A model generated the notes under the pieces. The model saw only the letters and a program-made list of their open reading frames with translations. It searched no databases and had not been told where the DNA came from. Below, one piece after another: positions 1 through 50,590 of a DNA stretch of 50,590 bases. The position numbers and the translations under genes were made by a program. How positions within the stretch are numbered: the first letter of the stretch is position 1; the number at the start of each line of letters is the position of its first letter. The stretch comes from an uncultured bacterium (GTDB lineage Bacteria > B130-G9): positions 1 through 50,590 of the forward strand of contig CBDVDH010000025.1 of the NCBI GenBank assembly GCA_965372715.1, given 5' to 3'.

Positions 1-322
1 TACTCATAACAGAAAGCGAAAATAGCATCAAGTGAAATGTGTTACACTACACTAGCTTGATATCCACCAGCGCAGCGCTGGTTGTAACTGCCCGCTCAGC
101 TTGCCTATCCATTCCTGGCTAGGTCGATGACCAACAACAGAATAAGCCCGCATTCTGCCCAGTCCTCCGAATAACATCGTGTCCTTCATTGCGCGTAAAC
201 TTAGATGTGTCGGAGAAAAATATCAAGCGAGTCGCGGAACCATCATGGCGAGATAAGCGAGCATGTCGCTGTCGCACAGGAGCTTTCTGCACGCCTCGCT
301 CCTCGAATCCGCTTGTGGAGCA

Positions 323-2110
323 TCACATCTTCTTGAAGGCGGCGAGGATACTGCGGAATATCTCCTCGATCGTGCCGTCGTGGGCTGGCCCGGGGTTGTG
401 CCCCAGCACGTTGCGAAGCACTTCTTCCTCCCTCAGCGGCGAAAACATCTTCTCGCCCTTCGCCTCGACTTGCTCGCGGACCCTCAGAAGCGATCTCGCT
501 CGCTCATTGAGGAGCTTCACTAGCTGGACGTCAATCCGGTCAATCTGCGCCCTGAAATCGGCGATGTCCGCGTGGATGGAGTCAACCTTGCACAGCTCAA
601 GGACCGCGGCCCGGAGCAGCTTACCTGAAGGTGAACGAGGGATACTCTCCCTGAACTCGAAGCTCTTCGGGACCTCATACGGTGCGAGCTTTGATGCGCA
701 AAAAGCCTTGATTGCGAGTGCATCAACTGACACGCCGGGCCGTTTCACGACAATGGCCCTGGGCGCCTGACCGCGAAGACCGTCCTCGACAGGTATGATA
801 CAGACGTCCTCGATCGCCGGATGCTCCTTCAAGACTCGCTCGATCGCGGCCGGGAACACCTTCATGCCCGCCACTTTCATCATCGAATCCTTGCGGTCAA
901 CGAAGTAGATGAAGCCGTCCTCATCCCTCTTGACGAGGTCTCCTGTCTTGAACCAGCCGTCGGAGAACGCGTCGCTGGTCTTGTCGTGCGCCTGCCCAGG
1001 CGCCCCGTATTCGCCCGACGTTACGCCCTTGCCGGAGACGAACATCTCACCGAGCTCCATGTCGGCGGCGTCTGAGCCATCTTCCCGGACGACACGTATC
1101 GAATAATGCAGCGCTGCCTTGCCGACCGACCCACCGCGTCTGACCTCACCTGCATGAGGCGCGACCGCAATGCCTGCGGTCTCAGTGCTGCCCCAGACTG
1201 GAGTGATCGGGATGCCGAAGCCCGCCTCGAACGCGCGGTTGAGCGTCTCGCGGGTAATCATTCCGCCGCTTTCGGCGATCCTGAGCGTCTCGTAGTCAAA
1301 CTCGCTGTTCGAGGCGAACGGCAGCAATCGCTCATAGAGCGTCGCGGCGCCCATCATGCATGTCACCCCGTGCTCGCTTATCGCCCTCGCGACGGATTTG
1401 GGGAAGAGGCTGTTTTCGAGAACTGATGTCCCGCCGAGATATAGCCCCCTTAGGAATATCTCGTGGGGGTGAAGATACGCCGGGAACATGCAAAGATGAA
1501 CGTCGTTGTGACGGAGGCCGAGCGTCTCGACCGAGGCGATTGTGTTGTAGAACAGATTGGCGTGAGTCGTTACCGCCGCCTTGGGCGCCCCAGTGGCGCC
1601 TGACGTGAAGTTCAGGTAGAAGGGCTCGTCGTCATCGACCTCTATTGGCCCCAGCCCGCCCGGCGCCTTGTCGATGAACTCCTCCCACTTCTGCAAGCCG
1701 CCGCCCGCCTCCGCATCACAAGGCCCGCAAACAACGAGGTTCTTCAGCGCCTTGTGGCCCTTGGGCGCCTTGGACAGAAGCCTCAAGAACTTGCCGGCGG
1801 CAATCAGAGCGTCAATATCGTAGCTGCGGATTATCTCCCCCAGCACTGCCGGTTTCAACTGGTAGTTGAGCGGGACGACCATCGACCCGAGCCTCGCGCA
1901 CGCAACAAAGAGAACCAGGAGCTCCGGGGTTTTCTCTGAAAGCAACGCGACTTTCGCGCCTCGGCCAAGGCCGAGGCCAGCAAGCCCTGCCGCACATCTC
2001 TCCACGAGCGAGTGCAGCGTCTCGAAATCGAGGGTTACGTCCTTGTGAATAACAGCCGTCTTGTGCGGGAAAGACTCCGCCCTCGCCGCGCACATCTGTG
2101 CGACGTTCAT
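323..2110 (-). CDS. ANL-superfamily adenylate-forming (acyl/aryl-CoA ligase-like) enzyme fused to a C-terminal AroQ chorismate-mutase-like domain
   Basis: Adenylation motifs FTSGATGAPKA, WGSTE, FKTGDL, PRSPSGKLLR. Last ~85 aa (IADFRAQIDRIDVQLVKLLNERA...PLREEEVL) match the AroQ pattern. ATG overlaps the galU stop. Confidence 0.85.
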   Translation of the reverse strand: MNVAQMCAARAESFPHKTAVIHKDVTLDFETLHSLVERCAAGLAGLGLGRGAKVALLSEKTPELLVLFVACARLGSMVVPLNYQLKPAVLGEIIRSYDIDALIAAGKFLRLLSKAPKGHKALKNLVVCGPCDAEAGGGLQKWEEFIDKAPGGLGPIEVDDDEPFYLNFTSGATGAPKAAVTTHANLFYNTIASVETLGLRHNDVHLCMFPAYLHPHEIFLRGLYLGGTSVLENSLFPKSVARAISEHGVTCMMGAATLYERLLPFASNSEFDYETLRIAESGGMITRETLNRAFEAGFGIPITPVWGSTETAGIAVAPHAGEVRRGGSVGKAALHYSIRVVREDGSDAADMELGEMFVSGKGVTSGEYGAPGQAHDKTSDAFSDGWFKTGDLVKRDEDGFIYFVDRKDSMMKVAGMKVFPAAIERVLKEHPAIEDVCIIPVEDGLRGQAPRAIVVKRPGVSVDALAIKAFCASKLAPYEVPKSFEFRESIPRSPSGKLLRAAVLELCKVDSIHADIADFRAQIDRIDVQLVKLLNERARSLLRVREQVEAKGEKMFSPLREEEVLRNVLGHNPGPAHDGTIEEIFRSILAAFKKM

Positions 2111-3054
2111 TGGCGTGGCTCCTTTGAACCTTTCGGAGGCTCAGTCCCATTGACAGTGCCTATGTCAAGCCGGTGCAAATAGTCCCGGAAATCACCGCTG
2201 AGTTCTGGGTTCCTGAGCCCATACTCAACGGTTGCGATCAAGAAACCGAGCTTGTCGCCGGCGTCATATCGGCGGCCCTCGAACTCGTAGCCGTAGATTA
2301 CCTGCTGCTGCAAGAGCTCGACCAGACCGTCGGTCAGCTGTATCTCATCGCCCTTGCCGGGCGGCAGATTATCGAGGATGTCGAATATATCGGGCGTCAG
2401 GATGTATCTGCCGATAATCGCCAGGTCAGATGGGGCGTCCTCCGGCTTCGGCTTCTCGACCATTCCAGTGAGCTTGTAGAGCCTGTCGTCAACCAATTCT
2501 CCCTCGATTACGCCGAAACGATTGATCTGGTCCCTTTCGATACGCTCAAGCGCGATTACAGGGCACTTGTAGCGGGAATAGGAATCTATCATCTGCTTCA
2601 GGCATGGCGTCCGACTGTAGATAACATCGTCGCCAAGAAGAACGGCAAAGGGCTCATCACCAACTAGCTCGCGCGCCGCGAGGATCGCATGGCCAAGACC
2701 CTTGGCCTCCTTTTGTCTCACGTAAGCCGTGTTCACCATGTTCGAGATCTCCCTCGCCTCGTCCAGCATGGCTTTGAGCTCCGCTTTTCTCCTCTTGTCC
2801 GAGGTATCTTTCAGCTTCTTCTCCAGGACCCGCTCCAGCTCGAACGAGATATCGAAGTGGTCCTCGATCGCACGCTGCCCACGCCCAGTAACGAAGATAA
2901 CCTGCTCTATCCCGGAGTCCCTTGCCTCCTCAACTACGTACTGGATGATCGGCTTGTCAACCAGCGGAAGCATTACCTTCGGCTGAGCCTTTGTCGCGGG
3001 CAAGAATCTCGTCCCAAGACCCGCCGCGGGGAAAACTGCCTTTCGGATTCTCAT
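2107..3054 (-). CDS. galU: UTP-glucose-1-phosphate uridylyltransferase
   Basis: Start re-assigned to ATG 3054 (MRIRKAVFPAAGLGTRFLPATKAQPK), RBS GAGGGA; motifs GLGHAI, LGDD, VEKP, YDAG. Confidence 0.95.
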   Translation of the reverse strand: MRIRKAVFPAAGLGTRFLPATKAQPKVMLPLVDKPIIQYVVEEARDSGIEQVIFVTGRGQRAIEDHFDISFELERVLEKKLKDTSDKRRKAELKAMLDEAREISNMVNTAYVRQKEAKGLGHAILAARELVGDEPFAVLLGDDVIYSRTPCLKQMIDSYSRYKCPVIALERIERDQINRFGVIEGELVDDRLYKLTGMVEKPKPEDAPSDLAIIGRYILTPDIFDILDNLPPGKGDEIQLTDGLVELLQQQVIYGYEFEGRRYDAGDKLGFLIATVEYGLRNPELSGDFRDYLHRLDIGTVNGTEPPKGSKEPRQ

Positions 3055-3065
3055 AGCGTATTCCC

Positions 3066-4139
3066 TCAAAACCTCTTCAAGCTCTCCACCGTTTTCTCGT
3101 CTAATGCCATGCACGCCTGAACCATGAGTTCTACCGCAGCATCGAAATCGCCCCGATGGATGATCGACACGTGTGAGTGAATATACCTCGACGCGATGCC
3201 AATGTATATGCTCGGGACACCGGTTCTGCTCAGGTTGATCCGTCCGCCGTCGGTCCCGCCGCCATCGAGTATGCCCAGAAAATGCTTGATCTTGTGCTTT
3301 TCTGCGAGACCTATCACAAAGTCGCGAAGCTTCATATTCGGTATGAGCGAATTGTCGAAAACCATTATGCCAACGCCGTTGCCCGGCTTCTCGGGACGAC
3401 CTTTCGTGTCCGAGCCTGTGTCCTTGGCCGTGCAAACATCCAACGCGAAGGCAATGTCCGGCTTGCATAAAGCGGCAGCCGTCTTGGCCCCCCTCAGGCC
3501 AACTTCCTCCTGAGCCGTGCCCACACCGAAGGCCAAGTTCGGGTGCTTCATCTTCACTAAGCGCCTCATCGCCTCGACCATGATCAGAACGCCTACCCTG
3601 TTGTCCCATGCCTTCGCCAGATACATCTTTTTGTTGCTCATTATCTCGAACTCGGTGATGGGCGTGATCGGGTCGCCCGGGCGTATATCGAGCTTTTTCT
3701 TCACGTCGTAGCCGACCGACTGACCGACGTCGATGAAGAGCTCCTTGAGCTTCAGCAGCTTGCCTTGCTTCTCCTTGTCCATGTCGTGAATAGCAGGCGA
3801 ACCGATGACGCCGAGGACTCTTCCCTTTCTAGTTTGGATCGCAACCTTCTGGGAAAGCACGTTGCCTGGCCACCAGCCGCCGACCGGCAGGAATTTGACA
3901 AAGCCCTCGTCCGTTACCTGCTGAACGATGAAGCCTATCTCATCCATGTGGCCGGCCATCATTATCCTCGGCTCGTCGGATGTTCCCCTGTGCTTGCAGA
4001 CCAAGCTGCCTAGATTGTCCCATTCGTACTCGCAAGTATCCTTCAGCTCATCCCGTATTAGCCCCGCCACCTTGTGCTCAAACCCAGAGATGCCCTCGAT
4101 CTCAGTCATTTTCTTCATGAGTTTCTCGGTTCTGTCCAT
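3066..4139 (-). CDS. M42 family metallo-aminopeptidase
   Basis: AGHMDEIG, AKAWDNR, QEEVGLRGA, GGGTD, YIHSH motifs; probable start ATG 4139 after GGGAGA. Confidence 0.93.
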   Translation of the reverse strand: MDRTEKLMKKMTEIEGISGFEHKVAGLIRDELKDTCEYEWDNLGSLVCKHRGTSDEPRIMMAGHMDEIGFIVQQVTDEGFVKFLPVGGWWPGNVLSQKVAIQTRKGRVLGVIGSPAIHDMDKEKQGKLLKLKELFIDVGQSVGYDVKKKLDIRPGDPITPITEFEIMSNKKMYLAKAWDNRVGVLIMVEAMRRLVKMKHPNLAFGVGTAQEEVGLRGAKTAAALCKPDIAFALDVCTAKDTGSDTKGRPEKPGNGVGIMVFDNSLIPNMKLRDFVIGLAEKHKIKHFLGILDGGGTDGGRINLSRTGVPSIYIGIASRYIHSHVSIIHRGDFDAAVELMVQACMALDEKTVESLKRF

Positions 4140-4216
4140 GCGTCTCTCCCATGTCAATTAGCGGTTTGTTTTTCTTAACCAAAGACACCTTGCAAGGCGC
4201 CGGTTTGGTCTAATGG

Positions 4217-4244
4217 ATTATAGCTTCGCTCACAGTCGAGTCAA
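4217..4244 (-). promoter_or_regulatory. sigma70-type promoter for the M42-galU-ligase operon
   Basis: TTGACT-N16-TATAAT on the minus strand, about 80 bp upstream of the M42 start. Confidence 0.65.
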
Positions 4245-4389
4245 GCCCGGCGGTCAGACCCCAAGGATCATCAGGTCGGGATCGGGCAACGTCCTGGTTC
4301 GAGGTCGGGCAGGCTCTCCAAGTAAGATTGCTGTAGCGGCCAATGCTCGAAGGTTCCTGCACCTGATGGGCCTGAACAGTCAGAAACGC

Positions 4390-6066
4390 TTAGTCTGAAG
4401 TCGAGAAGACCATCACCTGGTAAGGTCCCCTGACGAGGCGCTTGATGAGGCGGGACCTCGACCGAATCTCGTCAATCGTCTCTTTCGGCGTCCCGTCTGC
4501 CACGACGAAAACGCCGTCTGGCGCCGAGAGGTCATCGTCAACGTTGAGCCGACAACCGTGCAGGCTCGCGTCGAAAGGGATGTCGGGAACCGAGATCAGC
4601 CCTGGCAGGTTGGTTGAATGAATGGCCGACCCGTCGCCGTGCACGCTGCAAAGATACTCCCGGACATCTCTGGTCAGCCGCGAAACCTGCACCACCCGCC
4701 GCGCCTCAGCCACACCTATCCTGGAATTGAGCGACACAACAGTGTAGGCCCCGTAAACAAGAAGGAAGGAAGAGGCGAATGCGCCGGCTACCCGCAGCAA
4801 TGACCCCAATCCCCGTCCTGAGCTAAAAGCCCTCCTGATGGAACCGCCAACCTTGAACTTGGAACTCGGAACTTTGAACCTAACGGCTATCATCTTCCGG
4901 ACCAGGCGTGTCTGCCGGGTTGCGCCGACGCCGATGAAGAGGGACAATCCCAGGAACGATTCGGCGGATTGATGGACGGTTGTGTCGAGCACTAAGAGAG
5001 GAGGCAAGAGCAGGAGTGCAGCCCATCCAAGTGGGAATCGCGCCCTTGCCGGCGCCCTGAACACGCAGTAGATGACGGCAGCAAGACACACAGCAAGTTT
5101 CAATCTGTGGGTTCCGACGGTATATCCGAACAGCGCGTTCATTGCGATGAACAGGGTCATGCCTGCAAGGAGCCATACGTGTCGCTTCCTGTTGCCCCAC
5201 GCGAGCGCGGCGACGACAATAAGTGAGGCCGGCAGATAGAACAGGAATTGCTCTCGTAGGAAGAACTCGAGGTTCCGGGCGATGAGCGAGAGGTCGAGTC
5301 TTGGCGCCGGCAGCGGGAACTTTGACGTGATTAATCCTCTTGCCAGCAGAAAGATTCCGAGACCGGAAAAGGAGAGCCCCGCCGCGAGCTTAATGACGCG
5401 CCTTTTAGGCACTAGAAGGGGCAGAAGCAGAGGGGCCAAGAACGAGGTCTCCTTTGACAAGAATGCGCCAATCATTAGCAGAATCCCAATCGCCGGCAGA
5501 CCGGTCTGTTCCTGGCCGCTCGATTGGGACTTTGCCCACCGCACGAGGTAGAACATCGCAGATGCGAGAAAGAAGAGCTCCATTTGAAGGGATGACGAGC
5601 TCCTCAACCAGACGACGCTGTAGATGGGGAAATAGAGAGATACAAGCAGGCTTGCGATAAGCCCGGCCGCGCGCCCGCTCAGAAGACCACCGATCCGATA
5701 GATGAAGAAAACCATGCCCGCGAAGATCAATATCACGCCGATTGCGTAGGGCGCGGGCGAGGCCCCGAAAAGCGAGAAAAGTATCACCCAGAACATCGTG
5801 GGCAGCGGACGGTAGTAGAGCCATGGGCTAAACGTACAAAACGGCGCAAAGAACGTCTTAAGACTCGATGTATGTTCTTCGGCCCGATGAAGGTAGATGT
5901 AGTCGTCGAGCGAAAAGTAGGTGAACAGCCCAACGGAGGCTACGAGAATCGCGAGCAAGAATACGCAGAGCCCGACTGTGTCAAGCCGCTTTAACGGTTG
6001 AGTTCCAGGTCTCAAGTTCCGAGTTCCCAGTCGAAGATTTGACGAACGGCGAATTTCAAGTCCCAA
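4390..6066 (-). CDS. Multi-pass membrane protein, GT-C (PMT/ArnT-like) glycosyltransferase; true start uncertain
   Basis: First-loop DD motif (FSLDDYIYL), YYRPL, LSKETS, more than 10 hydrophobic segments. Confidence 0.7.
   Translation of the reverse strand: MGLEIRRSSNLRLGTRNLRPGTQPLKRLDTVGLCVFLLAILVASVGLFTYFSLDDYIYLHRAEEHTSSLKTFFAPFCTFSPWLYYRPLPTMFWVILFSLFGASPAPYAIGVILIFAGMVFFIYRIGGLLSGRAAGLIASLLVSLYFPIYSVVWLRSSSSLQMELFFLASAMFYLVRWAKSQSSGQEQTGLPAIGILLMIGAFLSKETSFLAPLLLPLLVPKRRVIKLAAGLSFSGLGIFLLARGLITSKFPLPAPRLDLSLIARNLEFFLREQFLFYLPASLIVVAALAWGNRKRHVWLLAGMTLFIAMNALFGYTVGTHRLKLAVCLAAVIYCVFRAPARARFPLGWAALLLLPPLLVLDTTVHQSAESFLGLSLFIGVGATRQTRLVRKMIAVRFKVPSSKFKVGGSIRRAFSSGRGLGSLLRVAGAFASSFLLVYGAYTVVSLNSRIGVAEARRVVQVSRLTRDVREYLCSVHGDGSAIHSTNLPGLISVPDIPFDASLHGCRLNVDDDLSAPDGVFVVADGTPKETIDEIRSRSRLIKRLVRGPYQVMVFSTSD
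4852..4879 (+). repeat. Degenerate heptamer tandem repeat (4x, consensus YYKGAAC) inside the GT-C gene
   Basis: cttgaac ttggaac tcggaac tttgaac; read as FKVPSSKFK on the minus strand. Confidence 0.7.
6002..6029 (-). repeat. Degenerate heptamer tandem repeat (4x), inverted relative to 4852-4879
   Basis: gttccag gtctcaa gttccga gttccca on the plus strand. Confidence 0.6.
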
Positions 6067-6207
6067 GTTGCGGGATTGGGGTGGGAAGTCAACGCAAAAT
6101 GGGAAACATTGTCAAGGTTGGATGAGTTACGCCGGCGCTAGTGCTGGCGGAGGAGATGAAGAGAAAATGAGAGAACAGTCAGATGATGTCGTGCGTGGAA
6201 AGCGAGG

Positions 6208-6483
6208 TCAACTAGCTTTTCTGGCCGCCTGCCCGGCCTCAAGCCGCCGTGAGCCCCAACAAAGATAAGGATTTGACGCTTCTTCCTTCAGGCCGAGGGC
6301 ATACTCATGCCGTGTTATGGGTATCACAGACTTCACAACTGCCAGGTTCTTCTTCTTGGCCCGCGGAAGCGCTGAGGCCGAAGACAAGGCATGTGAGGCG
6401 TTCTTGGCCTCCCAATACCTGACTGCATCGAAGCTTTTGCCGGCGCCAACGTGCCCACATTCTACAATAACTCTAAAGTACAT
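6208..6483 (-). CDS. Small basic protein of unknown function (91 aa, ECGHVGAG motif)
   Basis: MYFRVIVECGHVGAGKSFDAVRYW...LPRAKKK...NPYL; start ATG 6483 with RBS AAGGTGG, downstream of a sigma54 promoter. Confidence 0.75.
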   Translation of the reverse strand: MYFRVIVECGHVGAGKSFDAVRYWEAKNASHALSSASALPRAKKKNLAVVKSVIPITRHEYALGLKEEASNPYLCWGSRRLEAGQAARKAS

Positions 6484-6529
6484 TTCTCGCGACCACCTTG
6501 TTAGGGATTCAAACCCAACCCGTAGAATT

Positions 6530-6545
6530 AGCAGATTCCGTGCCA
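6530..6545 (-). promoter_or_regulatory. sigma54 (-24/-12) promoter
   Basis: Minus strand TGGCACGGAATCTGCT: GG-N10-GC spacing exact, close match to TGGCACG-N4-TTGCW. Confidence 0.75.
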
Positions 6546-6713
6546 TACACATGATCTTTTTGCTTGATCGCCGATTGTAAGGCAGATGTGGAGGGGGCAG
6601 CAGCTTTTCCGGGCCCGATTCGGAGTTGAAATTATGATCGCCCAGATATGACCCGATTCCGACCACCAGTGGCGCGTATGAAGATATTAGGCGCCATCCC
6701 TCAGTTTTGCGCA

Positions 6714-7024
6714 TTGTCCCATTTGGGACAGCAAAAAAAGGCCAGTTGTCCCATTTGGGACAGTTTTACCGGATCTGACCTCCGAGGTCCCGGCGCCGAA
6801 AGTCCCGCGACCTTGACGCCCTGCCTCAAAAGTCGCGGTTGATCCATACATACTATCCTAAACAGCCTCGATCTGTTGCCATCTGGGTCTATGGTGACGG
6901 CCTCAGCCACGTGTTGCTCCACGTCGGGGAACTTGTGGGGCAAGCGCTAAAATCGAGGCGGATCAGTTTCAAAGTTGTCCCATTTGGGACAGCAGAAAAG
7001 GGCCAATTGTCCCATTTGGGACAG
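6714..7024. promoter_or_regulatory. Four identical 18-bp sites TTGTCCCATTTGGGACAG in two pairs; putative enhancer (UAS)
   Basis: Copies at 6714, 6746, 6975, 7007; 32-bp spacing within each pair; core palindrome TGTCCC-N4-GGGACA equals TGT-N10-ACA. Confidence 0.75.
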
Positions 7025-7244
7025 TTTGTCCTCACGGCGACACGTGGATGCCGGGGTTGAGCATCCACAATCGGGAGCCGTGTAAGCGCACGGTCGCGCA
7101 ATGCACGGCCGAACCTATGTGTCCGGCCAAACCTCATTGGGCAGACACGTTCGCCACGCAGATCCCCTACGTGTGACGTTCGTGACTTCCGGATATAAGG
7201 TATGCCGCCTAGCCGGAGTAGTTTAAGGCTGCGACTCTTGTCGG

Positions 7245-7356
7245 TGTAGGGCAGGCTTTCCAGCCCGCCAAAGTCAGGGTCTCGCGCGACAGTAGTGTTG
7301 CGTGTGAGGAATGTGGCAATCGCTACAAAAGGCAGCCTCGGAAAGCCTGCCCCACA
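7245..7356. repeat. REP-like inverted doublet (GGGCAGGCTTTCC family)
   Basis: Left arm tgtagggcaggctttccagcccgcc, right arm ggcagcctcggaaagcctgccccaca; the right arm and its flank recur at 25448-25486. Confidence 0.65.
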
Positions 7357-7512
7357 TCTCATCGCAGCCTCAGTTTATGAATAACACGGTCTAGGGAAAT
7401 GCGATTACCGGACAGCCTCGGGGAGAAAGTGGGAAATCCTCGTTGCTCGGTTTGATCTTGGGTAGATGCCGGCCTTGAACCCGCGGGTTCGAGCGCCAAC
7501 TGGCCCGAGAAC

Positions 7513-8625
7513 TCACACTGAATCCGAGTCGCCCATCATTATGTGCCAGGCGGTCGCGGTGATTATCTGCTTGGCGATGTTGGGATTCGGGGTCCAGGGT
7601 CTCAGGATGAAGTAAACCAGGGATTTCCGTTTCAGGAAGCCAACAGCGCGCAAATACAGCATGTAAGGCGAATGTTTGAGGCACCAGGCTCGGACAACGT
7701 CGCAATGGTTCTCCACCGCGAATCGGACTGCCGACAGTATCAACTGAGACGCGATGAGGGGGTTGTGGTCCTTTGCAAGGATATCCGCGACAAGCGCCTC
7801 CTTTAAGCCGTCCTGATCCTTTTTTATCCGCAGGACGATGTAACCCACCAGCTCACCCTTGCGCTCGGCCACAAAGACGTCGTAAACAGGCTTTAGCGGG
7901 CTGCAATATCGCCAGTTGAGGTAGTTGGAATCCCGCACGACTGCGTTGCCAATCCTCCGCGAGACGTTCTCCCAGAGGGCATCCACGCGCTCATCGAAGG
8001 ATTTGACTTTCCGAACCCTTCTTCCCCAGGACGGCCAGAGGTCCAAGAACCTCGAGTATAGGCCAATCTTCACCACCGCGCGCCATGGCAAGGCCACTGC
8101 CTTGACAAGGAGCTTACTTCTGAGTTTCTTGTTCAGGAAGGGTTCAAGCCTCAAGTAGCACGAGAGGTTCAAGATGTGCACAAGCGGTATCCAGCCAAGT
8201 CTCTTGACACCGAGGAACAGTGAATTCGTGTTTGGGAAGCCACATCCGAATACCGAGCCTTGGGCCTCGATCACGTGATACGCTATCTTGCCGAGGCGAA
8301 GCAGCCTTAGCGCGGCCTCTCTTCGACCGAACGCCGTCCTGTCAACGGCCATGTCAAAGGATACCGACGCGATGTGATTGCTTGGGCCGACCTTGTACTT
8401 GATAAGGTTGAAGCCCCAGTGTCCAACGATGCGGTCTCCCGCAACCGTCACAAGGCTGCCCGTCCGAGCGGTGGGGACCATCCTGTATTTCCAGTCCCAG
8501 TGCTGTTTCGGGAATTGCCTGCCGAATGACGCCTCCATAAGAGAGAGAATCCCTTGAACGTGCTCTTGGTTCTGATAATCGACTATCTGAATGTCAGCTG
8601 GTGGCTGAAACTCTCGGTAACGCAT
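7513..8625 (-). CDS. Tandem-GNAT family acyltransferase
   Basis: HWDWKY, IVGHWG, GFPNTNS, RDSNYLNWRY and terminal MGDSD pattern typical of envelope-cluster GNAT proteins; 3 bp downstream of the GT2 gene. Confidence 0.75.
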   Translation of the reverse strand: MRYREFQPPADIQIVDYQNQEHVQGILSLMEASFGRQFPKQHWDWKYRMVPTARTGSLVTVAGDRIVGHWGFNLIKYKVGPSNHIASVSFDMAVDRTAFGRREAALRLLRLGKIAYHVIEAQGSVFGCGFPNTNSLFLGVKRLGWIPLVHILNLSCYLRLEPFLNKKLRSKLLVKAVALPWRAVVKIGLYSRFLDLWPSWGRRVRKVKSFDERVDALWENVSRRIGNAVVRDSNYLNWRYCSPLKPVYDVFVAERKGELVGYIVLRIKKDQDGLKEALVADILAKDHNPLIASQLILSAVRFAVENHCDVVRAWCLKHSPYMLYLRAVGFLKRKSLVYFILRPWTPNPNIAKQIITATAWHIMMGDSDSV

Positions 8626-8628
8626 CCG

Positions 8629-9831
8629 CTATGGCCCCTGAACTTCTGGACTGGCCACGATCTTGAATCGACCGACCTGGATACTTCCCCTATGCCGTAG
8701 CCCAGCCATAGGCGCCGCCCGCCAGAAGTAGATGTCCGGCGTGAGCATGCGGTAGGCTTTGTGAGCAAGAAAGTAGCTGTTTCCGCTCACCCTGGCTCCG
8801 ACCTTGTGCAAGAAGCAAGGGTCCTGTGTAATCTCGAGGAAGTAATACTCCGCGCCGGGCACGCTCTTCCAGCGAAGCTCGATGCCGTCCGGATCGCCGA
8901 CAGGAATGCCGCCAGAGACCGGTGCGCCCGAGAAGAGCTCCACTAGGCGCTTTGCGGCGCCTGTGGCAACGTCGTTGGCGAGGACTGACACAGACAGCAG
9001 CCGACCGAGCACAGGGTAGTGCTTTGTGTAGAAGCCGATTAGGCTCTTTCTTTGGGTCTGGCGGATGCAGGGGCCTTCGTAGTTCTTCAGGCTCTGCCCA
9101 CAATAGTGAATAGCCCTTGCGCTTGGTATAAGATATATCTTGTGCAGAGCCTTTCTTATTCTCAAGCACAGGTCATTGTCCTCGTGATACATGAAGAAAC
9201 GCTCATCAAAACCGCCCAGCCGCTCGAACAACTTGCGCGGCATCATAAGGTATCCGCCGGGAACTCCCAACACCTCAATCGGCGCCTCGCTGAGCCACGT
9301 CGCCCAGTCCATTCTCCAGAACTTCTCGAAGATGCTCCCTCCAAACGGCCGACGCAGAGCGGTCTGCTGAACCAGCGCGGCCAGCGGACTTATGTTTTTC
9401 AAGAAAGAGAGCTGGAACTGCATCTCATCGTCCCAGAATGTTCTAGCCATGACGGCGCCGCACCGGTCCTGCTCGGCGAAGCCATCGAGTGAGGCGCGAA
9501 GAGCCCCGGACAGAAGGAAGACGTCAGGATTCAGAAAGAGGAGATATCGGCCGCGGGCTCTTTCTGCGCCGATATTGCAGGCCTTGCCAAAGCCGAGGTT
9601 TTCTTCGTTTGCGATCTGATGGAACCACAGAGCATCCCCAAACTTCTCGTTCGCCACGCCGATGGTCTCGTCCTTCGAGGCGTTGTCAATCAGGATGACC
9701 TCGAACCGAACGCCCTCTGCGGCCGCTGCAACGTCCTGTATGCACCTCTTGATGCAATCCTCGCTGTTGTAGCTGACAACTATGACCGAGAGTTGGGGGC
9801 GATCATCTCTCGTTGCGACACCACTTTCCAT
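8629..9831 (-). CDS. GT2 glycosyltransferase (WbbL-like) with C-terminal FN3-like extension
   Basis: SVIVVSYNS, IDNASKD, FLNPD, GGFDERFFMYHEDNDLCLR; C-terminal LRWKSVPGAEYYFLEI...YFWR. Confidence 0.88.
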   Translation of the reverse strand: MESGVATRDDRPQLSVIVVSYNSEDCIKRCIQDVAAAAEGVRFEVILIDNASKDETIGVANEKFGDALWFHQIANEENLGFGKACNIGAERARGRYLLFLNPDVFLLSGALRASLDGFAEQDRCGAVMARTFWDDEMQFQLSFLKNISPLAALVQQTALRRPFGGSIFEKFWRMDWATWLSEAPIEVLGVPGGYLMMPRKLFERLGGFDERFFMYHEDNDLCLRIRKALHKIYLIPSARAIHYCGQSLKNYEGPCIRQTQRKSLIGFYTKHYPVLGRLLSVSVLANDVATGAAKRLVELFSGAPVSGGIPVGDPDGIELRWKSVPGAEYYFLEITQDPCFLHKVGARVSGNSYFLAHKAYRMLTPDIYFWRAAPMAGLRHRGSIQVGRFKIVASPEVQGP

Positions 9832-9859
9832 AGCCAGACAACCTCAATTACGGGCGAGG

Positions 9860-10912
9860 CTAGGGCGAACCCGGCGAACTGCCGGGCAGAAACTGACCGA
9901 ACCCCTTTGAATGCCATTGCTCACGGTCCGCATCGACAATAAGGGCCTCGACCTCCGTGAGGAGATCGACTAGCTCAAGACCGCGCTTCGGTCCCATTAC
10001 AAAGACCGCCGTGGCCAGAGCGTCCGCCACCGTGGCCTCCTGGGCAACAACAGTTACGCTCTGGCACGCCTCGGCCGGATAACCCGTCGTCGGGTCAAGA
10101 ACATGATGATACCTCTTTCCATTGTACTCAAAGAATCGCTCATAATCGCCCGACGTAACAACAGCACGGTCCGTCAAAAACAGAGTGTACATCAACTCCC
10201 CCGGGCGCCTCGGATGTTTGACTCCAATCCGCCATCTCTCGCCATTGAGCCGCCTCCCGGAAACGAACATATCCCCGCCCGCGTTCACGATGAAATTGTG
10301 CACGCCCGCGCCTACGAGAGCTCTGGCGGCAACGTCGATGGCATAGCCCTTGGCCAGCCCGCCGAGATCGAGCCTCATCCCCCTCATCGGCAAACGGACG
10401 GTTCCCGAAGTCGCCGAAACCTCAACCCGGGTGTAGTCAACGTTCCGAAGGTTTCTTGCGATAGCGTCGGGCTGGGGAGGCTTGGCGCTGTTTTCTGATG
10501 CGAAGTCCCAAAGGTGATAGACCGCGCCAATCGTTACGTCGAAGGCGCCTCCGCTGAGCTCTGACACCTGCCTTGCGCTGTCGAGAACTGAAATCAATGA
10601 GGCCGGGGCCGCTACCTGCGTCTGTCCCGCCGACTCGTTGATCCTCTGGATGACGCTTCCGTCGATGTTGACTGACATCTCGCTCTCGACCCGGCGAATC
10701 TCATCAAAAGCCTCTTGGATGGCGCGCCTCAGACCCGAATCGTCGAGCTGTTCAGCCCAGGCCTGTATCTCGACAAGGGTGCCAAGCATGAGATTATCAA
10801 CTTTGACGACCGTTGGCTCGTCCGTGAATCCCTCATGCAGAATCGAAACCAGAACGATCGAGGCGATGGCGACGAAAACCAAGAGAAACCAGAACGAGTG
10901 GGCGTGCCTCAT
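9860..10912 (-). CDS. apbE: FAD:protein FMN transferase
   Basis: LGTLV, GAFDVTIG, DLGGLAKGY, NAGGD, TSGDYERFF, HHVLDPTTGYP, ADALATA; N-terminal anchor. Confidence 0.93.
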   Translation of the reverse strand: MRHAHSFWFLLVFVAIASIVLVSILHEGFTDEPTVVKVDNLMLGTLVEIQAWAEQLDDSGLRRAIQEAFDEIRRVESEMSVNIDGSVIQRINESAGQTQVAAPASLISVLDSARQVSELSGGAFDVTIGAVYHLWDFASENSAKPPQPDAIARNLRNVDYTRVEVSATSGTVRLPMRGMRLDLGGLAKGYAIDVAARALVGAGVHNFIVNAGGDMFVSGRRLNGERWRIGVKHPRRPGELMYTLFLTDRAVVTSGDYERFFEYNGKRYHHVLDPTTGYPAEACQSVTVVAQEATVADALATAVFVMGPKRGLELVDLLTEVEALIVDADREQWHSKGFGQFLPGSSPGSP

Positions 10913-11196
10913 CAGATCAGGGCTCTCCCTGTCGCGCAGAGCGCGGCATCTCGTTAATGTGGGGGGCCAGAGGTATGCGTGGAGCTCTCTCTGGATACAG
11001 TCTTAATGCAATGGTGATACAACTGCGAGCCGGGATGAGCGGCGCGGTCGAATGCCCAGACGCCTCGATTGATTGTCGCATTAGCATTTACGATTGATTT
11101 CGCTACAGCTTGGTATCCGGCGAATCTTCGTCCTAGGGCCATCGACAGCGACAACATTGCACCTACAACAGGCCTTGATGTGCTGTGCCCCGGAGA

Positions 11197-11619
11197 TTAC
11201 CTGCCCACCTCCGGATGACACCTGACGCTTCCCTTTATCTTCAGGTCCCTGATCCGGCACATCGCTCTTTTTCGCAGCGCCAGGTTGCTCCTGTGCAGAA
11301 GCGCGATCTTCTTCCAGCATGTCATCGCTTTTCTGAACTCGCCTCGCCGCTCATACAGCGCAGCGATGACCATTGTGGTTCTTGACACGTCGCCCATTGG
11401 AAGGGCCGGATAGCCGGGCCGGGGTTCCTCCTGAGCGCCCAAAAGCCTTTTCTCAACCGCCGACCGCTTTATTGAGGCCCGAACGTCCTCCTCAAAAAGC
11501 ACCACCGCCCGCGAGTGGCAATCCCCGCTGCAATACGTGTAGCCCGCCTCCGCAACCATCTTCCTCATATCGCGGATCGGCCGATGACAGAACGCACAAT
11601 ACGTAGGCACAGGCCTCAC
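11197..11619 (-). CDS. Hypothetical protein with CxxC...YCSxxC treble-clef zinc finger and one TPR-like repeat
   Basis: YCAFCHRPI...YCSGDC; IAALYERRGEFRKAMTCWKK. Confidence 0.6.
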   Translation of the reverse strand: MRPVPTYCAFCHRPIRDMRKMVAEAGYTYCSGDCHSRAVVLFEEDVRASIKRSAVEKRLLGAQEEPRPGYPALPMGDVSRTTMVIAALYERRGEFRKAMTCWKKIALLHRSNLALRKRAMCRIRDLKIKGSVRCHPEVGR

Positions 11620-11726
11620 GCCTCAATTCTTTTGACCCATATAATCAAGCATCCCAATCAATATCAACACAAGAATGCGCCCGAACGGCACGATTGTTCA
11701 ATACCGAATCCGGGAAAGGGCTACCA

Positions 11727-11942
11727 TCAGCCCGGAAAGGCGAAGGTAGCGGCTCGGTATCGTCTGTCACGCAGCCTACGCTGGGTGCGACTATTCGGCA
11801 TCTGTGCCCTCTGCGGCTGTGTGGTGGAGTATGACATTGTGAAAACGATGATGCCAAGCAGCCCTGCAAGGATAAGCGTCTGACGCCTATTGTTCTTGGC
11901 AGTTTGGCTCACTGCGGGTCTTTTCCTCGACGGGCTGGCCAT
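11727..11942 (-). CDS. Possible 71-aa single-TM protein or gene remnant
   Basis: ATG overlaps the upstream stop (TAATG); basic N-terminus followed by LILAGLLGIIVF. Confidence 0.3.
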   Translation of the reverse strand: MASPSRKRPAVSQTAKNNRRQTLILAGLLGIIVFTMSYSTTQPQRAQMPNSRTQRRLRDRRYRAATFAFPG

Positions 11943-13402
11943 TATTCGCGAGGCCGAAGCTCCAGCAGGCACGCGGCGCTGTCGGCGTTTCTTATCGATT
12001 GCTTTATTACGCAGAATGGCTCGATGTCAGATAACATCGCTTCGGCAAACTCGAAATCCCCGTGTGACGCAACAAGCCAGAACCTGATAGGCTTGCCTGC
12101 TATATGCCAGGCCCAGATGATCTGCCCAGAGTCCAGGCCCAAGTTCTGGAGCCATACTGTGTTCTTCTGCATTTCGGGTCCGGCATAGACCAAGAACGCG
12201 GGGCTTGCATACACAGAGACAACAAACTTGGCATCGCTATGAGGTCCATGCTTTACTTCTTCGAGAACCTGACGCATCTCCTGCCGGGCAATAAGCCTCG
12301 GGTAATCATCAACCAGGTTATAAAGAGCGAAGAGGACAAGGGCCACGCCGAGCGCTTGCATGGCCCGGGAAAGGACCTGAGGCTTCAACGAACGGTGTGC
12401 GGCATCGAGTCCGGAGGCCAGAAATAGAAGCGCCGCCGGGGCAGAGTATATGGTGAGCCTGCCGGCCGAGAATGGATAGACATGCAGCCAAGCAGCCACC
12501 AGCGCCGAGGCAAGCATGCCCCCGGCGAGCAGGTTCAAGGATGAATTCCCCGATTTGCCGAGCGCGCACGCGCCCCAAACACACAGCACAAACGCAAGGA
12601 GCGGCGCGGCTGGTAGACCGGCCGCGGAGGCGACAACCTTCACGAGATTATTCGTCAGCCAGTCAGTATAAGGGCTTTGAGGGAAGCTGTTGACCCAAAA
12701 CGCCATCATGTCCTCGTAATTGACGGAGTCTCGGGCGGCGGCTATATAGACAGAGCAACAGGCGATGGCCATAGCGCAAAGGAGCACGGTCAAGGCCACA
12801 CGCTTCGACCTGAGATCATCTTTCAGCGCGGAGACGCCAGCCACGATCACAAGACCCAGCAGGACGAATATGGAAGTGTATGACAGCCACACTAGCGCCG
12901 GCAGCGCCGCCGCAACGATATATCTTGTCCATCTTGACAGACGTTCCCAGGCAATGGCGGCCATGAGGACCAACACCGCTGACAGTTCGTCCGACGCGTA
13001 GTGCTTGAAACTGGTGGCCCACTCGATGTGCGACGGGCCAATGGCCAGCATTGAGAGCACGCACAGCGCAAAGAAGCGCGAGGTCGTGCGCAGCAGAACC
13101 CGGCCCATGAGCCACAACGAGAGGCAGCTGCAAACCAGCGGCAGGAGCCTGAGCGAATACTCCAGCTGCCCCCATAGAACGTGGATAAGCCTGGAGATAA
13201 GCAGGAAGAGCGGAGGAGCAACCTGCATGCAGTCAAGTCGGCTCAGAAGACCTCCGTACGAACGTTCAACGAGGTTGACGGCAAGCAGCGCCTCGTCTAT
13301 CCAAAGACTTCTGTTCTGCAAGTAGATAGCCAGCCGGACCGCTATGCCGACCGCGACTATCGCGAAGACAAGCCACCGCGCCCGATCTGTCCGCTCAGTC
13401 AT
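11942..13402 (-). CDS. GT-C (GT39-like) membrane glycosyltransferase
   Basis: RSLWIDEALLAVN, QVAPPLFL, LRLLPL, FKHYASD; many TM helices. Confidence 0.8.
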   Translation of the reverse strand: MTERTDRARWLVFAIVAVGIAVRLAIYLQNRSLWIDEALLAVNLVERSYGGLLSRLDCMQVAPPLFLLISRLIHVLWGQLEYSLRLLPLVCSCLSLWLMGRVLLRTTSRFFALCVLSMLAIGPSHIEWATSFKHYASDELSAVLVLMAAIAWERLSRWTRYIVAAALPALVWLSYTSIFVLLGLVIVAGVSALKDDLRSKRVALTVLLCAMAIACCSVYIAAARDSVNYEDMMAFWVNSFPQSPYTDWLTNNLVKVVASAAGLPAAPLLAFVLCVWGACALGKSGNSSLNLLAGGMLASALVAAWLHVYPFSAGRLTIYSAPAALLFLASGLDAAHRSLKPQVLSRAMQALGVALVLFALYNLVDDYPRLIARQEMRQVLEEVKHGPHSDAKFVVSVYASPAFLVYAGPEMQKNTVWLQNLGLDSGQIIWAWHIAGKPIRFWLVASHGDFEFAEAMLSDIEPFCVIKQSIRNADSAACLLELRPRE

Positions 13403-13480
13403 ATCGTTCTCGTCCGTTGATTTTACCCCGCGATATGGGTGGCCATTGTCGGCTCAAAAGACCCCGACGCGACAAGCCCA

Positions 13481-13510
13481 TTGACCAGAAAGCCTCACCG
13501 CAAATATACT
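13481..13510 (+). promoter_or_regulatory. sigma70-type promoter of purB
   Basis: TTGACC-N18-TATACT, then RBS AAGGAG before ATG 13543. Confidence 0.55.
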
Positions 13511-13542
13511 GACGATACTAATCTAGCATAAGGAGCACAGCA

Positions 13543-15093
13543 ATGGATCGTTTTCACGCGGTAAGTCCGCTCGATTTTCGCTATTACGGCGGCGAGCAAT
13601 CGCTCTTTTCAAGACTCAAGCCCTTCGTTTGCGAAGAGGCGTCAATTCGTTACCAAGCCAGGGCTGAGGCGGCACTGGTTGAGACGTTCGCCGACCTGGG
13701 CCTCTGTTCACGCGATGTCGCTGACGAGGTCACTGAAGCAGCCGAATCCATCAGCGCCTCGCGCGTCTATGAGCTCGACGAGGCTCTCCACCACACGTCA
13801 AGGGCGCTGGTTGAGGCGATTCGCGAGAAGGTCTCGGCCGAGTCGCAGCGATTCGTGCATCTCTTTGCGACCTCGTTCGACATCCTCGATACCACCAACG
13901 CGCTACGCTACCAGGACCTCGCTCGTGAGGTCTTGATTCCCGACTTGGCCGCGCTCGTCTCGACGCTTTGTCGCATCGCGAGGAATCACGCAGGCACACT
14001 CCAGATCGGCCGGACGCATGGGATGCACGCTGAACCGATCACGTTCGGGCTTTTCCTCTCGGTATATGTCAGTCGCCTCGCAAATCGTACGATGGCGATT
14101 GAGGCCGCCAGGCAGAACCTGAGGGGTAAGCTCTCCGGGGCTGTGGGCGGTCACAACGCGCTCGCTCTGATGTTCCCGAAGTCCGCGCATCTGGTCGAGC
14201 GGCTTTTCCTGGCCAGACTAGGGCTGCTCCCGTCGGACACATATACATCGACGCAGATCGCTGAGCCGGAGTTCGTGGCCGATTACAGCCATTCGCTCGT
14301 CAGCTGCTTCTCCGTTTTGGCCAACCTCGCGGACGATATGCGCCACCTGCACCGCTCGGAGATAGCCGAGGTGATCGAGCCTCGCGGCAGCACGGGCGTC
14401 GGCTCATCCACGATGCCGCACAAGACCAATCCCAAGAGCTTCGAGAACATCAAGAGCCTTTACAAGGCCTTCATGCCCAGGATGGTGACGCAGTATCTGG
14501 ACCAGACCTCGGAGCACCAGCGCGACCTCACGAATTCCGCGTCCGGGCGGTTCACAACGGAGCTCGTTGCGGCCTTCGATTACGCCGTCGTGAGAATGCA
14601 GAAGACGCTCGATGGGCTTGTCATAGACCAGGAAAAAATGAAGGCGAACCTCGACCCGAGTATGGGCTTCATCGCCGCCGAACCGCTCTACATCCTGCTC
14701 TCGCTGGCCGGTCTGCCGGACGCCTACGACAAGGCAAAGAACCTCGCCTCGGCCGCGCCAGAGCGGGGCCTTAGCGTCTTGGAGCTCGCCCGCCAGGACG
14801 AATCCCTTAAGGACGCTCTTGCCTCCTTAAGCGCTGGTAACCTTGAGATATTAGAGGACCCAGCCCGATACATCGGCGACGCGCCCGCGCGGGTGCATGC
14901 GACCTGCGACCACTGGGAGGCAAAGATGTCGGAGCTCTTGGAATACCTCAAGACAGAAAAACAAGCGCTGAAGAAGCCGCCCGTCCGCTGGCTCAAGATC
15001 CTCGCGAAAACGATAGCCGACGCCGAGGCCGGCAAGCTCGTGCCCGAGCAAACCATCCCCTACTCACGCCGCAACATGATCGAGGAGTGGTAG
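13543..15093 (+). CDS. purB: Adenylosuccinate lyase (fumarase/aspartase superfamily)
   Basis: SPLDFRY, GRTHGMHAEP, GKLSGAVG, signature GSSTMPHKTNP, EHQRDLTNS. Confidence 0.87.
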   Translation: MDRFHAVSPLDFRYYGGEQSLFSRLKPFVCEEASIRYQARAEAALVETFADLGLCSRDVADEVTEAAESISASRVYELDEALHHTSRALVEAIREKVSAESQRFVHLFATSFDILDTTNALRYQDLAREVLIPDLAALVSTLCRIARNHAGTLQIGRTHGMHAEPITFGLFLSVYVSRLANRTMAIEAARQNLRGKLSGAVGGHNALALMFPKSAHLVERLFLARLGLLPSDTYTSTQIAEPEFVADYSHSLVSCFSVLANLADDMRHLHRSEIAEVIEPRGSTGVGSSTMPHKTNPKSFENIKSLYKAFMPRMVTQYLDQTSEHQRDLTNSASGRFTTELVAAFDYAVVRMQKTLDGLVIDQEKMKANLDPSMGFIAAEPLYILLSLAGLPDAYDKAKNLASAAPERGLSVLELARQDESLKDALASLSAGNLEILEDPARYIGDAPARVHATCDHWEAKMSELLEYLKTEKQALKKPPVRWLKILAKTIADAEAGKLVPEQTIPYSRRNMIEEW

Positions 15094-15440
15094 AGGGTCC
15101 ACGAAGGACACCAAGAAGCACGAAGGGGCGGATGATGGACAAGGACAAGAGCGAGGCGCCGGAAGGCCAGTCTGCTGAAGAGGAGAAGCCGCCCGGCTAC
15201 TATAACCCGAACGATCCTAAGGCCCGATCAGGAATCGATCTCGTAAGTCTTGGCTCCCTGAAGGGGAGGAACGTGAGTAGCCCCGTGTGAAACGCGGGGA
15301 ATCTGTCCAAGCAGACAATCCTCTATCCCGAAGGCCTCGGGCTCTATTGTGGGCTTCGATCTACATCGATCCATAGGTTGAAACCCACGGCTATTGACAT
15401 TACGCCCTCTCAGGGCGCGAGCCGTTACGAAAACACATCA

Positions 15441-16844
15441 TCAGAAGACAGTCTTAACCAGCTCCTTGAGGGGTAGAAGGAAGAGGCCCAGGAGAAGATT
15501 GGCGGCGACGGCGCCCACTACGAGGAGCGCGAGCCTCGCTTTGCCCTTGTCGCGGCTGATTGTGTCGATGGCGAAGCCGGCAAAGACTATCGTTGCGATG
15601 TCGGCAGGCATCTTGAGCCGGGAATGATAGAGGATGATCGTCGTCGCAAACCAGAAATTTGCAGCAATCGCCAGCAGGGGCAGTGTCGCTACGAGTCTTT
15701 TTTTCTTGATTGCGAAGTATAGACCGAGCGCGGCGAATATCGCGATGACGCCATAGGCGTAGAGGTATTCGCCCTTTCTGCCTTCGATCGATGAGATTGG
15801 CATCCAGAAGTTGACGAAGTTGGCTATCCTGTCCCTCACGAGGACAAGCTTATTCTCGCGGAAGAACTCAAACGATCTCTCTGTGAAGAACTCGCTGATC
15901 TCGGTCTCTGTTTGAGGCATCTGGGCCGGATTGTAAGCCTTGCGTATGCCGTCCTGTTGCGCCTGGGCCCCAAAGAGGCTGTGCTTTTGGATCGCGTCGA
16001 AAAACGCCTCGCTGGTAAGCGCGCCCGCCTCGGCCTGAGCCTCAATGTCACGCCGCGCCCTCAAGAGGTCTGCGTCGAATTCAAAATGGACCTTTGTGTT
16101 GTGCCACAGAACCCACCCCAGGTGAGTGTCCGTCGGGATGAACTCGCCAAACACGACGTAATTCCTGATGACCCAGGGCGCCACCACAGCCACGAACAGC
16201 AGGTAGAACACAACGATGCGGGGCCCTATCTTCGTTGACACATTACGCCTGCATAGGATGATCATCATGGGAATGAAGAACAGGACAAGGAACGGAAGCA
16301 GGACCATCCGGCAGAGGAAGGCAATCCCGAAACCCAGTCCCGCCAGAGCGAAGAACTTCGTAGCGCCTCGTTTGATGGCTAGAACTAAGAGGCATAGCGA
16401 GGCGCTTAGAAGGGCGATGAAGAGGGTTTCCGTCATAAGCTTGGGCACGTAGTAAAGCATGGTAGGATAGACGGCGAAAATGGCCCCCGCCCACACGCCT
16501 GCGCTGCGACCGAGCGTAAGATAGCCGAGAGAGAAAATCAGCCCCGCGGTGATGGCACTAATGAAGGCCTGAAGCCATCTGACAGCTCTGTGACTGCGTT
16601 TGCCGACAACCTGATAGACGCCGGCTATCATCATTGAGTAGAGCGGCGGCCTGAACGCGGACGGCTGGCCCTTGACGTAGCAATAGCCATTCCCTTCATA
16701 GAGGTTTTTGCCGATCAGCTCGTAGTCCGCCTCGTCGAAGTTGAAGTATCTGAGCTCGGGCGGCTCGGCCGAGCACAGAAGGAAAATGGCCCTGGTTGCC
16801 AGAGCGAGGAGGACAATGAGAAGAAACGCTCTTGAATTGCTCAC
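15441..16844 (-). CDS. GT-C (GT39/ArnT-like) membrane glycosyltransferase
   Basis: FDEADYE, FRPPLYS, MTETLF, PWVIRNY; many TM helices. Confidence 0.82.
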   Translation of the reverse strand: MSNSRAFLLIVLLALATRAIFLLCSAEPPELRYFNFDEADYELIGKNLYEGNGYCYVKGQPSAFRPPLYSMMIAGVYQVVGKRSHRAVRWLQAFISAITAGLIFSLGYLTLGRSAGVWAGAIFAVYPTMLYYVPKLMTETLFIALLSASLCLLVLAIKRGATKFFALAGLGFGIAFLCRMVLLPFLVLFFIPMMIILCRRNVSTKIGPRIVVFYLLFVAVVAPWVIRNYVVFGEFIPTDTHLGWVLWHNTKVHFEFDADLLRARRDIEAQAEAGALTSEAFFDAIQKHSLFGAQAQQDGIRKAYNPAQMPQTETEISEFFTERSFEFFRENKLVLVRDRIANFVNFWMPISSIEGRKGEYLYAYGVIAIFAALGLYFAIKKKRLVATLPLLAIAANFWFATTIILYHSRLKMPADIATIVFAGFAIDTISRDKGKARLALLVVGAVAANLLLGLFLLPLKELVKTVF

Positions 16845-17081
16845 AGTTTAGGGCCTTTCCAGTTTCATCACGCAACCAACCATTAATCTGCTCACACGCC
16901 TCCACACATCCTTTCGTGCCGGCTCGAATCTAAAGGACTGAGCCATTCTATTCAACCGTCGAGTCGATGAACGTGTGTATTTCAGCCTAACTCCTCGCTG
17001 CAATTGCTTGACTTCTGGCATCTCTTTGGGCAGCTTTTACTAGGATACTGAATAGCTCCTGAGACATGGCGGAAGACAGCA

Positions 17082-17528
17082 ATGGAATACTGGATTGAGA
17101 GTTTGGGACAGAATCCTCGAGCCCTCGGGCCGGTTGTCGTTGTGGTTGTCGCGATTGCTATCCTCGTTGTGGTCTTTGCGCTCAGCAGGTTGTTTGTTGG
17201 CCGCAAGGACCTGGACAAAGATCGCCTCGCCTTGGATACGGAGCTTTATAAGCTCGAGAAATTCGCCAGCATGAAGAAGAAAGAGCAGATGGGGGACAAG
17301 GAGTCGAGGGCAGAGTCGTTTTGGCCCAAGCAGGACCAGGGCGGGGTAACGGCTGCCGGGGAACCCGGTGCGGCCGATCAGTCGGCGCCGGCCCGGGAGA
17401 GCCAACCCGACGCTCAGCTCGCCAAAGGCGCAGTCTCGCCAACCGGCGGACAGGCTGACGAGGAAGACGACGAATTCGCGGACATACGCAGAGAGAATCT
17501 GGTCAGGGATTGGAGCGAGAACGATTGA
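17082..17528 (+). CDS. Hypothetical single-TM protein with acidic disordered tail
   Basis: One TM (VVVVVVAIAILVVVFAL) followed by a charged helix and a low-complexity region. Confidence 0.6.
   Translation: MEYWIESLGQNPRALGPVVVVVVAIAILVVVFALSRLFVGRKDLDKDRLALDTELYKLEKFASMKKKEQMGDKESRAESFWPKQDQGGVTAAGEPGAADQSAPARESQPDAQLAKGAVSPTGGQADEEDDEFADIRRENLVRDWSEND
17416..17450 (+). repeat. 35-bp intragenic repeat, copy 1
   Basis: agctcgccaaaggcgcagtctcgccaaccggcgga; 34/35 identical to 47729-47763. Confidence 0.85.
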
Positions 17529-17536
17529 TGAGAAGG

Positions 17537-17704
17537 GATCCACGAATGACACGAAGAGACACGAAGAGAGTATGGTCTCTCTCTCGCATTTGCTGTTTTC
17601 GGTAACCTAAGCTGCAAGATGCCCTCGGTCGTTGTATGTGCGTCTTAACTCCAACGTGAATCAGGAGAAGGTCAGTAAAGGTCTCTTCGTGTCATTCCTG
17701 GATC
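17537..17704. mobile_element. MITE-like element with 24-bp terminal inverted repeats
   Basis: gatccacgaatgacacgaagagac (17537-17560) vs reverse complement of 17681-17704, 23/24 match; related CACGAA array near 15099-15128. Confidence 0.55.
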
Positions 17705-17738
17705 ATCAATCCTATCGTGCCTTTTAGGAGACTCTTAG

Positions 17739-19118
17739 GTGGGAACAGTTCTCGTCGTCGATGACGAGGCCAACATACTGAAGGTCTTTGCTGCGCGGCT
17801 CAAGCGGCATGGTCACAACGTGTTGACCAGCCCGACAGCTGAGGAGGCTCTGGCGAGGCTCAAGAACGAGGATGTGGACGTCCTTCTGTCGGACTACATA
17901 CTGCCGGGCCAGAGCGGGATGGACCTGTTGCGGATAGTTCGAGAGAAACGTCCCGACTTGCCTGTCATAATGATGACGGCGTACGGCAGCATCGAGATGG
18001 CTGTCGAGGCAATGAAGCAAGGCGCCTATGACTACCTGACCAAGCCCGTTGATTACCATGAGATGTGCCTTCTGATTGACCGTGCACTTAGAGAGCGGGA
18101 CCTGGTTCCCTCGGAGCAGCCCGAGATTGACCGCGAAAGTGAATTCGGTGGGATGGTAGGAGCTGCTCCCGAGATGCAGGATGTGTTCGACACAATTCAC
18201 CGGGTCGCGAATAGCCGCGCCACGGTCCTAATCGTGGGGGAAAGCGGCACTGGTAAGGAGCTAGTAGCGCGCGCGCTTCACTACACAAGCATCCGCGAGG
18301 CGGCCCCGTTCGTTGCGGTCAATTGCACGGCCATCCCCGAAACGCTTCTGGAGAATGAGCTCTTTGGCCACGAGAAGGGCTCATACACTGGCGCCTATCG
18401 CCGGGACAAAGGGAAGTTCGAGGTGGCCGACGGTGGCACGCTCTTTCTGGACGAGATCGCTGGCGTAAGCCCCGCAACCCAGGCGAAGCTGCTCCGCGCG
18501 CTTCAGGAGCGATGTTTTCAGCGGATAGGCAGCACGAAGGACATAAGCGTCGATATCCGAGTTGAGGCGTCAACCCAGAAGGACCTTGAGGAACTGGTTC
18601 GGCAGGGCAAGTTCCGTGAGGACCTTTTTTACAGACTCAATGTTATCAGTATAAGGGTCCCGCCGCTTCGCTCGAGAAAGGAAGACATACCGCTTTTGGC
18701 CAGACATTTCCTCAGGAAATACTCAGAGGAGAACTCGAAGCAGATCACCTCGTTTTCGCCGGAGGTGATGCGAGCGTTTATGAACTATGATTGGCCAGGC
18801 AACGTGAGGGAGCTCGAGAACGCTGTCGAACGGGCGGCGGTGATGTGCACCGCCAGCAAGGTGGTCCCGGAGAACATACGGAAATCGATCATGTCTGCGT
18901 CCGCGTTCGATGAAGTGCCTCCAAACATGCCAGCTGATGGGATCGATCTCAGAGAGGTTGAAAGAGGCATCATTGTCAGAGCGCTCGAAGCGAACAACTG
19001 GAACCAGACCACGACCGCGCATTACCTCAAGATCACTCGAAAACAACTTAGAACAAGGATGAAGCACTATGGCCTGCTGGGCGAGACATCAGGAAAGAAC
19101 GACGAAGAGCTCGTGTAA
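17739..19118 (+). CDS. NtrC-family sigma54-dependent response regulator (REC-AAA+-Fis HTH)
   Basis: VVDDE, LSDY, MTAYG, KP; GESGTGKE, ELFGHEKGSYTGA, LFLDEI, FREDLFYRLNV, WPGNVRELEN; C-terminal HTH. Confidence 0.95.
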   Translation: MGTVLVVDDEANILKVFAARLKRHGHNVLTSPTAEEALARLKNEDVDVLLSDYILPGQSGMDLLRIVREKRPDLPVIMMTAYGSIEMAVEAMKQGAYDYLTKPVDYHEMCLLIDRALRERDLVPSEQPEIDRESEFGGMVGAAPEMQDVFDTIHRVANSRATVLIVGESGTGKELVARALHYTSIREAAPFVAVNCTAIPETLLENELFGHEKGSYTGAYRRDKGKFEVADGGTLFLDEIAGVSPATQAKLLRALQERCFQRIGSTKDISVDIRVEASTQKDLEELVRQGKFREDLFYRLNVISIRVPPLRSRKEDIPLLARHFLRKYSEENSKQITSFSPEVMRAFMNYDWPGNVRELENAVERAAVMCTASKVVPENIRKSIMSASAFDEVPPNMPADGIDLREVERGIIVRALEANNWNQTTTAHYLKITRKQLRTRMKHYGLLGETSGKNDEELV

Positions 19119-19158
19119 GCGCGGCTTGTGCGGGCCGGGTCATAATTGCATGCGGGGC

Positions 19159-19234
19159 TGTAGGGGCGGCGCTTGCTCCGCCCTTGATACGTTCGGTCAC
19201 ATCAGAGAAGGGCGGGGCAAGCACCGCCCCTACA
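19159..19234. repeat. GTAG-type REP doublet (REPIN-like), copy 1
   Basis: gtaggggcggcgcttgctccgccctt-spacer-aagggcggggcaagcaccgcccctac. Confidence 0.85.
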
Positions 19235-19256
19235 CTGAAACTTGGAACTAACCGAA

Positions 19257-19958
19257 ATGGACCCATCGAAACTCTTTGTGGCGCTCGACACCGATTCTGT
19301 GGATGACGCTCTATCAATCGTTGATGAGCTCTCGGGAATCATCTCCTCATTCAAGATAGGAAGCTCACTTTTCACACTCGCTGGCGTCGCTGTCGTGGAA
19401 ACGCTGGTTACGAACGGTCTGAACGTGTTTTTGGACCTCAAATTCCACGACATCCCTTCTGTTATCGCAAAAGCCTGCGTCAATCTCGCCGAGATGGGTG
19501 TGAGGGTCATGACTCTGCATACCACGGGAGGGGCGGAGATGATGAAGGCGGCGGCGGACAGCGTTACAGAGGTCTGGGGCGACAAGCCTCACAAGCCGCT
19601 CTTGATGGGGGTGACCGTGCTCACGAGCTTTGACCAACGGATGCTCACGGAGGACCTCTCCTGCCAGAGGCCTCTGAAGGACCAGGTCCTTCATCTGGCT
19701 GGGCTGGCCAAGAAAGCGGGACTCGACGGGGTTGTGGCGTCTGGACAAGAGCTTGAGGCGATTAAGAGAGAGTTCGGCGCCGATTTCAAGGTCCTTGTCC
19801 CGGGCGTCAGGCCGGCCGCGGCTCAAGACGACCAGAAGAGAACGATCACGCCCGCTAGGGCAGTTGAGCTCGGCGCTGATTACCTCGTCGTCGGAAGGCC
19901 CATCACAAAAGCCAGGGACCGGCGAGCGGCCGCAGAGCAGATACTCACCGTTTTCTGA
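19257..19958 (+). CDS. pyrF: Orotidine-5'-phosphate decarboxylase
   Basis: FVALD, KIG, FLDLKFHDIP, VTVLTS, PGVRP, DDQKR, VVGRPIT. Confidence 0.96.
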   Translation: MDPSKLFVALDTDSVDDALSIVDELSGIISSFKIGSSLFTLAGVAVVETLVTNGLNVFLDLKFHDIPSVIAKACVNLAEMGVRVMTLHTTGGAEMMKAAADSVTEVWGDKPHKPLLMGVTVLTSFDQRMLTEDLSCQRPLKDQVLHLAGLAKKAGLDGVVASGQELEAIKREFGADFKVLVPGVRPAAAQDDQKRTITPARAVELGADYLVVGRPITKARDRRAAAEQILTVF

Positions 19959-19989
19959 TCTTACTTGGTTCTGACGAGTTGGCGCCTCC

Positions 19990-22296
19990 TCACTGAAACG
20001 TCCACTGGGCGCTTGCCAGGTTGCTGATCGCGTCCTCTGTGTCGTGGCCATAGAACATCCCGAACCAGGTGTAATTGCCACCTGGCAGACTGTCCGCCAG
20101 CGCCATCTCGAAGAACACATAGTCGCTGATCGAAAAGCCCTCCGGCATCGGCGTCATCCAGTATCCGGGGCTCATCTCCGGGCTGAATCCGGGCCAGAAG
20201 AACAGAGAGCCGTCCGGCAGCATTATCGCGATGTAGAGGTCAACGTCGATATCTCCACCGCTGTTCGTCGCCGATATTCTGGCGACGTGGGTGTCCCCGG
20301 CCGCATATTCGTTCTGGTCCGTTGAGAGCGAGAGTTCGATGGCCGGCCCGGCGGCTTTCTGATAGGCGTAAAGCGACTTGCCCGCAAACGCGCAGATCAC
20401 CCGGTCTTCCTCCCAGGGGTCGATGGCCAACTTCACTAGAGCAACATCCTCAAGCTCAGGACACTCGATCCAGTTCCATTGAAGCCCCGCGGGGTCCAGT
20501 TGATAAAGCCCGGAACCTCGAACCACGCTTCCGCTATATCCTGCAGCGGCGTAAACTCTTGTAAGGTCTCTTGGGTCGATCGCCATGTCGTTAACGTTTG
20601 TGCAGATCAGGCCTTCGGACAAGGGGGAGAACATCACTCCGCCATCCGTTGTCTTCTGAACACCACGGCCCCCCAAATAGACTGTGTCGGGGTCGTCCGG
20701 GCTTATCGCCATGCACCGGAAGCCGTGTTCCATGGTGGCAACCGTGGCCCAGCTCTGGGCGGCATCAGTCGTCCTGTAAAAATCGTAGGCTCCAAACATG
20801 CCTCCGAGCCCTACCCAAAGGACGTTCGCATCGCTCGGCGCTATTGATATTAGCCAGACCTCGTTTCCGTCCAGGGCCAGACCCAAGTTGGATTCCTCCC
20901 AGCTCTGGCCGGCGTCCCGTGATACCATGACTCCCCTGTGTGCTGTCGCAAGATAGATGTTCTGGCCGGTGTCATGATCGATCGCCAGACCGTAGGCGCC
21001 GGGGCCCGGCTCTAGAACTGTCTCCCAGGTCCCGTCATTACCCAAATCCAAAGACCTGATGAGTGTCGAGCCTGTCCAGGCATAGATCGCCGCGTCGTCG
21101 GTCGGGTCAAGAGCTATCCATTTGGGATTCAATTCAATTGTCGTGCCGCTGGCGCCGAGAAGCTGCCAGTCTGTATCCTGCGTCTTTCTAAGAAGGCCCA
21201 TCACGCAATTAGCGAATATCAGGCCAGGCGCCCGATCGCTAACCGCCACGTTGCTGACGCCCCAGGCGGATATGCCTTGATTGGATGGGTACCACGACCC
21301 GCCAGCGTCCTCTGTCCGGTATATGCCAGCCTGTGAGGCAAGCCAAGCGTCAAGCGGCGACTGAGATGAGACGACCAGGTCCCCGGTCACATAGCCGCCA
21401 ATCACAACCCCGTCCTGCCGGGTCTCCCAGCTCGCGCCAGAGTCCGGACTTATGGCAAGCCCAAAGTGCCCGGCCGCATAGACCACGCTCGTGGCGGATG
21501 ACGCGATCGCCACTCTGTTTGTTTGCTGAGCCCAAATGGTGTCCCAAGTGGAACCGCCGTCGGTTGACTTGAAGAGCCCTGCATTCCCAGAGGCGAAGAC
21601 GTTGCGCCGATCGTCCCACTGCACCGCGACTCGCCAGACCACCTCCTCCGGCTGCGGAATGTCAAGCAGCTCCCAGCCGTACGATAGCTCCTCCGACCGA
21701 TAAACTCCGTAATCATCGCCGCAGGCGAAGAAATAGCGGGGCCTATCCGGCGCGCTGCACGTGAAGAAAGCAGTTGTAGTCGTTGTGGGAATGCCCTCGC
21801 CGATTCTCTGCCAATCCGTCAGGCCGTCCTCCGAGGCCAAAAGCCCTTCAGACGTGCAGGCCACCAGAGACCCGCCGTCCGCCGTGTGGCTTGTGAACGA
21901 AAGCCAATGGACCCGGTTGTCGGCAAACACATCGTCCGTGACCTGCTGCCAGCTTTGGCCTGCGTCCATGGAGATAAAAGTATCCCTGCTTGAGGATGCG
22001 GCAACTAGCCCTTGGCCCGCACCGGTTACTGCAACACACGCCACCCTTTTTTGCGGCCCAGGCCAAAGCTTCCGCCTTTGCCAGCTTGCCCCGCCGTCAG
22101 TACTCTTGAACAGGCCTACGGCGCCCGCAAACAACACATCCGGGTCAAGCGGCGCCTGGGCCAGACACTCCATATAACCGCCCCAGGGGCCTATCGGCTG
22201 CCAAGGTCCTGCGGTCATACCAACAGGGGCCAAGCAGCAGAGCAATGTCCACACCAAAACAATGTGAATACGAGAACAGCTAAGAATCCTGACCAT
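19990..22296 (-). CDS. Secreted Asp-box (BNR/VPS10-like) beta-propeller protein with ~120-aa C-terminal beta-rich domain, paralog 1
   Basis: Signal peptide; repeated S/T-x-D-G-G-x-S/T-W boxes; C-terminal DVDLYIAIMLPDGSLFFWP domain. Confidence 0.85.
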   Translation of the reverse strand: MVRILSCSRIHIVLVWTLLCCLAPVGMTAGPWQPIGPWGGYMECLAQAPLDPDVLFAGAVGLFKSTDGGASWQRRKLWPGPQKRVACVAVTGAGQGLVAASSSRDTFISMDAGQSWQQVTDDVFADNRVHWLSFTSHTADGGSLVACTSEGLLASEDGLTDWQRIGEGIPTTTTTAFFTCSAPDRPRYFFACGDDYGVYRSEELSYGWELLDIPQPEEVVWRVAVQWDDRRNVFASGNAGLFKSTDGGSTWDTIWAQQTNRVAIASSATSVVYAAGHFGLAISPDSGASWETRQDGVVIGGYVTGDLVVSSQSPLDAWLASQAGIYRTEDAGGSWYPSNQGISAWGVSNVAVSDRAPGLIFANCVMGLLRKTQDTDWQLLGASGTTIELNPKWIALDPTDDAAIYAWTGSTLIRSLDLGNDGTWETVLEPGPGAYGLAIDHDTGQNIYLATAHRGVMVSRDAGQSWEESNLGLALDGNEVWLISIAPSDANVLWVGLGGMFGAYDFYRTTDAAQSWATVATMEHGFRCMAISPDDPDTVYLGGRGVQKTTDGGVMFSPLSEGLICTNVNDMAIDPRDLTRVYAAAGYSGSVVRGSGLYQLDPAGLQWNWIECPELEDVALVKLAIDPWEEDRVICAFAGKSLYAYQKAAGPAIELSLSTDQNEYAAGDTHVARISATNSGGDIDVDLYIAIMLPDGSLFFWPGFSPEMSPGYWMTPMPEGFSISDYVFFEMALADSLPGGNYTWFGMFYGHDTEDAISNLASAQWTFQ

Positions 22297-22407
22297 GAAT
22301 CGAACCTCCGAAGAATTCCACGAGTTACATTATCCTATTCTGATGTTGTTGGACTCGGCGCCGGTGGGCCAAGCCGGCGCCTGCATCCTTAAGTAAGCTG
22401 AATCTCT

Positions 22408-25059
22408 TTAGTCGCAGTAGGGTGTGATGCTTCCGGACAAGTCACACTCGCCATGGCCATCGCACAGAACGGACCACGAAGCCTCGACTCCACTTCGGAG
22501 ATAGTACATCCCTGAGCTGAAAGTGAGTTTGTTGCAAGGATCACCCTCCTCAGTGAGACCTTGGGTCATTGGCTGATAGGTCCGGCTATTGACCGCAATC
22601 CTTACATCCTTCGCATGGTGTCCGCAGGACAGGTCGCTCTGCACCAGGTGGCTTACGCCAAATTGGACCTCGCAATGACCCCCCACATCGCTTTCGGTCT
22701 CCTCGAGAACACAGAAGTCGCAGAGGGACCTTTGCGGCAGAAATGTCCAGTTGGCGCTTGCCAGGTTGCTGACGGCATCCTCGGTGCCCTGTCCATAGAA
22801 CATCCCGAACCAGGTGTAATTGCCACCTGGCAGACTGTCCGGCAGCGCCATGTCGAAAAACACGTAGTCGCTGATCGAAAAGCCCTCCGGCATCGGCGTC
22901 ATCCAGTATCCGGGGCCCATCTCGGAGCTGAATCCGGGCCAGAAGAACAGGGCGCCGTCCGGCAGCATTATCGCGATGTAGAGGTCAACGTTGATGTCTC
23001 CACCGCTGTTCGTCGCTGATATTCTGGCAACGTGGGTCTCGCCGGCGACGTATTGGTTCTGCTCCGTTGAGAGCGAGAGTTCGATGGCTGGCCCGGCGGC
23101 TTTCTGGTAAGCGTAAAGGGAGCCGCCCATGAATGCACACAGAACACGGCCTTGCTCCCAGGGGTCAACAGCGACTTTGTAAAGACCACGCGCATCGATG
23201 CCCGGACACTCGATCCACTCCCATTCAAGCCCGGCGATCGGGTCCAGCGCGTAAAGCCCGGCCCCTGGATAACTACTGCCTCGCATTTCAGTGGCGGCAT
23301 ATACGATTCTTGTGTCTGTGGGATCAATCGCGACGTCGGAAACGGACATGTCCGGTAGTCCTTCGGACAACGGGACGAAAGTCTTGCCCCCATCCGAGGT
23401 CTTCTCAACCCTGTTACCTCCGTAGTTAACTCCAAGATACACGACGTCGGCGTCTGAGGGGTCTATCGTAATGCAGTTGACGCCGTAGGTGATGGTCGCA
23501 ACTGTGGCCCAGCTCTGGCCGGCGTCAGTCGTTTTGTAGATATCTTTGACCGCCCAGACATCTCCGAGGGCTGCCCAAAGGACGTTTGGATCGCTCGGAG
23601 CAATTGATATCAGCCACACACCCTTTCCGTCCAGGGCCAGACCTGAGTTCGATTCCTGCCAGCTCTCGCCGCCGTCCCGGGACACCATGACGCCTCTGCT
23701 CAGAGTGGCAAGGTAGAGGTTGTCCCCGTTCTCAGCGTCGATCGCCAGACCGTATGGGCCGGGGACCAGTTCTAGCACGCTCTCCCAGGTTCCGGCATTT
23801 CCCGTATCACGTGACCTGATGAGTCCCTGATATGTCGAGGCATAGACCGTCGCGTCGTCGGTTGGGTCAAGAGCTATCCACGAGACAGAAAGATCAATGG
23901 TCGTGCCCGTCACGCCCAAAAGCTGCCAGTCTGCCTCTTGCGTCTTCCTGAAGAGGTCGCCCACGCAGTTAGCGAATATCAGGCCAGGCGCCCGGTCGCT
24001 GACCGCCACGTTGCTGACGCTCCAGGAGGATATCCCCTGATTGGATGGATACCACGATCCCCCGGCATCCTCTGTCCGATATACGCCAGCGAATGAGGCA
24101 AGCCAAGCGTCAAGCGGCGACTGGGATGAGACGACCAGGTCGCCCGTCACCCAATTGCCTATTACAAGTCCGTCCTGCCGGGTCTGCCAGCTCGCGCCAG
24201 AGTCTGGACTTACCACAAGCCCGAACCCCCCGGCGGCGTAAATCACGGTCGTGGCGGATGAGGCGAGCGCTACTCTGTCCGTCTCCTCTTGCCAGATTGT
24301 ATCCCACGTGGACCCACCGTCGGTTGACCTAAAGACCCCCGCCTCACCACACGCATAGACGTTCATGCGGTTGCGCCATTCGACCGCGACCCTCTTGATG
24401 CGAAGTTCTGGCTGGGGCAAATCGAGCTCTTGCCAACCTGATGCCAGGTCCTCCGAACGATAAAGCCCTTGGTTTTGCCCGCACGCGAAGTAATACCGGG
24501 CCTCCCCGGGAGCGCTGCACGTGAAGAAAGCAGTTGTAGTCGTTGTGGGAATGCCCTCGCCGATTCTCTGCCAATCCGTCAGGCTGTCATCCGAGGCGAA
24601 AAGCCCTTCAGACGTGCAGGCAACGAGAGACCCACCGTCCGCCGTGTGGCTTGTGAACGAAAGCCAATGAACCTTGTTGTCGGCAAACACATCATCCGTG
24701 GCCTGCTGCCAGCTTTGGCCTCCGTCGCTCGAGACAAGGGGATAATTCACGCCGAAGCTGAACGCCGTAGCAAGCAGGTCCTGCCCTGCGCCGGCTGCAG
24801 TGACGCAGCTTACAAAGCCTTGTTTAGGGACCGGAAGCCTATACCAGCTTGCACCGCCGTCCCCGGACTTGAACAAGGCATCGCAACCTGCGAAAAGGAC
24901 GTTCGGCTCAAGCGGCGCCTGCGCCAGACAATACATCTCTCCGCCCCAGGGGCCTATTGTTTCCCAACTTCCACTCGCGCCGGCCAGCTGGCCCAGGCCA
25001 GCAAACAGCGCAAACGTCACGATCAGTGCATGAAATCGTCGATGAGGATGAAAATACAT
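22408..25059 (-). CDS. Secreted Asp-box beta-propeller protein, paralog 2, with an extra 8-Cys C-terminal extension
   Basis: Colinear with 19990-22296, with long near-identical blocks; about 110 additional aa after ...WTF. Confidence 0.85.
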   Translation of the reverse strand: MYFHPHRRFHALIVTFALFAGLGQLAGASGSWETIGPWGGEMYCLAQAPLEPNVLFAGCDALFKSGDGGASWYRLPVPKQGFVSCVTAAGAGQDLLATAFSFGVNYPLVSSDGGQSWQQATDDVFADNKVHWLSFTSHTADGGSLVACTSEGLFASDDSLTDWQRIGEGIPTTTTTAFFTCSAPGEARYYFACGQNQGLYRSEDLASGWQELDLPQPELRIKRVAVEWRNRMNVYACGEAGVFRSTDGGSTWDTIWQEETDRVALASSATTVIYAAGGFGLVVSPDSGASWQTRQDGLVIGNWVTGDLVVSSQSPLDAWLASFAGVYRTEDAGGSWYPSNQGISSWSVSNVAVSDRAPGLIFANCVGDLFRKTQEADWQLLGVTGTTIDLSVSWIALDPTDDATVYASTYQGLIRSRDTGNAGTWESVLELVPGPYGLAIDAENGDNLYLATLSRGVMVSRDGGESWQESNSGLALDGKGVWLISIAPSDPNVLWAALGDVWAVKDIYKTTDAGQSWATVATITYGVNCITIDPSDADVVYLGVNYGGNRVEKTSDGGKTFVPLSEGLPDMSVSDVAIDPTDTRIVYAATEMRGSSYPGAGLYALDPIAGLEWEWIECPGIDARGLYKVAVDPWEQGRVLCAFMGGSLYAYQKAAGPAIELSLSTEQNQYVAGETHVARISATNSGGDINVDLYIAIMLPDGALFFWPGFSSEMGPGYWMTPMPEGFSISDYVFFDMALPDSLPGGNYTWFGMFYGQGTEDAVSNLASANWTFLPQRSLCDFCVLEETESDVGGHCEVQFGVSHLVQSDLSCGHHAKDVRIAVNSRTYQPMTQGLTEEGDPCNKLTFSSGMYYLRSGVEASWSVLCDGHGECDLSGSITPYCD

Positions 25060-25447
25060 CCTAAGCTATCTCCCTTAGAAGATTGTGATGCGGTCTTGAA
25101 TCAAGTCCAAACACCATGCGGCAGATGCGGTAGGTGGGCCAAACCCGCCGTTCGCCGTTGTACCCGTATGAGGAAGTGTATTACTGAAGCATCAGCCCCT
25201 TTCGTCCTGCCCGTTCCGAGCGTCCCGGAAGCCAGTTGGCCCAAGACCAAACGCGGGACGCCGGTTTAGGCAGTCTGTCAACGTCTCTCTCTGACTCTTG
25301 ATACAGACTTCGTCTTCCGAGAGGATAATACCGATCTCCAAGACCCATGTCAACAGAAAAACGTCCCTTCACGGGGAATGGCAAGACCAAGAGTTATCAG
25401 CAGCAATCACGCGATTCAATGAGCCGGAGGCAGTAATCACTAGGCAA

Positions 25448-25486
25448 GGCAGGCTGGAAAGCCCGCCCACATCTCATCCGCAGTCT
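25448..25486. repeat. REP-like arm of the same family as 7245-7356
   Basis: ggcaggctggaaagcccgcccacatctcatccgcagtct resembles 7331-7370. Confidence 0.55.
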
Positions 25487-25595
25487 ATGAACAATACGGA
25501 CTGGCGCCGATCGCTCGGTCTCCGTCGGCGCCCCGGCCCTGCACAGCCCAGGCCGACAACGCTTCGGGGGCCGTGAGCTCCGCCCCTGGACAACC

Positions 25596-26102
25596 TCATG
25601 GTACTTTGGTCTTGCGCCTGCGGGCCTCAAGCCGCTCCATTTTGGCGTAGGTGTCCTCGATCTTATTCTCAGCTGATTCGACCCACTCGTGGTTTGGCGA
25701 GATTCTGACCGTCCTGTAGGCCGAGAGGGCAAGATGAAACTCGTTCTTGTTGAGGCAGTCGTCCCCGATTTGCATCAGAGCCTTCGCGGCCCTCGGCAAA
25801 TACTGATTGAAAGGCGTGTAGGAATGAAGGCAGTTGTCGAAAGCCGTAACCGCCTTGACCACGCTCTGGAAGTAGTCATATTGGACCTGCTCGAACTGCT
25901 CCTTTTCGGCGTCCGAAAGAAGGTCCCTTTCCTTCCGCGGAAGAAGCTTCGCATAGGCCCTGAAACTACTCGGGATACTCGCCACTAGCGCATCGCCTCG
26001 GCGCACTTGGGCCCGCGACCTAAGAAAGACGTGCACCCAGACCGACGTATAGATAAATGCGAACAGACAGACAATCGTAAGAGCGATCTCGCTCTTCTTC
26101 AT
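25596..26102 (-). CDS. Hypothetical membrane-anchored helical (TPR-like) protein
   Basis: Probable start MKKSEIALTIVCLFAFIYTSVWV (ATG 26102); AAKALMQIGD...ALSAYRTV is TPR-like. Confidence 0.65.
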   Translation of the reverse strand: MKKSEIALTIVCLFAFIYTSVWVHVFLRSRAQVRRGDALVASIPSSFRAYAKLLPRKERDLLSDAEKEQFEQVQYDYFQSVVKAVTAFDNCLHSYTPFNQYLPRAAKALMQIGDDCLNKNEFHLALSAYRTVRISPNHEWVESAENKIEDTYAKMERLEARRRKTKVP

Positions 26103-26190
26103 CGAAGCCCTTTCTTCTCCGTGAACGCAAGCGCACGAATGCAGGTCTCGCAAACCTACCCCAGAGGCGACCTCCTTGTCAAATGGGGTT

Positions 26191-26544
26191 TGACCCTGGA
26201 TTGTAGGTAGTGTTGGGTTCATGCGATGATACCTGTGGAAGATGCCGCCCACGTTGCGATCTCCGACATGTGATGAGTTGATGAGTCCCTCATCGCCCGG
26301 CTTCAGCCGAGGCGATGCGGAAGGCTACCATTGTCCTAACCTGCATCTTCCAGATGGGGGCTCTGGGCCAGCTCGACATCCTCCTCTATATCCTGTCTAG
26401 GTGAGGGTGTTGGGGAGGAGGATGGCGCCTCGGCGGCCTCACATCACCCGACTGGAAGAGGCTGTTAAGATAATGAGAGCCATCTATATAACCGCGTTGA
26501 AACGCGGTCGAGATGACTAAAACTCTACCCACAATCTAAGGTCA
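26191..26544. other. Structured non-coding element bounded by imperfect 32-bp inverted repeats
   Basis: Arms 26191-26222 and 26513-26544 (24/32 match) enclosing several nested hairpins. Confidence 0.45.
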
Positions 26545-26600
26545 CACCCGTCAAATCTCGGCGGCAGATAGTCGGAAGCCGAAGGCCTCCGGCCGGCGGG

Positions 26601-27665
26601 TCAGCCTCGAACCTCCAGCTTGGGCTCGTCAATGCCAAGCACCCGGTCCAGCGCCTCGCAAACTGCCTCGACAGTAATAGCCCTCATGCACTCGTAAGTG
26701 TGCTTGGCGCATTCCCGCTTCAAACACGGCGCGCACTCGACCCCGGACGCGATGACGACGTGCTTGTCCCCGAGGGGCCTCGTGGCCGCTGGATCGGTCG
26801 AGCCGAAAATGCCGATGACTGGCGGCCCAACCGCCGCTGCAATGTGCATCAAGCCAGAATCGTTCGATAACACAGCTCGGGACCGGGCCAGAACCCCGGC
26901 CGCCTCGAGCAGGGATGTTTTCCCAGCCAAGTCAACGCACCTGCTCGACGTTATCCCGGCTATGCCCGAGGTTATCCAATCCTCGCTCCCGCTCCCTAGC
27001 AGGACAGACGGGATCCTATGGCCCCCCCACACGTTTTCGATGACCTTCGCGAAACGGTCTGGGAGCCAGCGCTTTGCGGAGCCGAATGCCGCACCTGGGC
27101 ACACCGCGAGATAGCTTCTGGGGGCACGCCCGCCCAGAGCCTCCGCCACCAATTCACGTGCTCTCTCCTGCTGTTCCTGAGGAACCTTCAGTGTCGGAAT
27201 CCCACTGCCCTCTGTGCTCATTCCCGCCGCCTGGAGCAGGTTCAAGTAGTATTCCACGTGGTGCAGGCGCCTGACCTCGGGCGTAACCCGCACGGGGCTC
27301 GTCAGCAATAACGCTCTACAATCGGTCGCATACCCCACCCGCTCGGGTATCCGCGCCGCGAAGGCCAGCAGCGCCGCCTCGAATGCGTTCTGGAAAAGAA
27401 ATGCCTTCTGAAAACGCCGCTTCTTCAATATCGGGATGGCTCTCATAAAGGTAAGTTCAGCGGAACTACTAGACCCACGCGGATGCAAGCCAAGGTAGGG
27501 CACGACACCCGCGACGCCATCGACCGCCTCGAATATGGGGGCCACCCGGGGCCTGGCGAGAACGTGCACCTCCGCGTCCGGGTGGTGTTTGATTATGGCT
27601 TCCAGGGCGGGCAGGTTCATCACCGCGTCCCCCACCCAGTTGGTAGCCCTGACGAGTATCCTCAT
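26601..27665 (-). CDS. waaF: LPS heptosyltransferase II (GT9)
   Basis: RATNWVGDAVM, CPGAAFGSAKRW, DLAGKTSL, NDSGLMHIAAA, FGSTDP, CAPCLKREC. Confidence 0.93.
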   Translation of the reverse strand: MRILVRATNWVGDAVMNLPALEAIIKHHPDAEVHVLARPRVAPIFEAVDGVAGVVPYLGLHPRGSSSSAELTFMRAIPILKKRRFQKAFLFQNAFEAALLAFAARIPERVGYATDCRALLLTSPVRVTPEVRRLHHVEYYLNLLQAAGMSTEGSGIPTLKVPQEQQERARELVAEALGGRAPRSYLAVCPGAAFGSAKRWLPDRFAKVIENVWGGHRIPSVLLGSGSEDWITSGIAGITSSRCVDLAGKTSLLEAAGVLARSRAVLSNDSGLMHIAAAVGPPVIGIFGSTDPAATRPLGDKHVVIASGVECAPCLKRECAKHTYECMRAITVEAVCEALDRVLGIDEPKLEVRG

Positions 27666-28249
27666 CGCGACTCTTGCTTCCCGAGGCTGAAGGCCTCTGA
27701 AAGGCTGGGCCTTTCCTCATCGCTGGACTCTTTGGGAGGTCTTTCGCGATTCCGCCTTGCCGTTTCGGCATTCCTGAATCGATCGAGATCATCAGCAAGC
27801 GCTCGGCCTACGCTTGTAGGCGCGCCAGAGGATGAATAGGCCCTGGGATTGAGCCTGAGCACCCTCCCCTCAATGAATTCGCCGTCAGGATCAAGGCGAT
27901 AAAGTAGCTTCACTTGGTTTGCGTCTAGCATAAGCCCGTTGACGACAAGTCCTAGTATGGCAAGAAAGAACGAAATAGGGACAACCAATCCGTGCGATCC
28001 CAAGAGATATACCACCAGTGCCGCAACAGCCACAGCGATTGACGACAGCTTCTTCCAGTCTGTCTTGAGCGACTTCTCGCGGGTCGGCACGAGCATAGCG
28101 CCGCAATTATGACATTTCTCTGCGCCAATCCTGAAGAGCTCTTCACGACAGTTGGGGCAACCGAGGATGATCTCGTTCGCCGCGTCTTCCTGGACGTAAA
28201 ACAGCCGGTCGCGTGGGACATTGGAGGTTCCGGCTGAGATTAGAGCCAT
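27662..28249 (-). CDS. Zinc-ribbon + 2-TM membrane protein
   Basis: CPNC...CHNCGA then two TM helices; stop overlaps the waaF start; start uncertain (ATG 28249 chosen). Confidence 0.65.
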   Translation of the reverse strand: MALISAGTSNVPRDRLFYVQEDAANEIILGCPNCREELFRIGAEKCHNCGAMLVPTREKSLKTDWKKLSSIAVAVAALVVYLLGSHGLVVPISFFLAILGLVVNGLMLDANQVKLLYRLDPDGEFIEGRVLRLNPRAYSSSGAPTSVGRALADDLDRFRNAETARRNRERPPKESSDEERPSLSEAFSLGKQESR

Positions 28250-28394
28250 TGCAGACTCTCTCGTGGCACGACGATTGACTCGGAACCACTTAGCGAACGA
28301 GGCGCCGGGAATGCCTCTCAGGGCTCTGATCATTTTTGCGTCAGGTTGGATGCTGGTCTTGCTTTTCAAGTTGTCGTAATCCTGGGCACAACAA

Positions 28395-29219
28395 TTATGA
28401 CCTTTGCGGCGCCGCGCGTTTGGGCGCACGAAGATTCTCGTCCTCCCTCATCTTGCGGAGCACAGCGTCGAGTTTGAAGAGGGATTTGACGCGCTCGACA
28501 AACTTGTTCCACGCGTTCGCGGAGTAGTATTCAGCAAGCGGGATTACGATCTCCTTCGGAGGCATTGAGTGACCCCTGATCGAGATGGCTATGGTCACTT
28601 TGGCGCCGCGGCCAATCACAGACACAAGGCTGAACAAGACGCCTGCCGCGGGATACAGGAACTTCGCCCATTCGCCAAGTTCCTCAAGGAAGACTGTGCT
28701 GGCAAAAAACAGGAGCATGCAAATGGCATACAGGACCTTCTTAAGCAGAAAGACCTGTTTGCTGGCAGCCAGTTTCGCGCCGCATCGCGGGCAGTTGGGC
28801 ACGCCCAGCCTCGTCAAGGCGCTGCTGCACTTGGGGCAACCTGCCCTGTAATGGACTCTGAAGCCATGAAGGTCGAAATACGCCAACCCCGCGGCCGGGA
28901 AAGATGCCCTGGTCTTCGTGGCGGGTAACTTGCTCTTGCGAGCGGGTGGCCTGCCCTTGCGCACGTGAAGTCCAAGCCTCTGACGGTCGGTTCTAGGTTT
29001 TCGGACGGGAAGCCTCGACGCTCGAACCTTTGCGGCCACGTTCTCCCTGTCCCCCCAGGCGCCCGCAAAGAACTGTAGTTCGCCCGCCTTGACCCACTTG
29101 CCCCCAGTCAGCTCGTCTGACTTGATATAGAACCAGGGCTGGACCTCCCCTCGTAGCGCCATCTGCACGAGCGCGCCTCGTGTGGTATCGAGCTTCTTCC
29201 CCTCGATCTCAACCTTCAT
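28395..29219 (-). CDS. GYF_2-like N-domain + zinc-ribbon + 2-TM membrane protein
   Basis: LVQMALRGEVQP...WVKAGEL resembles GYF_2/DUF4339; CPKC...CPRCGA; two TMs; start ATG 29219. Confidence 0.62.
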   Translation of the reverse strand: MKVEIEGKKLDTTRGALVQMALRGEVQPWFYIKSDELTGGKWVKAGELQFFAGAWGDRENVAAKVRASRLPVRKPRTDRQRLGLHVRKGRPPARKSKLPATKTRASFPAAGLAYFDLHGFRVHYRAGCPKCSSALTRLGVPNCPRCGAKLAASKQVFLLKKVLYAICMLLFFASTVFLEELGEWAKFLYPAAGVLFSLVSVIGRGAKVTIAISIRGHSMPPKEIVIPLAEYYSANAWNKFVERVKSLFKLDAVLRKMREDENLRAPKRAAPQRS

Positions 29220-29241
29220 CCTCTCACCACACCAATCCAAA

Positions 29242-30006
29242 TCATGCTGTCGCGCCGCCATCCAGAACGATCAGCGAACCCGTCATCCAGAAGCTCTGGT
29301 CCGACACGAGGAACACAGCGAGCGACGCGACGTCCCCAGGCATTCCGCGGCGCTTCAGCGGATAAAGCGAATCGATCTTCGCCCTGTCGCTCGGAACGCC
29401 GATGCTGTTGAAGAAATCAATCGTGATGTCCATGATTGGCGTATCAACGTGCGCGGGACATACACAATTGACCCGTATCCCGTGCTCGGCATAGCCCCTT
29501 GCGAGGCTTCGTGTCAGCATGTGAACCGCGGCCTTCGAGGCGCAATATGCGTCGGCGCACGTGGCCGCCCTCAGGCCCGATACCGAGCCAATGTTCAAGA
29601 TGCCGCCGCCCTTCTGGTTGATCATGTGCGGGAGCGCCGCGTTGCAGCACAAATAGACGCCCTTGACGTTGACGTCGAACATCGCGTCCCAATCCTCCTC
29701 CGTCGTGTCAGTGAGGTTCTTGCGGAAGAGAATGCCGGCGTTGTTGACGAGTATATCGAGGCGCCCGAAGCGCTCGATAACGTTGCCAATGAAGCGATAG
29801 ACATCCGCCTTCCGCGAGACGTCTGCGGTTTCAACGTAATGCCTCGCCTCGGTCTTGGCGAGCTCACTTGCGACCTGCTCAAGCGGTTCGCGCCGCCTGC
29901 CGCAGATGGCCACGCTGGCGCCTTCTTTCGCAAATCGACACGCGATCGCCCGCCCGATGCCAGTCCCGCCGCCCGTTACTACGGCAATCTTCCCTTCAAG
30001 CTGCAC
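29242..30006 (-). CDS. Classical SDR oxidoreductase (FabG-like)
   Basis: TGGGTGIG, NNAG, catalytic S and YCASK. Confidence 0.93.
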   Translation of the reverse strand: MQLEGKIAVVTGGGTGIGRAIACRFAKEGASVAICGRRREPLEQVASELAKTEARHYVETADVSRKADVYRFIGNVIERFGRLDILVNNAGILFRKNLTDTTEEDWDAMFDVNVKGVYLCCNAALPHMINQKGGGILNIGSVSGLRAATCADAYCASKAAVHMLTRSLARGYAEHGIRVNCVCPAHVDTPIMDITIDFFNSIGVPSDRAKIDSLYPLKRRGMPGDVASLAVFLVSDQSFWMTGSLIVLDGGATA

Positions 30007-30116
30007 TGCTTAAGTCCCCTTTCATGGACATCTTACATTTGACAAGACGGCATTTTCAATGCTTGAGCGAAGCCCGCGGAGAATCAGATTGATGACGTCA
30101 GGCTCGGAACAGGCCC

Positions 30117-30293
30117 TTTTGGACTGCGTCCGCCGCGCGGCGGATTTCTTTGGCGGTGACCTGGCATCGCCTTCTCCAGACCACTCTGCTGGACCTGAAT
30201 CCGACAAATTGAAGAATGACGAATGATTGATTCAATGAGATGCCGCGTCAGGCCGCGGCAAATGAAAGCGGCGTCGAGCCACCGCACTCCAAA
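30117..30293. repeat. Degenerate REP-like doublet (TTGGAGTGCG family)
   Basis: Left ttttggactgcg..., right ...aaagcggcgtcgagccaccgcactccaaa; the right arm recurs at 43363-43395. Confidence 0.55.
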
Positions 30294-30336
30294 GCACTCA
30301 ATGGCTTCAGAGCACAAATCCGTGGTCATCGGGTGC

Positions 30337-32808
30337 TCAGGACTCATCCCCCGATCCGCCGCGGTCGCGCGCAAGCAGTATCTCAATCGCGGCGCGCTGT
30401 GCGGCGCGTCTTAGGTAGAAATCGAAGGGCTCGAGGCCCTTGCTCTGGTATTCCGCGACCTTCATCAGAGCGTCCAGGAACTCCGTCTCACCCAATCGAC
30501 CCAGGAACTCCGCCGCGACGATGCGGTCCTTGAAGTCGCCCTGCATAAGAACGTTCTTGAGACGCTTCTTGGCCTTCTCGTTGCCCAACACGGCCGCCGG
30601 GTAAGAGATGAAGAACAGCTGTTGATAGTCCTTGTCCGAATGCGCCGGAGAGAAACCGACGTACTCGCTGTCGAGCCCGCGGAACCTCGACATGATAGTC
30701 CTCTCTGCTTTCGCGGCATCACTCATTTCTGCTAGCGCGATCGCCCCTTCCTTGCCCACTTCGGGATGCCTTTGCATTAGATGTACGATTCTCTTTGCGG
30801 AATCAGCATGACGAAGCTTGCCCAGCGAGAGCATACAGCCCCGCAAGACCACCGTGCTGCTCTCGGTCTCAAGCATCTTGTGGAGGCGCTCAGCAACGTC
30901 ATCCGCCAGCTCGCAGGGGCCCAGTTCGTCGGCCAGACTGCCCAGCGACTGTGCTGCGTATGCCCTAAGAGCGGCGCTTGCATCGTCTAGCACGCCCATA
31001 ATCAGCCGCACCGCCTCGTCGCCGCCCATCTTGACGAGCGACTGGGCCGCGCTCTCTCGAACATTGCGGTCCGTGCCTAAAATCGCCTCGGTAAGCGCCG
31101 GCAGGGCCTTGCGATCGATGGCGGCCAGAGCGTCCTTTGCCGACGAACGCACGAGCCTGTTCCTGTCACCAAGCATCCCCACCAGTGCATCGATGACAGC
31201 GTCTGATGCGATTGGTTTCTTGGCGCATATATCGGCCGCGCGCCTCTTAATTCGGCTGTCCGAGTGGGAAAGGAGTCCCAGCAGGACAGGCTCCGGAACC
31301 GATTCTCGGACATACCACAGAACGTAGGCCGCCCGCAGGGCCGTCTGGTCCTCATCCGACTTGGCGGCCTTCAACAGCTCGTCGAACATCTGATTTCGAC
31401 CAGTTTGATAGAGCGCAAATTGACAATGAAGCCTGACGATCGGGTCCGCCTCGGTCTTGAGCATGTTCTCCGCCAATTGCTCGACCGCTGGGTCTGACAG
31501 GAAAGCAAGCGCCAGCATAGCCTGCGAACGCACGAACGTGTCCTCGGACTTCAGCGCAGAAACAACCGACTGCTTGGCCTTGACGCCCAGGTCCGCGAGG
31601 CCGCGTATCACGAAGTAGTCGTAGTAGCCGGCGGACGCCGACCTCAGGAGGGCCTGAGCCGCGACCGTGTTGTCGATGTACGAGAGGCCCATCAGAGCGT
31701 ACTTCCTCGCCCTGGGCTGTTGGCCATCTACGACGACGAGCGACTTTGAGTCGGCCGCGATTACGGTCTCGAGATACCGAACTGTCTCGGTCACGAACTC
31801 ATTGTCTTCGCCTTCCTGCTTCACGGCGGACAGGAATGAGCGAGGTGTGTATCTGCCCGGCTGGACGTAGTCGCTATCCTGACGCCTTGCTATGGCCGTG
31901 AGCTCCGCGCCCAAGAGCGCATTTGATATGAGCTCCATCTCCTCGCCGATGATGTCAGGCAAGTCCTTGAAATAAAGCGTCGTCAGCGCCTTGTCGTGAT
32001 CGCTGTAGATGTCCTGTTGGACGTAGTTCGTGCAGTAGTAGGTCATGTATCTTGCGAGGGAGTTGGCCTCGGCGGCAATGGCAGCTCTTAGGTCTTCTCG
32101 CTCGACGAAATGGAGCACCAACTGCTCCATCTTCTTCGCAAGTTCGATACTGTTTTCGCTCGATGCGGAAAGAGACACAAAGGCGGAAGTCCCCTTCATC
32201 GCTACGAGACCCTTCACGGCCTCGGCGCGAACCGCCGGGTCGGGGTCTTCGGTCGCGTCCTTCAACGCCTTCGCGGCCGCCTCGGTGTTCATCCCCGAAA
32301 GAATCCTGATCGCTTGCAGCCGGTTTGCAGCGAACTTGTCCGTGAGCGCAAAAGCCAGCGCCGGGATAGTGTCCGGAGATTGTAGCCGACCGAGCATATC
32401 GATGCCCATCGCGCGAAACCTCTGAACCTCCGACCGAAGCAGCGCCTCGGCAGCGGCCACATCTTTGATCCGGCCGAGCGCGGACGCCGCAGCCCGCTGC
32501 ACGTCCTCCCGCCCGTCGCCAAGCAGCTTCTCGAGGTCGGGGATGGCCTCCACCGCGCCGCTCTTGGCCAGAGCGTCCGCCGCGGCGATAATCACCCTCT
32601 GATGCGGGTCGTAAAGCGCCTTGACCAGCGCATCGATATAAACATCGCCCTTCATGCCCGCGAGTTTCTTTGCGGCCCGTTCTTTCGCAGCAGGGCCCTT
32701 GCTTCCGAGAAGCGTTACGACGTGCGCGTAGGGGTTCGGGGCACAGCCCACAAGCATAGCCAAAACCACCAGCGCCGAAAGAGCCTTAACCAATCTAATC
32801 TTAAACAT
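30337..32808 (-). CDS. HEAT/PBS-lyase repeat lipoprotein
   Basis: Lipobox LVG-C after a basic/hydrophobic signal; many D-x-x-V-R-x-x-A-A-x-A-L-G repeats. Confidence 0.85.
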   Translation of the reverse strand: MFKIRLVKALSALVVLAMLVGCAPNPYAHVVTLLGSKGPAAKERAAKKLAGMKGDVYIDALVKALYDPHQRVIIAAADALAKSGAVEAIPDLEKLLGDGREDVQRAAASALGRIKDVAAAEALLRSEVQRFRAMGIDMLGRLQSPDTIPALAFALTDKFAANRLQAIRILSGMNTEAAAKALKDATEDPDPAVRAEAVKGLVAMKGTSAFVSLSASSENSIELAKKMEQLVLHFVEREDLRAAIAAEANSLARYMTYYCTNYVQQDIYSDHDKALTTLYFKDLPDIIGEEMELISNALLGAELTAIARRQDSDYVQPGRYTPRSFLSAVKQEGEDNEFVTETVRYLETVIAADSKSLVVVDGQQPRARKYALMGLSYIDNTVAAQALLRSASAGYYDYFVIRGLADLGVKAKQSVVSALKSEDTFVRSQAMLALAFLSDPAVEQLAENMLKTEADPIVRLHCQFALYQTGRNQMFDELLKAAKSDEDQTALRAAYVLWYVRESVPEPVLLGLLSHSDSRIKRRAADICAKKPIASDAVIDALVGMLGDRNRLVRSSAKDALAAIDRKALPALTEAILGTDRNVRESAAQSLVKMGGDEAVRLIMGVLDDASAALRAYAAQSLGSLADELGPCELADDVAERLHKMLETESSTVVLRGCMLSLGKLRHADSAKRIVHLMQRHPEVGKEGAIALAEMSDAAKAERTIMSRFRGLDSEYVGFSPAHSDKDYQQLFFISYPAAVLGNEKAKKRLKNVLMQGDFKDRIVAAEFLGRLGETEFLDALMKVAEYQSKGLEPFDFYLRRAAQRAAIEILLARDRGGSGDES

Positions 32809-32841
32809 TGACCACCTCGTTGAATTGATTGCAGAAAATCG

Positions 32842-33666
32842 CTATTGCAGCAGGAACCGACTGCGGCCCTTTGAGCCCTCGACGACCATGTTAATAGCGC
32901 CGGTCTCAAGAGGCTCCCAAGCCACCTCGATGCCCTTCCCGCTGAGCATCTTGCGCAGTTGCATGAATATATCAAAGCCCGAAGGCCGAACAACAAACGC
33001 CACATATTCCTTCGTTGGGTCTATGCCCTCGATCTCCGCCCGCCAGTCGGACGATTTGTCCCCTATCTGCTCCAGCGTCTCGCCCGGCCGACGCCGAATC
33101 ACGATGCTGCTCCCGCCGACGCCCTTTGTTACGTAATACTTGCGAACGTACCGCCCAAAGAACGGATTGACCTTGTCGTCCTCACACTCGAAGTACAGCG
33201 CCCGCTTCTCGCTGGCCTTCTGGACGGGCGTTCCCACCTTGAGCTCGCGCTTTCTGATCGTGAAGTCGCCAGGCACGAGCGCCCGAAGACTCTCTAGCTC
33301 ATCCTGTTCCTGAAGCTCCTCCTTCTCCAACCTCTTGAGGCGCGCCGAAAACTCCGTCACATAATCCTCGAGCTCCTTTCTGAGCGACAGGTCCTCCGTC
33401 AGCTTCTCGAGGCGCTCGATCGTCTCCCTTGCCTGGCGCTTCTCGTCGGCCTCCTCCTTGCGCTTGCCGAGCTCCTTGTCTAGCTTTGAAAGGTCGAAGC
33501 TCAGGCCAGAAAGCTGCGTCCGAAGCGGCAACGGGGCGCTCATCCCGAGCGTGTGCAGAATGATGATCGCGATCATGAAAACCAGCACGCCGACCGTGCA
33601 AGCTAGAATATCGAGAAAAGAAAAACTGAAAAAACCAATCTCAGAAGAGCTGGATGACCGTGCCAA
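32842..33666 (-). CDS. ExbD/TolR-like single-TM coiled-coil protein (TM Asp present)
   Basis: FSFLDILACTVGVLVF TM, long coiled coil, C-domain LYFECE...YVAFVVRPSG...WEPL. Confidence 0.65.
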   Translation of the reverse strand: MARSSSSSEIGFFSFSFLDILACTVGVLVFMIAIIILHTLGMSAPLPLRTQLSGLSFDLSKLDKELGKRKEEADEKRQARETIERLEKLTEDLSLRKELEDYVTEFSARLKRLEKEELQEQDELESLRALVPGDFTIRKRELKVGTPVQKASEKRALYFECEDDKVNPFFGRYVRKYYVTKGVGGSSIVIRRRPGETLEQIGDKSSDWRAEIEGIDPTKEYVAFVVRPSGFDIFMQLRKMLSGKGIEVAWEPLETGAINMVVEGSKGRSRFLLQ

Positions 33667-33692
33667 CTACAAGAACCCCCAACTAATGCAGC

Positions 33693-34448
33693 TCACGAGA
33701 AAAAAAGCTCCCACTGTTCCAGAATCGGCTCGTAACCAACCTTGAAGCCCGACATCTCAGAAAGGTCGCGGAGCACATCGAACGTCGCGATCCCCGATGG
33801 CCGTATCAGGAAAACAACATAATTGCCTGGGGCCTTTACCCCAGAGGACGAAAGCCAATCCTCAAACGAAGCTGCGTCGAGCTCCCCCTGGGCCATCGCA
33901 ACGACTGTCCCGACAGGCCAGACGACCGCCTCGTTCTCCCGGCACTCCACGTAAATCGGCTTTGAAAGGCCAGGGGCCTGCGAGTGCCTCACCTCCGCTA
34001 CGACCGACCTGCTGGCCTTCAGCATTGCCGCCTTCTTCCGCAGATCATCGAGCTCCGACAGGCGCTTTTCATCGGGCTTCTCGCGTCTCGCAAGAAGCGT
34101 CTGAAGGCGCTCCTTTTCGCGCTCCAGCTGAGCCAACCGCCGCTGAAGCTCGGCGAGCTCGGCGCTGAGGTCCTTCATCTCGGGGATTTCCTTGTCGGCG
34201 AGAAACTCAGAGTCCTTCTGCAATTGCTCCTCGAGCCGCAGAAGCTCCGCCTCCTTCAGCTCGACCTGACTCTTGCTGCCAAGAATCTCCTTCTCGATCG
34301 CGGAAGTATCGACCAGGTCCTTGCTGTGAGCGATAAAGATGAAAAGGATGAACGCCAGCGAGCCGATTATGCACGACAGAACCGCCATGAACGGAAAATG
34401 CAGAACCTCGACCTGCCGGTCCGACGCCGACCTTCTGGGCTTGCCCAC
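33693..34448 (-). CDS. ExbD/TolR-like single-TM coiled-coil protein (TM Asp replaced by Ala), paralog of 32842-33666
   Basis: FPFMAVLSCIIGSLAFI TM, coiled coil, IYVECR...YVVFLIRPSG...YEPI; RBS AAGGAGG before GTG. Confidence 0.65.
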   Translation of the reverse strand: MGKPRRSASDRQVEVLHFPFMAVLSCIIGSLAFILFIFIAHSKDLVDTSAIEKEILGSKSQVELKEAELLRLEEQLQKDSEFLADKEIPEMKDLSAELAELQRRLAQLEREKERLQTLLARREKPDEKRLSELDDLRKKAAMLKASRSVVAEVRHSQAPGLSKPIYVECRENEAVVWPVGTVVAMAQGELDAASFEDWLSSSGVKAPGNYVVFLIRPSGIATFDVLRDLSEMSGFKVGYEPILEQWELFFS

Positions 34449-34721
34449 AGCCTACTTAACCTCCTTGAGACATAGCTATAGTGTCGGACTCATGCCAAGA
34501 GATTCATCGTGTCAGAACGCATTCACAATCGTCAAATCCCAAGCAAAGGCCAAGCAGAACGAACCGAATACTGGATATGACCCGCCAACTAACTTATCTC
34601 ATAAACACATTCTAAGTGCCAAATGTTGCCGGGCTTGACACGCCTCGGGCTTTGTGCAGAGAATCTCGAAGTTAGAGCGTGAAAGACACAGAATTAATGT
34701 CGAGCTAGATGAAGGAACGAC

Positions 34722-35243
34722 ATGGCAGTAGTGGGGCTGATACTGATCACTTTGTGGGGTCTGGCGTCCGGGATATGGATGCTGCGATATGGCCTCAGAG
34801 AACAGAGCTGGTTCTGGGCTTTGTGGGGAGCTTGGGGCGTTTTCGGGGCCATCCTTATTGGGATTGTGTTGCTCGGGGTTGCTGTAATTACGTTCCTCCT
34901 ATTCATGCCCACAATGGACCCAACCATATCAGTGGGCATTGTTTTGATCGTGTGGGTCGCGGTTGCCTTCTTCGCTTTCAGGTATAAGCATAATCTTCTC
35001 GGCAAGGCGCTTTTTGTCCTCGCCGCGCTCTGGTCGGGCGTCCTGTCTATCCCGCTAATCGCATTTCTCCGTTGGGGAACTGCCGAAGCACTGCTGATGA
35101 CGATGGGCCTGTCCGCCCTCGTCCTCATTGTCTGGGGATTGACCATGAAGCAAGCGAAGGCAGCCAAGGTGCGCAAAGAGGCACTCTACAAGCGCCTGTT
35201 GGACGAGGTCGATACCCGCGAGAAGCCACCCTGGGAATCATGA
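34722..35243 (+). CDS. Polytopic membrane protein with conserved KEALYKRL..EVDTREKPPWES tail, paralog A
   Basis: About 5 TMs; RBS GAAGGA; tail nearly identical to the next gene. Confidence 0.8.
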   Translation: MAVVGLILITLWGLASGIWMLRYGLREQSWFWALWGAWGVFGAILIGIVLLGVAVITFLLFMPTMDPTISVGIVLIVWVAVAFFAFRYKHNLLGKALFVLAALWSGVLSIPLIAFLRWGTAEALLMTMGLSALVLIVWGLTMKQAKAAKVRKEALYKRLLDEVDTREKPPWES

Positions 35244-35401
35244 TGTTCCACAGTAACATCAGCCAATGATCGTCTCCGCGACTCGCAAACCTCACCGTCC
35301 TCATTCTGACCTCGCCTGTGAGCTTGACAATGGACGGCATTTCCGCGAATGTTCTAGAGACAATCGGTTCCGTTAATACATTCCGGGATTCCAGATGCGC
35401 T

Positions 35402-35938
35402 ATGACGCCCAGTGACGCTCCGCACATATTCATGGGCTGCATACTAATCCCGCTCGGACTTTTGGGGTTCTTCTGCTTTCTGATTCACATCGGGATAAGA
35501 AAGGACAACGACGCGCTGGCAATAGGCTCGGGGCTAGCTCTAATAATGATTGGCCTGCCGGCTATCTTCTTAGCCCCTGGTTACCTCGGCTTTTTCCTGG
35601 AGCGGACATTCCTCCTCACCTGCTGGTATATCGTTATGGGGATTGTCTGGTTATTCCTGGCCTTCTTCGGGCTCAAGCGTTCGGACGAGAAGAAGGGCAA
35701 GGCCTTGATTATATTCGCGATAATCTGGACTTTCCCGATGACATACCCCCTGACCGCTGAATGGGAATGGTCAACCGCAAAGGCCTATCTGACGGTATTC
35801 GGCCTCACCGCGCTGGGCTATATCATCCTCGGCATCATACTCAAGTCGATAAAGGCCGCCAAAAGACGAAAGGAAGCCCTCTACAAGCGCCTGCAAGAGG
35901 AGGTCGATACCCGCGAGAAGCCCCCGTGGGAATCATGA
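35402..35938 (+). CDS. Polytopic membrane protein with the same tail, paralog B
   Basis: Aligns with A (IVW..AFF..GKAL..W..PL..W.TA.A..GL.AL); start ATG 35402 chosen by length match. Confidence 0.8.
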   Translation: MTPSDAPHIFMGCILIPLGLLGFFCFLIHIGIRKDNDALAIGSGLALIMIGLPAIFLAPGYLGFFLERTFLLTCWYIVMGIVWLFLAFFGLKRSDEKKGKALIIFAIIWTFPMTYPLTAEWEWSTAKAYLTVFGLTALGYIILGIILKSIKAAKRRKEALYKRLQEEVDTREKPPWES

Positions 35939-35986
35939 TGTTGCATATCAACGTCAGCCGATCACTGTCGAACAGACAAAGGTGAC

Positions 35987-36454
35987 ATGGGGCAGGCGTT
36001 GACAATACGAAGGTTCAGCAGGACTCTGCAAAGAATAAGAGAGCATCTGAGGGCAAATCGCGAGAAAAATACCGAGAGCAAGGCCCTGATGACATACGCT
36101 TTCTTTGTCGCGGGGGTATGGTGGCTTGTCTCGGTGTTCGCCGTCTTCGTGTGCTATGTGATTGCTTCGCTCGTTTGGGATATGAGGCTCTCGCTTTGGC
36201 CGGCTTTGACCATCTCGTCCGCAATCTGGATTGTCCTCGCCGTCAAAGCGCACAGGAGAGGCTACACCGACCTATGCAGATTCCGCCTCGAGGTCGCCTT
36301 CCTGCTTTCTCTCATGCTCCTCATGTCGCTCCAGCCGCTATTCGATCTCTCCAAGACCACCGGCTACCTACTGGTCGTCCTGTTCACGACAATTTGGGCT
36401 GTGGTTCATTTGTCGGTGCGCCGTACCAGAAAGAACCGCCCGCGAAAGGGATAA
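35987..36454 (+). CDS. 4-TM membrane protein, probable distant paralog C lacking the tail
   Basis: RBS AAAGGTG; ungapped 48-aa alignment with B keeps W1, L4, A5, R11, A24, L35, S42, Y47, L48. Confidence 0.68.
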   Translation: MGQALTIRRFSRTLQRIREHLRANREKNTESKALMTYAFFVAGVWWLVSVFAVFVCYVIASLVWDMRLSLWPALTISSAIWIVLAVKAHRRGYTDLCRFRLEVAFLLSLMLLMSLQPLFDLSKTTGYLLVVLFTTIWAVVHLSVRRTRKNRPRKG

Positions 36455-36465
36455 GGCCAGCGTCT

Positions 36466-37011
36466 TTAGTAGAAATAACCGCGGAAAAACCAGGGGACCA
36501 TGACAGCGCTTAGGACGTTAATCGCTATATAAATCGCGGGGCCGAATTTCCCCGGTATCAGGGGCAGGTCCGATGCGCGCGCAAATGAACGCAAGGCTAT
36601 TCTCACATGCAGTTTAGGTCTTTCACTGGCAGCGCTCTCTCCGGCGCGCATCTCAGTAGCTCGGATGTTCCACTGCAGTTCGTCACTAATCTCCAGAAAT
36701 AGGACGTCACCGAACCTCCGCAGACGCTCAAAAGATGTGGCGATTATCAGCACGGCAGAGGCAAGCAACAGCGCCACCACTATCGCTGGCGGCAGTAATG
36801 AGCCTTGAATGAAGAACGAAATTAGCACAATAACAGGTAATAAGACTATATTTAAACCAGTCATTCCGACGATTAGCTGACCCCTTTTAGTTAGTTTTGA
36901 CGAAATCCAGCGGAGATTACCAAGCGATGAATCGAGATCAGGGGTCTCTCGTGGAATCTTGATGGCATGAGTCGGTTTGGACTCGCTCCGGATTTCTGGA
37001 TTGCTCATCAC
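36466..37011 (-). CDS. 3-TM membrane protein of unknown function, coupled to the GTPase
   Basis: Junction AAAGGA-TAA-GTG-ATG; two TMs, a soluble helical loop and a C-terminal TM; low GC. Confidence 0.8.
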   Translation of the reverse strand: MMSNPEIRSESKPTHAIKIPRETPDLDSSLGNLRWISSKLTKRGQLIVGMTGLNIVLLPVIVLISFFIQGSLLPPAIVVALLLASAVLIIATSFERLRRFGDVLFLEISDELQWNIRATEMRAGESAASERPKLHVRIALRSFARASDLPLIPGKFGPAIYIAINVLSAVMVPWFFRGYFY

Positions 37012-37776
37012 TTATCCTTTGCCTACGACCTCAAGGAGGCTTTGAAGCATATGCGACCTCAACATATTCCTATCAGAATCATCAAAGGCCCCGGACAACC
37101 GACCTTCACCAAAGAATCTATGACATACAGAGCAATACGGCAACACAATAGGACCGAGGCTCTTTGCGTCACCCAGTGATTCGGAGTATGAGCCCGACTT
37201 GTAATACTCAAGAACCTCATCTTTCCTGTCCCACCAAAGGTCAGCTTTGTTCACAACGGTAATCATCCACCCCGTCGTCCTTCTGTCCCCGAGGATCGTT
37301 GTCCACTCATCTAGATAGGTCTTCTCAATCTCTCGGTGCTTCTCAAGGAAATCAGCCTTCACATTACCATCAGAATCAATGGCCTCATTCTTGCCCGTCC
37401 TACCCTCATGATATCCATAGGACGCTACATTGATTATCCCACTGACGCCTTTGCCGAGAGCGCTCCTAATGGCATCCATGCGAAGAGGCTTGCTCTCGTG
37501 CTCTCCAGGTGTGTCGATTATCTTGAATGCCTTATCCATGTTCCTTATAGAATGGGATTTAACTGACTGCGTGCGGCACAGATGATGTATCGCCGGCGGC
37601 ATAAACTCCGTGAATGATCTTATCATCTGCGTCTTCCCGGTTCCGGTGGCCCCGAGAACGAGAACACCATCGGTTTTCTTAAACAGGTCGCAGAACCTTT
37701 CCAGAAGCCCGCTCTTGACAGCGATTAGAGCGAGTTGTGTGAGAAGTTCCTCCATCCCGCCATCGACCATCTTCAT
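37012..37776 (-). CDS. Stand-alone TRAFAC-type P-loop GTPase
   Basis: G1 GATGTGKT, G2 RT, G3 DTPG, G4 NKAD, G5-like YCS; RBS AAAGGAG. Confidence 0.88.
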   Translation of the reverse strand: MKMVDGGMEELLTQLALIAVKSGLLERFCDLFKKTDGVLVLGATGTGKTQMIRSFTEFMPPAIHHLCRTQSVKSHSIRNMDKAFKIIDTPGEHESKPLRMDAIRSALGKGVSGIINVASYGYHEGRTGKNEAIDSDGNVKADFLEKHREIEKTYLDEWTTILGDRRTTGWMITVVNKADLWWDRKDEVLEYYKSGSYSESLGDAKSLGPIVLPYCSVCHRFFGEGRLSGAFDDSDRNMLRSHMLQSLLEVVGKG

Positions 37777-37806
37777 CTCCTTTAATTATCCCAAAACTCC
37801 ACAATT

Positions 37807-37815
37807 GTTATAGCA
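37807..37815 (-). promoter_or_regulatory. Extended -10 promoter element for the GTPase operon
   Basis: TGCTATAAC on the minus strand, 30 bp upstream of the ATG, in AT-rich DNA. Confidence 0.45.
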
Positions 37816-37962
37816 TAGCCACCGGATTATTGAAACCCTCTATAAAATGGGCGGACTTCCCCCCCAATTGACTCGACCCAGCCGCTGCCCTATATTTCAC
37901 CCTTATTGACGCAGCACGGCTAAGTATCCGACTTTTACTTTCTGGAGTGTAGAAACAGAGCG

Positions 37963-39288
37963 ATGAGAGCAAGGACATTTCCGGGTGGGATACATCCACC
38001 AGAGTATAAATACCTGAGTGAGAAGAAGCCCATTGAGCGGGTCGAGGCGCCGGAGCTCGTTGTTATTCCGCTGTCGCAGCATATCGGCGCGCCGTGTAAG
38101 GTCGTCGTCAACGTGGGCGACGAGGTGAAGATGGGACAAGTGATTGGCGAGGCGCAGGGCTTCGTGTCGGTTCCGGTTCATTCGAGCGTTTCGGGCAAGG
38201 TCAAGGCCATCGGGCCGTTTCAGCATCCGCTTGGCGACGTGCAGCCGGCGATAACGATCGAGAACGACGGAAAAGACGACGCGGTCGATCCGCTCGAGCC
38301 TTTCGACGACATCGCAAGCGTTGAGCCGAAGAAACTCATCGCGCGCATCTGCGAGCTCGGCGTGGTGGGGATGGGCGGCGCGGCGTTTCCGACGCACGTG
38401 AAGCTCTCTCCGCCGAAAGAAAAGCCCATCGACACGGTGATCCTGAACGGGACGGAGTGCGAGCCATTCCTGACCGCCGACCATCGGCTGATGCTGGAGC
38501 ACCCAGGTAGGATTATCAAAGGCTTCCAGGTGGTCGCGCACATTCTCGATGCTTGCCGTGCGATTATCGGCATCGAAGGCAACAAGCCAGACGCCATCAA
38601 GGTGATGCGGGATTCACTGAACGGTTCGGGCAGCATCGAGGTCGCAGAGCTGATCGTCAAATACCCGCAGGGCGGCGAGAAGCAGCTGATACAGGCGCTC
38701 ACAAATCGCGAGGTTCCGCCTCCGCCGGGTCTGCCGATGGACGTCGGCGTGGTCGTTCAGAACGTCGGGACCGCCGCCGCGATTGCCGACGCGGTATTCG
38801 AGGGCAGGCCGCTCATCGAGCGAGTTACGACCGTGACCGGAAGCGGCGTCAAGGAGCCGAAGAATCTCCTCGTCCGAGTCGGGACGCTGGCATCGCAGCT
38901 AGTCAAGCAGTGTGGCGGCTACAACGGCGAGATTGGCAAGTTCATACTCGGCGGGCCGATGATGGGCATCGCGCAGAGCACCGACGAGGTTCCCGCGTGC
39001 AAGGGCACGTCAGGCGTGCTGGTGCTCACGAAGGACGATACGATCATCCGCGAGCCTGAGCCGTGCATCAGATGCGGCAGATGCGTTGACGCATGTCCAA
39101 TTCACCTCAGAGCGTATCACATTGGGGCCCTTGTGGAGCAGGATCGGCTCGACGACGCCGAGAAGGAATCTGTGCTCGATTGCATAGAGTGCGGCGGTTG
39201 TGCCTACGTATGCCCAGCGTCGCGCTGGCTGGTGCATCTTTTCAAGAGCGCGAAGGCGCAGATAATGGCCAGAAAGCGCAAGAAATAG
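37963..39288 (+). CDS. rnfC: Rnf/Rsx electron transport complex subunit C
   Basis: [51 protein letters not shown], two 4Fe-4S motifs [12 protein letters not shown] and [12 protein letters not shown]. Confidence 0.95.
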
Positions 39289-39341
39289 GAGACCCCGAGC
39301 ATTCCCATTTGACACCACAAGCCATTTTAGGAGGTCATCAA

Positions 39342-40013
39342 GTGAAGTTCTTCGTCGATACAGCTGACGTTTCTCAGATAAGAGCCGCCAAGGAGATGGG
39401 GCTCGCGGATGGCGTTACGACCAATCCATCGCTCGTGTCCAAGGTTGGAATGCGGGCTCCCGGCCGCGGTTTTCGTGAAACGCTCAAGGAGATATGCGAG
39501 ATCGTCAAGCCCGGTCCCGTGAGCGCCGAAGTAATAAGCCTCGAGGCCGACAAGATGGTTGACGAGGCGCGGCGGCTCGCGGAGATCGCCGACAATATCG
39601 TGATCAAAATCCCGATGACGAGCGACGGTATGAAGGCCGTCCGTATCCTTGAGAAGGAGGACATCAGGACGAACGTTACGTTGATATTCTCCGCCAACCA
39701 GGGCCTCTTGGCGTGCAAGGCCGGCGCCTCGTTCATGTCGCCGTTTATCGGGCGGCTGGACGACATCGGGCACAATGGGATGGAGCTCGTTGCGGAGCTC
39801 CTTGAGATAACCGGCGCCTACGGCTTCGACACGGAGGTTATTGTGGCCAGCATCCGCCACCCCGGCCACGTGAAGGAGGCGGCGCTTTTGGGCGCGGACA
39901 TAGCAACGATACCGTTCGCGGTGATGGAAAAGCTCTTCAAGCACACGCTGACCGATGTGGGCATCGAGCGCTTCCTCGCCGACTGGGAAAAGGTCCCCGA
40001 CAAGAGCTTCTAG
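39342..40013 (+). CDS. tal: Transaldolase, small TalC/FSA-like family
   Basis: GTG 39342 with [37 protein letters not shown] has Phe (transaldolase) rather than Tyr (FSA). Confidence 0.9.
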
Positions 40014-40109
40014 CGCCTCTGATTTGTTCTCCTTTTAGGGATTGACGCTCGTTGGTTTTGACCCCTTGAGACAGAAGAGGCTTAGCAATGACACTAGGAG
40101 GCGATAAGA

Positions 40110-40340
40110 ATGCCGATTTTTGAATATCGTTGCGAGGATTGCAGCAAGGACTTCGACGTGCTTCTGGCACACGGCGAAGGTGCGACCGAGTGCAAGCACT
40201 GCGGCGGCGAGAACTTAAAGCGGAAGTTCTCCTGCTTCTCGACGAGGACGGACAGCTACACTGCGAGCGACGTGAGCGCTACGAGCAGCAGCGGCTGCGC
40301 CGGATGCACGGCCGGTAGTTGCGCCACGTGCGCCGGCTGA
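40110..40340 (+). CDS. FmdB-family zinc-ribbon protein
   Basis: MPIFEYRCEDC...CKHCGG...KFS, Cys-rich tail; RBS AGGAGG. Confidence 0.9.
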   Translation: MPIFEYRCEDCSKDFDVLLAHGEGATECKHCGGENLKRKFSCFSTRTDSYTASDVSATSSSGCAGCTAGSCATCAG

Positions 40341-40375
40341 TAGGGGATGTGTATCCTGTTCGCCGGAAGGCGGCT

Positions 40376-40452
40376 GTAGGGGTGCCGCTTGCCGCACCCT
40401 TGATATACGTTCGGTTACATTAGAGAAGGGCGGAGACAAGCACCGCCCCTAC
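40376..40452. repeat. GTAG-type REP doublet, copy 2
   Basis: Same arms and conserved spacer (acgttcggttacattagag) as 19159-19234. Confidence 0.8.
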
Positions 40453-40481
40453 GCGACCGCGCCGAGACTGACCTAAACACA

Positions 40482-41147
40482 ATGCATCTAGCTGAGATCG
40501 ACACCATCATCTTTGACATGGACGGGACTATCGTGCTGTCGCGCGATGTCGCCATCGAATCCGTTCATCGAGGCGCGAAGGAGATGTTCGAGGAGCTTGG
40601 GATTGATGCCCCGCCGCCGGAAAAGGAGAGGATACTCGAGAGCATCGGCATGCCCTCGCCGGAGTATTTCGCGGCTCTGTTCCCCGAGCTTGAACCCTCA
40701 GTCAGAGCCGATATTCAACAGCGAATCTACGAGCTTGAGGGGCAGCTTCTCGCCGAGGGCGGAGGCTCGTTTGCGCCCGGGGCGCCCGGCGCTCTGGTTC
40801 AACTCCGCCAAATGGGCCTCAAGCTCGGTCTTGCCAGCAACTGCGGCATAAGCTACTTCGAGAGCAACATCGAGGCGTTTGGCCTGGGCAAATACTTCGA
40901 CGAGATGCTGTGCAGCGGGATGCGCGGCTATCCAGAGAAGTCGGTCCTGCTCAAGGAGCTTCTGGACAAGTTCGGAGCGCAGAAGGCGATGATGGTCGGG
41001 GATAGGTGCTACGACATTGAGGCGGCGATTCAATGCGACATGATCCCCGTCGGCTGCCTCTACGGCTACGGAACGAAGCAGGAGCTGAAACGCGCCTCAC
41101 TTATCATAGGAAGCCTGGATGAACTCATCGGTATCTGTGGGGAATAG
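40482..41147 (+). CDS. HAD-superfamily hydrolase
   Basis: FDMDGT, LASN, K, MVGDRCYD, GYG. Confidence 0.92.
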   Translation: MHLAEIDTIIFDMDGTIVLSRDVAIESVHRGAKEMFEELGIDAPPPEKERILESIGMPSPEYFAALFPELEPSVRADIQQRIYELEGQLLAEGGGSFAPGAPGALVQLRQMGLKLGLASNCGISYFESNIEAFGLGKYFDEMLCSGMRGYPEKSVLLKELLDKFGAQKAMMVGDRCYDIEAAIQCDMIPVGCLYGYGTKQELKRASLIIGSLDELIGICGE

Positions 41148-41152
41148 GCGCC

Positions 41153-41785
41153 GTGCTGCGCTATGAGCAGCTGACGGTCGGCCCGCTGGACGTCAACTGT
41201 TACATCCTGTGGGACGAGATGTCGAAGGAGGCGATGATAATCGATCCCGGGGCCGAGCCGGACCGCATCCTTGAGACTGTGAAGGGACTCGCTGTCTCAG
41301 TCGAAATGATCGTCAACACACACGGCCACATTGACCACATCGGCGCGAACAAGGAGGTGAAAGAAGCGCTCGGCTGTCCGCTCTTGATGCACAGGGAGGA
41401 CATCTTCTTGACAAACGACGACTGCGGCATCCCAATAGCTCAGCTGATCGGCGCCTCGACATCTCCGCCGCCCGATAGAACGATCGCCGACGGCGAGGTG
41501 CTCAGGCTGGGCGAGACAGAAATCGAGGTCATTCACACGCCCGGGCACACGCCTGGCGGTGTCTGCCTCCTCTGCGAGGGCACGCTCTTCACGGGCGACA
41601 CGCTCTTCGCTGGCGGCCTGGGCCGAACCGACCTGCCCGGTGGCTCACACAAGCAGCTGATCAAGTCCATCAACGAGCGCCTCCTCATCCTGCCCGACGA
41701 GACAGCGATTCTTCCCGGCCACGCCTACGGCCCAGCCAGATCCACTATCGGCGAGGAGAAGACCAACAACCCGTTTCTAGGCTGA
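41153..41785 (+). CDS. Metallo-beta-lactamase-fold hydrolase (glyoxalase II-like)
   Basis: THGHIDHIG, TPGHTPGG, FTGDTLF, GRTDLPGG, PGH. Confidence 0.93.
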   Translation: MLRYEQLTVGPLDVNCYILWDEMSKEAMIIDPGAEPDRILETVKGLAVSVEMIVNTHGHIDHIGANKEVKEALGCPLLMHREDIFLTNDDCGIPIAQLIGASTSPPPDRTIADGEVLRLGETEIEVIHTPGHTPGGVCLLCEGTLFTGDTLFAGGLGRTDLPGGSHKQLIKSINERLLILPDETAILPGHAYGPARSTIGEEKTNNPFLG

Positions 41786-41920
41786 AGGTATTCGCAACTA
41801 TCCGCAACGCAGCGGCGCCCCTGATCGCTGTGTCAAATGGCGCTTGGCAAATGCCTCAGTATAGCGCATTGTTATATTGGAACACTTAACCAGTTTGTAA
41901 GCTGAAAGGGGTGTTATGAC

Positions 41921-42094
41921 ATGTCTAAGGGATACAAACCCATCAGGAGCAAAACCCACAGAACCGGACGCGTTCTGGGGGACAGTAAGGCGCTGTCCAG
42001 CCGCAAGCCAAAGCGAATCGGCAGAAGCAAGGGCAAAACTTTCATAGAGAAAACCCGCAGCAAGTTTCTGAAAAAGCTGTTTGGCAGATTCTAG
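41921..42094 (+). CDS. Uncalled 57-aa highly basic protein with C-terminal amphipathic helix
   Basis: My translation: MSKGYKPIRSKTHRTGRVLGDSKALSSRKPKRIGRSKGKTFIEKTRSKFLKKLFGRF; RBS AAAGGGGTG 7 nt upstream; below the ORF-track cutoff. Confidence 0.6.
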   Translation: MSKGYKPIRSKTHRTGRVLGDSKALSSRKPKRIGRSKGKTFIEKTRSKFLKKLFGRF

Positions 42095-42270
42095 GAGCGG
42101 GCGCCCAACCGAATACGAATTGGTCATGATCGGAGCGCCGGACGACAGCTACGATGGTATTCTGGCAAGAGTAGCTGACTCTCATCACAATCTTGTAGGG
42201 ACCAAGTCACAGCCCTGAAGTCTTCGATGATATGGTAGCACTGTGCGGAAAGAAATAGCCAGAGGTGATT

Positions 42271-42504
42271 ATGCACAACGCAGCAATTGATAAGAAACAG
42301 ATGCTTTCGGACCTCGAGATGCTCTCGAAGGAGCGACAGAGAGAGGTTGCGGACTTCGTTTCGTACTTGAGGATAAGGGAGGAGCTAGAGGCTACAAAGG
42401 AGATCCTTGAGGACAAGGACTTTCTTGAGGGCATCGCTAGAGGTGAGGAGGACTTCAGCCAAGGCCGCGTCAAGAAGTGGTCAGAAGTGAAGTCGGACGT
42501 ATGA
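42271..42504 (+). CDS. Putative type II antitoxin (DUF2281-like), orphan
   Basis: RQREVADFVSYL and GIARGEEDFSQGRVKKWSEV; RBS GAGGTG before ATG 42271. Confidence 0.7.
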   Translation: MHNAAIDKKQMLSDLEMLSKERQREVADFVSYLRIREELEATKEILEDKDFLEGIARGEEDFSQGRVKKWSEVKSDV

Positions 42505-42592
42505 TGTTCTGACTTCTTGCGCTGATGGCCGTTAGAAGCAGAGAAGATAGATATGAATGACAACTGTGCAGATGAGTCGTGGGGAGAGCGAT

Positions 42593-42817
42593 ATGAAGGA
42601 GATTAAGATCATAGTCGAGAAGCACCCCGATGGCTACGTGGCCTATCCGTTGGGTGTGAAGGGCGTGGTTGTGGGTCAGGGCGAGACCTATGACGAGGCG
42701 CTTGCGGATGTGAAATCGGCGATTCGCTCTCATATTGAGACGTTCGGATGGGAAGTTCTAGAGCTTGATCCCCCAATTCTCGAAGCATTCATCGCTGAGG
42801 CTTCGGTTGAAGCATAA
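42593..42817 (+). CDS. hicB: HicB-family antitoxin (short, no DNA-binding domain)
   Basis: IIVEKHPDGYVAY...GQGETYDEALADVKSAI; RBS GGGGAG. Confidence 0.85.
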   Translation: MKEIKIIVEKHPDGYVAYPLGVKGVVVGQGETYDEALADVKSAIRSHIETFGWEVLELDPPILEAFIAEASVEA

Positions 42818-42828
42818 GTTGAGGCATA

Positions 42829-43068
42829 ATGCGAAGGTTCCCAACCGATGCTCCAAAACAGAGGGTAATCAAGACGTTTGAGCTTCTCGGCTTTGAGCTT
42901 GTGCGAGAAAGGCGGCACATCAACATGCTCCGGGCGAATCTCGACGGCACCAATACCCCTTTGACGCTGCCTATTCATCGTAAGATGAAGGCATCTACTC
43001 TGAGGACCATCTGCACTCAAGCAGGTATCTCCAGGGACGAGTTCCTGGAAGCCTATGAGAAGACATAA
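42829..43068 (+). CDS. hicA: HicA-family mRNase toxin
   Basis: LGFELVRERRHINM...LTLPIH..MKASTLRTICTQAGISRDEF; hicB-hicA order. Confidence 0.85.
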   Translation: MRRFPTDAPKQRVIKTFELLGFELVRERRHINMLRANLDGTNTPLTLPIHRKMKASTLRTICTQAGISRDEFLEAYEKT

Positions 43069-43362
43069 GCATGAAGCGGAAGAGATTCTGAGGAATCGTT
43101 GGCGTTTTCTTGGGGCGGTGACTAGGCGCTTGCAGCCGAAGGGATGCTGCAAGATGGTTGAGCCGCTGACCGCGCTTGTCGGGGCGATCTCAACGGCGCT
43201 TTACCATGCGGACGCCAGAACTGAAACGGCTATTGTTTAGGCCAATGATGCTCATATTGTTGACCTGCATGAGTAAGATGGCGACGACCTGGGTGACGAA
43301 CGATAGCGTTGTCTGAACGGACAACAGGGCAATCTATGAGAGGGTGATGTCAAGCCACCACC

Positions 43363-43395
43363 AATGAAAGCGGCGTCGGGCCGCCGCACTCCATA
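43363..43395. repeat. REP-like arm (CGCACTCC family)
   Basis: aatgaaagcggcgtcgggccgccgcactccata, near-identical to 30261-30293. Confidence 0.65.
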
Positions 43396-43445
43396 TGGTC
43401 GCCTCCTGTCCGTATCAATCTGATTTTCGGAGCCCTGCCCCACGC

Positions 43446-43474
43446 TTGAAACGAGCAGGCGCCGGATATAGAGT
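43446..43474 (+). promoter_or_regulatory. Possible sigma70 promoter of the radical SAM gene run
   Basis: TTGAAA-N17-TAGAGT. Confidence 0.35.
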
Positions 43475-43557
43475 GTAATCTTTAGGGAGAAGTGGCCGAA
43501 TCTCATCCGCCATTGCTTCAATGAAGAGCAGGGCTGTATCAAGAGGCATTAGCAGGC

Positions 43558-44982
43558 GTGGCAAGGGTTTTACTCGTCAATTATCATCAGAATCGCGGGC
43601 TGAATCCATATCATCCCAGGAGCGTGTCGAAGGTAACGGGGACGTTTCCGCCGCTCGGACTTCAGTACCTCGCTGCTGTCTTGCGGCAGAGAGGCCTCGC
43701 AGAGGTTGAGATCTACGATGCGAACGTTAGTGAGGACGACGATGAGACCTTTAGGAAGCGAATCGCGTCGTCCAGGGCCGACATCCTGGGCTTCACCTCC
43801 TCAACGTTCGAATGGCTAACGACGCTTCAGGCGGTGAGAATGGCTCGCCAAGTCCTCCCCGAATCGCTCATTGTCGTCGGAGGGCCGGCTGTCGGGGCAT
43901 ACCCCAGAGAATGCCTCTCGTTCAAAGAGATCGATATCGGCGTCATCGGCGAGGGCGAGGAGACCTTTGCTGAGGTTGTCTCACTTTTCAATGACGGCAA
44001 GCGGCTTGACAGGATCAAGGGCTCTGTGTCGCGCCTCGATGACAGTGTCGTTGTCGCGCCGCCCAGGCCGTTCATTCAGGACCTCGACAGCCTCCCGTTT
44101 CCCGCCAGAGACCTTATTGACACCAAGGCCTACAACGCCATATTCATCCGGAAGCCGTTTGCAACCCTGATCACGAGTCGCGGCTGTCCTTTTCACTGCT
44201 CCTTTTGCTCAAGGTTCTACTTTGGGAAAAAGGTCCGAACAAGGAGCGCCTCGAACATCTTGGCCGAGTTTGAACACTGCGCGGAGCGCTACGACATCAA
44301 AGAGTTCATGGTCTATGACGACACGTTCGGCGTTAGAAGGGACGTTGCTCTGGAGCTCTGTGAACTGATTATCGAAAGACGGCACAAGTTCCGGTGGAGC
44401 GTCAGAACGAGGGTTGATTGTGTTGACGAGGTTGCTCTTGAGAAGCTGCGAAAGGCGGGCTGCTACAAGCTGCACATGGGCGTTGAATCAGGAAGTGAGG
44501 AGGTCCTGAAGCGGATGAAGAAGGGCATTACATTGAAGCAGGTGGAGAAAACATTCAAACTAGCGAACGAGGCAGGCATCGAGACAGTCGGCTATTTTAT
44601 GTTCGGCTACCCCGGCGACACACTCGCGAGTATCGAGCAGACGAGGCGCCTGTCGCTTGAGCTTGACCTTTCCTGGGCCGATTTCTCAATAGCGACGCCT
44701 GCGCCTCGAACGGAACTCAACGACGAGTTTGAACGGTCGGGCTACATCGACGGCGATTTCTGGCGACGATACACGCTCGGGGAACCCATCGACAAGCTGC
44801 CTTACTTCACGACGCCCGAGTTTGACGAGGCATCGCTCGAGCGCATCCTTCAAGACGCATTCACCAAGTTTTATTTGCGACCCTCGGTCATTTTCAAGAA
44901 GGCGCTTTCGCCGCAGTTCTGGTTTGAGGCCAAGAAGTCGATTGACGGTGCGCTTGCTCTTCTTAAGATGTGGCGGAAGTAG
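43558..44982 (+). CDS. Cobalamin-binding radical SAM enzyme
   Basis: PPLGLQYLAA, VVGGP, GEGEET B12 domain; TSRGCPFHCSFC; GVESGS. Confidence 0.92.
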   Translation: MARVLLVNYHQNRGLNPYHPRSVSKVTGTFPPLGLQYLAAVLRQRGLAEVEIYDANVSEDDDETFRKRIASSRADILGFTSSTFEWLTTLQAVRMARQVLPESLIVVGGPAVGAYPRECLSFKEIDIGVIGEGEETFAEVVSLFNDGKRLDRIKGSVSRLDDSVVVAPPRPFIQDLDSLPFPARDLIDTKAYNAIFIRKPFATLITSRGCPFHCSFCSRFYFGKKVRTRSASNILAEFEHCAERYDIKEFMVYDDTFGVRRDVALELCELIIERRHKFRWSVRTRVDCVDEVALEKLRKAGCYKLHMGVESGSEEVLKRMKKGITLKQVEKTFKLANEAGIETVGYFMFGYPGDTLASIEQTRRLSLELDLSWADFSIATPAPRTELNDEFERSGYIDGDFWRRYTLGEPIDKLPYFTTPEFDEASLERILQDAFTKFYLRPSVIFKKALSPQFWFEAKKSIDGALALLKMWRK

Positions 44983-45012
44983 CTGTTGTGCGTTGTTCGT
45001 TGACATTGAGCG

Positions 45013-47823
45013 GTGATACCAATACTGATGACTACTCTCATGGCTGAGGCGAGCTCTGTCCAACTCGATGAGGTTCTAAACGCCGTCTTGGGCACTGTCG
45101 AGAAGCCGGGGCGATACTGCGGAGGGGAGCGCAACGCAGTCAAAAAGGATCTTTCCAAGGTCGCTCTGAAAGTTGCGCTCGCATTCCCTGATACCTACGA
45201 AATCGGGATGTCGCACCTGGGTCTCAAGATACTGTATGAGGTTTTGAACTCCAGAGAGCAGTCGGTCGCAGAGCGGGTTTTCTTGCCCTGGAAGGACTTC
45301 GCGAGCGTCCTTCGCCGCCGTAGAATCCCCCTCTTCAGCCTCGAAAGCAAGCTGCCGCTTTCAGAGTTTGACGTCGTTGGCTTCTCGCTCCAGCACGAGC
45401 TCTGTTACACCAATGTGCTTGAGATGCTCGACCTTTCTGGGATACCCATTCGGGCTTGCGACCGTGGGGATAACATGCCGTTTGTGATCGGCGGCGGGCC
45501 GTGCACGTTCAACCCGGAGCCCATGTGGGAGTTTTTCGACTTCTTCGTGCTTGGCGACGGTGAAGAAGTTGTGGGGGAACTTGCCGCCGTTCTGGAGGAC
45601 CAGAAGGCTAAAGGCTGGGACCGGAAAGAGGCAATCTCCCGCGTGAGAGAGCTCAAAGGCGTTTACGTCCCGACGGACTACGAGTTCGAGTATTCGGGAG
45701 GCTACGTCTCGAAGGTCATCCACGAAAGCGAGGTATATGACGACCCTTTCGCGGCGCCGAGGGTCGAACGAGCGCTCGTTGAGGACCTGGAGAGTGCTCC
45801 CTTTCCTGAGAGACTCGTGGTTCCCAACATCTCGATCGTGCATGATCGAGCCACAGTCGAGATAATGCGGGGTTGCCCCCGCGGCTGCCGCTTTTGCCAG
45901 GCGGGATATATATGTCGTCCGTCGAGGGAGCGCAGCTTCGCGAAGGTTGTGGGTCTGGCAGATTCGGCCATCACCAATACCGGCTTCGACGAGCTTTCCT
46001 TTCTGTCGTTGTCCTCGGGCGACTACTCGGCCATCGAGCCGCTCATTCGACGCTGCGTCTTGGGGTTTGCGGGCGGCAAGGTGGCGGTTTCATTACCGTC
46101 GCTGAGGGTCGAGACCATGACGCAGCCGATTGTTGACGGCATCAAACGTATCAAGAAAACAGGTTTCACGCTTGCGCCCGAGGCCGCAACCGACCGCTTG
46201 CGACGGGTTATTAACAAACCGGCAGCTAATGAGACGGTTCTGGAATCTGCCGGGCGCGCATTTGCCGCGGGCTGGAAGCGGATCAAGCTCTACTTCATGA
46301 TTGGCCTTCCCACCGAGACCGAAGAGGACATCGAGGCGATGGCCAAACTGGTGAGGCAGCTCTCAAGCGTCGCGAGGCGAGAGGGACGCGGAGGGTGCAG
46401 GATCGCCGTAAGCATTTCAACGTTCATCCCCAAGCCTCATACGGCGCTTCAATGGGCGCCGCAGGCGCCGCTGGAGGACATCATCTCGAAGCTCTCGCGC
46501 CTGCGCCGCTCGATCAGTTGCCGCAACGTTGAACTCAAATGGCATAACGCCGATATGAGCCTCCTCGAGGGGGTCCTGTGTCGCGGGGATAGACGGCTTT
46601 CTGCGGTAATCGAGCGAGCCTGGCGAAACGGCTGCGTCCTGGACAACTGGACTGAGCAGTTCGATTTCAGCAAATGGATGGCGGCGTTTGAAGAGTGCAA
46701 CGTTGTCTATCAAGACTACCTCGCGCCTCGGGACGCGCGGCGTTTTCTCCCCTGGGAGCACATCGCATCCGGCGTTTCAAGGGCGTTCCTGCTGCGAGAA
46801 AAGGATGCGGCAAGCGCGGAGAAGCTGACGCCGGATTGCGTTTCGTCGGGCCAGTGCCAGTCGTGCGGCGCGTGCGGTGAGCCGGCTTCATATCTCGAGG
46901 CAATGATGGCGATGCGGAAAGCCGCGGACCAACACAAGGGTGCCTCGACGGCTGGTGCGGCCCGGGTCAGCGAGTCTTCTGGCCGTGCGACTCCGAGACA
47001 GATAGTCTTTCCGCTCAGATGCAAATATGAGCGTTTGGGGCCGGCGAGGTTCATCTCGCATCTTGACATTCTGACCGCGCTGGGACGGGCCGCCAGACAA
47101 TCCGGGCTCCCAGTCGAATACAGTAAGGGCTTCAATCCTCAGCCGCGGATTTCGGCCGGTCTGCCGCTGCCAGTTGGCCAGTCCTCGCTCGCCGAATACA
47201 TTGATATAAGGGTTTCGAGACCGCTCGCGCCAAGCAAGCTGATCGAATCGATGAATAGCTGCGTGATGCAGGGGGTGCGCTTTATAGCGGCTTCGCATCT
47301 CTTCAAGAAATCGCTTTCGCTGTCTGCGCTCGTTTCGGAGGTGGATTACTCGGTGCTCATCGACCTTGAGCGGCTGTCTGAGGTCGCCGGGGCCGAGAAC
47401 CTGCCCTGGCTTAACGACGAGGGTTTTCACGCGGACAAGATTGAACAGATACTCGCGCAGAAATCGATCGTAGTCTCAAAAGCGACCCCAAAGAGAAGGG
47501 TCGAGCTGGACCTTCGGGCGTTCATCGGCGCATTGAGTCTTACAGGTATCGAGAGCGGCAAAGCGCTGTTGAGAATGACGCTAAGCGTGGACCAGGATGG
47601 CCGGACAGCGCGGCCCTCAATGGTTCTTTCGGAGCTCTATGGCACGAAAGAGGGCATCTTGTATTTCGCGGACATAACCCGGCTCGAGCAGTATTGCTGG
47701 CGAAGAGGCGCGAGGAGGTCCTTGCTTGAGCTCGCCAAAGGCGCAGTCTCGCCGACCGGCGGAGTTGGGGCGCCCACGACAGTTATGAGAAAACGGCCGA
47801 ACAAGGTGTGGAAGGAGCCATAG
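45013..47823 (+). CDS. TIGR03960-type radical SAM protein fused to a TIGR03936/DUF2344 domain; start may be ATG 45040
   Basis: KPGRYCGGE, FPDTYEIGMSHLG, RGCPRGCRFC, YFMIGLPTE; C-terminal FISHLD...YSKGFNPQP. Confidence 0.9.
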   Translation: MIPILMTTLMAEASSVQLDEVLNAVLGTVEKPGRYCGGERNAVKKDLSKVALKVALAFPDTYEIGMSHLGLKILYEVLNSREQSVAERVFLPWKDFASVLRRRRIPLFSLESKLPLSEFDVVGFSLQHELCYTNVLEMLDLSGIPIRACDRGDNMPFVIGGGPCTFNPEPMWEFFDFFVLGDGEEVVGELAAVLEDQKAKGWDRKEAISRVRELKGVYVPTDYEFEYSGGYVSKVIHESEVYDDPFAAPRVERALVEDLESAPFPERLVVPNISIVHDRATVEIMRGCPRGCRFCQAGYICRPSRERSFAKVVGLADSAITNTGFDELSFLSLSSGDYSAIEPLIRRCVLGFAGGKVAVSLPSLRVETMTQPIVDGIKRIKKTGFTLAPEAATDRLRRVINKPAANETVLESAGRAFAAGWKRIKLYFMIGLPTETEEDIEAMAKLVRQLSSVARREGRGGCRIAVSISTFIPKPHTALQWAPQAPLEDIISKLSRLRRSISCRNVELKWHNADMSLLEGVLCRGDRRLSAVIERAWRNGCVLDNWTEQFDFSKWMAAFEECNVVYQDYLAPRDARRFLPWEHIASGVSRAFLLREKDAASAEKLTPDCVSSGQCQSCGACGEPASYLEAMMAMRKAADQHKGASTAGAARVSESSGRATPRQIVFPLRCKYERLGPARFISHLDILTALGRAARQSGLPVEYSKGFNPQPRISAGLPLPVGQSSLAEYIDIRVSRPLAPSKLIESMNSCVMQGVRFIAASHLFKKSLSLSALVSEVDYSVLIDLERLSEVAGAENLPWLNDEGFHADKIEQILAQKSIVVSKATPKRRVELDLRAFIGALSLTGIESGKALLRMTLSVDQDGRTARPSMVLSELYGTKEGILYFADITRLEQYCWRRGARRSLLELAKGAVSPTGGVGAPTTVMRKRPNKVWKEP
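47729..47763 (+). repeat. 35-bp intragenic repeat, copy 2
   Basis: agctcgccaaaggcgcagtctcgccgaccggcgga. Confidence 0.85.
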
Positions 47824-47827
47824 CGGG

Positions 47828-48607
47828 GTGTTCGGGGGCGATTACATTTTATCCGATTTTCAATCTGACTTGAGCCCCGACGAGCTACGGCAGGCTGCGT
47901 CTCGGTCGATCGTCGTCATTCCCACTTACAACGAGCGAGAGAATCTTTCACTGATTATTCCACACCTGTTCAAGCTGTATCCTACGATAAACACCTTGGT
48001 GGTGGATGACAACTCACCGGACGGAACGGGCGAGCTCGCTGACGAACTCTCTTTGTCGCACGACGGGCTTTCGGTCATACATCGCGAAAGGAAAATGGGA
48101 CTCGGAACCGCCTACATTACCGGCTTCAAATACGCGATTGAAAGAGGTTTTTCATACGTCATTCAGATGGACGCCGACCTGTCGCACGCTCCCGAATACC
48201 TGGCGGTGTTCCTCGACAAAATCCGCGAGTGCGATTTCATCTTGGGGTCCCGCTATCTTGAGGGCATAAATGTCATCCATTGGGACCTTTGGCGAGTTCT
48301 GTTGAGCCTCAGTGCGAGTCTGTATTGCCGCATCGTCGGTGGACTCGAGGTGACCGACGCGACCGGCGGGTTCAAGTGCTGGCGTCGCGAGGTCCTGGAA
48401 TCGATCAACCTCGCGGCCGTACACTCGACCGGCTACTCATTCCAGATTGAGATGACACATAGGGCGCGAAAGGCCGGGTTCAGGCCGTGTGAGGTGCCGA
48501 TAGTTTTTGTCGGTCGTTACCATGGGACCACAAAGATGTCCAAGCGCATAGTTTGGGAGGCAATCTGGATGGTCTGGCGCCTGCGCCTCGGCCTATACAA
48601 GCGATGA
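47828..48607 (+). CDS. Polyprenol-phosphate mannose synthase (DPM1-like GT2)
   Basis: IPTYNEREN, VDDNSPDGT, GLGTAY, QMDADLSH, GSRY, DATGGFKC, GYSFQIEM. Confidence 0.92.
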   Translation: MFGGDYILSDFQSDLSPDELRQAASRSIVVIPTYNERENLSLIIPHLFKLYPTINTLVVDDNSPDGTGELADELSLSHDGLSVIHRERKMGLGTAYITGFKYAIERGFSYVIQMDADLSHAPEYLAVFLDKIRECDFILGSRYLEGINVIHWDLWRVLLSLSASLYCRIVGGLEVTDATGGFKCWRREVLESINLAAVHSTGYSFQIEMTHRARKAGFRPCEVPIVFVGRYHGTTKMSKRIVWEAIWMVWRLRLGLYKR

Positions 48608-48638
48608 TTGCCTCGCCTACCAGCAACTGGAGCAGTAG

Positions 48639-50177
48639 GTGGTAGAAAACGGCGCCAAAAGCCAGCTCGGACCGAAGATGTGGGAATGCCTCGCCTGCGG
48701 GACAAGGAATGCGGCTCAGGACCGGTCCTGCCGCACATGCGGCGCGCCCGCGATCATCCCTCTGGAGCCGATTCAGACGCTTGATCCTGAGGAGCTGCTT
48801 GCTCAATTCGGGCCCTCCGGAAGCCGTCTGATTGCTAAGCGCTACCGACTCGTCACAATGATCGGCAGTGGTTCGACAGGCTCGGTCTTCAAGGCCGTGG
48901 ATGTGAATCTGGACCGCGTGGTTGCGATCAAGGTTCTCGGGGCGACGTCGGCTGACGGGATGGATGTCAACACTCGGTTCCTGCGGTTGCAGACCGAGGG
49001 CCAGATTCTGGGCCGGTTGAGGCATCGAGGCCTCGTAACAGTCTTTGACATGGGAAGTGAGGAGGGCGTGCTTTTTATCGTGATGGAATTCGTCAGAGGC
49101 CGGCCGCTCAAGTCCTTTCTCGCTCCTGGCCGACCCATTCCGGTCCAGGACGCGGTAGCGATAATGATACAGGTGTGTGACGCGCTGCATCACGTGCACA
49201 AACACGGGGCGGTGCATAGGGACCTAAAGCCATCCAACATCATGCTGCTTGAGGGCGATATGGTCAAGATCACGGATTTCGGACTGGCCAAAGCAGCTTT
49301 TGGTTCCAAAGTTATCGAGGCCGGGCTGGCTGTCGGCACCCCATACTACATGTCGCCGGAGCAGCTTCAGGCAAGGGATGTGGACCAAAGAGGCGACATC
49401 TTCTCTGCCGGTATAGTGCTGTATGAGATGGTTACAGGATGGAAGCCCTTCGACGGCGAGGACCTATACACGGTAGTGGGAGCCATTCTCTCGGGCCAGT
49501 TCGTCAAGCCAAGACACCGGAACATCCTAGTGCCACCCGAGATCGAAGCGACAATCGAAAAAGCTCTCACAAAGAACCGCGACCTGCGCTACTTCTCAAT
49601 GGACGAGTTCGGACGTGATCTGAGAACCTGGCAGAGTTTGCGGGAGTTTGCCTTGACCGATGAGGCTGAACTCTCGTTCAAGGAACCCGTCCGGAAGCTG
49701 AAACGGCCCTACAAGCGGCGCACCTCGCGAAGAAGACGCGATGTGATCTTCTGGCTTGCAGTAGCGGCATTTCTCGTTTCGGCCTCGCTTCTTGTCGCCC
49801 ACCTCAATTCCGATGAATACGCGCTTGAAAAGGCTGCAACGACAATCCTCGAGGACTTCGATATGCATCGCTTCGATCGCGTCTATGAGAGCCTGTCGGA
49901 CGACTGCAAGTGGCGGTACAGCGTCAAGGATTTCATCGATTTACCTTATCTCGGCTTTCTGAAGACCAGGTCTCCCGAAGAGATGATCTGCACGGTCGAT
50001 GAGATTGTCTTTCTCAAGAAGGGAATGGTGGCCAATGTTGTCGTGTCAGTTCGATACGCTGATGCGATTACGGCCCAGCGCTACACCATGCGCTGGGTGA
50101 AAGAGGACGGCAAATGGCGATTTCGAAACCCTGATTATGACGATTTCAGGAAGATGTTCGCGGGTTCGACGGGATGA
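48639..50177 (+). CDS. Hanks-type Ser/Thr kinase with N-terminal RanBP2-like zinc finger, TM and extracytoplasmic domain
   Basis: WECLACGTRN...CRTCGAP; VAIK, HRDLKPSN, DFG, GTPYYMSPEQ; TM VIFWLAVAAFLVSASLLVA. Confidence 0.92.
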   Translation: MVENGAKSQLGPKMWECLACGTRNAAQDRSCRTCGAPAIIPLEPIQTLDPEELLAQFGPSGSRLIAKRYRLVTMIGSGSTGSVFKAVDVNLDRVVAIKVLGATSADGMDVNTRFLRLQTEGQILGRLRHRGLVTVFDMGSEEGVLFIVMEFVRGRPLKSFLAPGRPIPVQDAVAIMIQVCDALHHVHKHGAVHRDLKPSNIMLLEGDMVKITDFGLAKAAFGSKVIEAGLAVGTPYYMSPEQLQARDVDQRGDIFSAGIVLYEMVTGWKPFDGEDLYTVVGAILSGQFVKPRHRNILVPPEIEATIEKALTKNRDLRYFSMDEFGRDLRTWQSLREFALTDEAELSFKEPVRKLKRPYKRRTSRRRRDVIFWLAVAAFLVSASLLVAHLNSDEYALEKAATTILEDFDMHRFDRVYESLSDDCKWRYSVKDFIDLPYLGFLKTRSPEEMICTVDEIVFLKKGMVANVVVSVRYADAITAQRYTMRWVKEDGKWRFRNPDYDDFRKMFAGSTG

Positions 50178-50503
50178 AGGGGGACAAATCATGGACCACA
50201 AGAGATGACGAAAGCGGCGTGTTGATCAGGCTGCGCGCCCAACCCGGCGCCTCCCGGAACCAGATCACCACGGGGCCCGACGGAACGCTCAAGATCAGGA
50301 TTACAGCGGCCGCTGTGGGAGGCGCGGCAAACCGCGCACTCATCAAGCTCTTGTCCAAAGCGTTATCAGTTCCGAAGTCCTCGATAACGATCCGGTCTGG
50401 GGAAACTTCGAGAGATAAAGTAGTCCTTGTCGAAGGCCTATCGACAGATGAGGTTGATCGTTGCTTAGTCGGAAGTCCAGGGTCGGAAGGGGAAAGTCAG
50501 TAG
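50174..50503 (+). CDS. DUF167/YggU family protein
   Basis: RAQPGASRNQI, LKIRITAAAVGGAAN, SGETSRDK. Confidence 0.9.
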   Translation: MKGDKSWTTRDDESGVLIRLRAQPGASRNQITTGPDGTLKIRITAAAVGGAANRALIKLLSKALSVPKSSITIRSGETSRDKVVLVEGLSTDEVDRCLVGSPGSEGESQ

Positions 50504-50520
50504 TGGGGGGGTCAGGTTCT

Positions 50521-50590
50521 GTAGGGGCGGTGCTTGCCCCGCCCTTCGGACGTTCGATCACATCAGAGAAGGGCGGGGCAAGCACCGCCC
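50521..50590. repeat. GTAG-type REP doublet, copy 3 (cut by the window end)
   Basis: gtaggggcggtgcttgccccgccctt-cggacgttcgatcacatcagag-aagggcggggcaagcaccgccc. Confidence 0.85.

Follow-up and report, generated by a model that had tools for sequence, protein, structure and literature searches.

A mobile gene pair encoding a small GTPase and a three-transmembrane protein, probably related to conflict

The window analysed here, that is the whole stretch of 50,590 nucleotides from an uncultured bacterium, carries two translationally coupled genes encoding a small GTPase and a membrane protein with three transmembrane (TM) segments (Table 1). The GTPase and its partner form a conserved unit, paired far beyond chance, and this two-gene module is rare, patchily distributed and horizontally mobile between distant bacteria. 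It is a new mobile GTPase-membrane module, probably related to conflict, for which a role in phage defence is a reasonable hypothesis.

Table 1. Features of the locus (positions in the window)
Feature	Position	Strand	Description and basis
GTPase gene	37012..37776	-	254-aa ORF, unnamed TRAFAC-class small GTPase family; likely product 252 aa from ATG 37770
3-TM partner gene	36466..37011	-	181-aa ORF, unnamed family; likely product 180 aa from ATG 37008
Operon leader with AAGGAG ribosome-binding site	37777..37861	-	Sequence; right boundary from comparison with G001
ORF155	35987..36454	+	Predicted multi-TM protein, convergent to the pair, inside the same inserted block
Inserted block of about 1.9 kb	35932..37861		Between the p206 gene and rnfC; blastn and junction alignment against G001

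The gene pair and its conservation

An earlier note, made from the letters alone, had described ORFs of 254 and 181 aa abutting as TAA/GTG with a ribosome-binding site in front, and both the ORF translations and the AAGGAG upstream of the GTPase gene agree with it. The identical database proteins have 252 and 180 residues and the likely starts are therefore the two ATG codons of Table 1, the first located 6 nt after AAGGAG and the second 3 nt after the TAA of the GTPase gene. No sigma-70 match was obtained for the AT-rich promoter that had also been proposed: the region holds three sigma-70-like sites where 1.9 are expected, and none of them lies upstream of the GTPase gene on the minus strand. 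As for the low GC content, the drop is real (0.47-0.50 over positions 36600-37949 versus 0.59-0.65 in rnfC, in windows of 300 nt) but amounts to about 10-15 points, less than the contrast of 35-47% with 75% that had been given.

Conservation of the pair, which the earlier note had singled out as a check, was upheld at independent loci. Searching with an HMM of the partner family, we found that the ORF directly downstream of the GTPase gene matches in 37 of 51 genome loci, with a gap of -32 to +21 nt in 35 of these 37 (mostly 4- or 8-nt overlaps), and the partner is directly downstream in 64 of the 66 metagenome loci where the sequence continues for 300 nt or more after the GTPase gene. A divergent small protein with two or three TM segments takes the same position in eight of the 13 HMM-negative genome loci shown, and at one locus (L045) two GTPase genes, paralogous to each other, stand in tandem. 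Across the 130 loci there is no recurrent third gene; ORF155, considered as a third component, was rejected, having a homologue only in one syntenic contig (L063) and at no other locus, and it gave no match passing threshold in Pfam, PADLOC, NCBIfam or PHROGs.

Neither protein has a specific family match, and on this ground the pair might be taken for a decayed GTPase gene lying by chance next to a spurious hydrophobic ORF. This explanation is refuted by the conservation of the pair and by purifying selection, and we give it next to no chance: the same pair recurs at over 100 independent loci, selection on both genes is purifying (dN/dS 0.11-0.28 for the pair, 0.11 for the partner), both AF2 models are confident, and the partner family counts 604 representative clusters at E<=1e-10 and 683 at E<=1e-3 among 1.84 billion, the figure of about 600 being counted at 50% identity.

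Distribution, mobility and the rnfC-proximal site

The patchy distribution that had been proposed as a further check is evident, since only 51 loci were found among 185,579 species genomes, across about nine phyla, and carriers represent one of the seven genomes of the phylum of the window, none of the six genomes of the same family and one of 151 Paraburkholderia genomes. In the Rhodococcus plasmid pDK4 the pair, partner included, is found between T4CP and MobF relaxase genes, the Rothia copy adjoins a TrwC relaxase gene and the Asaia copy an IS5-type transposase gene; in all, the context of the module is conjugative in three cases. Two divergent copies occur in a single Hydrogenedentes bin (L023 and L030), and other copies are disrupted by insertion sequences or frameshifts (L049, L021, L024). 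The family tree requires 12 changes of phylum label, where the minimum is 6 and shuffled labels give 24.5 on average; this partial clustering by phylum means that the spread is not all due to recent transfer. No copy was detected in phages by tblastn against 50,697 phage records, none of 21 pattern matches in a scan of viral contigs was confirmed as a relative, and no PHROGs family was matched at E<=0.01 by the GTPase, the partner or ORF155. A listing of sequencing runs gave one DNA run with a small share (0.09) and no RNA run, and is uninformative on expression and habitat.

The insertion itself can be read from close relatives. In G001, a genome of the same genus, 167 bp separate the p206 gene from rnfC, versus about 1.9 kb in the window, and blastn aligns both flanks with this genome (window 30283-35931 at 89.9% and 37862-39971 at 91.3%); no convincing flanking direct repeats of the insertion and no tRNA gene were found in the window. 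In the syntenic contig L064, the amino acid identity reaches 91% for rnfC and 94% for transaldolase but only 60% for the GTPase and 44% for the partner, with synonymous divergence at saturation (dS of 4.76 for the partner, not computable for the GTPase), versus 0.33-0.72 in the flanking genes. The second syntenic contig, L063, is a mosaic at the nucleotide level, with 53-72% identity in the 5' two-thirds of the GTPase gene, 82-86% in rnfC and 92-100% in the 3' end of the GTPase gene and the partner gene, and this could be a chimeric metagenome assembly. A further relative, G003, carries directly upstream of rnfC a type IIG restriction-modification gene (E 3.8e-186). The rnfC-proximal site is thus hypervariable, close relatives holding nothing, a different allele, or a restriction-modification gene. 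Of the earlier proposal of a horizontally acquired switch with a membrane effector, the acquisition stands, by the patchy carriers, the lack of the module in same-family genomes and the empty site in G001, and the pair stands as a unit; the defence role is at the level of a hypothesis.

A mobile pair of this kind might be a selfish addiction module of toxin-antitoxin type, or a mobile-element accessory, that stabilises its carrier element or excludes competitors, the membrane protein being toxic and the GTPase its regulator. A compact operon of two genes whose stop and start codons overlap would suit such a module, as would the solitary insertions between unrelated genes, the position in the pDK4 transfer region and beside relaxase or transposase genes, and the occasional decay of copies. 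Intact partners beside broken GTPase genes (L021; Coatesbacteria P0020/P0022) and orphan GTPases (Tateyamaria, with no partner anywhere in its genome, and L038) speak against a strict toxin-antitoxin dependence, keeping in mind that most of the broken and orphan copies belong to metagenome bins, in which assembly errors may account for frameshifts. Moreover, only four of 72,556 plasmid records match, three of them strongly, and we regard this explanation as quite improbable. The intact partners beside broken GTPases indicate that the partner has no obvious lethality by itself, consistent with a GTPase acting as its activator and not as its restraint.

The GTPase and its putative membrane partner

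Motifs G1-G4 had been described as intact, and we could locate G1 (GATGTGKT, residues 42-49), G3 (DTPG, 88-91) and G4 (NKAD, 176-179), together with the switch-I residues Arg68-Thr69 and, as probable G5, C215-S216-V217. All of these are conserved positions in the family, which has in addition two motifs of its own, INVxSYGYHE (115-124) and NKADLWW (176-182). The window protein passes marginally the Pfam model MMR_HSR1 (PF01926; 22.7 bits for a gathering cut-off of 21.9, E 1.1e-4), a generic G-domain model that assigns no function and that is matched by 47 of the 51 family members (E<=1e-3; best E 3.9e-11). This is the only match above threshold in the Pfam and NCBIfam search, and the GTPase falls outside the housekeeping families listed in the earlier note (Era, EngA/B, Obg, FeoB, MglA), as suggested there.

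The AF2 model of the GTPase (pLDDT 89, pTM 0.86) has as closest folds Arl2 (9edr_G, Z 17.0, rmsd 4.0, 179 residues aligned) and LokiRagO (8yl2, Z 17.0), followed by RagD (Z 16.7), Arf6 (Z 16.4) and SR-beta (Z 16.2), with Sar1 also in the range of Z 15.5-17; Foldseek gives E of about 1e-7 against these membrane-associated switch folds. The placement near Arf, Arl, Rag and SR-beta is unspecific because Z declines gradually to Rab, Ras and translation factors (14-15). Outside the family, the nearest named clusters of the ESM Atlas are Arf-like proteins of bacteria (score 0.92), and members of the GTPase family match the Pfam models SRPRB (10 of 51) and Arf (6 of 51) at E<=1e-3, while the window protein itself reaches only E 0.083 and 12.7 bits against SRPRB (cut-off 25) and has no Arf model among its listed matches. 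A helical N-terminal extension before strand 1 adds to the likeness with the Arf/Arl, Sar, SR-beta and Rag/Gtr group. The Arf proteins have the motif WDxGGQ, whereas the window family has DTPG[Q/E] at G3, with GxxGxGKT at G1; strand 4 is followed by an additional insert (SYGYHE, about residues 118-139), and the partner in the membrane is a separate 3-TM protein that resembles no known receptor.

The DTPG and NKxD motifs are common to the window family and to the Era/EngA/TrmE and Toc/GIMAP GTPases. A PDB profile search matched EngA, Toc and TrmE over the G1-G3 region, and GIMAP7 and Toc34 are among the Foldseek matches; the GIMAPs, like Toc34, are anchored in membranes. By contrast with all of these, the sequence match covers the N-terminal half of the window GTPase only. 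The window protein has no KH or other accessory domain, its anchor is supplied in trans, and the pair is accessory, not core, by its context and distribution.

The three TM segments attributed to the partner were recovered as hydrophobic stretches at about 44-67, 75-93 and 157-174 (180-aa numbering). In the AF2 model (pLDDT 87.8) helices span residues 23-66, 72-121, 133-145 and 156-179, forming a TM hairpin and a C-terminal TM helix. According to the family alignment and its conservation profile, the conserved columns are cytoplasmic and juxtamembrane, with the consensus motifs GDxLFEEISDELQW and LRSFAxAxDLPLxPGxxGP, while the TM helices are variable and contain no conserved polar residues. 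The partner has no match in Pfam, NCBIfam, PADLOC or PHROGs, and none at or above 0.9 in the ESM Atlas. A general fold search with this protein, for which the earlier note had proposed SLATT and Pycsar effectors as targets, gave no informative match among solved structures, since Foldseek (best E 0.15) and VIA-align brought up nothing but generic helical bundles and the best VIA score (Z 12.5) is below the level of about 13 that is uninformative for helical proteins; a likeness to ClyA or IpaB (Z about 9 only) was discarded as evidence. Among the best 150 family representatives, two are longer than about 205 aa, one by an N-terminal HEAT-repeat-like extension and the other by a C-terminal extension, and neither is a fusion of GTPase and partner.

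The fold of the GTPase would also suit an accessory membrane switch unrelated to conflict, in which the GTPase is recruited by a 3-TM receptor, in the manner of SR-beta, Arf/Sar or Rag, and regulates a physiological process at the membrane (envelope stress, protein targeting or lipid/membrane homeostasis, for example), the module being a niche-adaptive accessory trait. The closest structures are membrane-associated switches and the nearest Atlas clusters Arf-like, the TM helices devoid of conserved polar residues are those expected of an anchor, both genes are maintained by purifying selection, and the surroundings are mostly housekeeping genes, with two of the copies placed within pheS-pheT (see below). 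The extreme rarity and patchiness of the module and its presence on conjugative elements nevertheless count against such a trait, as do the deeply diverged alleles at one locus, the presence or absence among close relatives, the broken copies, the two divergent copies of the Hydrogenedentes bin and the lack of a conserved client gene linked to the pair, and we judge an accessory switch of this type rather unlikely.

Neighbourhood, known systems and possible role

Defence-island enrichment, another of the checks proposed, appears weak in raw counts: only a handful of 162 neighbouring proteins (two on each side, 49 loci) match defence models and most are housekeeping. The nearest neighbours are genes such as thiC, selA, pheS/pheT, trmD, lgt and lepA, and no family among those listed recurs in more than 2 of 82 or 2 of 80 neighbour proteins. 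In L028 and L038 the module is inside the pheS-pheT operon, an unusual location for a defence system. Among the matches listed, those to defence models (E<=1e-10) can be traced to about five or six loci, per-locus counts being approximate. They include as close neighbours a retron RT-Toprim, identified by size and sequence with the upstream 562-aa ORF of L005, a type IV restriction enzyme (L022) and a PDC-M28-like protein (L037), as well as a CBASS-type cyclase near one locus, mad3 matches at two loci, and in L008 a PD-T4-6/mad6 match that is a single Ser/Thr kinase and may be generic.

The pair is absent from PADLOC-DB v2.0.0, in which neither protein has a significant match, in line with the novelty that had been suggested for it. 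Two-gene abortive infection systems (RexAB, or retrons, CBASS and Pycsar with TM effectors) associate a cytoplasmic sensor with a membrane effector, and the module would be analogous to them as a soluble switch gene coupled to a small multi-TM gene and carried as mobile cargo; it differs from them in that no homology was detected by PADLOC or by the partner fold and that the switch is a GTPase. Kaur et al. 2020 (PMC7159879) propose DO-GTPase/GAP1, with a TRAFAC GTPase often near the membrane, as a conflict switch, and define DO-GTPases by a Walker B glutamate, the GAP1 partner and frequent N-terminal zinc ribbons. The tandem GTPase paralogues of L045 add to the likeness with this group. The window family by contrast has the Asp of DTPG, in which P and G are invariant; it lacks a zinc ribbon, no third gene recurs beside it, and GAP1 is counted as absent because no neighbour other than the 3-TM protein is conserved. 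Eleos (LeoA/LeoBC, dynamin-like) is presented as a GTPase-dependent defence in the preprint of Millman et al., and the highest PADLOC row obtained with the window GTPase is that of LeoA, at E 7.4e-4 and 16.7 bits with no qualifying stretch on a model of 559 positions; the window protein, of 254 aa, lacks a dynamin stalk and scores 13 bits for a cut-off of 325 against the NCBIfam model DLP_LeoA_gen. An arrangement of the MglA/MglB or conservon type is not seen either, since a Pfam scan of the window neighbours found no roadblock domain and the only recurring neighbour is the 3-TM protein, in agreement with the earlier note. Full-text searches of articles gave no published description of this pair.

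Its rarity and mobility, together with the hypervariable locus in which it sits, make a part in conflict with phages or other mobile elements the most likely role of the module. The reading that we favour, and to which we give slightly less than even weight, is that of a self-contained mobile two-gene module in which a GTPase switch controls the 3-TM partner in such a conflict; that the proteins bind each other, that control runs from GTPase to partner and that conflict is the role are inferences of ours. The GTPase would be a nucleotide-dependent switch that docks on the conserved cytoplasmic face of its partner, a face presumably composed of the N-terminal helix, the EEISDELQW helix extending TM2 and the DLPLIPG segment ahead of TM3. 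Once docked, it may control the activity of the partner at the membrane, through oligomerisation or membrane perturbation, and the outcome could be abortive infection or the exclusion of incoming DNA. Complex prediction from the GTPase and partner alignments was graded as weak support, with a score of 0.33 (best control 0.00), and is not used as evidence. Of 80 solved complexes 58 attain this grade, as do 2 of 110 mismatched pairs, but only 7 of the 80 score 0.60 or less; agreement between runs covers at least 71% of contacts, with a partner pLDDT of at least 70. A more specific version, which we put forward tentatively as a possibility, is a new mobile class of immunity or exclusion, where an Arf/SR-beta-like GTPase would sense a cue of the invader and dock on the 3-TM protein, leading to membrane failure or to a block of DNA entry, and where the deep divergence of alleles at one chromosomal site would be the trace of an arms race.

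In eukaryotes, small Ras-like GTPases serve as the standard switches at membranes, and few are understood in bacteria. To our knowledge, none of the bacterial ones has been described as gating a membrane protein of its own within a mobile unit of two genes, and the module joins a GTPase family without classification to a membrane family for which Pfam, NCBIfam, PADLOC and PHROGs contain no model. Cultured carriers exist, among them Paraburkholderia sp. HD33-4, Asaia bogorensis IPC-01, Henriciella barbarensis CCUG66934, Rothia sp. ARF10 and Rhodococcus sp. DK17 (plasmid pDK4), and the question is therefore directly testable. If defence or exclusion is the true role, the module would represent a new sensor-effector logic and the first small-GTPase-gated membrane effector in prokaryotic immunity; if it is not defence, it would still provide a compact bacterial model of receptor-bound GTPase switching.

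The two genes and their products

Read from the sequence, the GTPase and partner ORFs of the window (see table) meet at TAA|GTG, with the lengths that the earlier note had given. The identical database proteins have 252 aa (GTPase) and 180 aa (partner), an AAGGAG site precedes ATG 37770 with a spacing of 6 nt, in agreement with the strong ribosome-binding site described before, and AAAGGA precedes ATG 37008; because of these lengths and sites, the true starts are probably two codons (GTPase) and one codon (partner) further in than the ORF starts. A sigma-70 scan found no minus-strand site upstream of the GTPase gene and does not back the promoter of its own proposed for the pair. The reported fall in GC is real (in 300-nt windows, 0.47-0.50 over the pair against 0.59-0.65 for rnfC and about 0.60 farther to the left), but far smaller than the first spot counts implied. 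The window carries no tRNA genes.

The GTPase has an intact switch apparatus, as had been noticed: G1 (GATGTGKT, residues 42-49), Arg68-Thr69 in switch I, DTPG (88-91), NKAD (176-179) and a probable G5 proposed from the sequence (C215-S216-V217) are all conserved in the family. In Pfam the one model it reaches is MMR_HSR1, a generic G-domain model (22.7 bits, cut-off 21.9), and it passes no NCBIfam cut-off, while the 51 family members match MMR_HSR1 (47), RsgA_GTPase (20), SRPRB (10) and Arf (6) at E<=1e-3. Matches of the family profile to PDB sequences are confined to the G1-G3 half of EngA, Toc, Arl, Rab and similar proteins. The confident AF2 model (pLDDT 89, pTM 0.86) shows two N-terminal helices, a canonical G domain with an insert after strand 4 that holds an invariant SYGYHE motif, and a long C-terminal helix. 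In structure it comes closest to Arl2, to an Asgard Rag-like GTPase and to RagD, Arf6 and SR-beta (Z 16.2-17.0; Foldseek E about 1e-7), with Rab, Ras and translation-factor G domains just 2-3 Z units lower; in the ESM Atlas, clusters of its own family (0.96-0.98) are followed by bacterial Arf-like clusters (0.92). The motifs thus resemble those of Era and Toc whereas the fold leans to Arf, SR-beta and Rag, and we place the protein among the TRAFAC GTPases, in an unnamed family.

For the partner, Pfam, NCBIfam, PADLOC and PHROGs all gave no match. AF2 again yields a confident model (pLDDT 87.8, pTM 0.78), in which a long helical hairpin (23-66 and 72-121) is followed by one short helix (133-145) and one at the C-terminus (156-179); the fold comparison suggested for it returned generic helical bundles and nothing more specific. 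Hydrophobic stretches at about 44-67, 75-93 and 157-174, cytoplasmic ends flanked by basic residues and a periplasmic loop of only about 7 residues suggest an inner N-terminus and an outer C-terminus, with nearly nothing exposed outside the cell, and the partner would therefore not be an extracellular sensor. Its conserved surfaces are cytoplasmic: conservation is concentrated in the juxtamembrane parts (mean column entropy 1.2-1.8 bits), with the consensus motifs GDxLFEEISDELQW immediately past TM2 and LRSFAxAxDLPLxPGxxGP ahead of TM3, while the TM helices are variable (2.8-3.5 bits). Searching 1.84 billion representatives with the family profile, we obtained 683 clusters at E<=1e-3, of which 604 remain at 1e-10 and 212 at 1e-30. 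Almost all have 130-205 aa, and there is no GTPase fusion among the best 150 representatives. One representative, P0064 (292 aa), has an N-terminal extension of ~135 aa that reads from its sequence as HEAT/PBS-lyase-like repeats.

Coordinates of the features in the window and at related loci
Feature	Sequence	Position	Strand	Description
GTPase ORF	window	37012-37776	minus	254 aa, first of two abutting ORFs
Partner ORF	window	36466-37011	minus	181 aa, directly downstream of the GTPase ORF
ORF155	window	35987-36454	plus	predicted multi-TM protein within the inserted block
p206	window	35318-35938	plus	206 aa, multi-TM, tandem paralogue of p173
p173	window	34722-35243	plus	173 aa, multi-TM, tandem paralogue of p206
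Coiled-coil protein	window	33693-34448	minus	N-terminal TM segment and coiled coil; weak matches to PRK09039 'peptidoglycan-binding protein' models, far below cut-offs
Coiled-coil protein	window	32842-33666	minus	N-terminal TM segment and coiled coil; adjacent distant paralogue of the preceding, about 25% identity (tblastn)
rnfC-proximal region	G003 (L144, C48)	1574-5252		type IIG gene directly upstream of rnfC
Module between pheS and pheT	L028 (alphaproteobacterial)	6749-11672		GTPase with partner
GTPase between pheS and pheT	L038 (alphaproteobacterial)	6964-11159		GTPase without partner
Tandem GTPase genes	L045 (Tepidisphaeraceae bin)	7513-9023		paralogous, at contig end, the second replacing the partner gene
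Zinc-knuckle gene	L037 (Bacteroidales)	2329-2511		~60 aa, three CCHC zinc knuckles, directly after partner gene
Zinc-knuckle gene	L040 (Bacteroidales)	2546-2725		~60 aa, three CCHC zinc knuckles, directly after partner gene
pDK4 partner, RefSeq	L054	10887-11273		128-aa hypothetical protein
pDK4 partner, family HMM	L054	10725-11273		182-aa ORF, 5 nt past the GTPase gene

Conservation, distribution and decay of the module

The pair is an obligate, co-translated unit, and the linkage predicted for it holds. Scanning 185,579 species with one genome each, we collected 51 GTPase loci; the partner-family HMM matches an ORF at 37 of them, and in 35 of these 37 the GTPase stop lies -32 to +21 nt from the partner start, mostly with 4- or 8-nt overlaps. 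Among the 14 loci without HMM match, 13 were inspected (L051, without a GTPase ORF, was left out): eight, mostly Bacteroidota, have a small divergent 2-3-TM protein at the partner position, one has a single-TM protein, two reach the contig edge (one being L045) and two, L026 (Tateyamaria) and L038, are without a partner, which was not found anywhere in the Tateyamaria genome either. Metagenome contigs gave 124 relatives, of which 80 were kept, and the partner gene adjoins the GTPase gene in 64 of the 66 such loci having at least 300 nt downstream. Clustering all ORFs of 130 loci revealed no third recurring gene, the next-largest clusters being ORFs antisense to the GTPase gene. The dN/dS values of the two genes (0.11-0.28) show purifying selection on both.

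The patchy distribution expected of such a pair was also found. The 51 loci span Acidobacteriota, Pseudomonadota, Bacteroidota, Actinomycetota, Planctomycetota, Chloroflexota, Thermodesulfobacteriota, Hydrogenedentes and others. The GTPase occurs in one of seven genomes of the window's phylum (the window's own), in none of six other members of its family and in one of 151 Paraburkholderia species genomes. A quick GTPase tree clusters partially by phylum (12 changes of label are needed, where 6 is the minimum and shuffled labels average 24.5), the clear exceptions being Paraburkholderia, Methylococcaceae, Dehalococcoidia and Hydrogenedentes sequences placed among Acidobacteriota.

The module is mobile. 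Searches of 50,697 phage records, IMG/VR and PHROGs gave no match, whereas four out of 72,556 plasmid records did. Three of these are copies of Rhodococcus pDK4, on which the pair is flanked by a TraM-recognition (T4CP) gene and a MobF relaxase gene, with the partner gene shorter in the annotation than it should be. Downstream of the pair in Rothia sp. ARF10 come genes for a type IV restriction enzyme and a TrwC relaxase, and in Asaia an IS5-type transposase gene adjoins it. At L028 and L038 the module lies between pheS and pheT, and L019 has pheT directly downstream; the placement at the first two is more in keeping with insertion into an operon that tolerates it than with an island. One Hydrogenedentes bin carries two divergent copies (L023 and L030). 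Decay is seen in L049, whose GTPase gene is interrupted by a transposase gene, in the frameshifted L021 and L024, and in Coatesbacteria, where a GTPase fragment stands next to an intact partner gene.

The site upstream of rnfC in the window's lineage

The same-genus genome G001 is about 90% identical in nucleotides to the window over 30283-35931 and 37862-39971 and has 167 bp in place of about 1.9 kb, the extra DNA of the window being ORF155 and the partner and GTPase genes; no repeats were found flanking it. ORF155 has a homologue only in the syntenic metagenome contig L063 (84% over 80 aa); the remaining module loci have none, and its family matches all stay under threshold. To its left, p173 and p206, which have a C-terminal tail in common (...KEALYKRL..EVDTREKPPWES) and no family match passing threshold, are also present in G001 and hyper-diverged (56% and 76% aa identity; dS 1.09 and 0.63, flanking genes 0.08-0.26).

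Two metagenome contigs, L063 and L064, are syntenic with the window and have the pair at the same site. In L064, transaldolase and RnfC are 94% and 91% identical to the window in amino acids, against 60% for the GTPase and 44% for the partner; dS is 0.33-0.72 for flanking genes, 4.76 for the partner and incomputable (saturated) for the GTPase. By these distances the module alleles of L064 and the window separated long before their hosts did, which means allele replacement or a long-kept polymorphism and not just fast protein evolution. In L063, where transaldolase is not covered, the values are 89% for RnfC, 70% for the GTPase and 97% for the partner (dS 0.64, 1.34 and 0.045), and the nucleotide sequence is a mosaic: rnfC is 82-86% identical and the 5' two-thirds of the GTPase gene 53-72%, whereas identity reaches 92-100% across the 3' end of the GTPase gene, the partner gene and the end of ORF155. 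This pattern reflects a recent recombination event or else a chimera made in assembly.

Among other relatives, the same-family G003 carries a gene for a type IIG restriction-modification enzyme of 961 aa (PADLOC REase_MTase_IIG, E 3.8e-186) and after it one for a 270-aa hydrophobic protein, and G002 has recR-region housekeeping genes upstream of rnfC. The rnfC-proximal cargo thus differs between relatives, marking a variable spot with defence cargo in at least one of them.

Neighbouring genes and possible role

At 49 loci, the scan covered the two closest ORFs to either side, 162 proteins in total. Among the Pfam matches listed, these neighbours are overwhelmingly housekeeping, with no family more than twice. 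Counting PADLOC matches at E<=1e-10, defence-matched neighbours occur at roughly five or six of the 49 loci among the matches listed: a retron RT-Toprim protein (by size and sequence the 562-aa ORF upstream in L005), in L022 a type IV restriction enzyme, in L037 a 1099-aa protein that resembles the PADLOC candidates PDC-M28B/C and comes next after the zinc-knuckle gene, a CBASS-type cyclase, two proteins matching mad3 and one Ser/Thr kinase matching PD-T4-6 and mad6 alike (L008). This rate is perhaps a few-fold over chance, the chance level being our own expectation. Defence genes, the island context sought after the earlier note, are seen at a few loci amid mostly housekeeping surroundings, and the association with them is suggestive only.

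As to mechanism, the GTPase would bind the cytoplasmic face of the partner in a nucleotide-dependent manner and would control its action in the membrane. Since intact partner genes persist where the GTPase gene is broken, the partner probably does no harm by itself, and activation by the GTPase is more likely than restraint. We consider a physiological membrane switch rather unlikely and an addiction-type module improbable. A conflict role, in defence or in the exclusion of incoming elements, is the reading to which we tentatively give somewhat less than even weight, because of the rarity, mobility, decay and multiple copies of the module, its deep alleles at one variable site and its few defence or conjugative contexts.

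The pair matches no system in PADLOC v2.0.0, as its proposed novelty would have it, and full-text literature searches returned no published description, though supplementary tables may list it. It does not have the features stated for DO-GTPase/GAP1 systems, its GTPase is not dynamin-like, and it differs from roadblock-partner systems in having no roadblock partner, as first noted. It is alike in logic to two-gene abortive-infection systems of a sensor and a TM effector, without homology to them. We rate the pair as a variation on a known theme, an NTPase switch with a membrane protein as mobile cargo, built here of two unnamed families.
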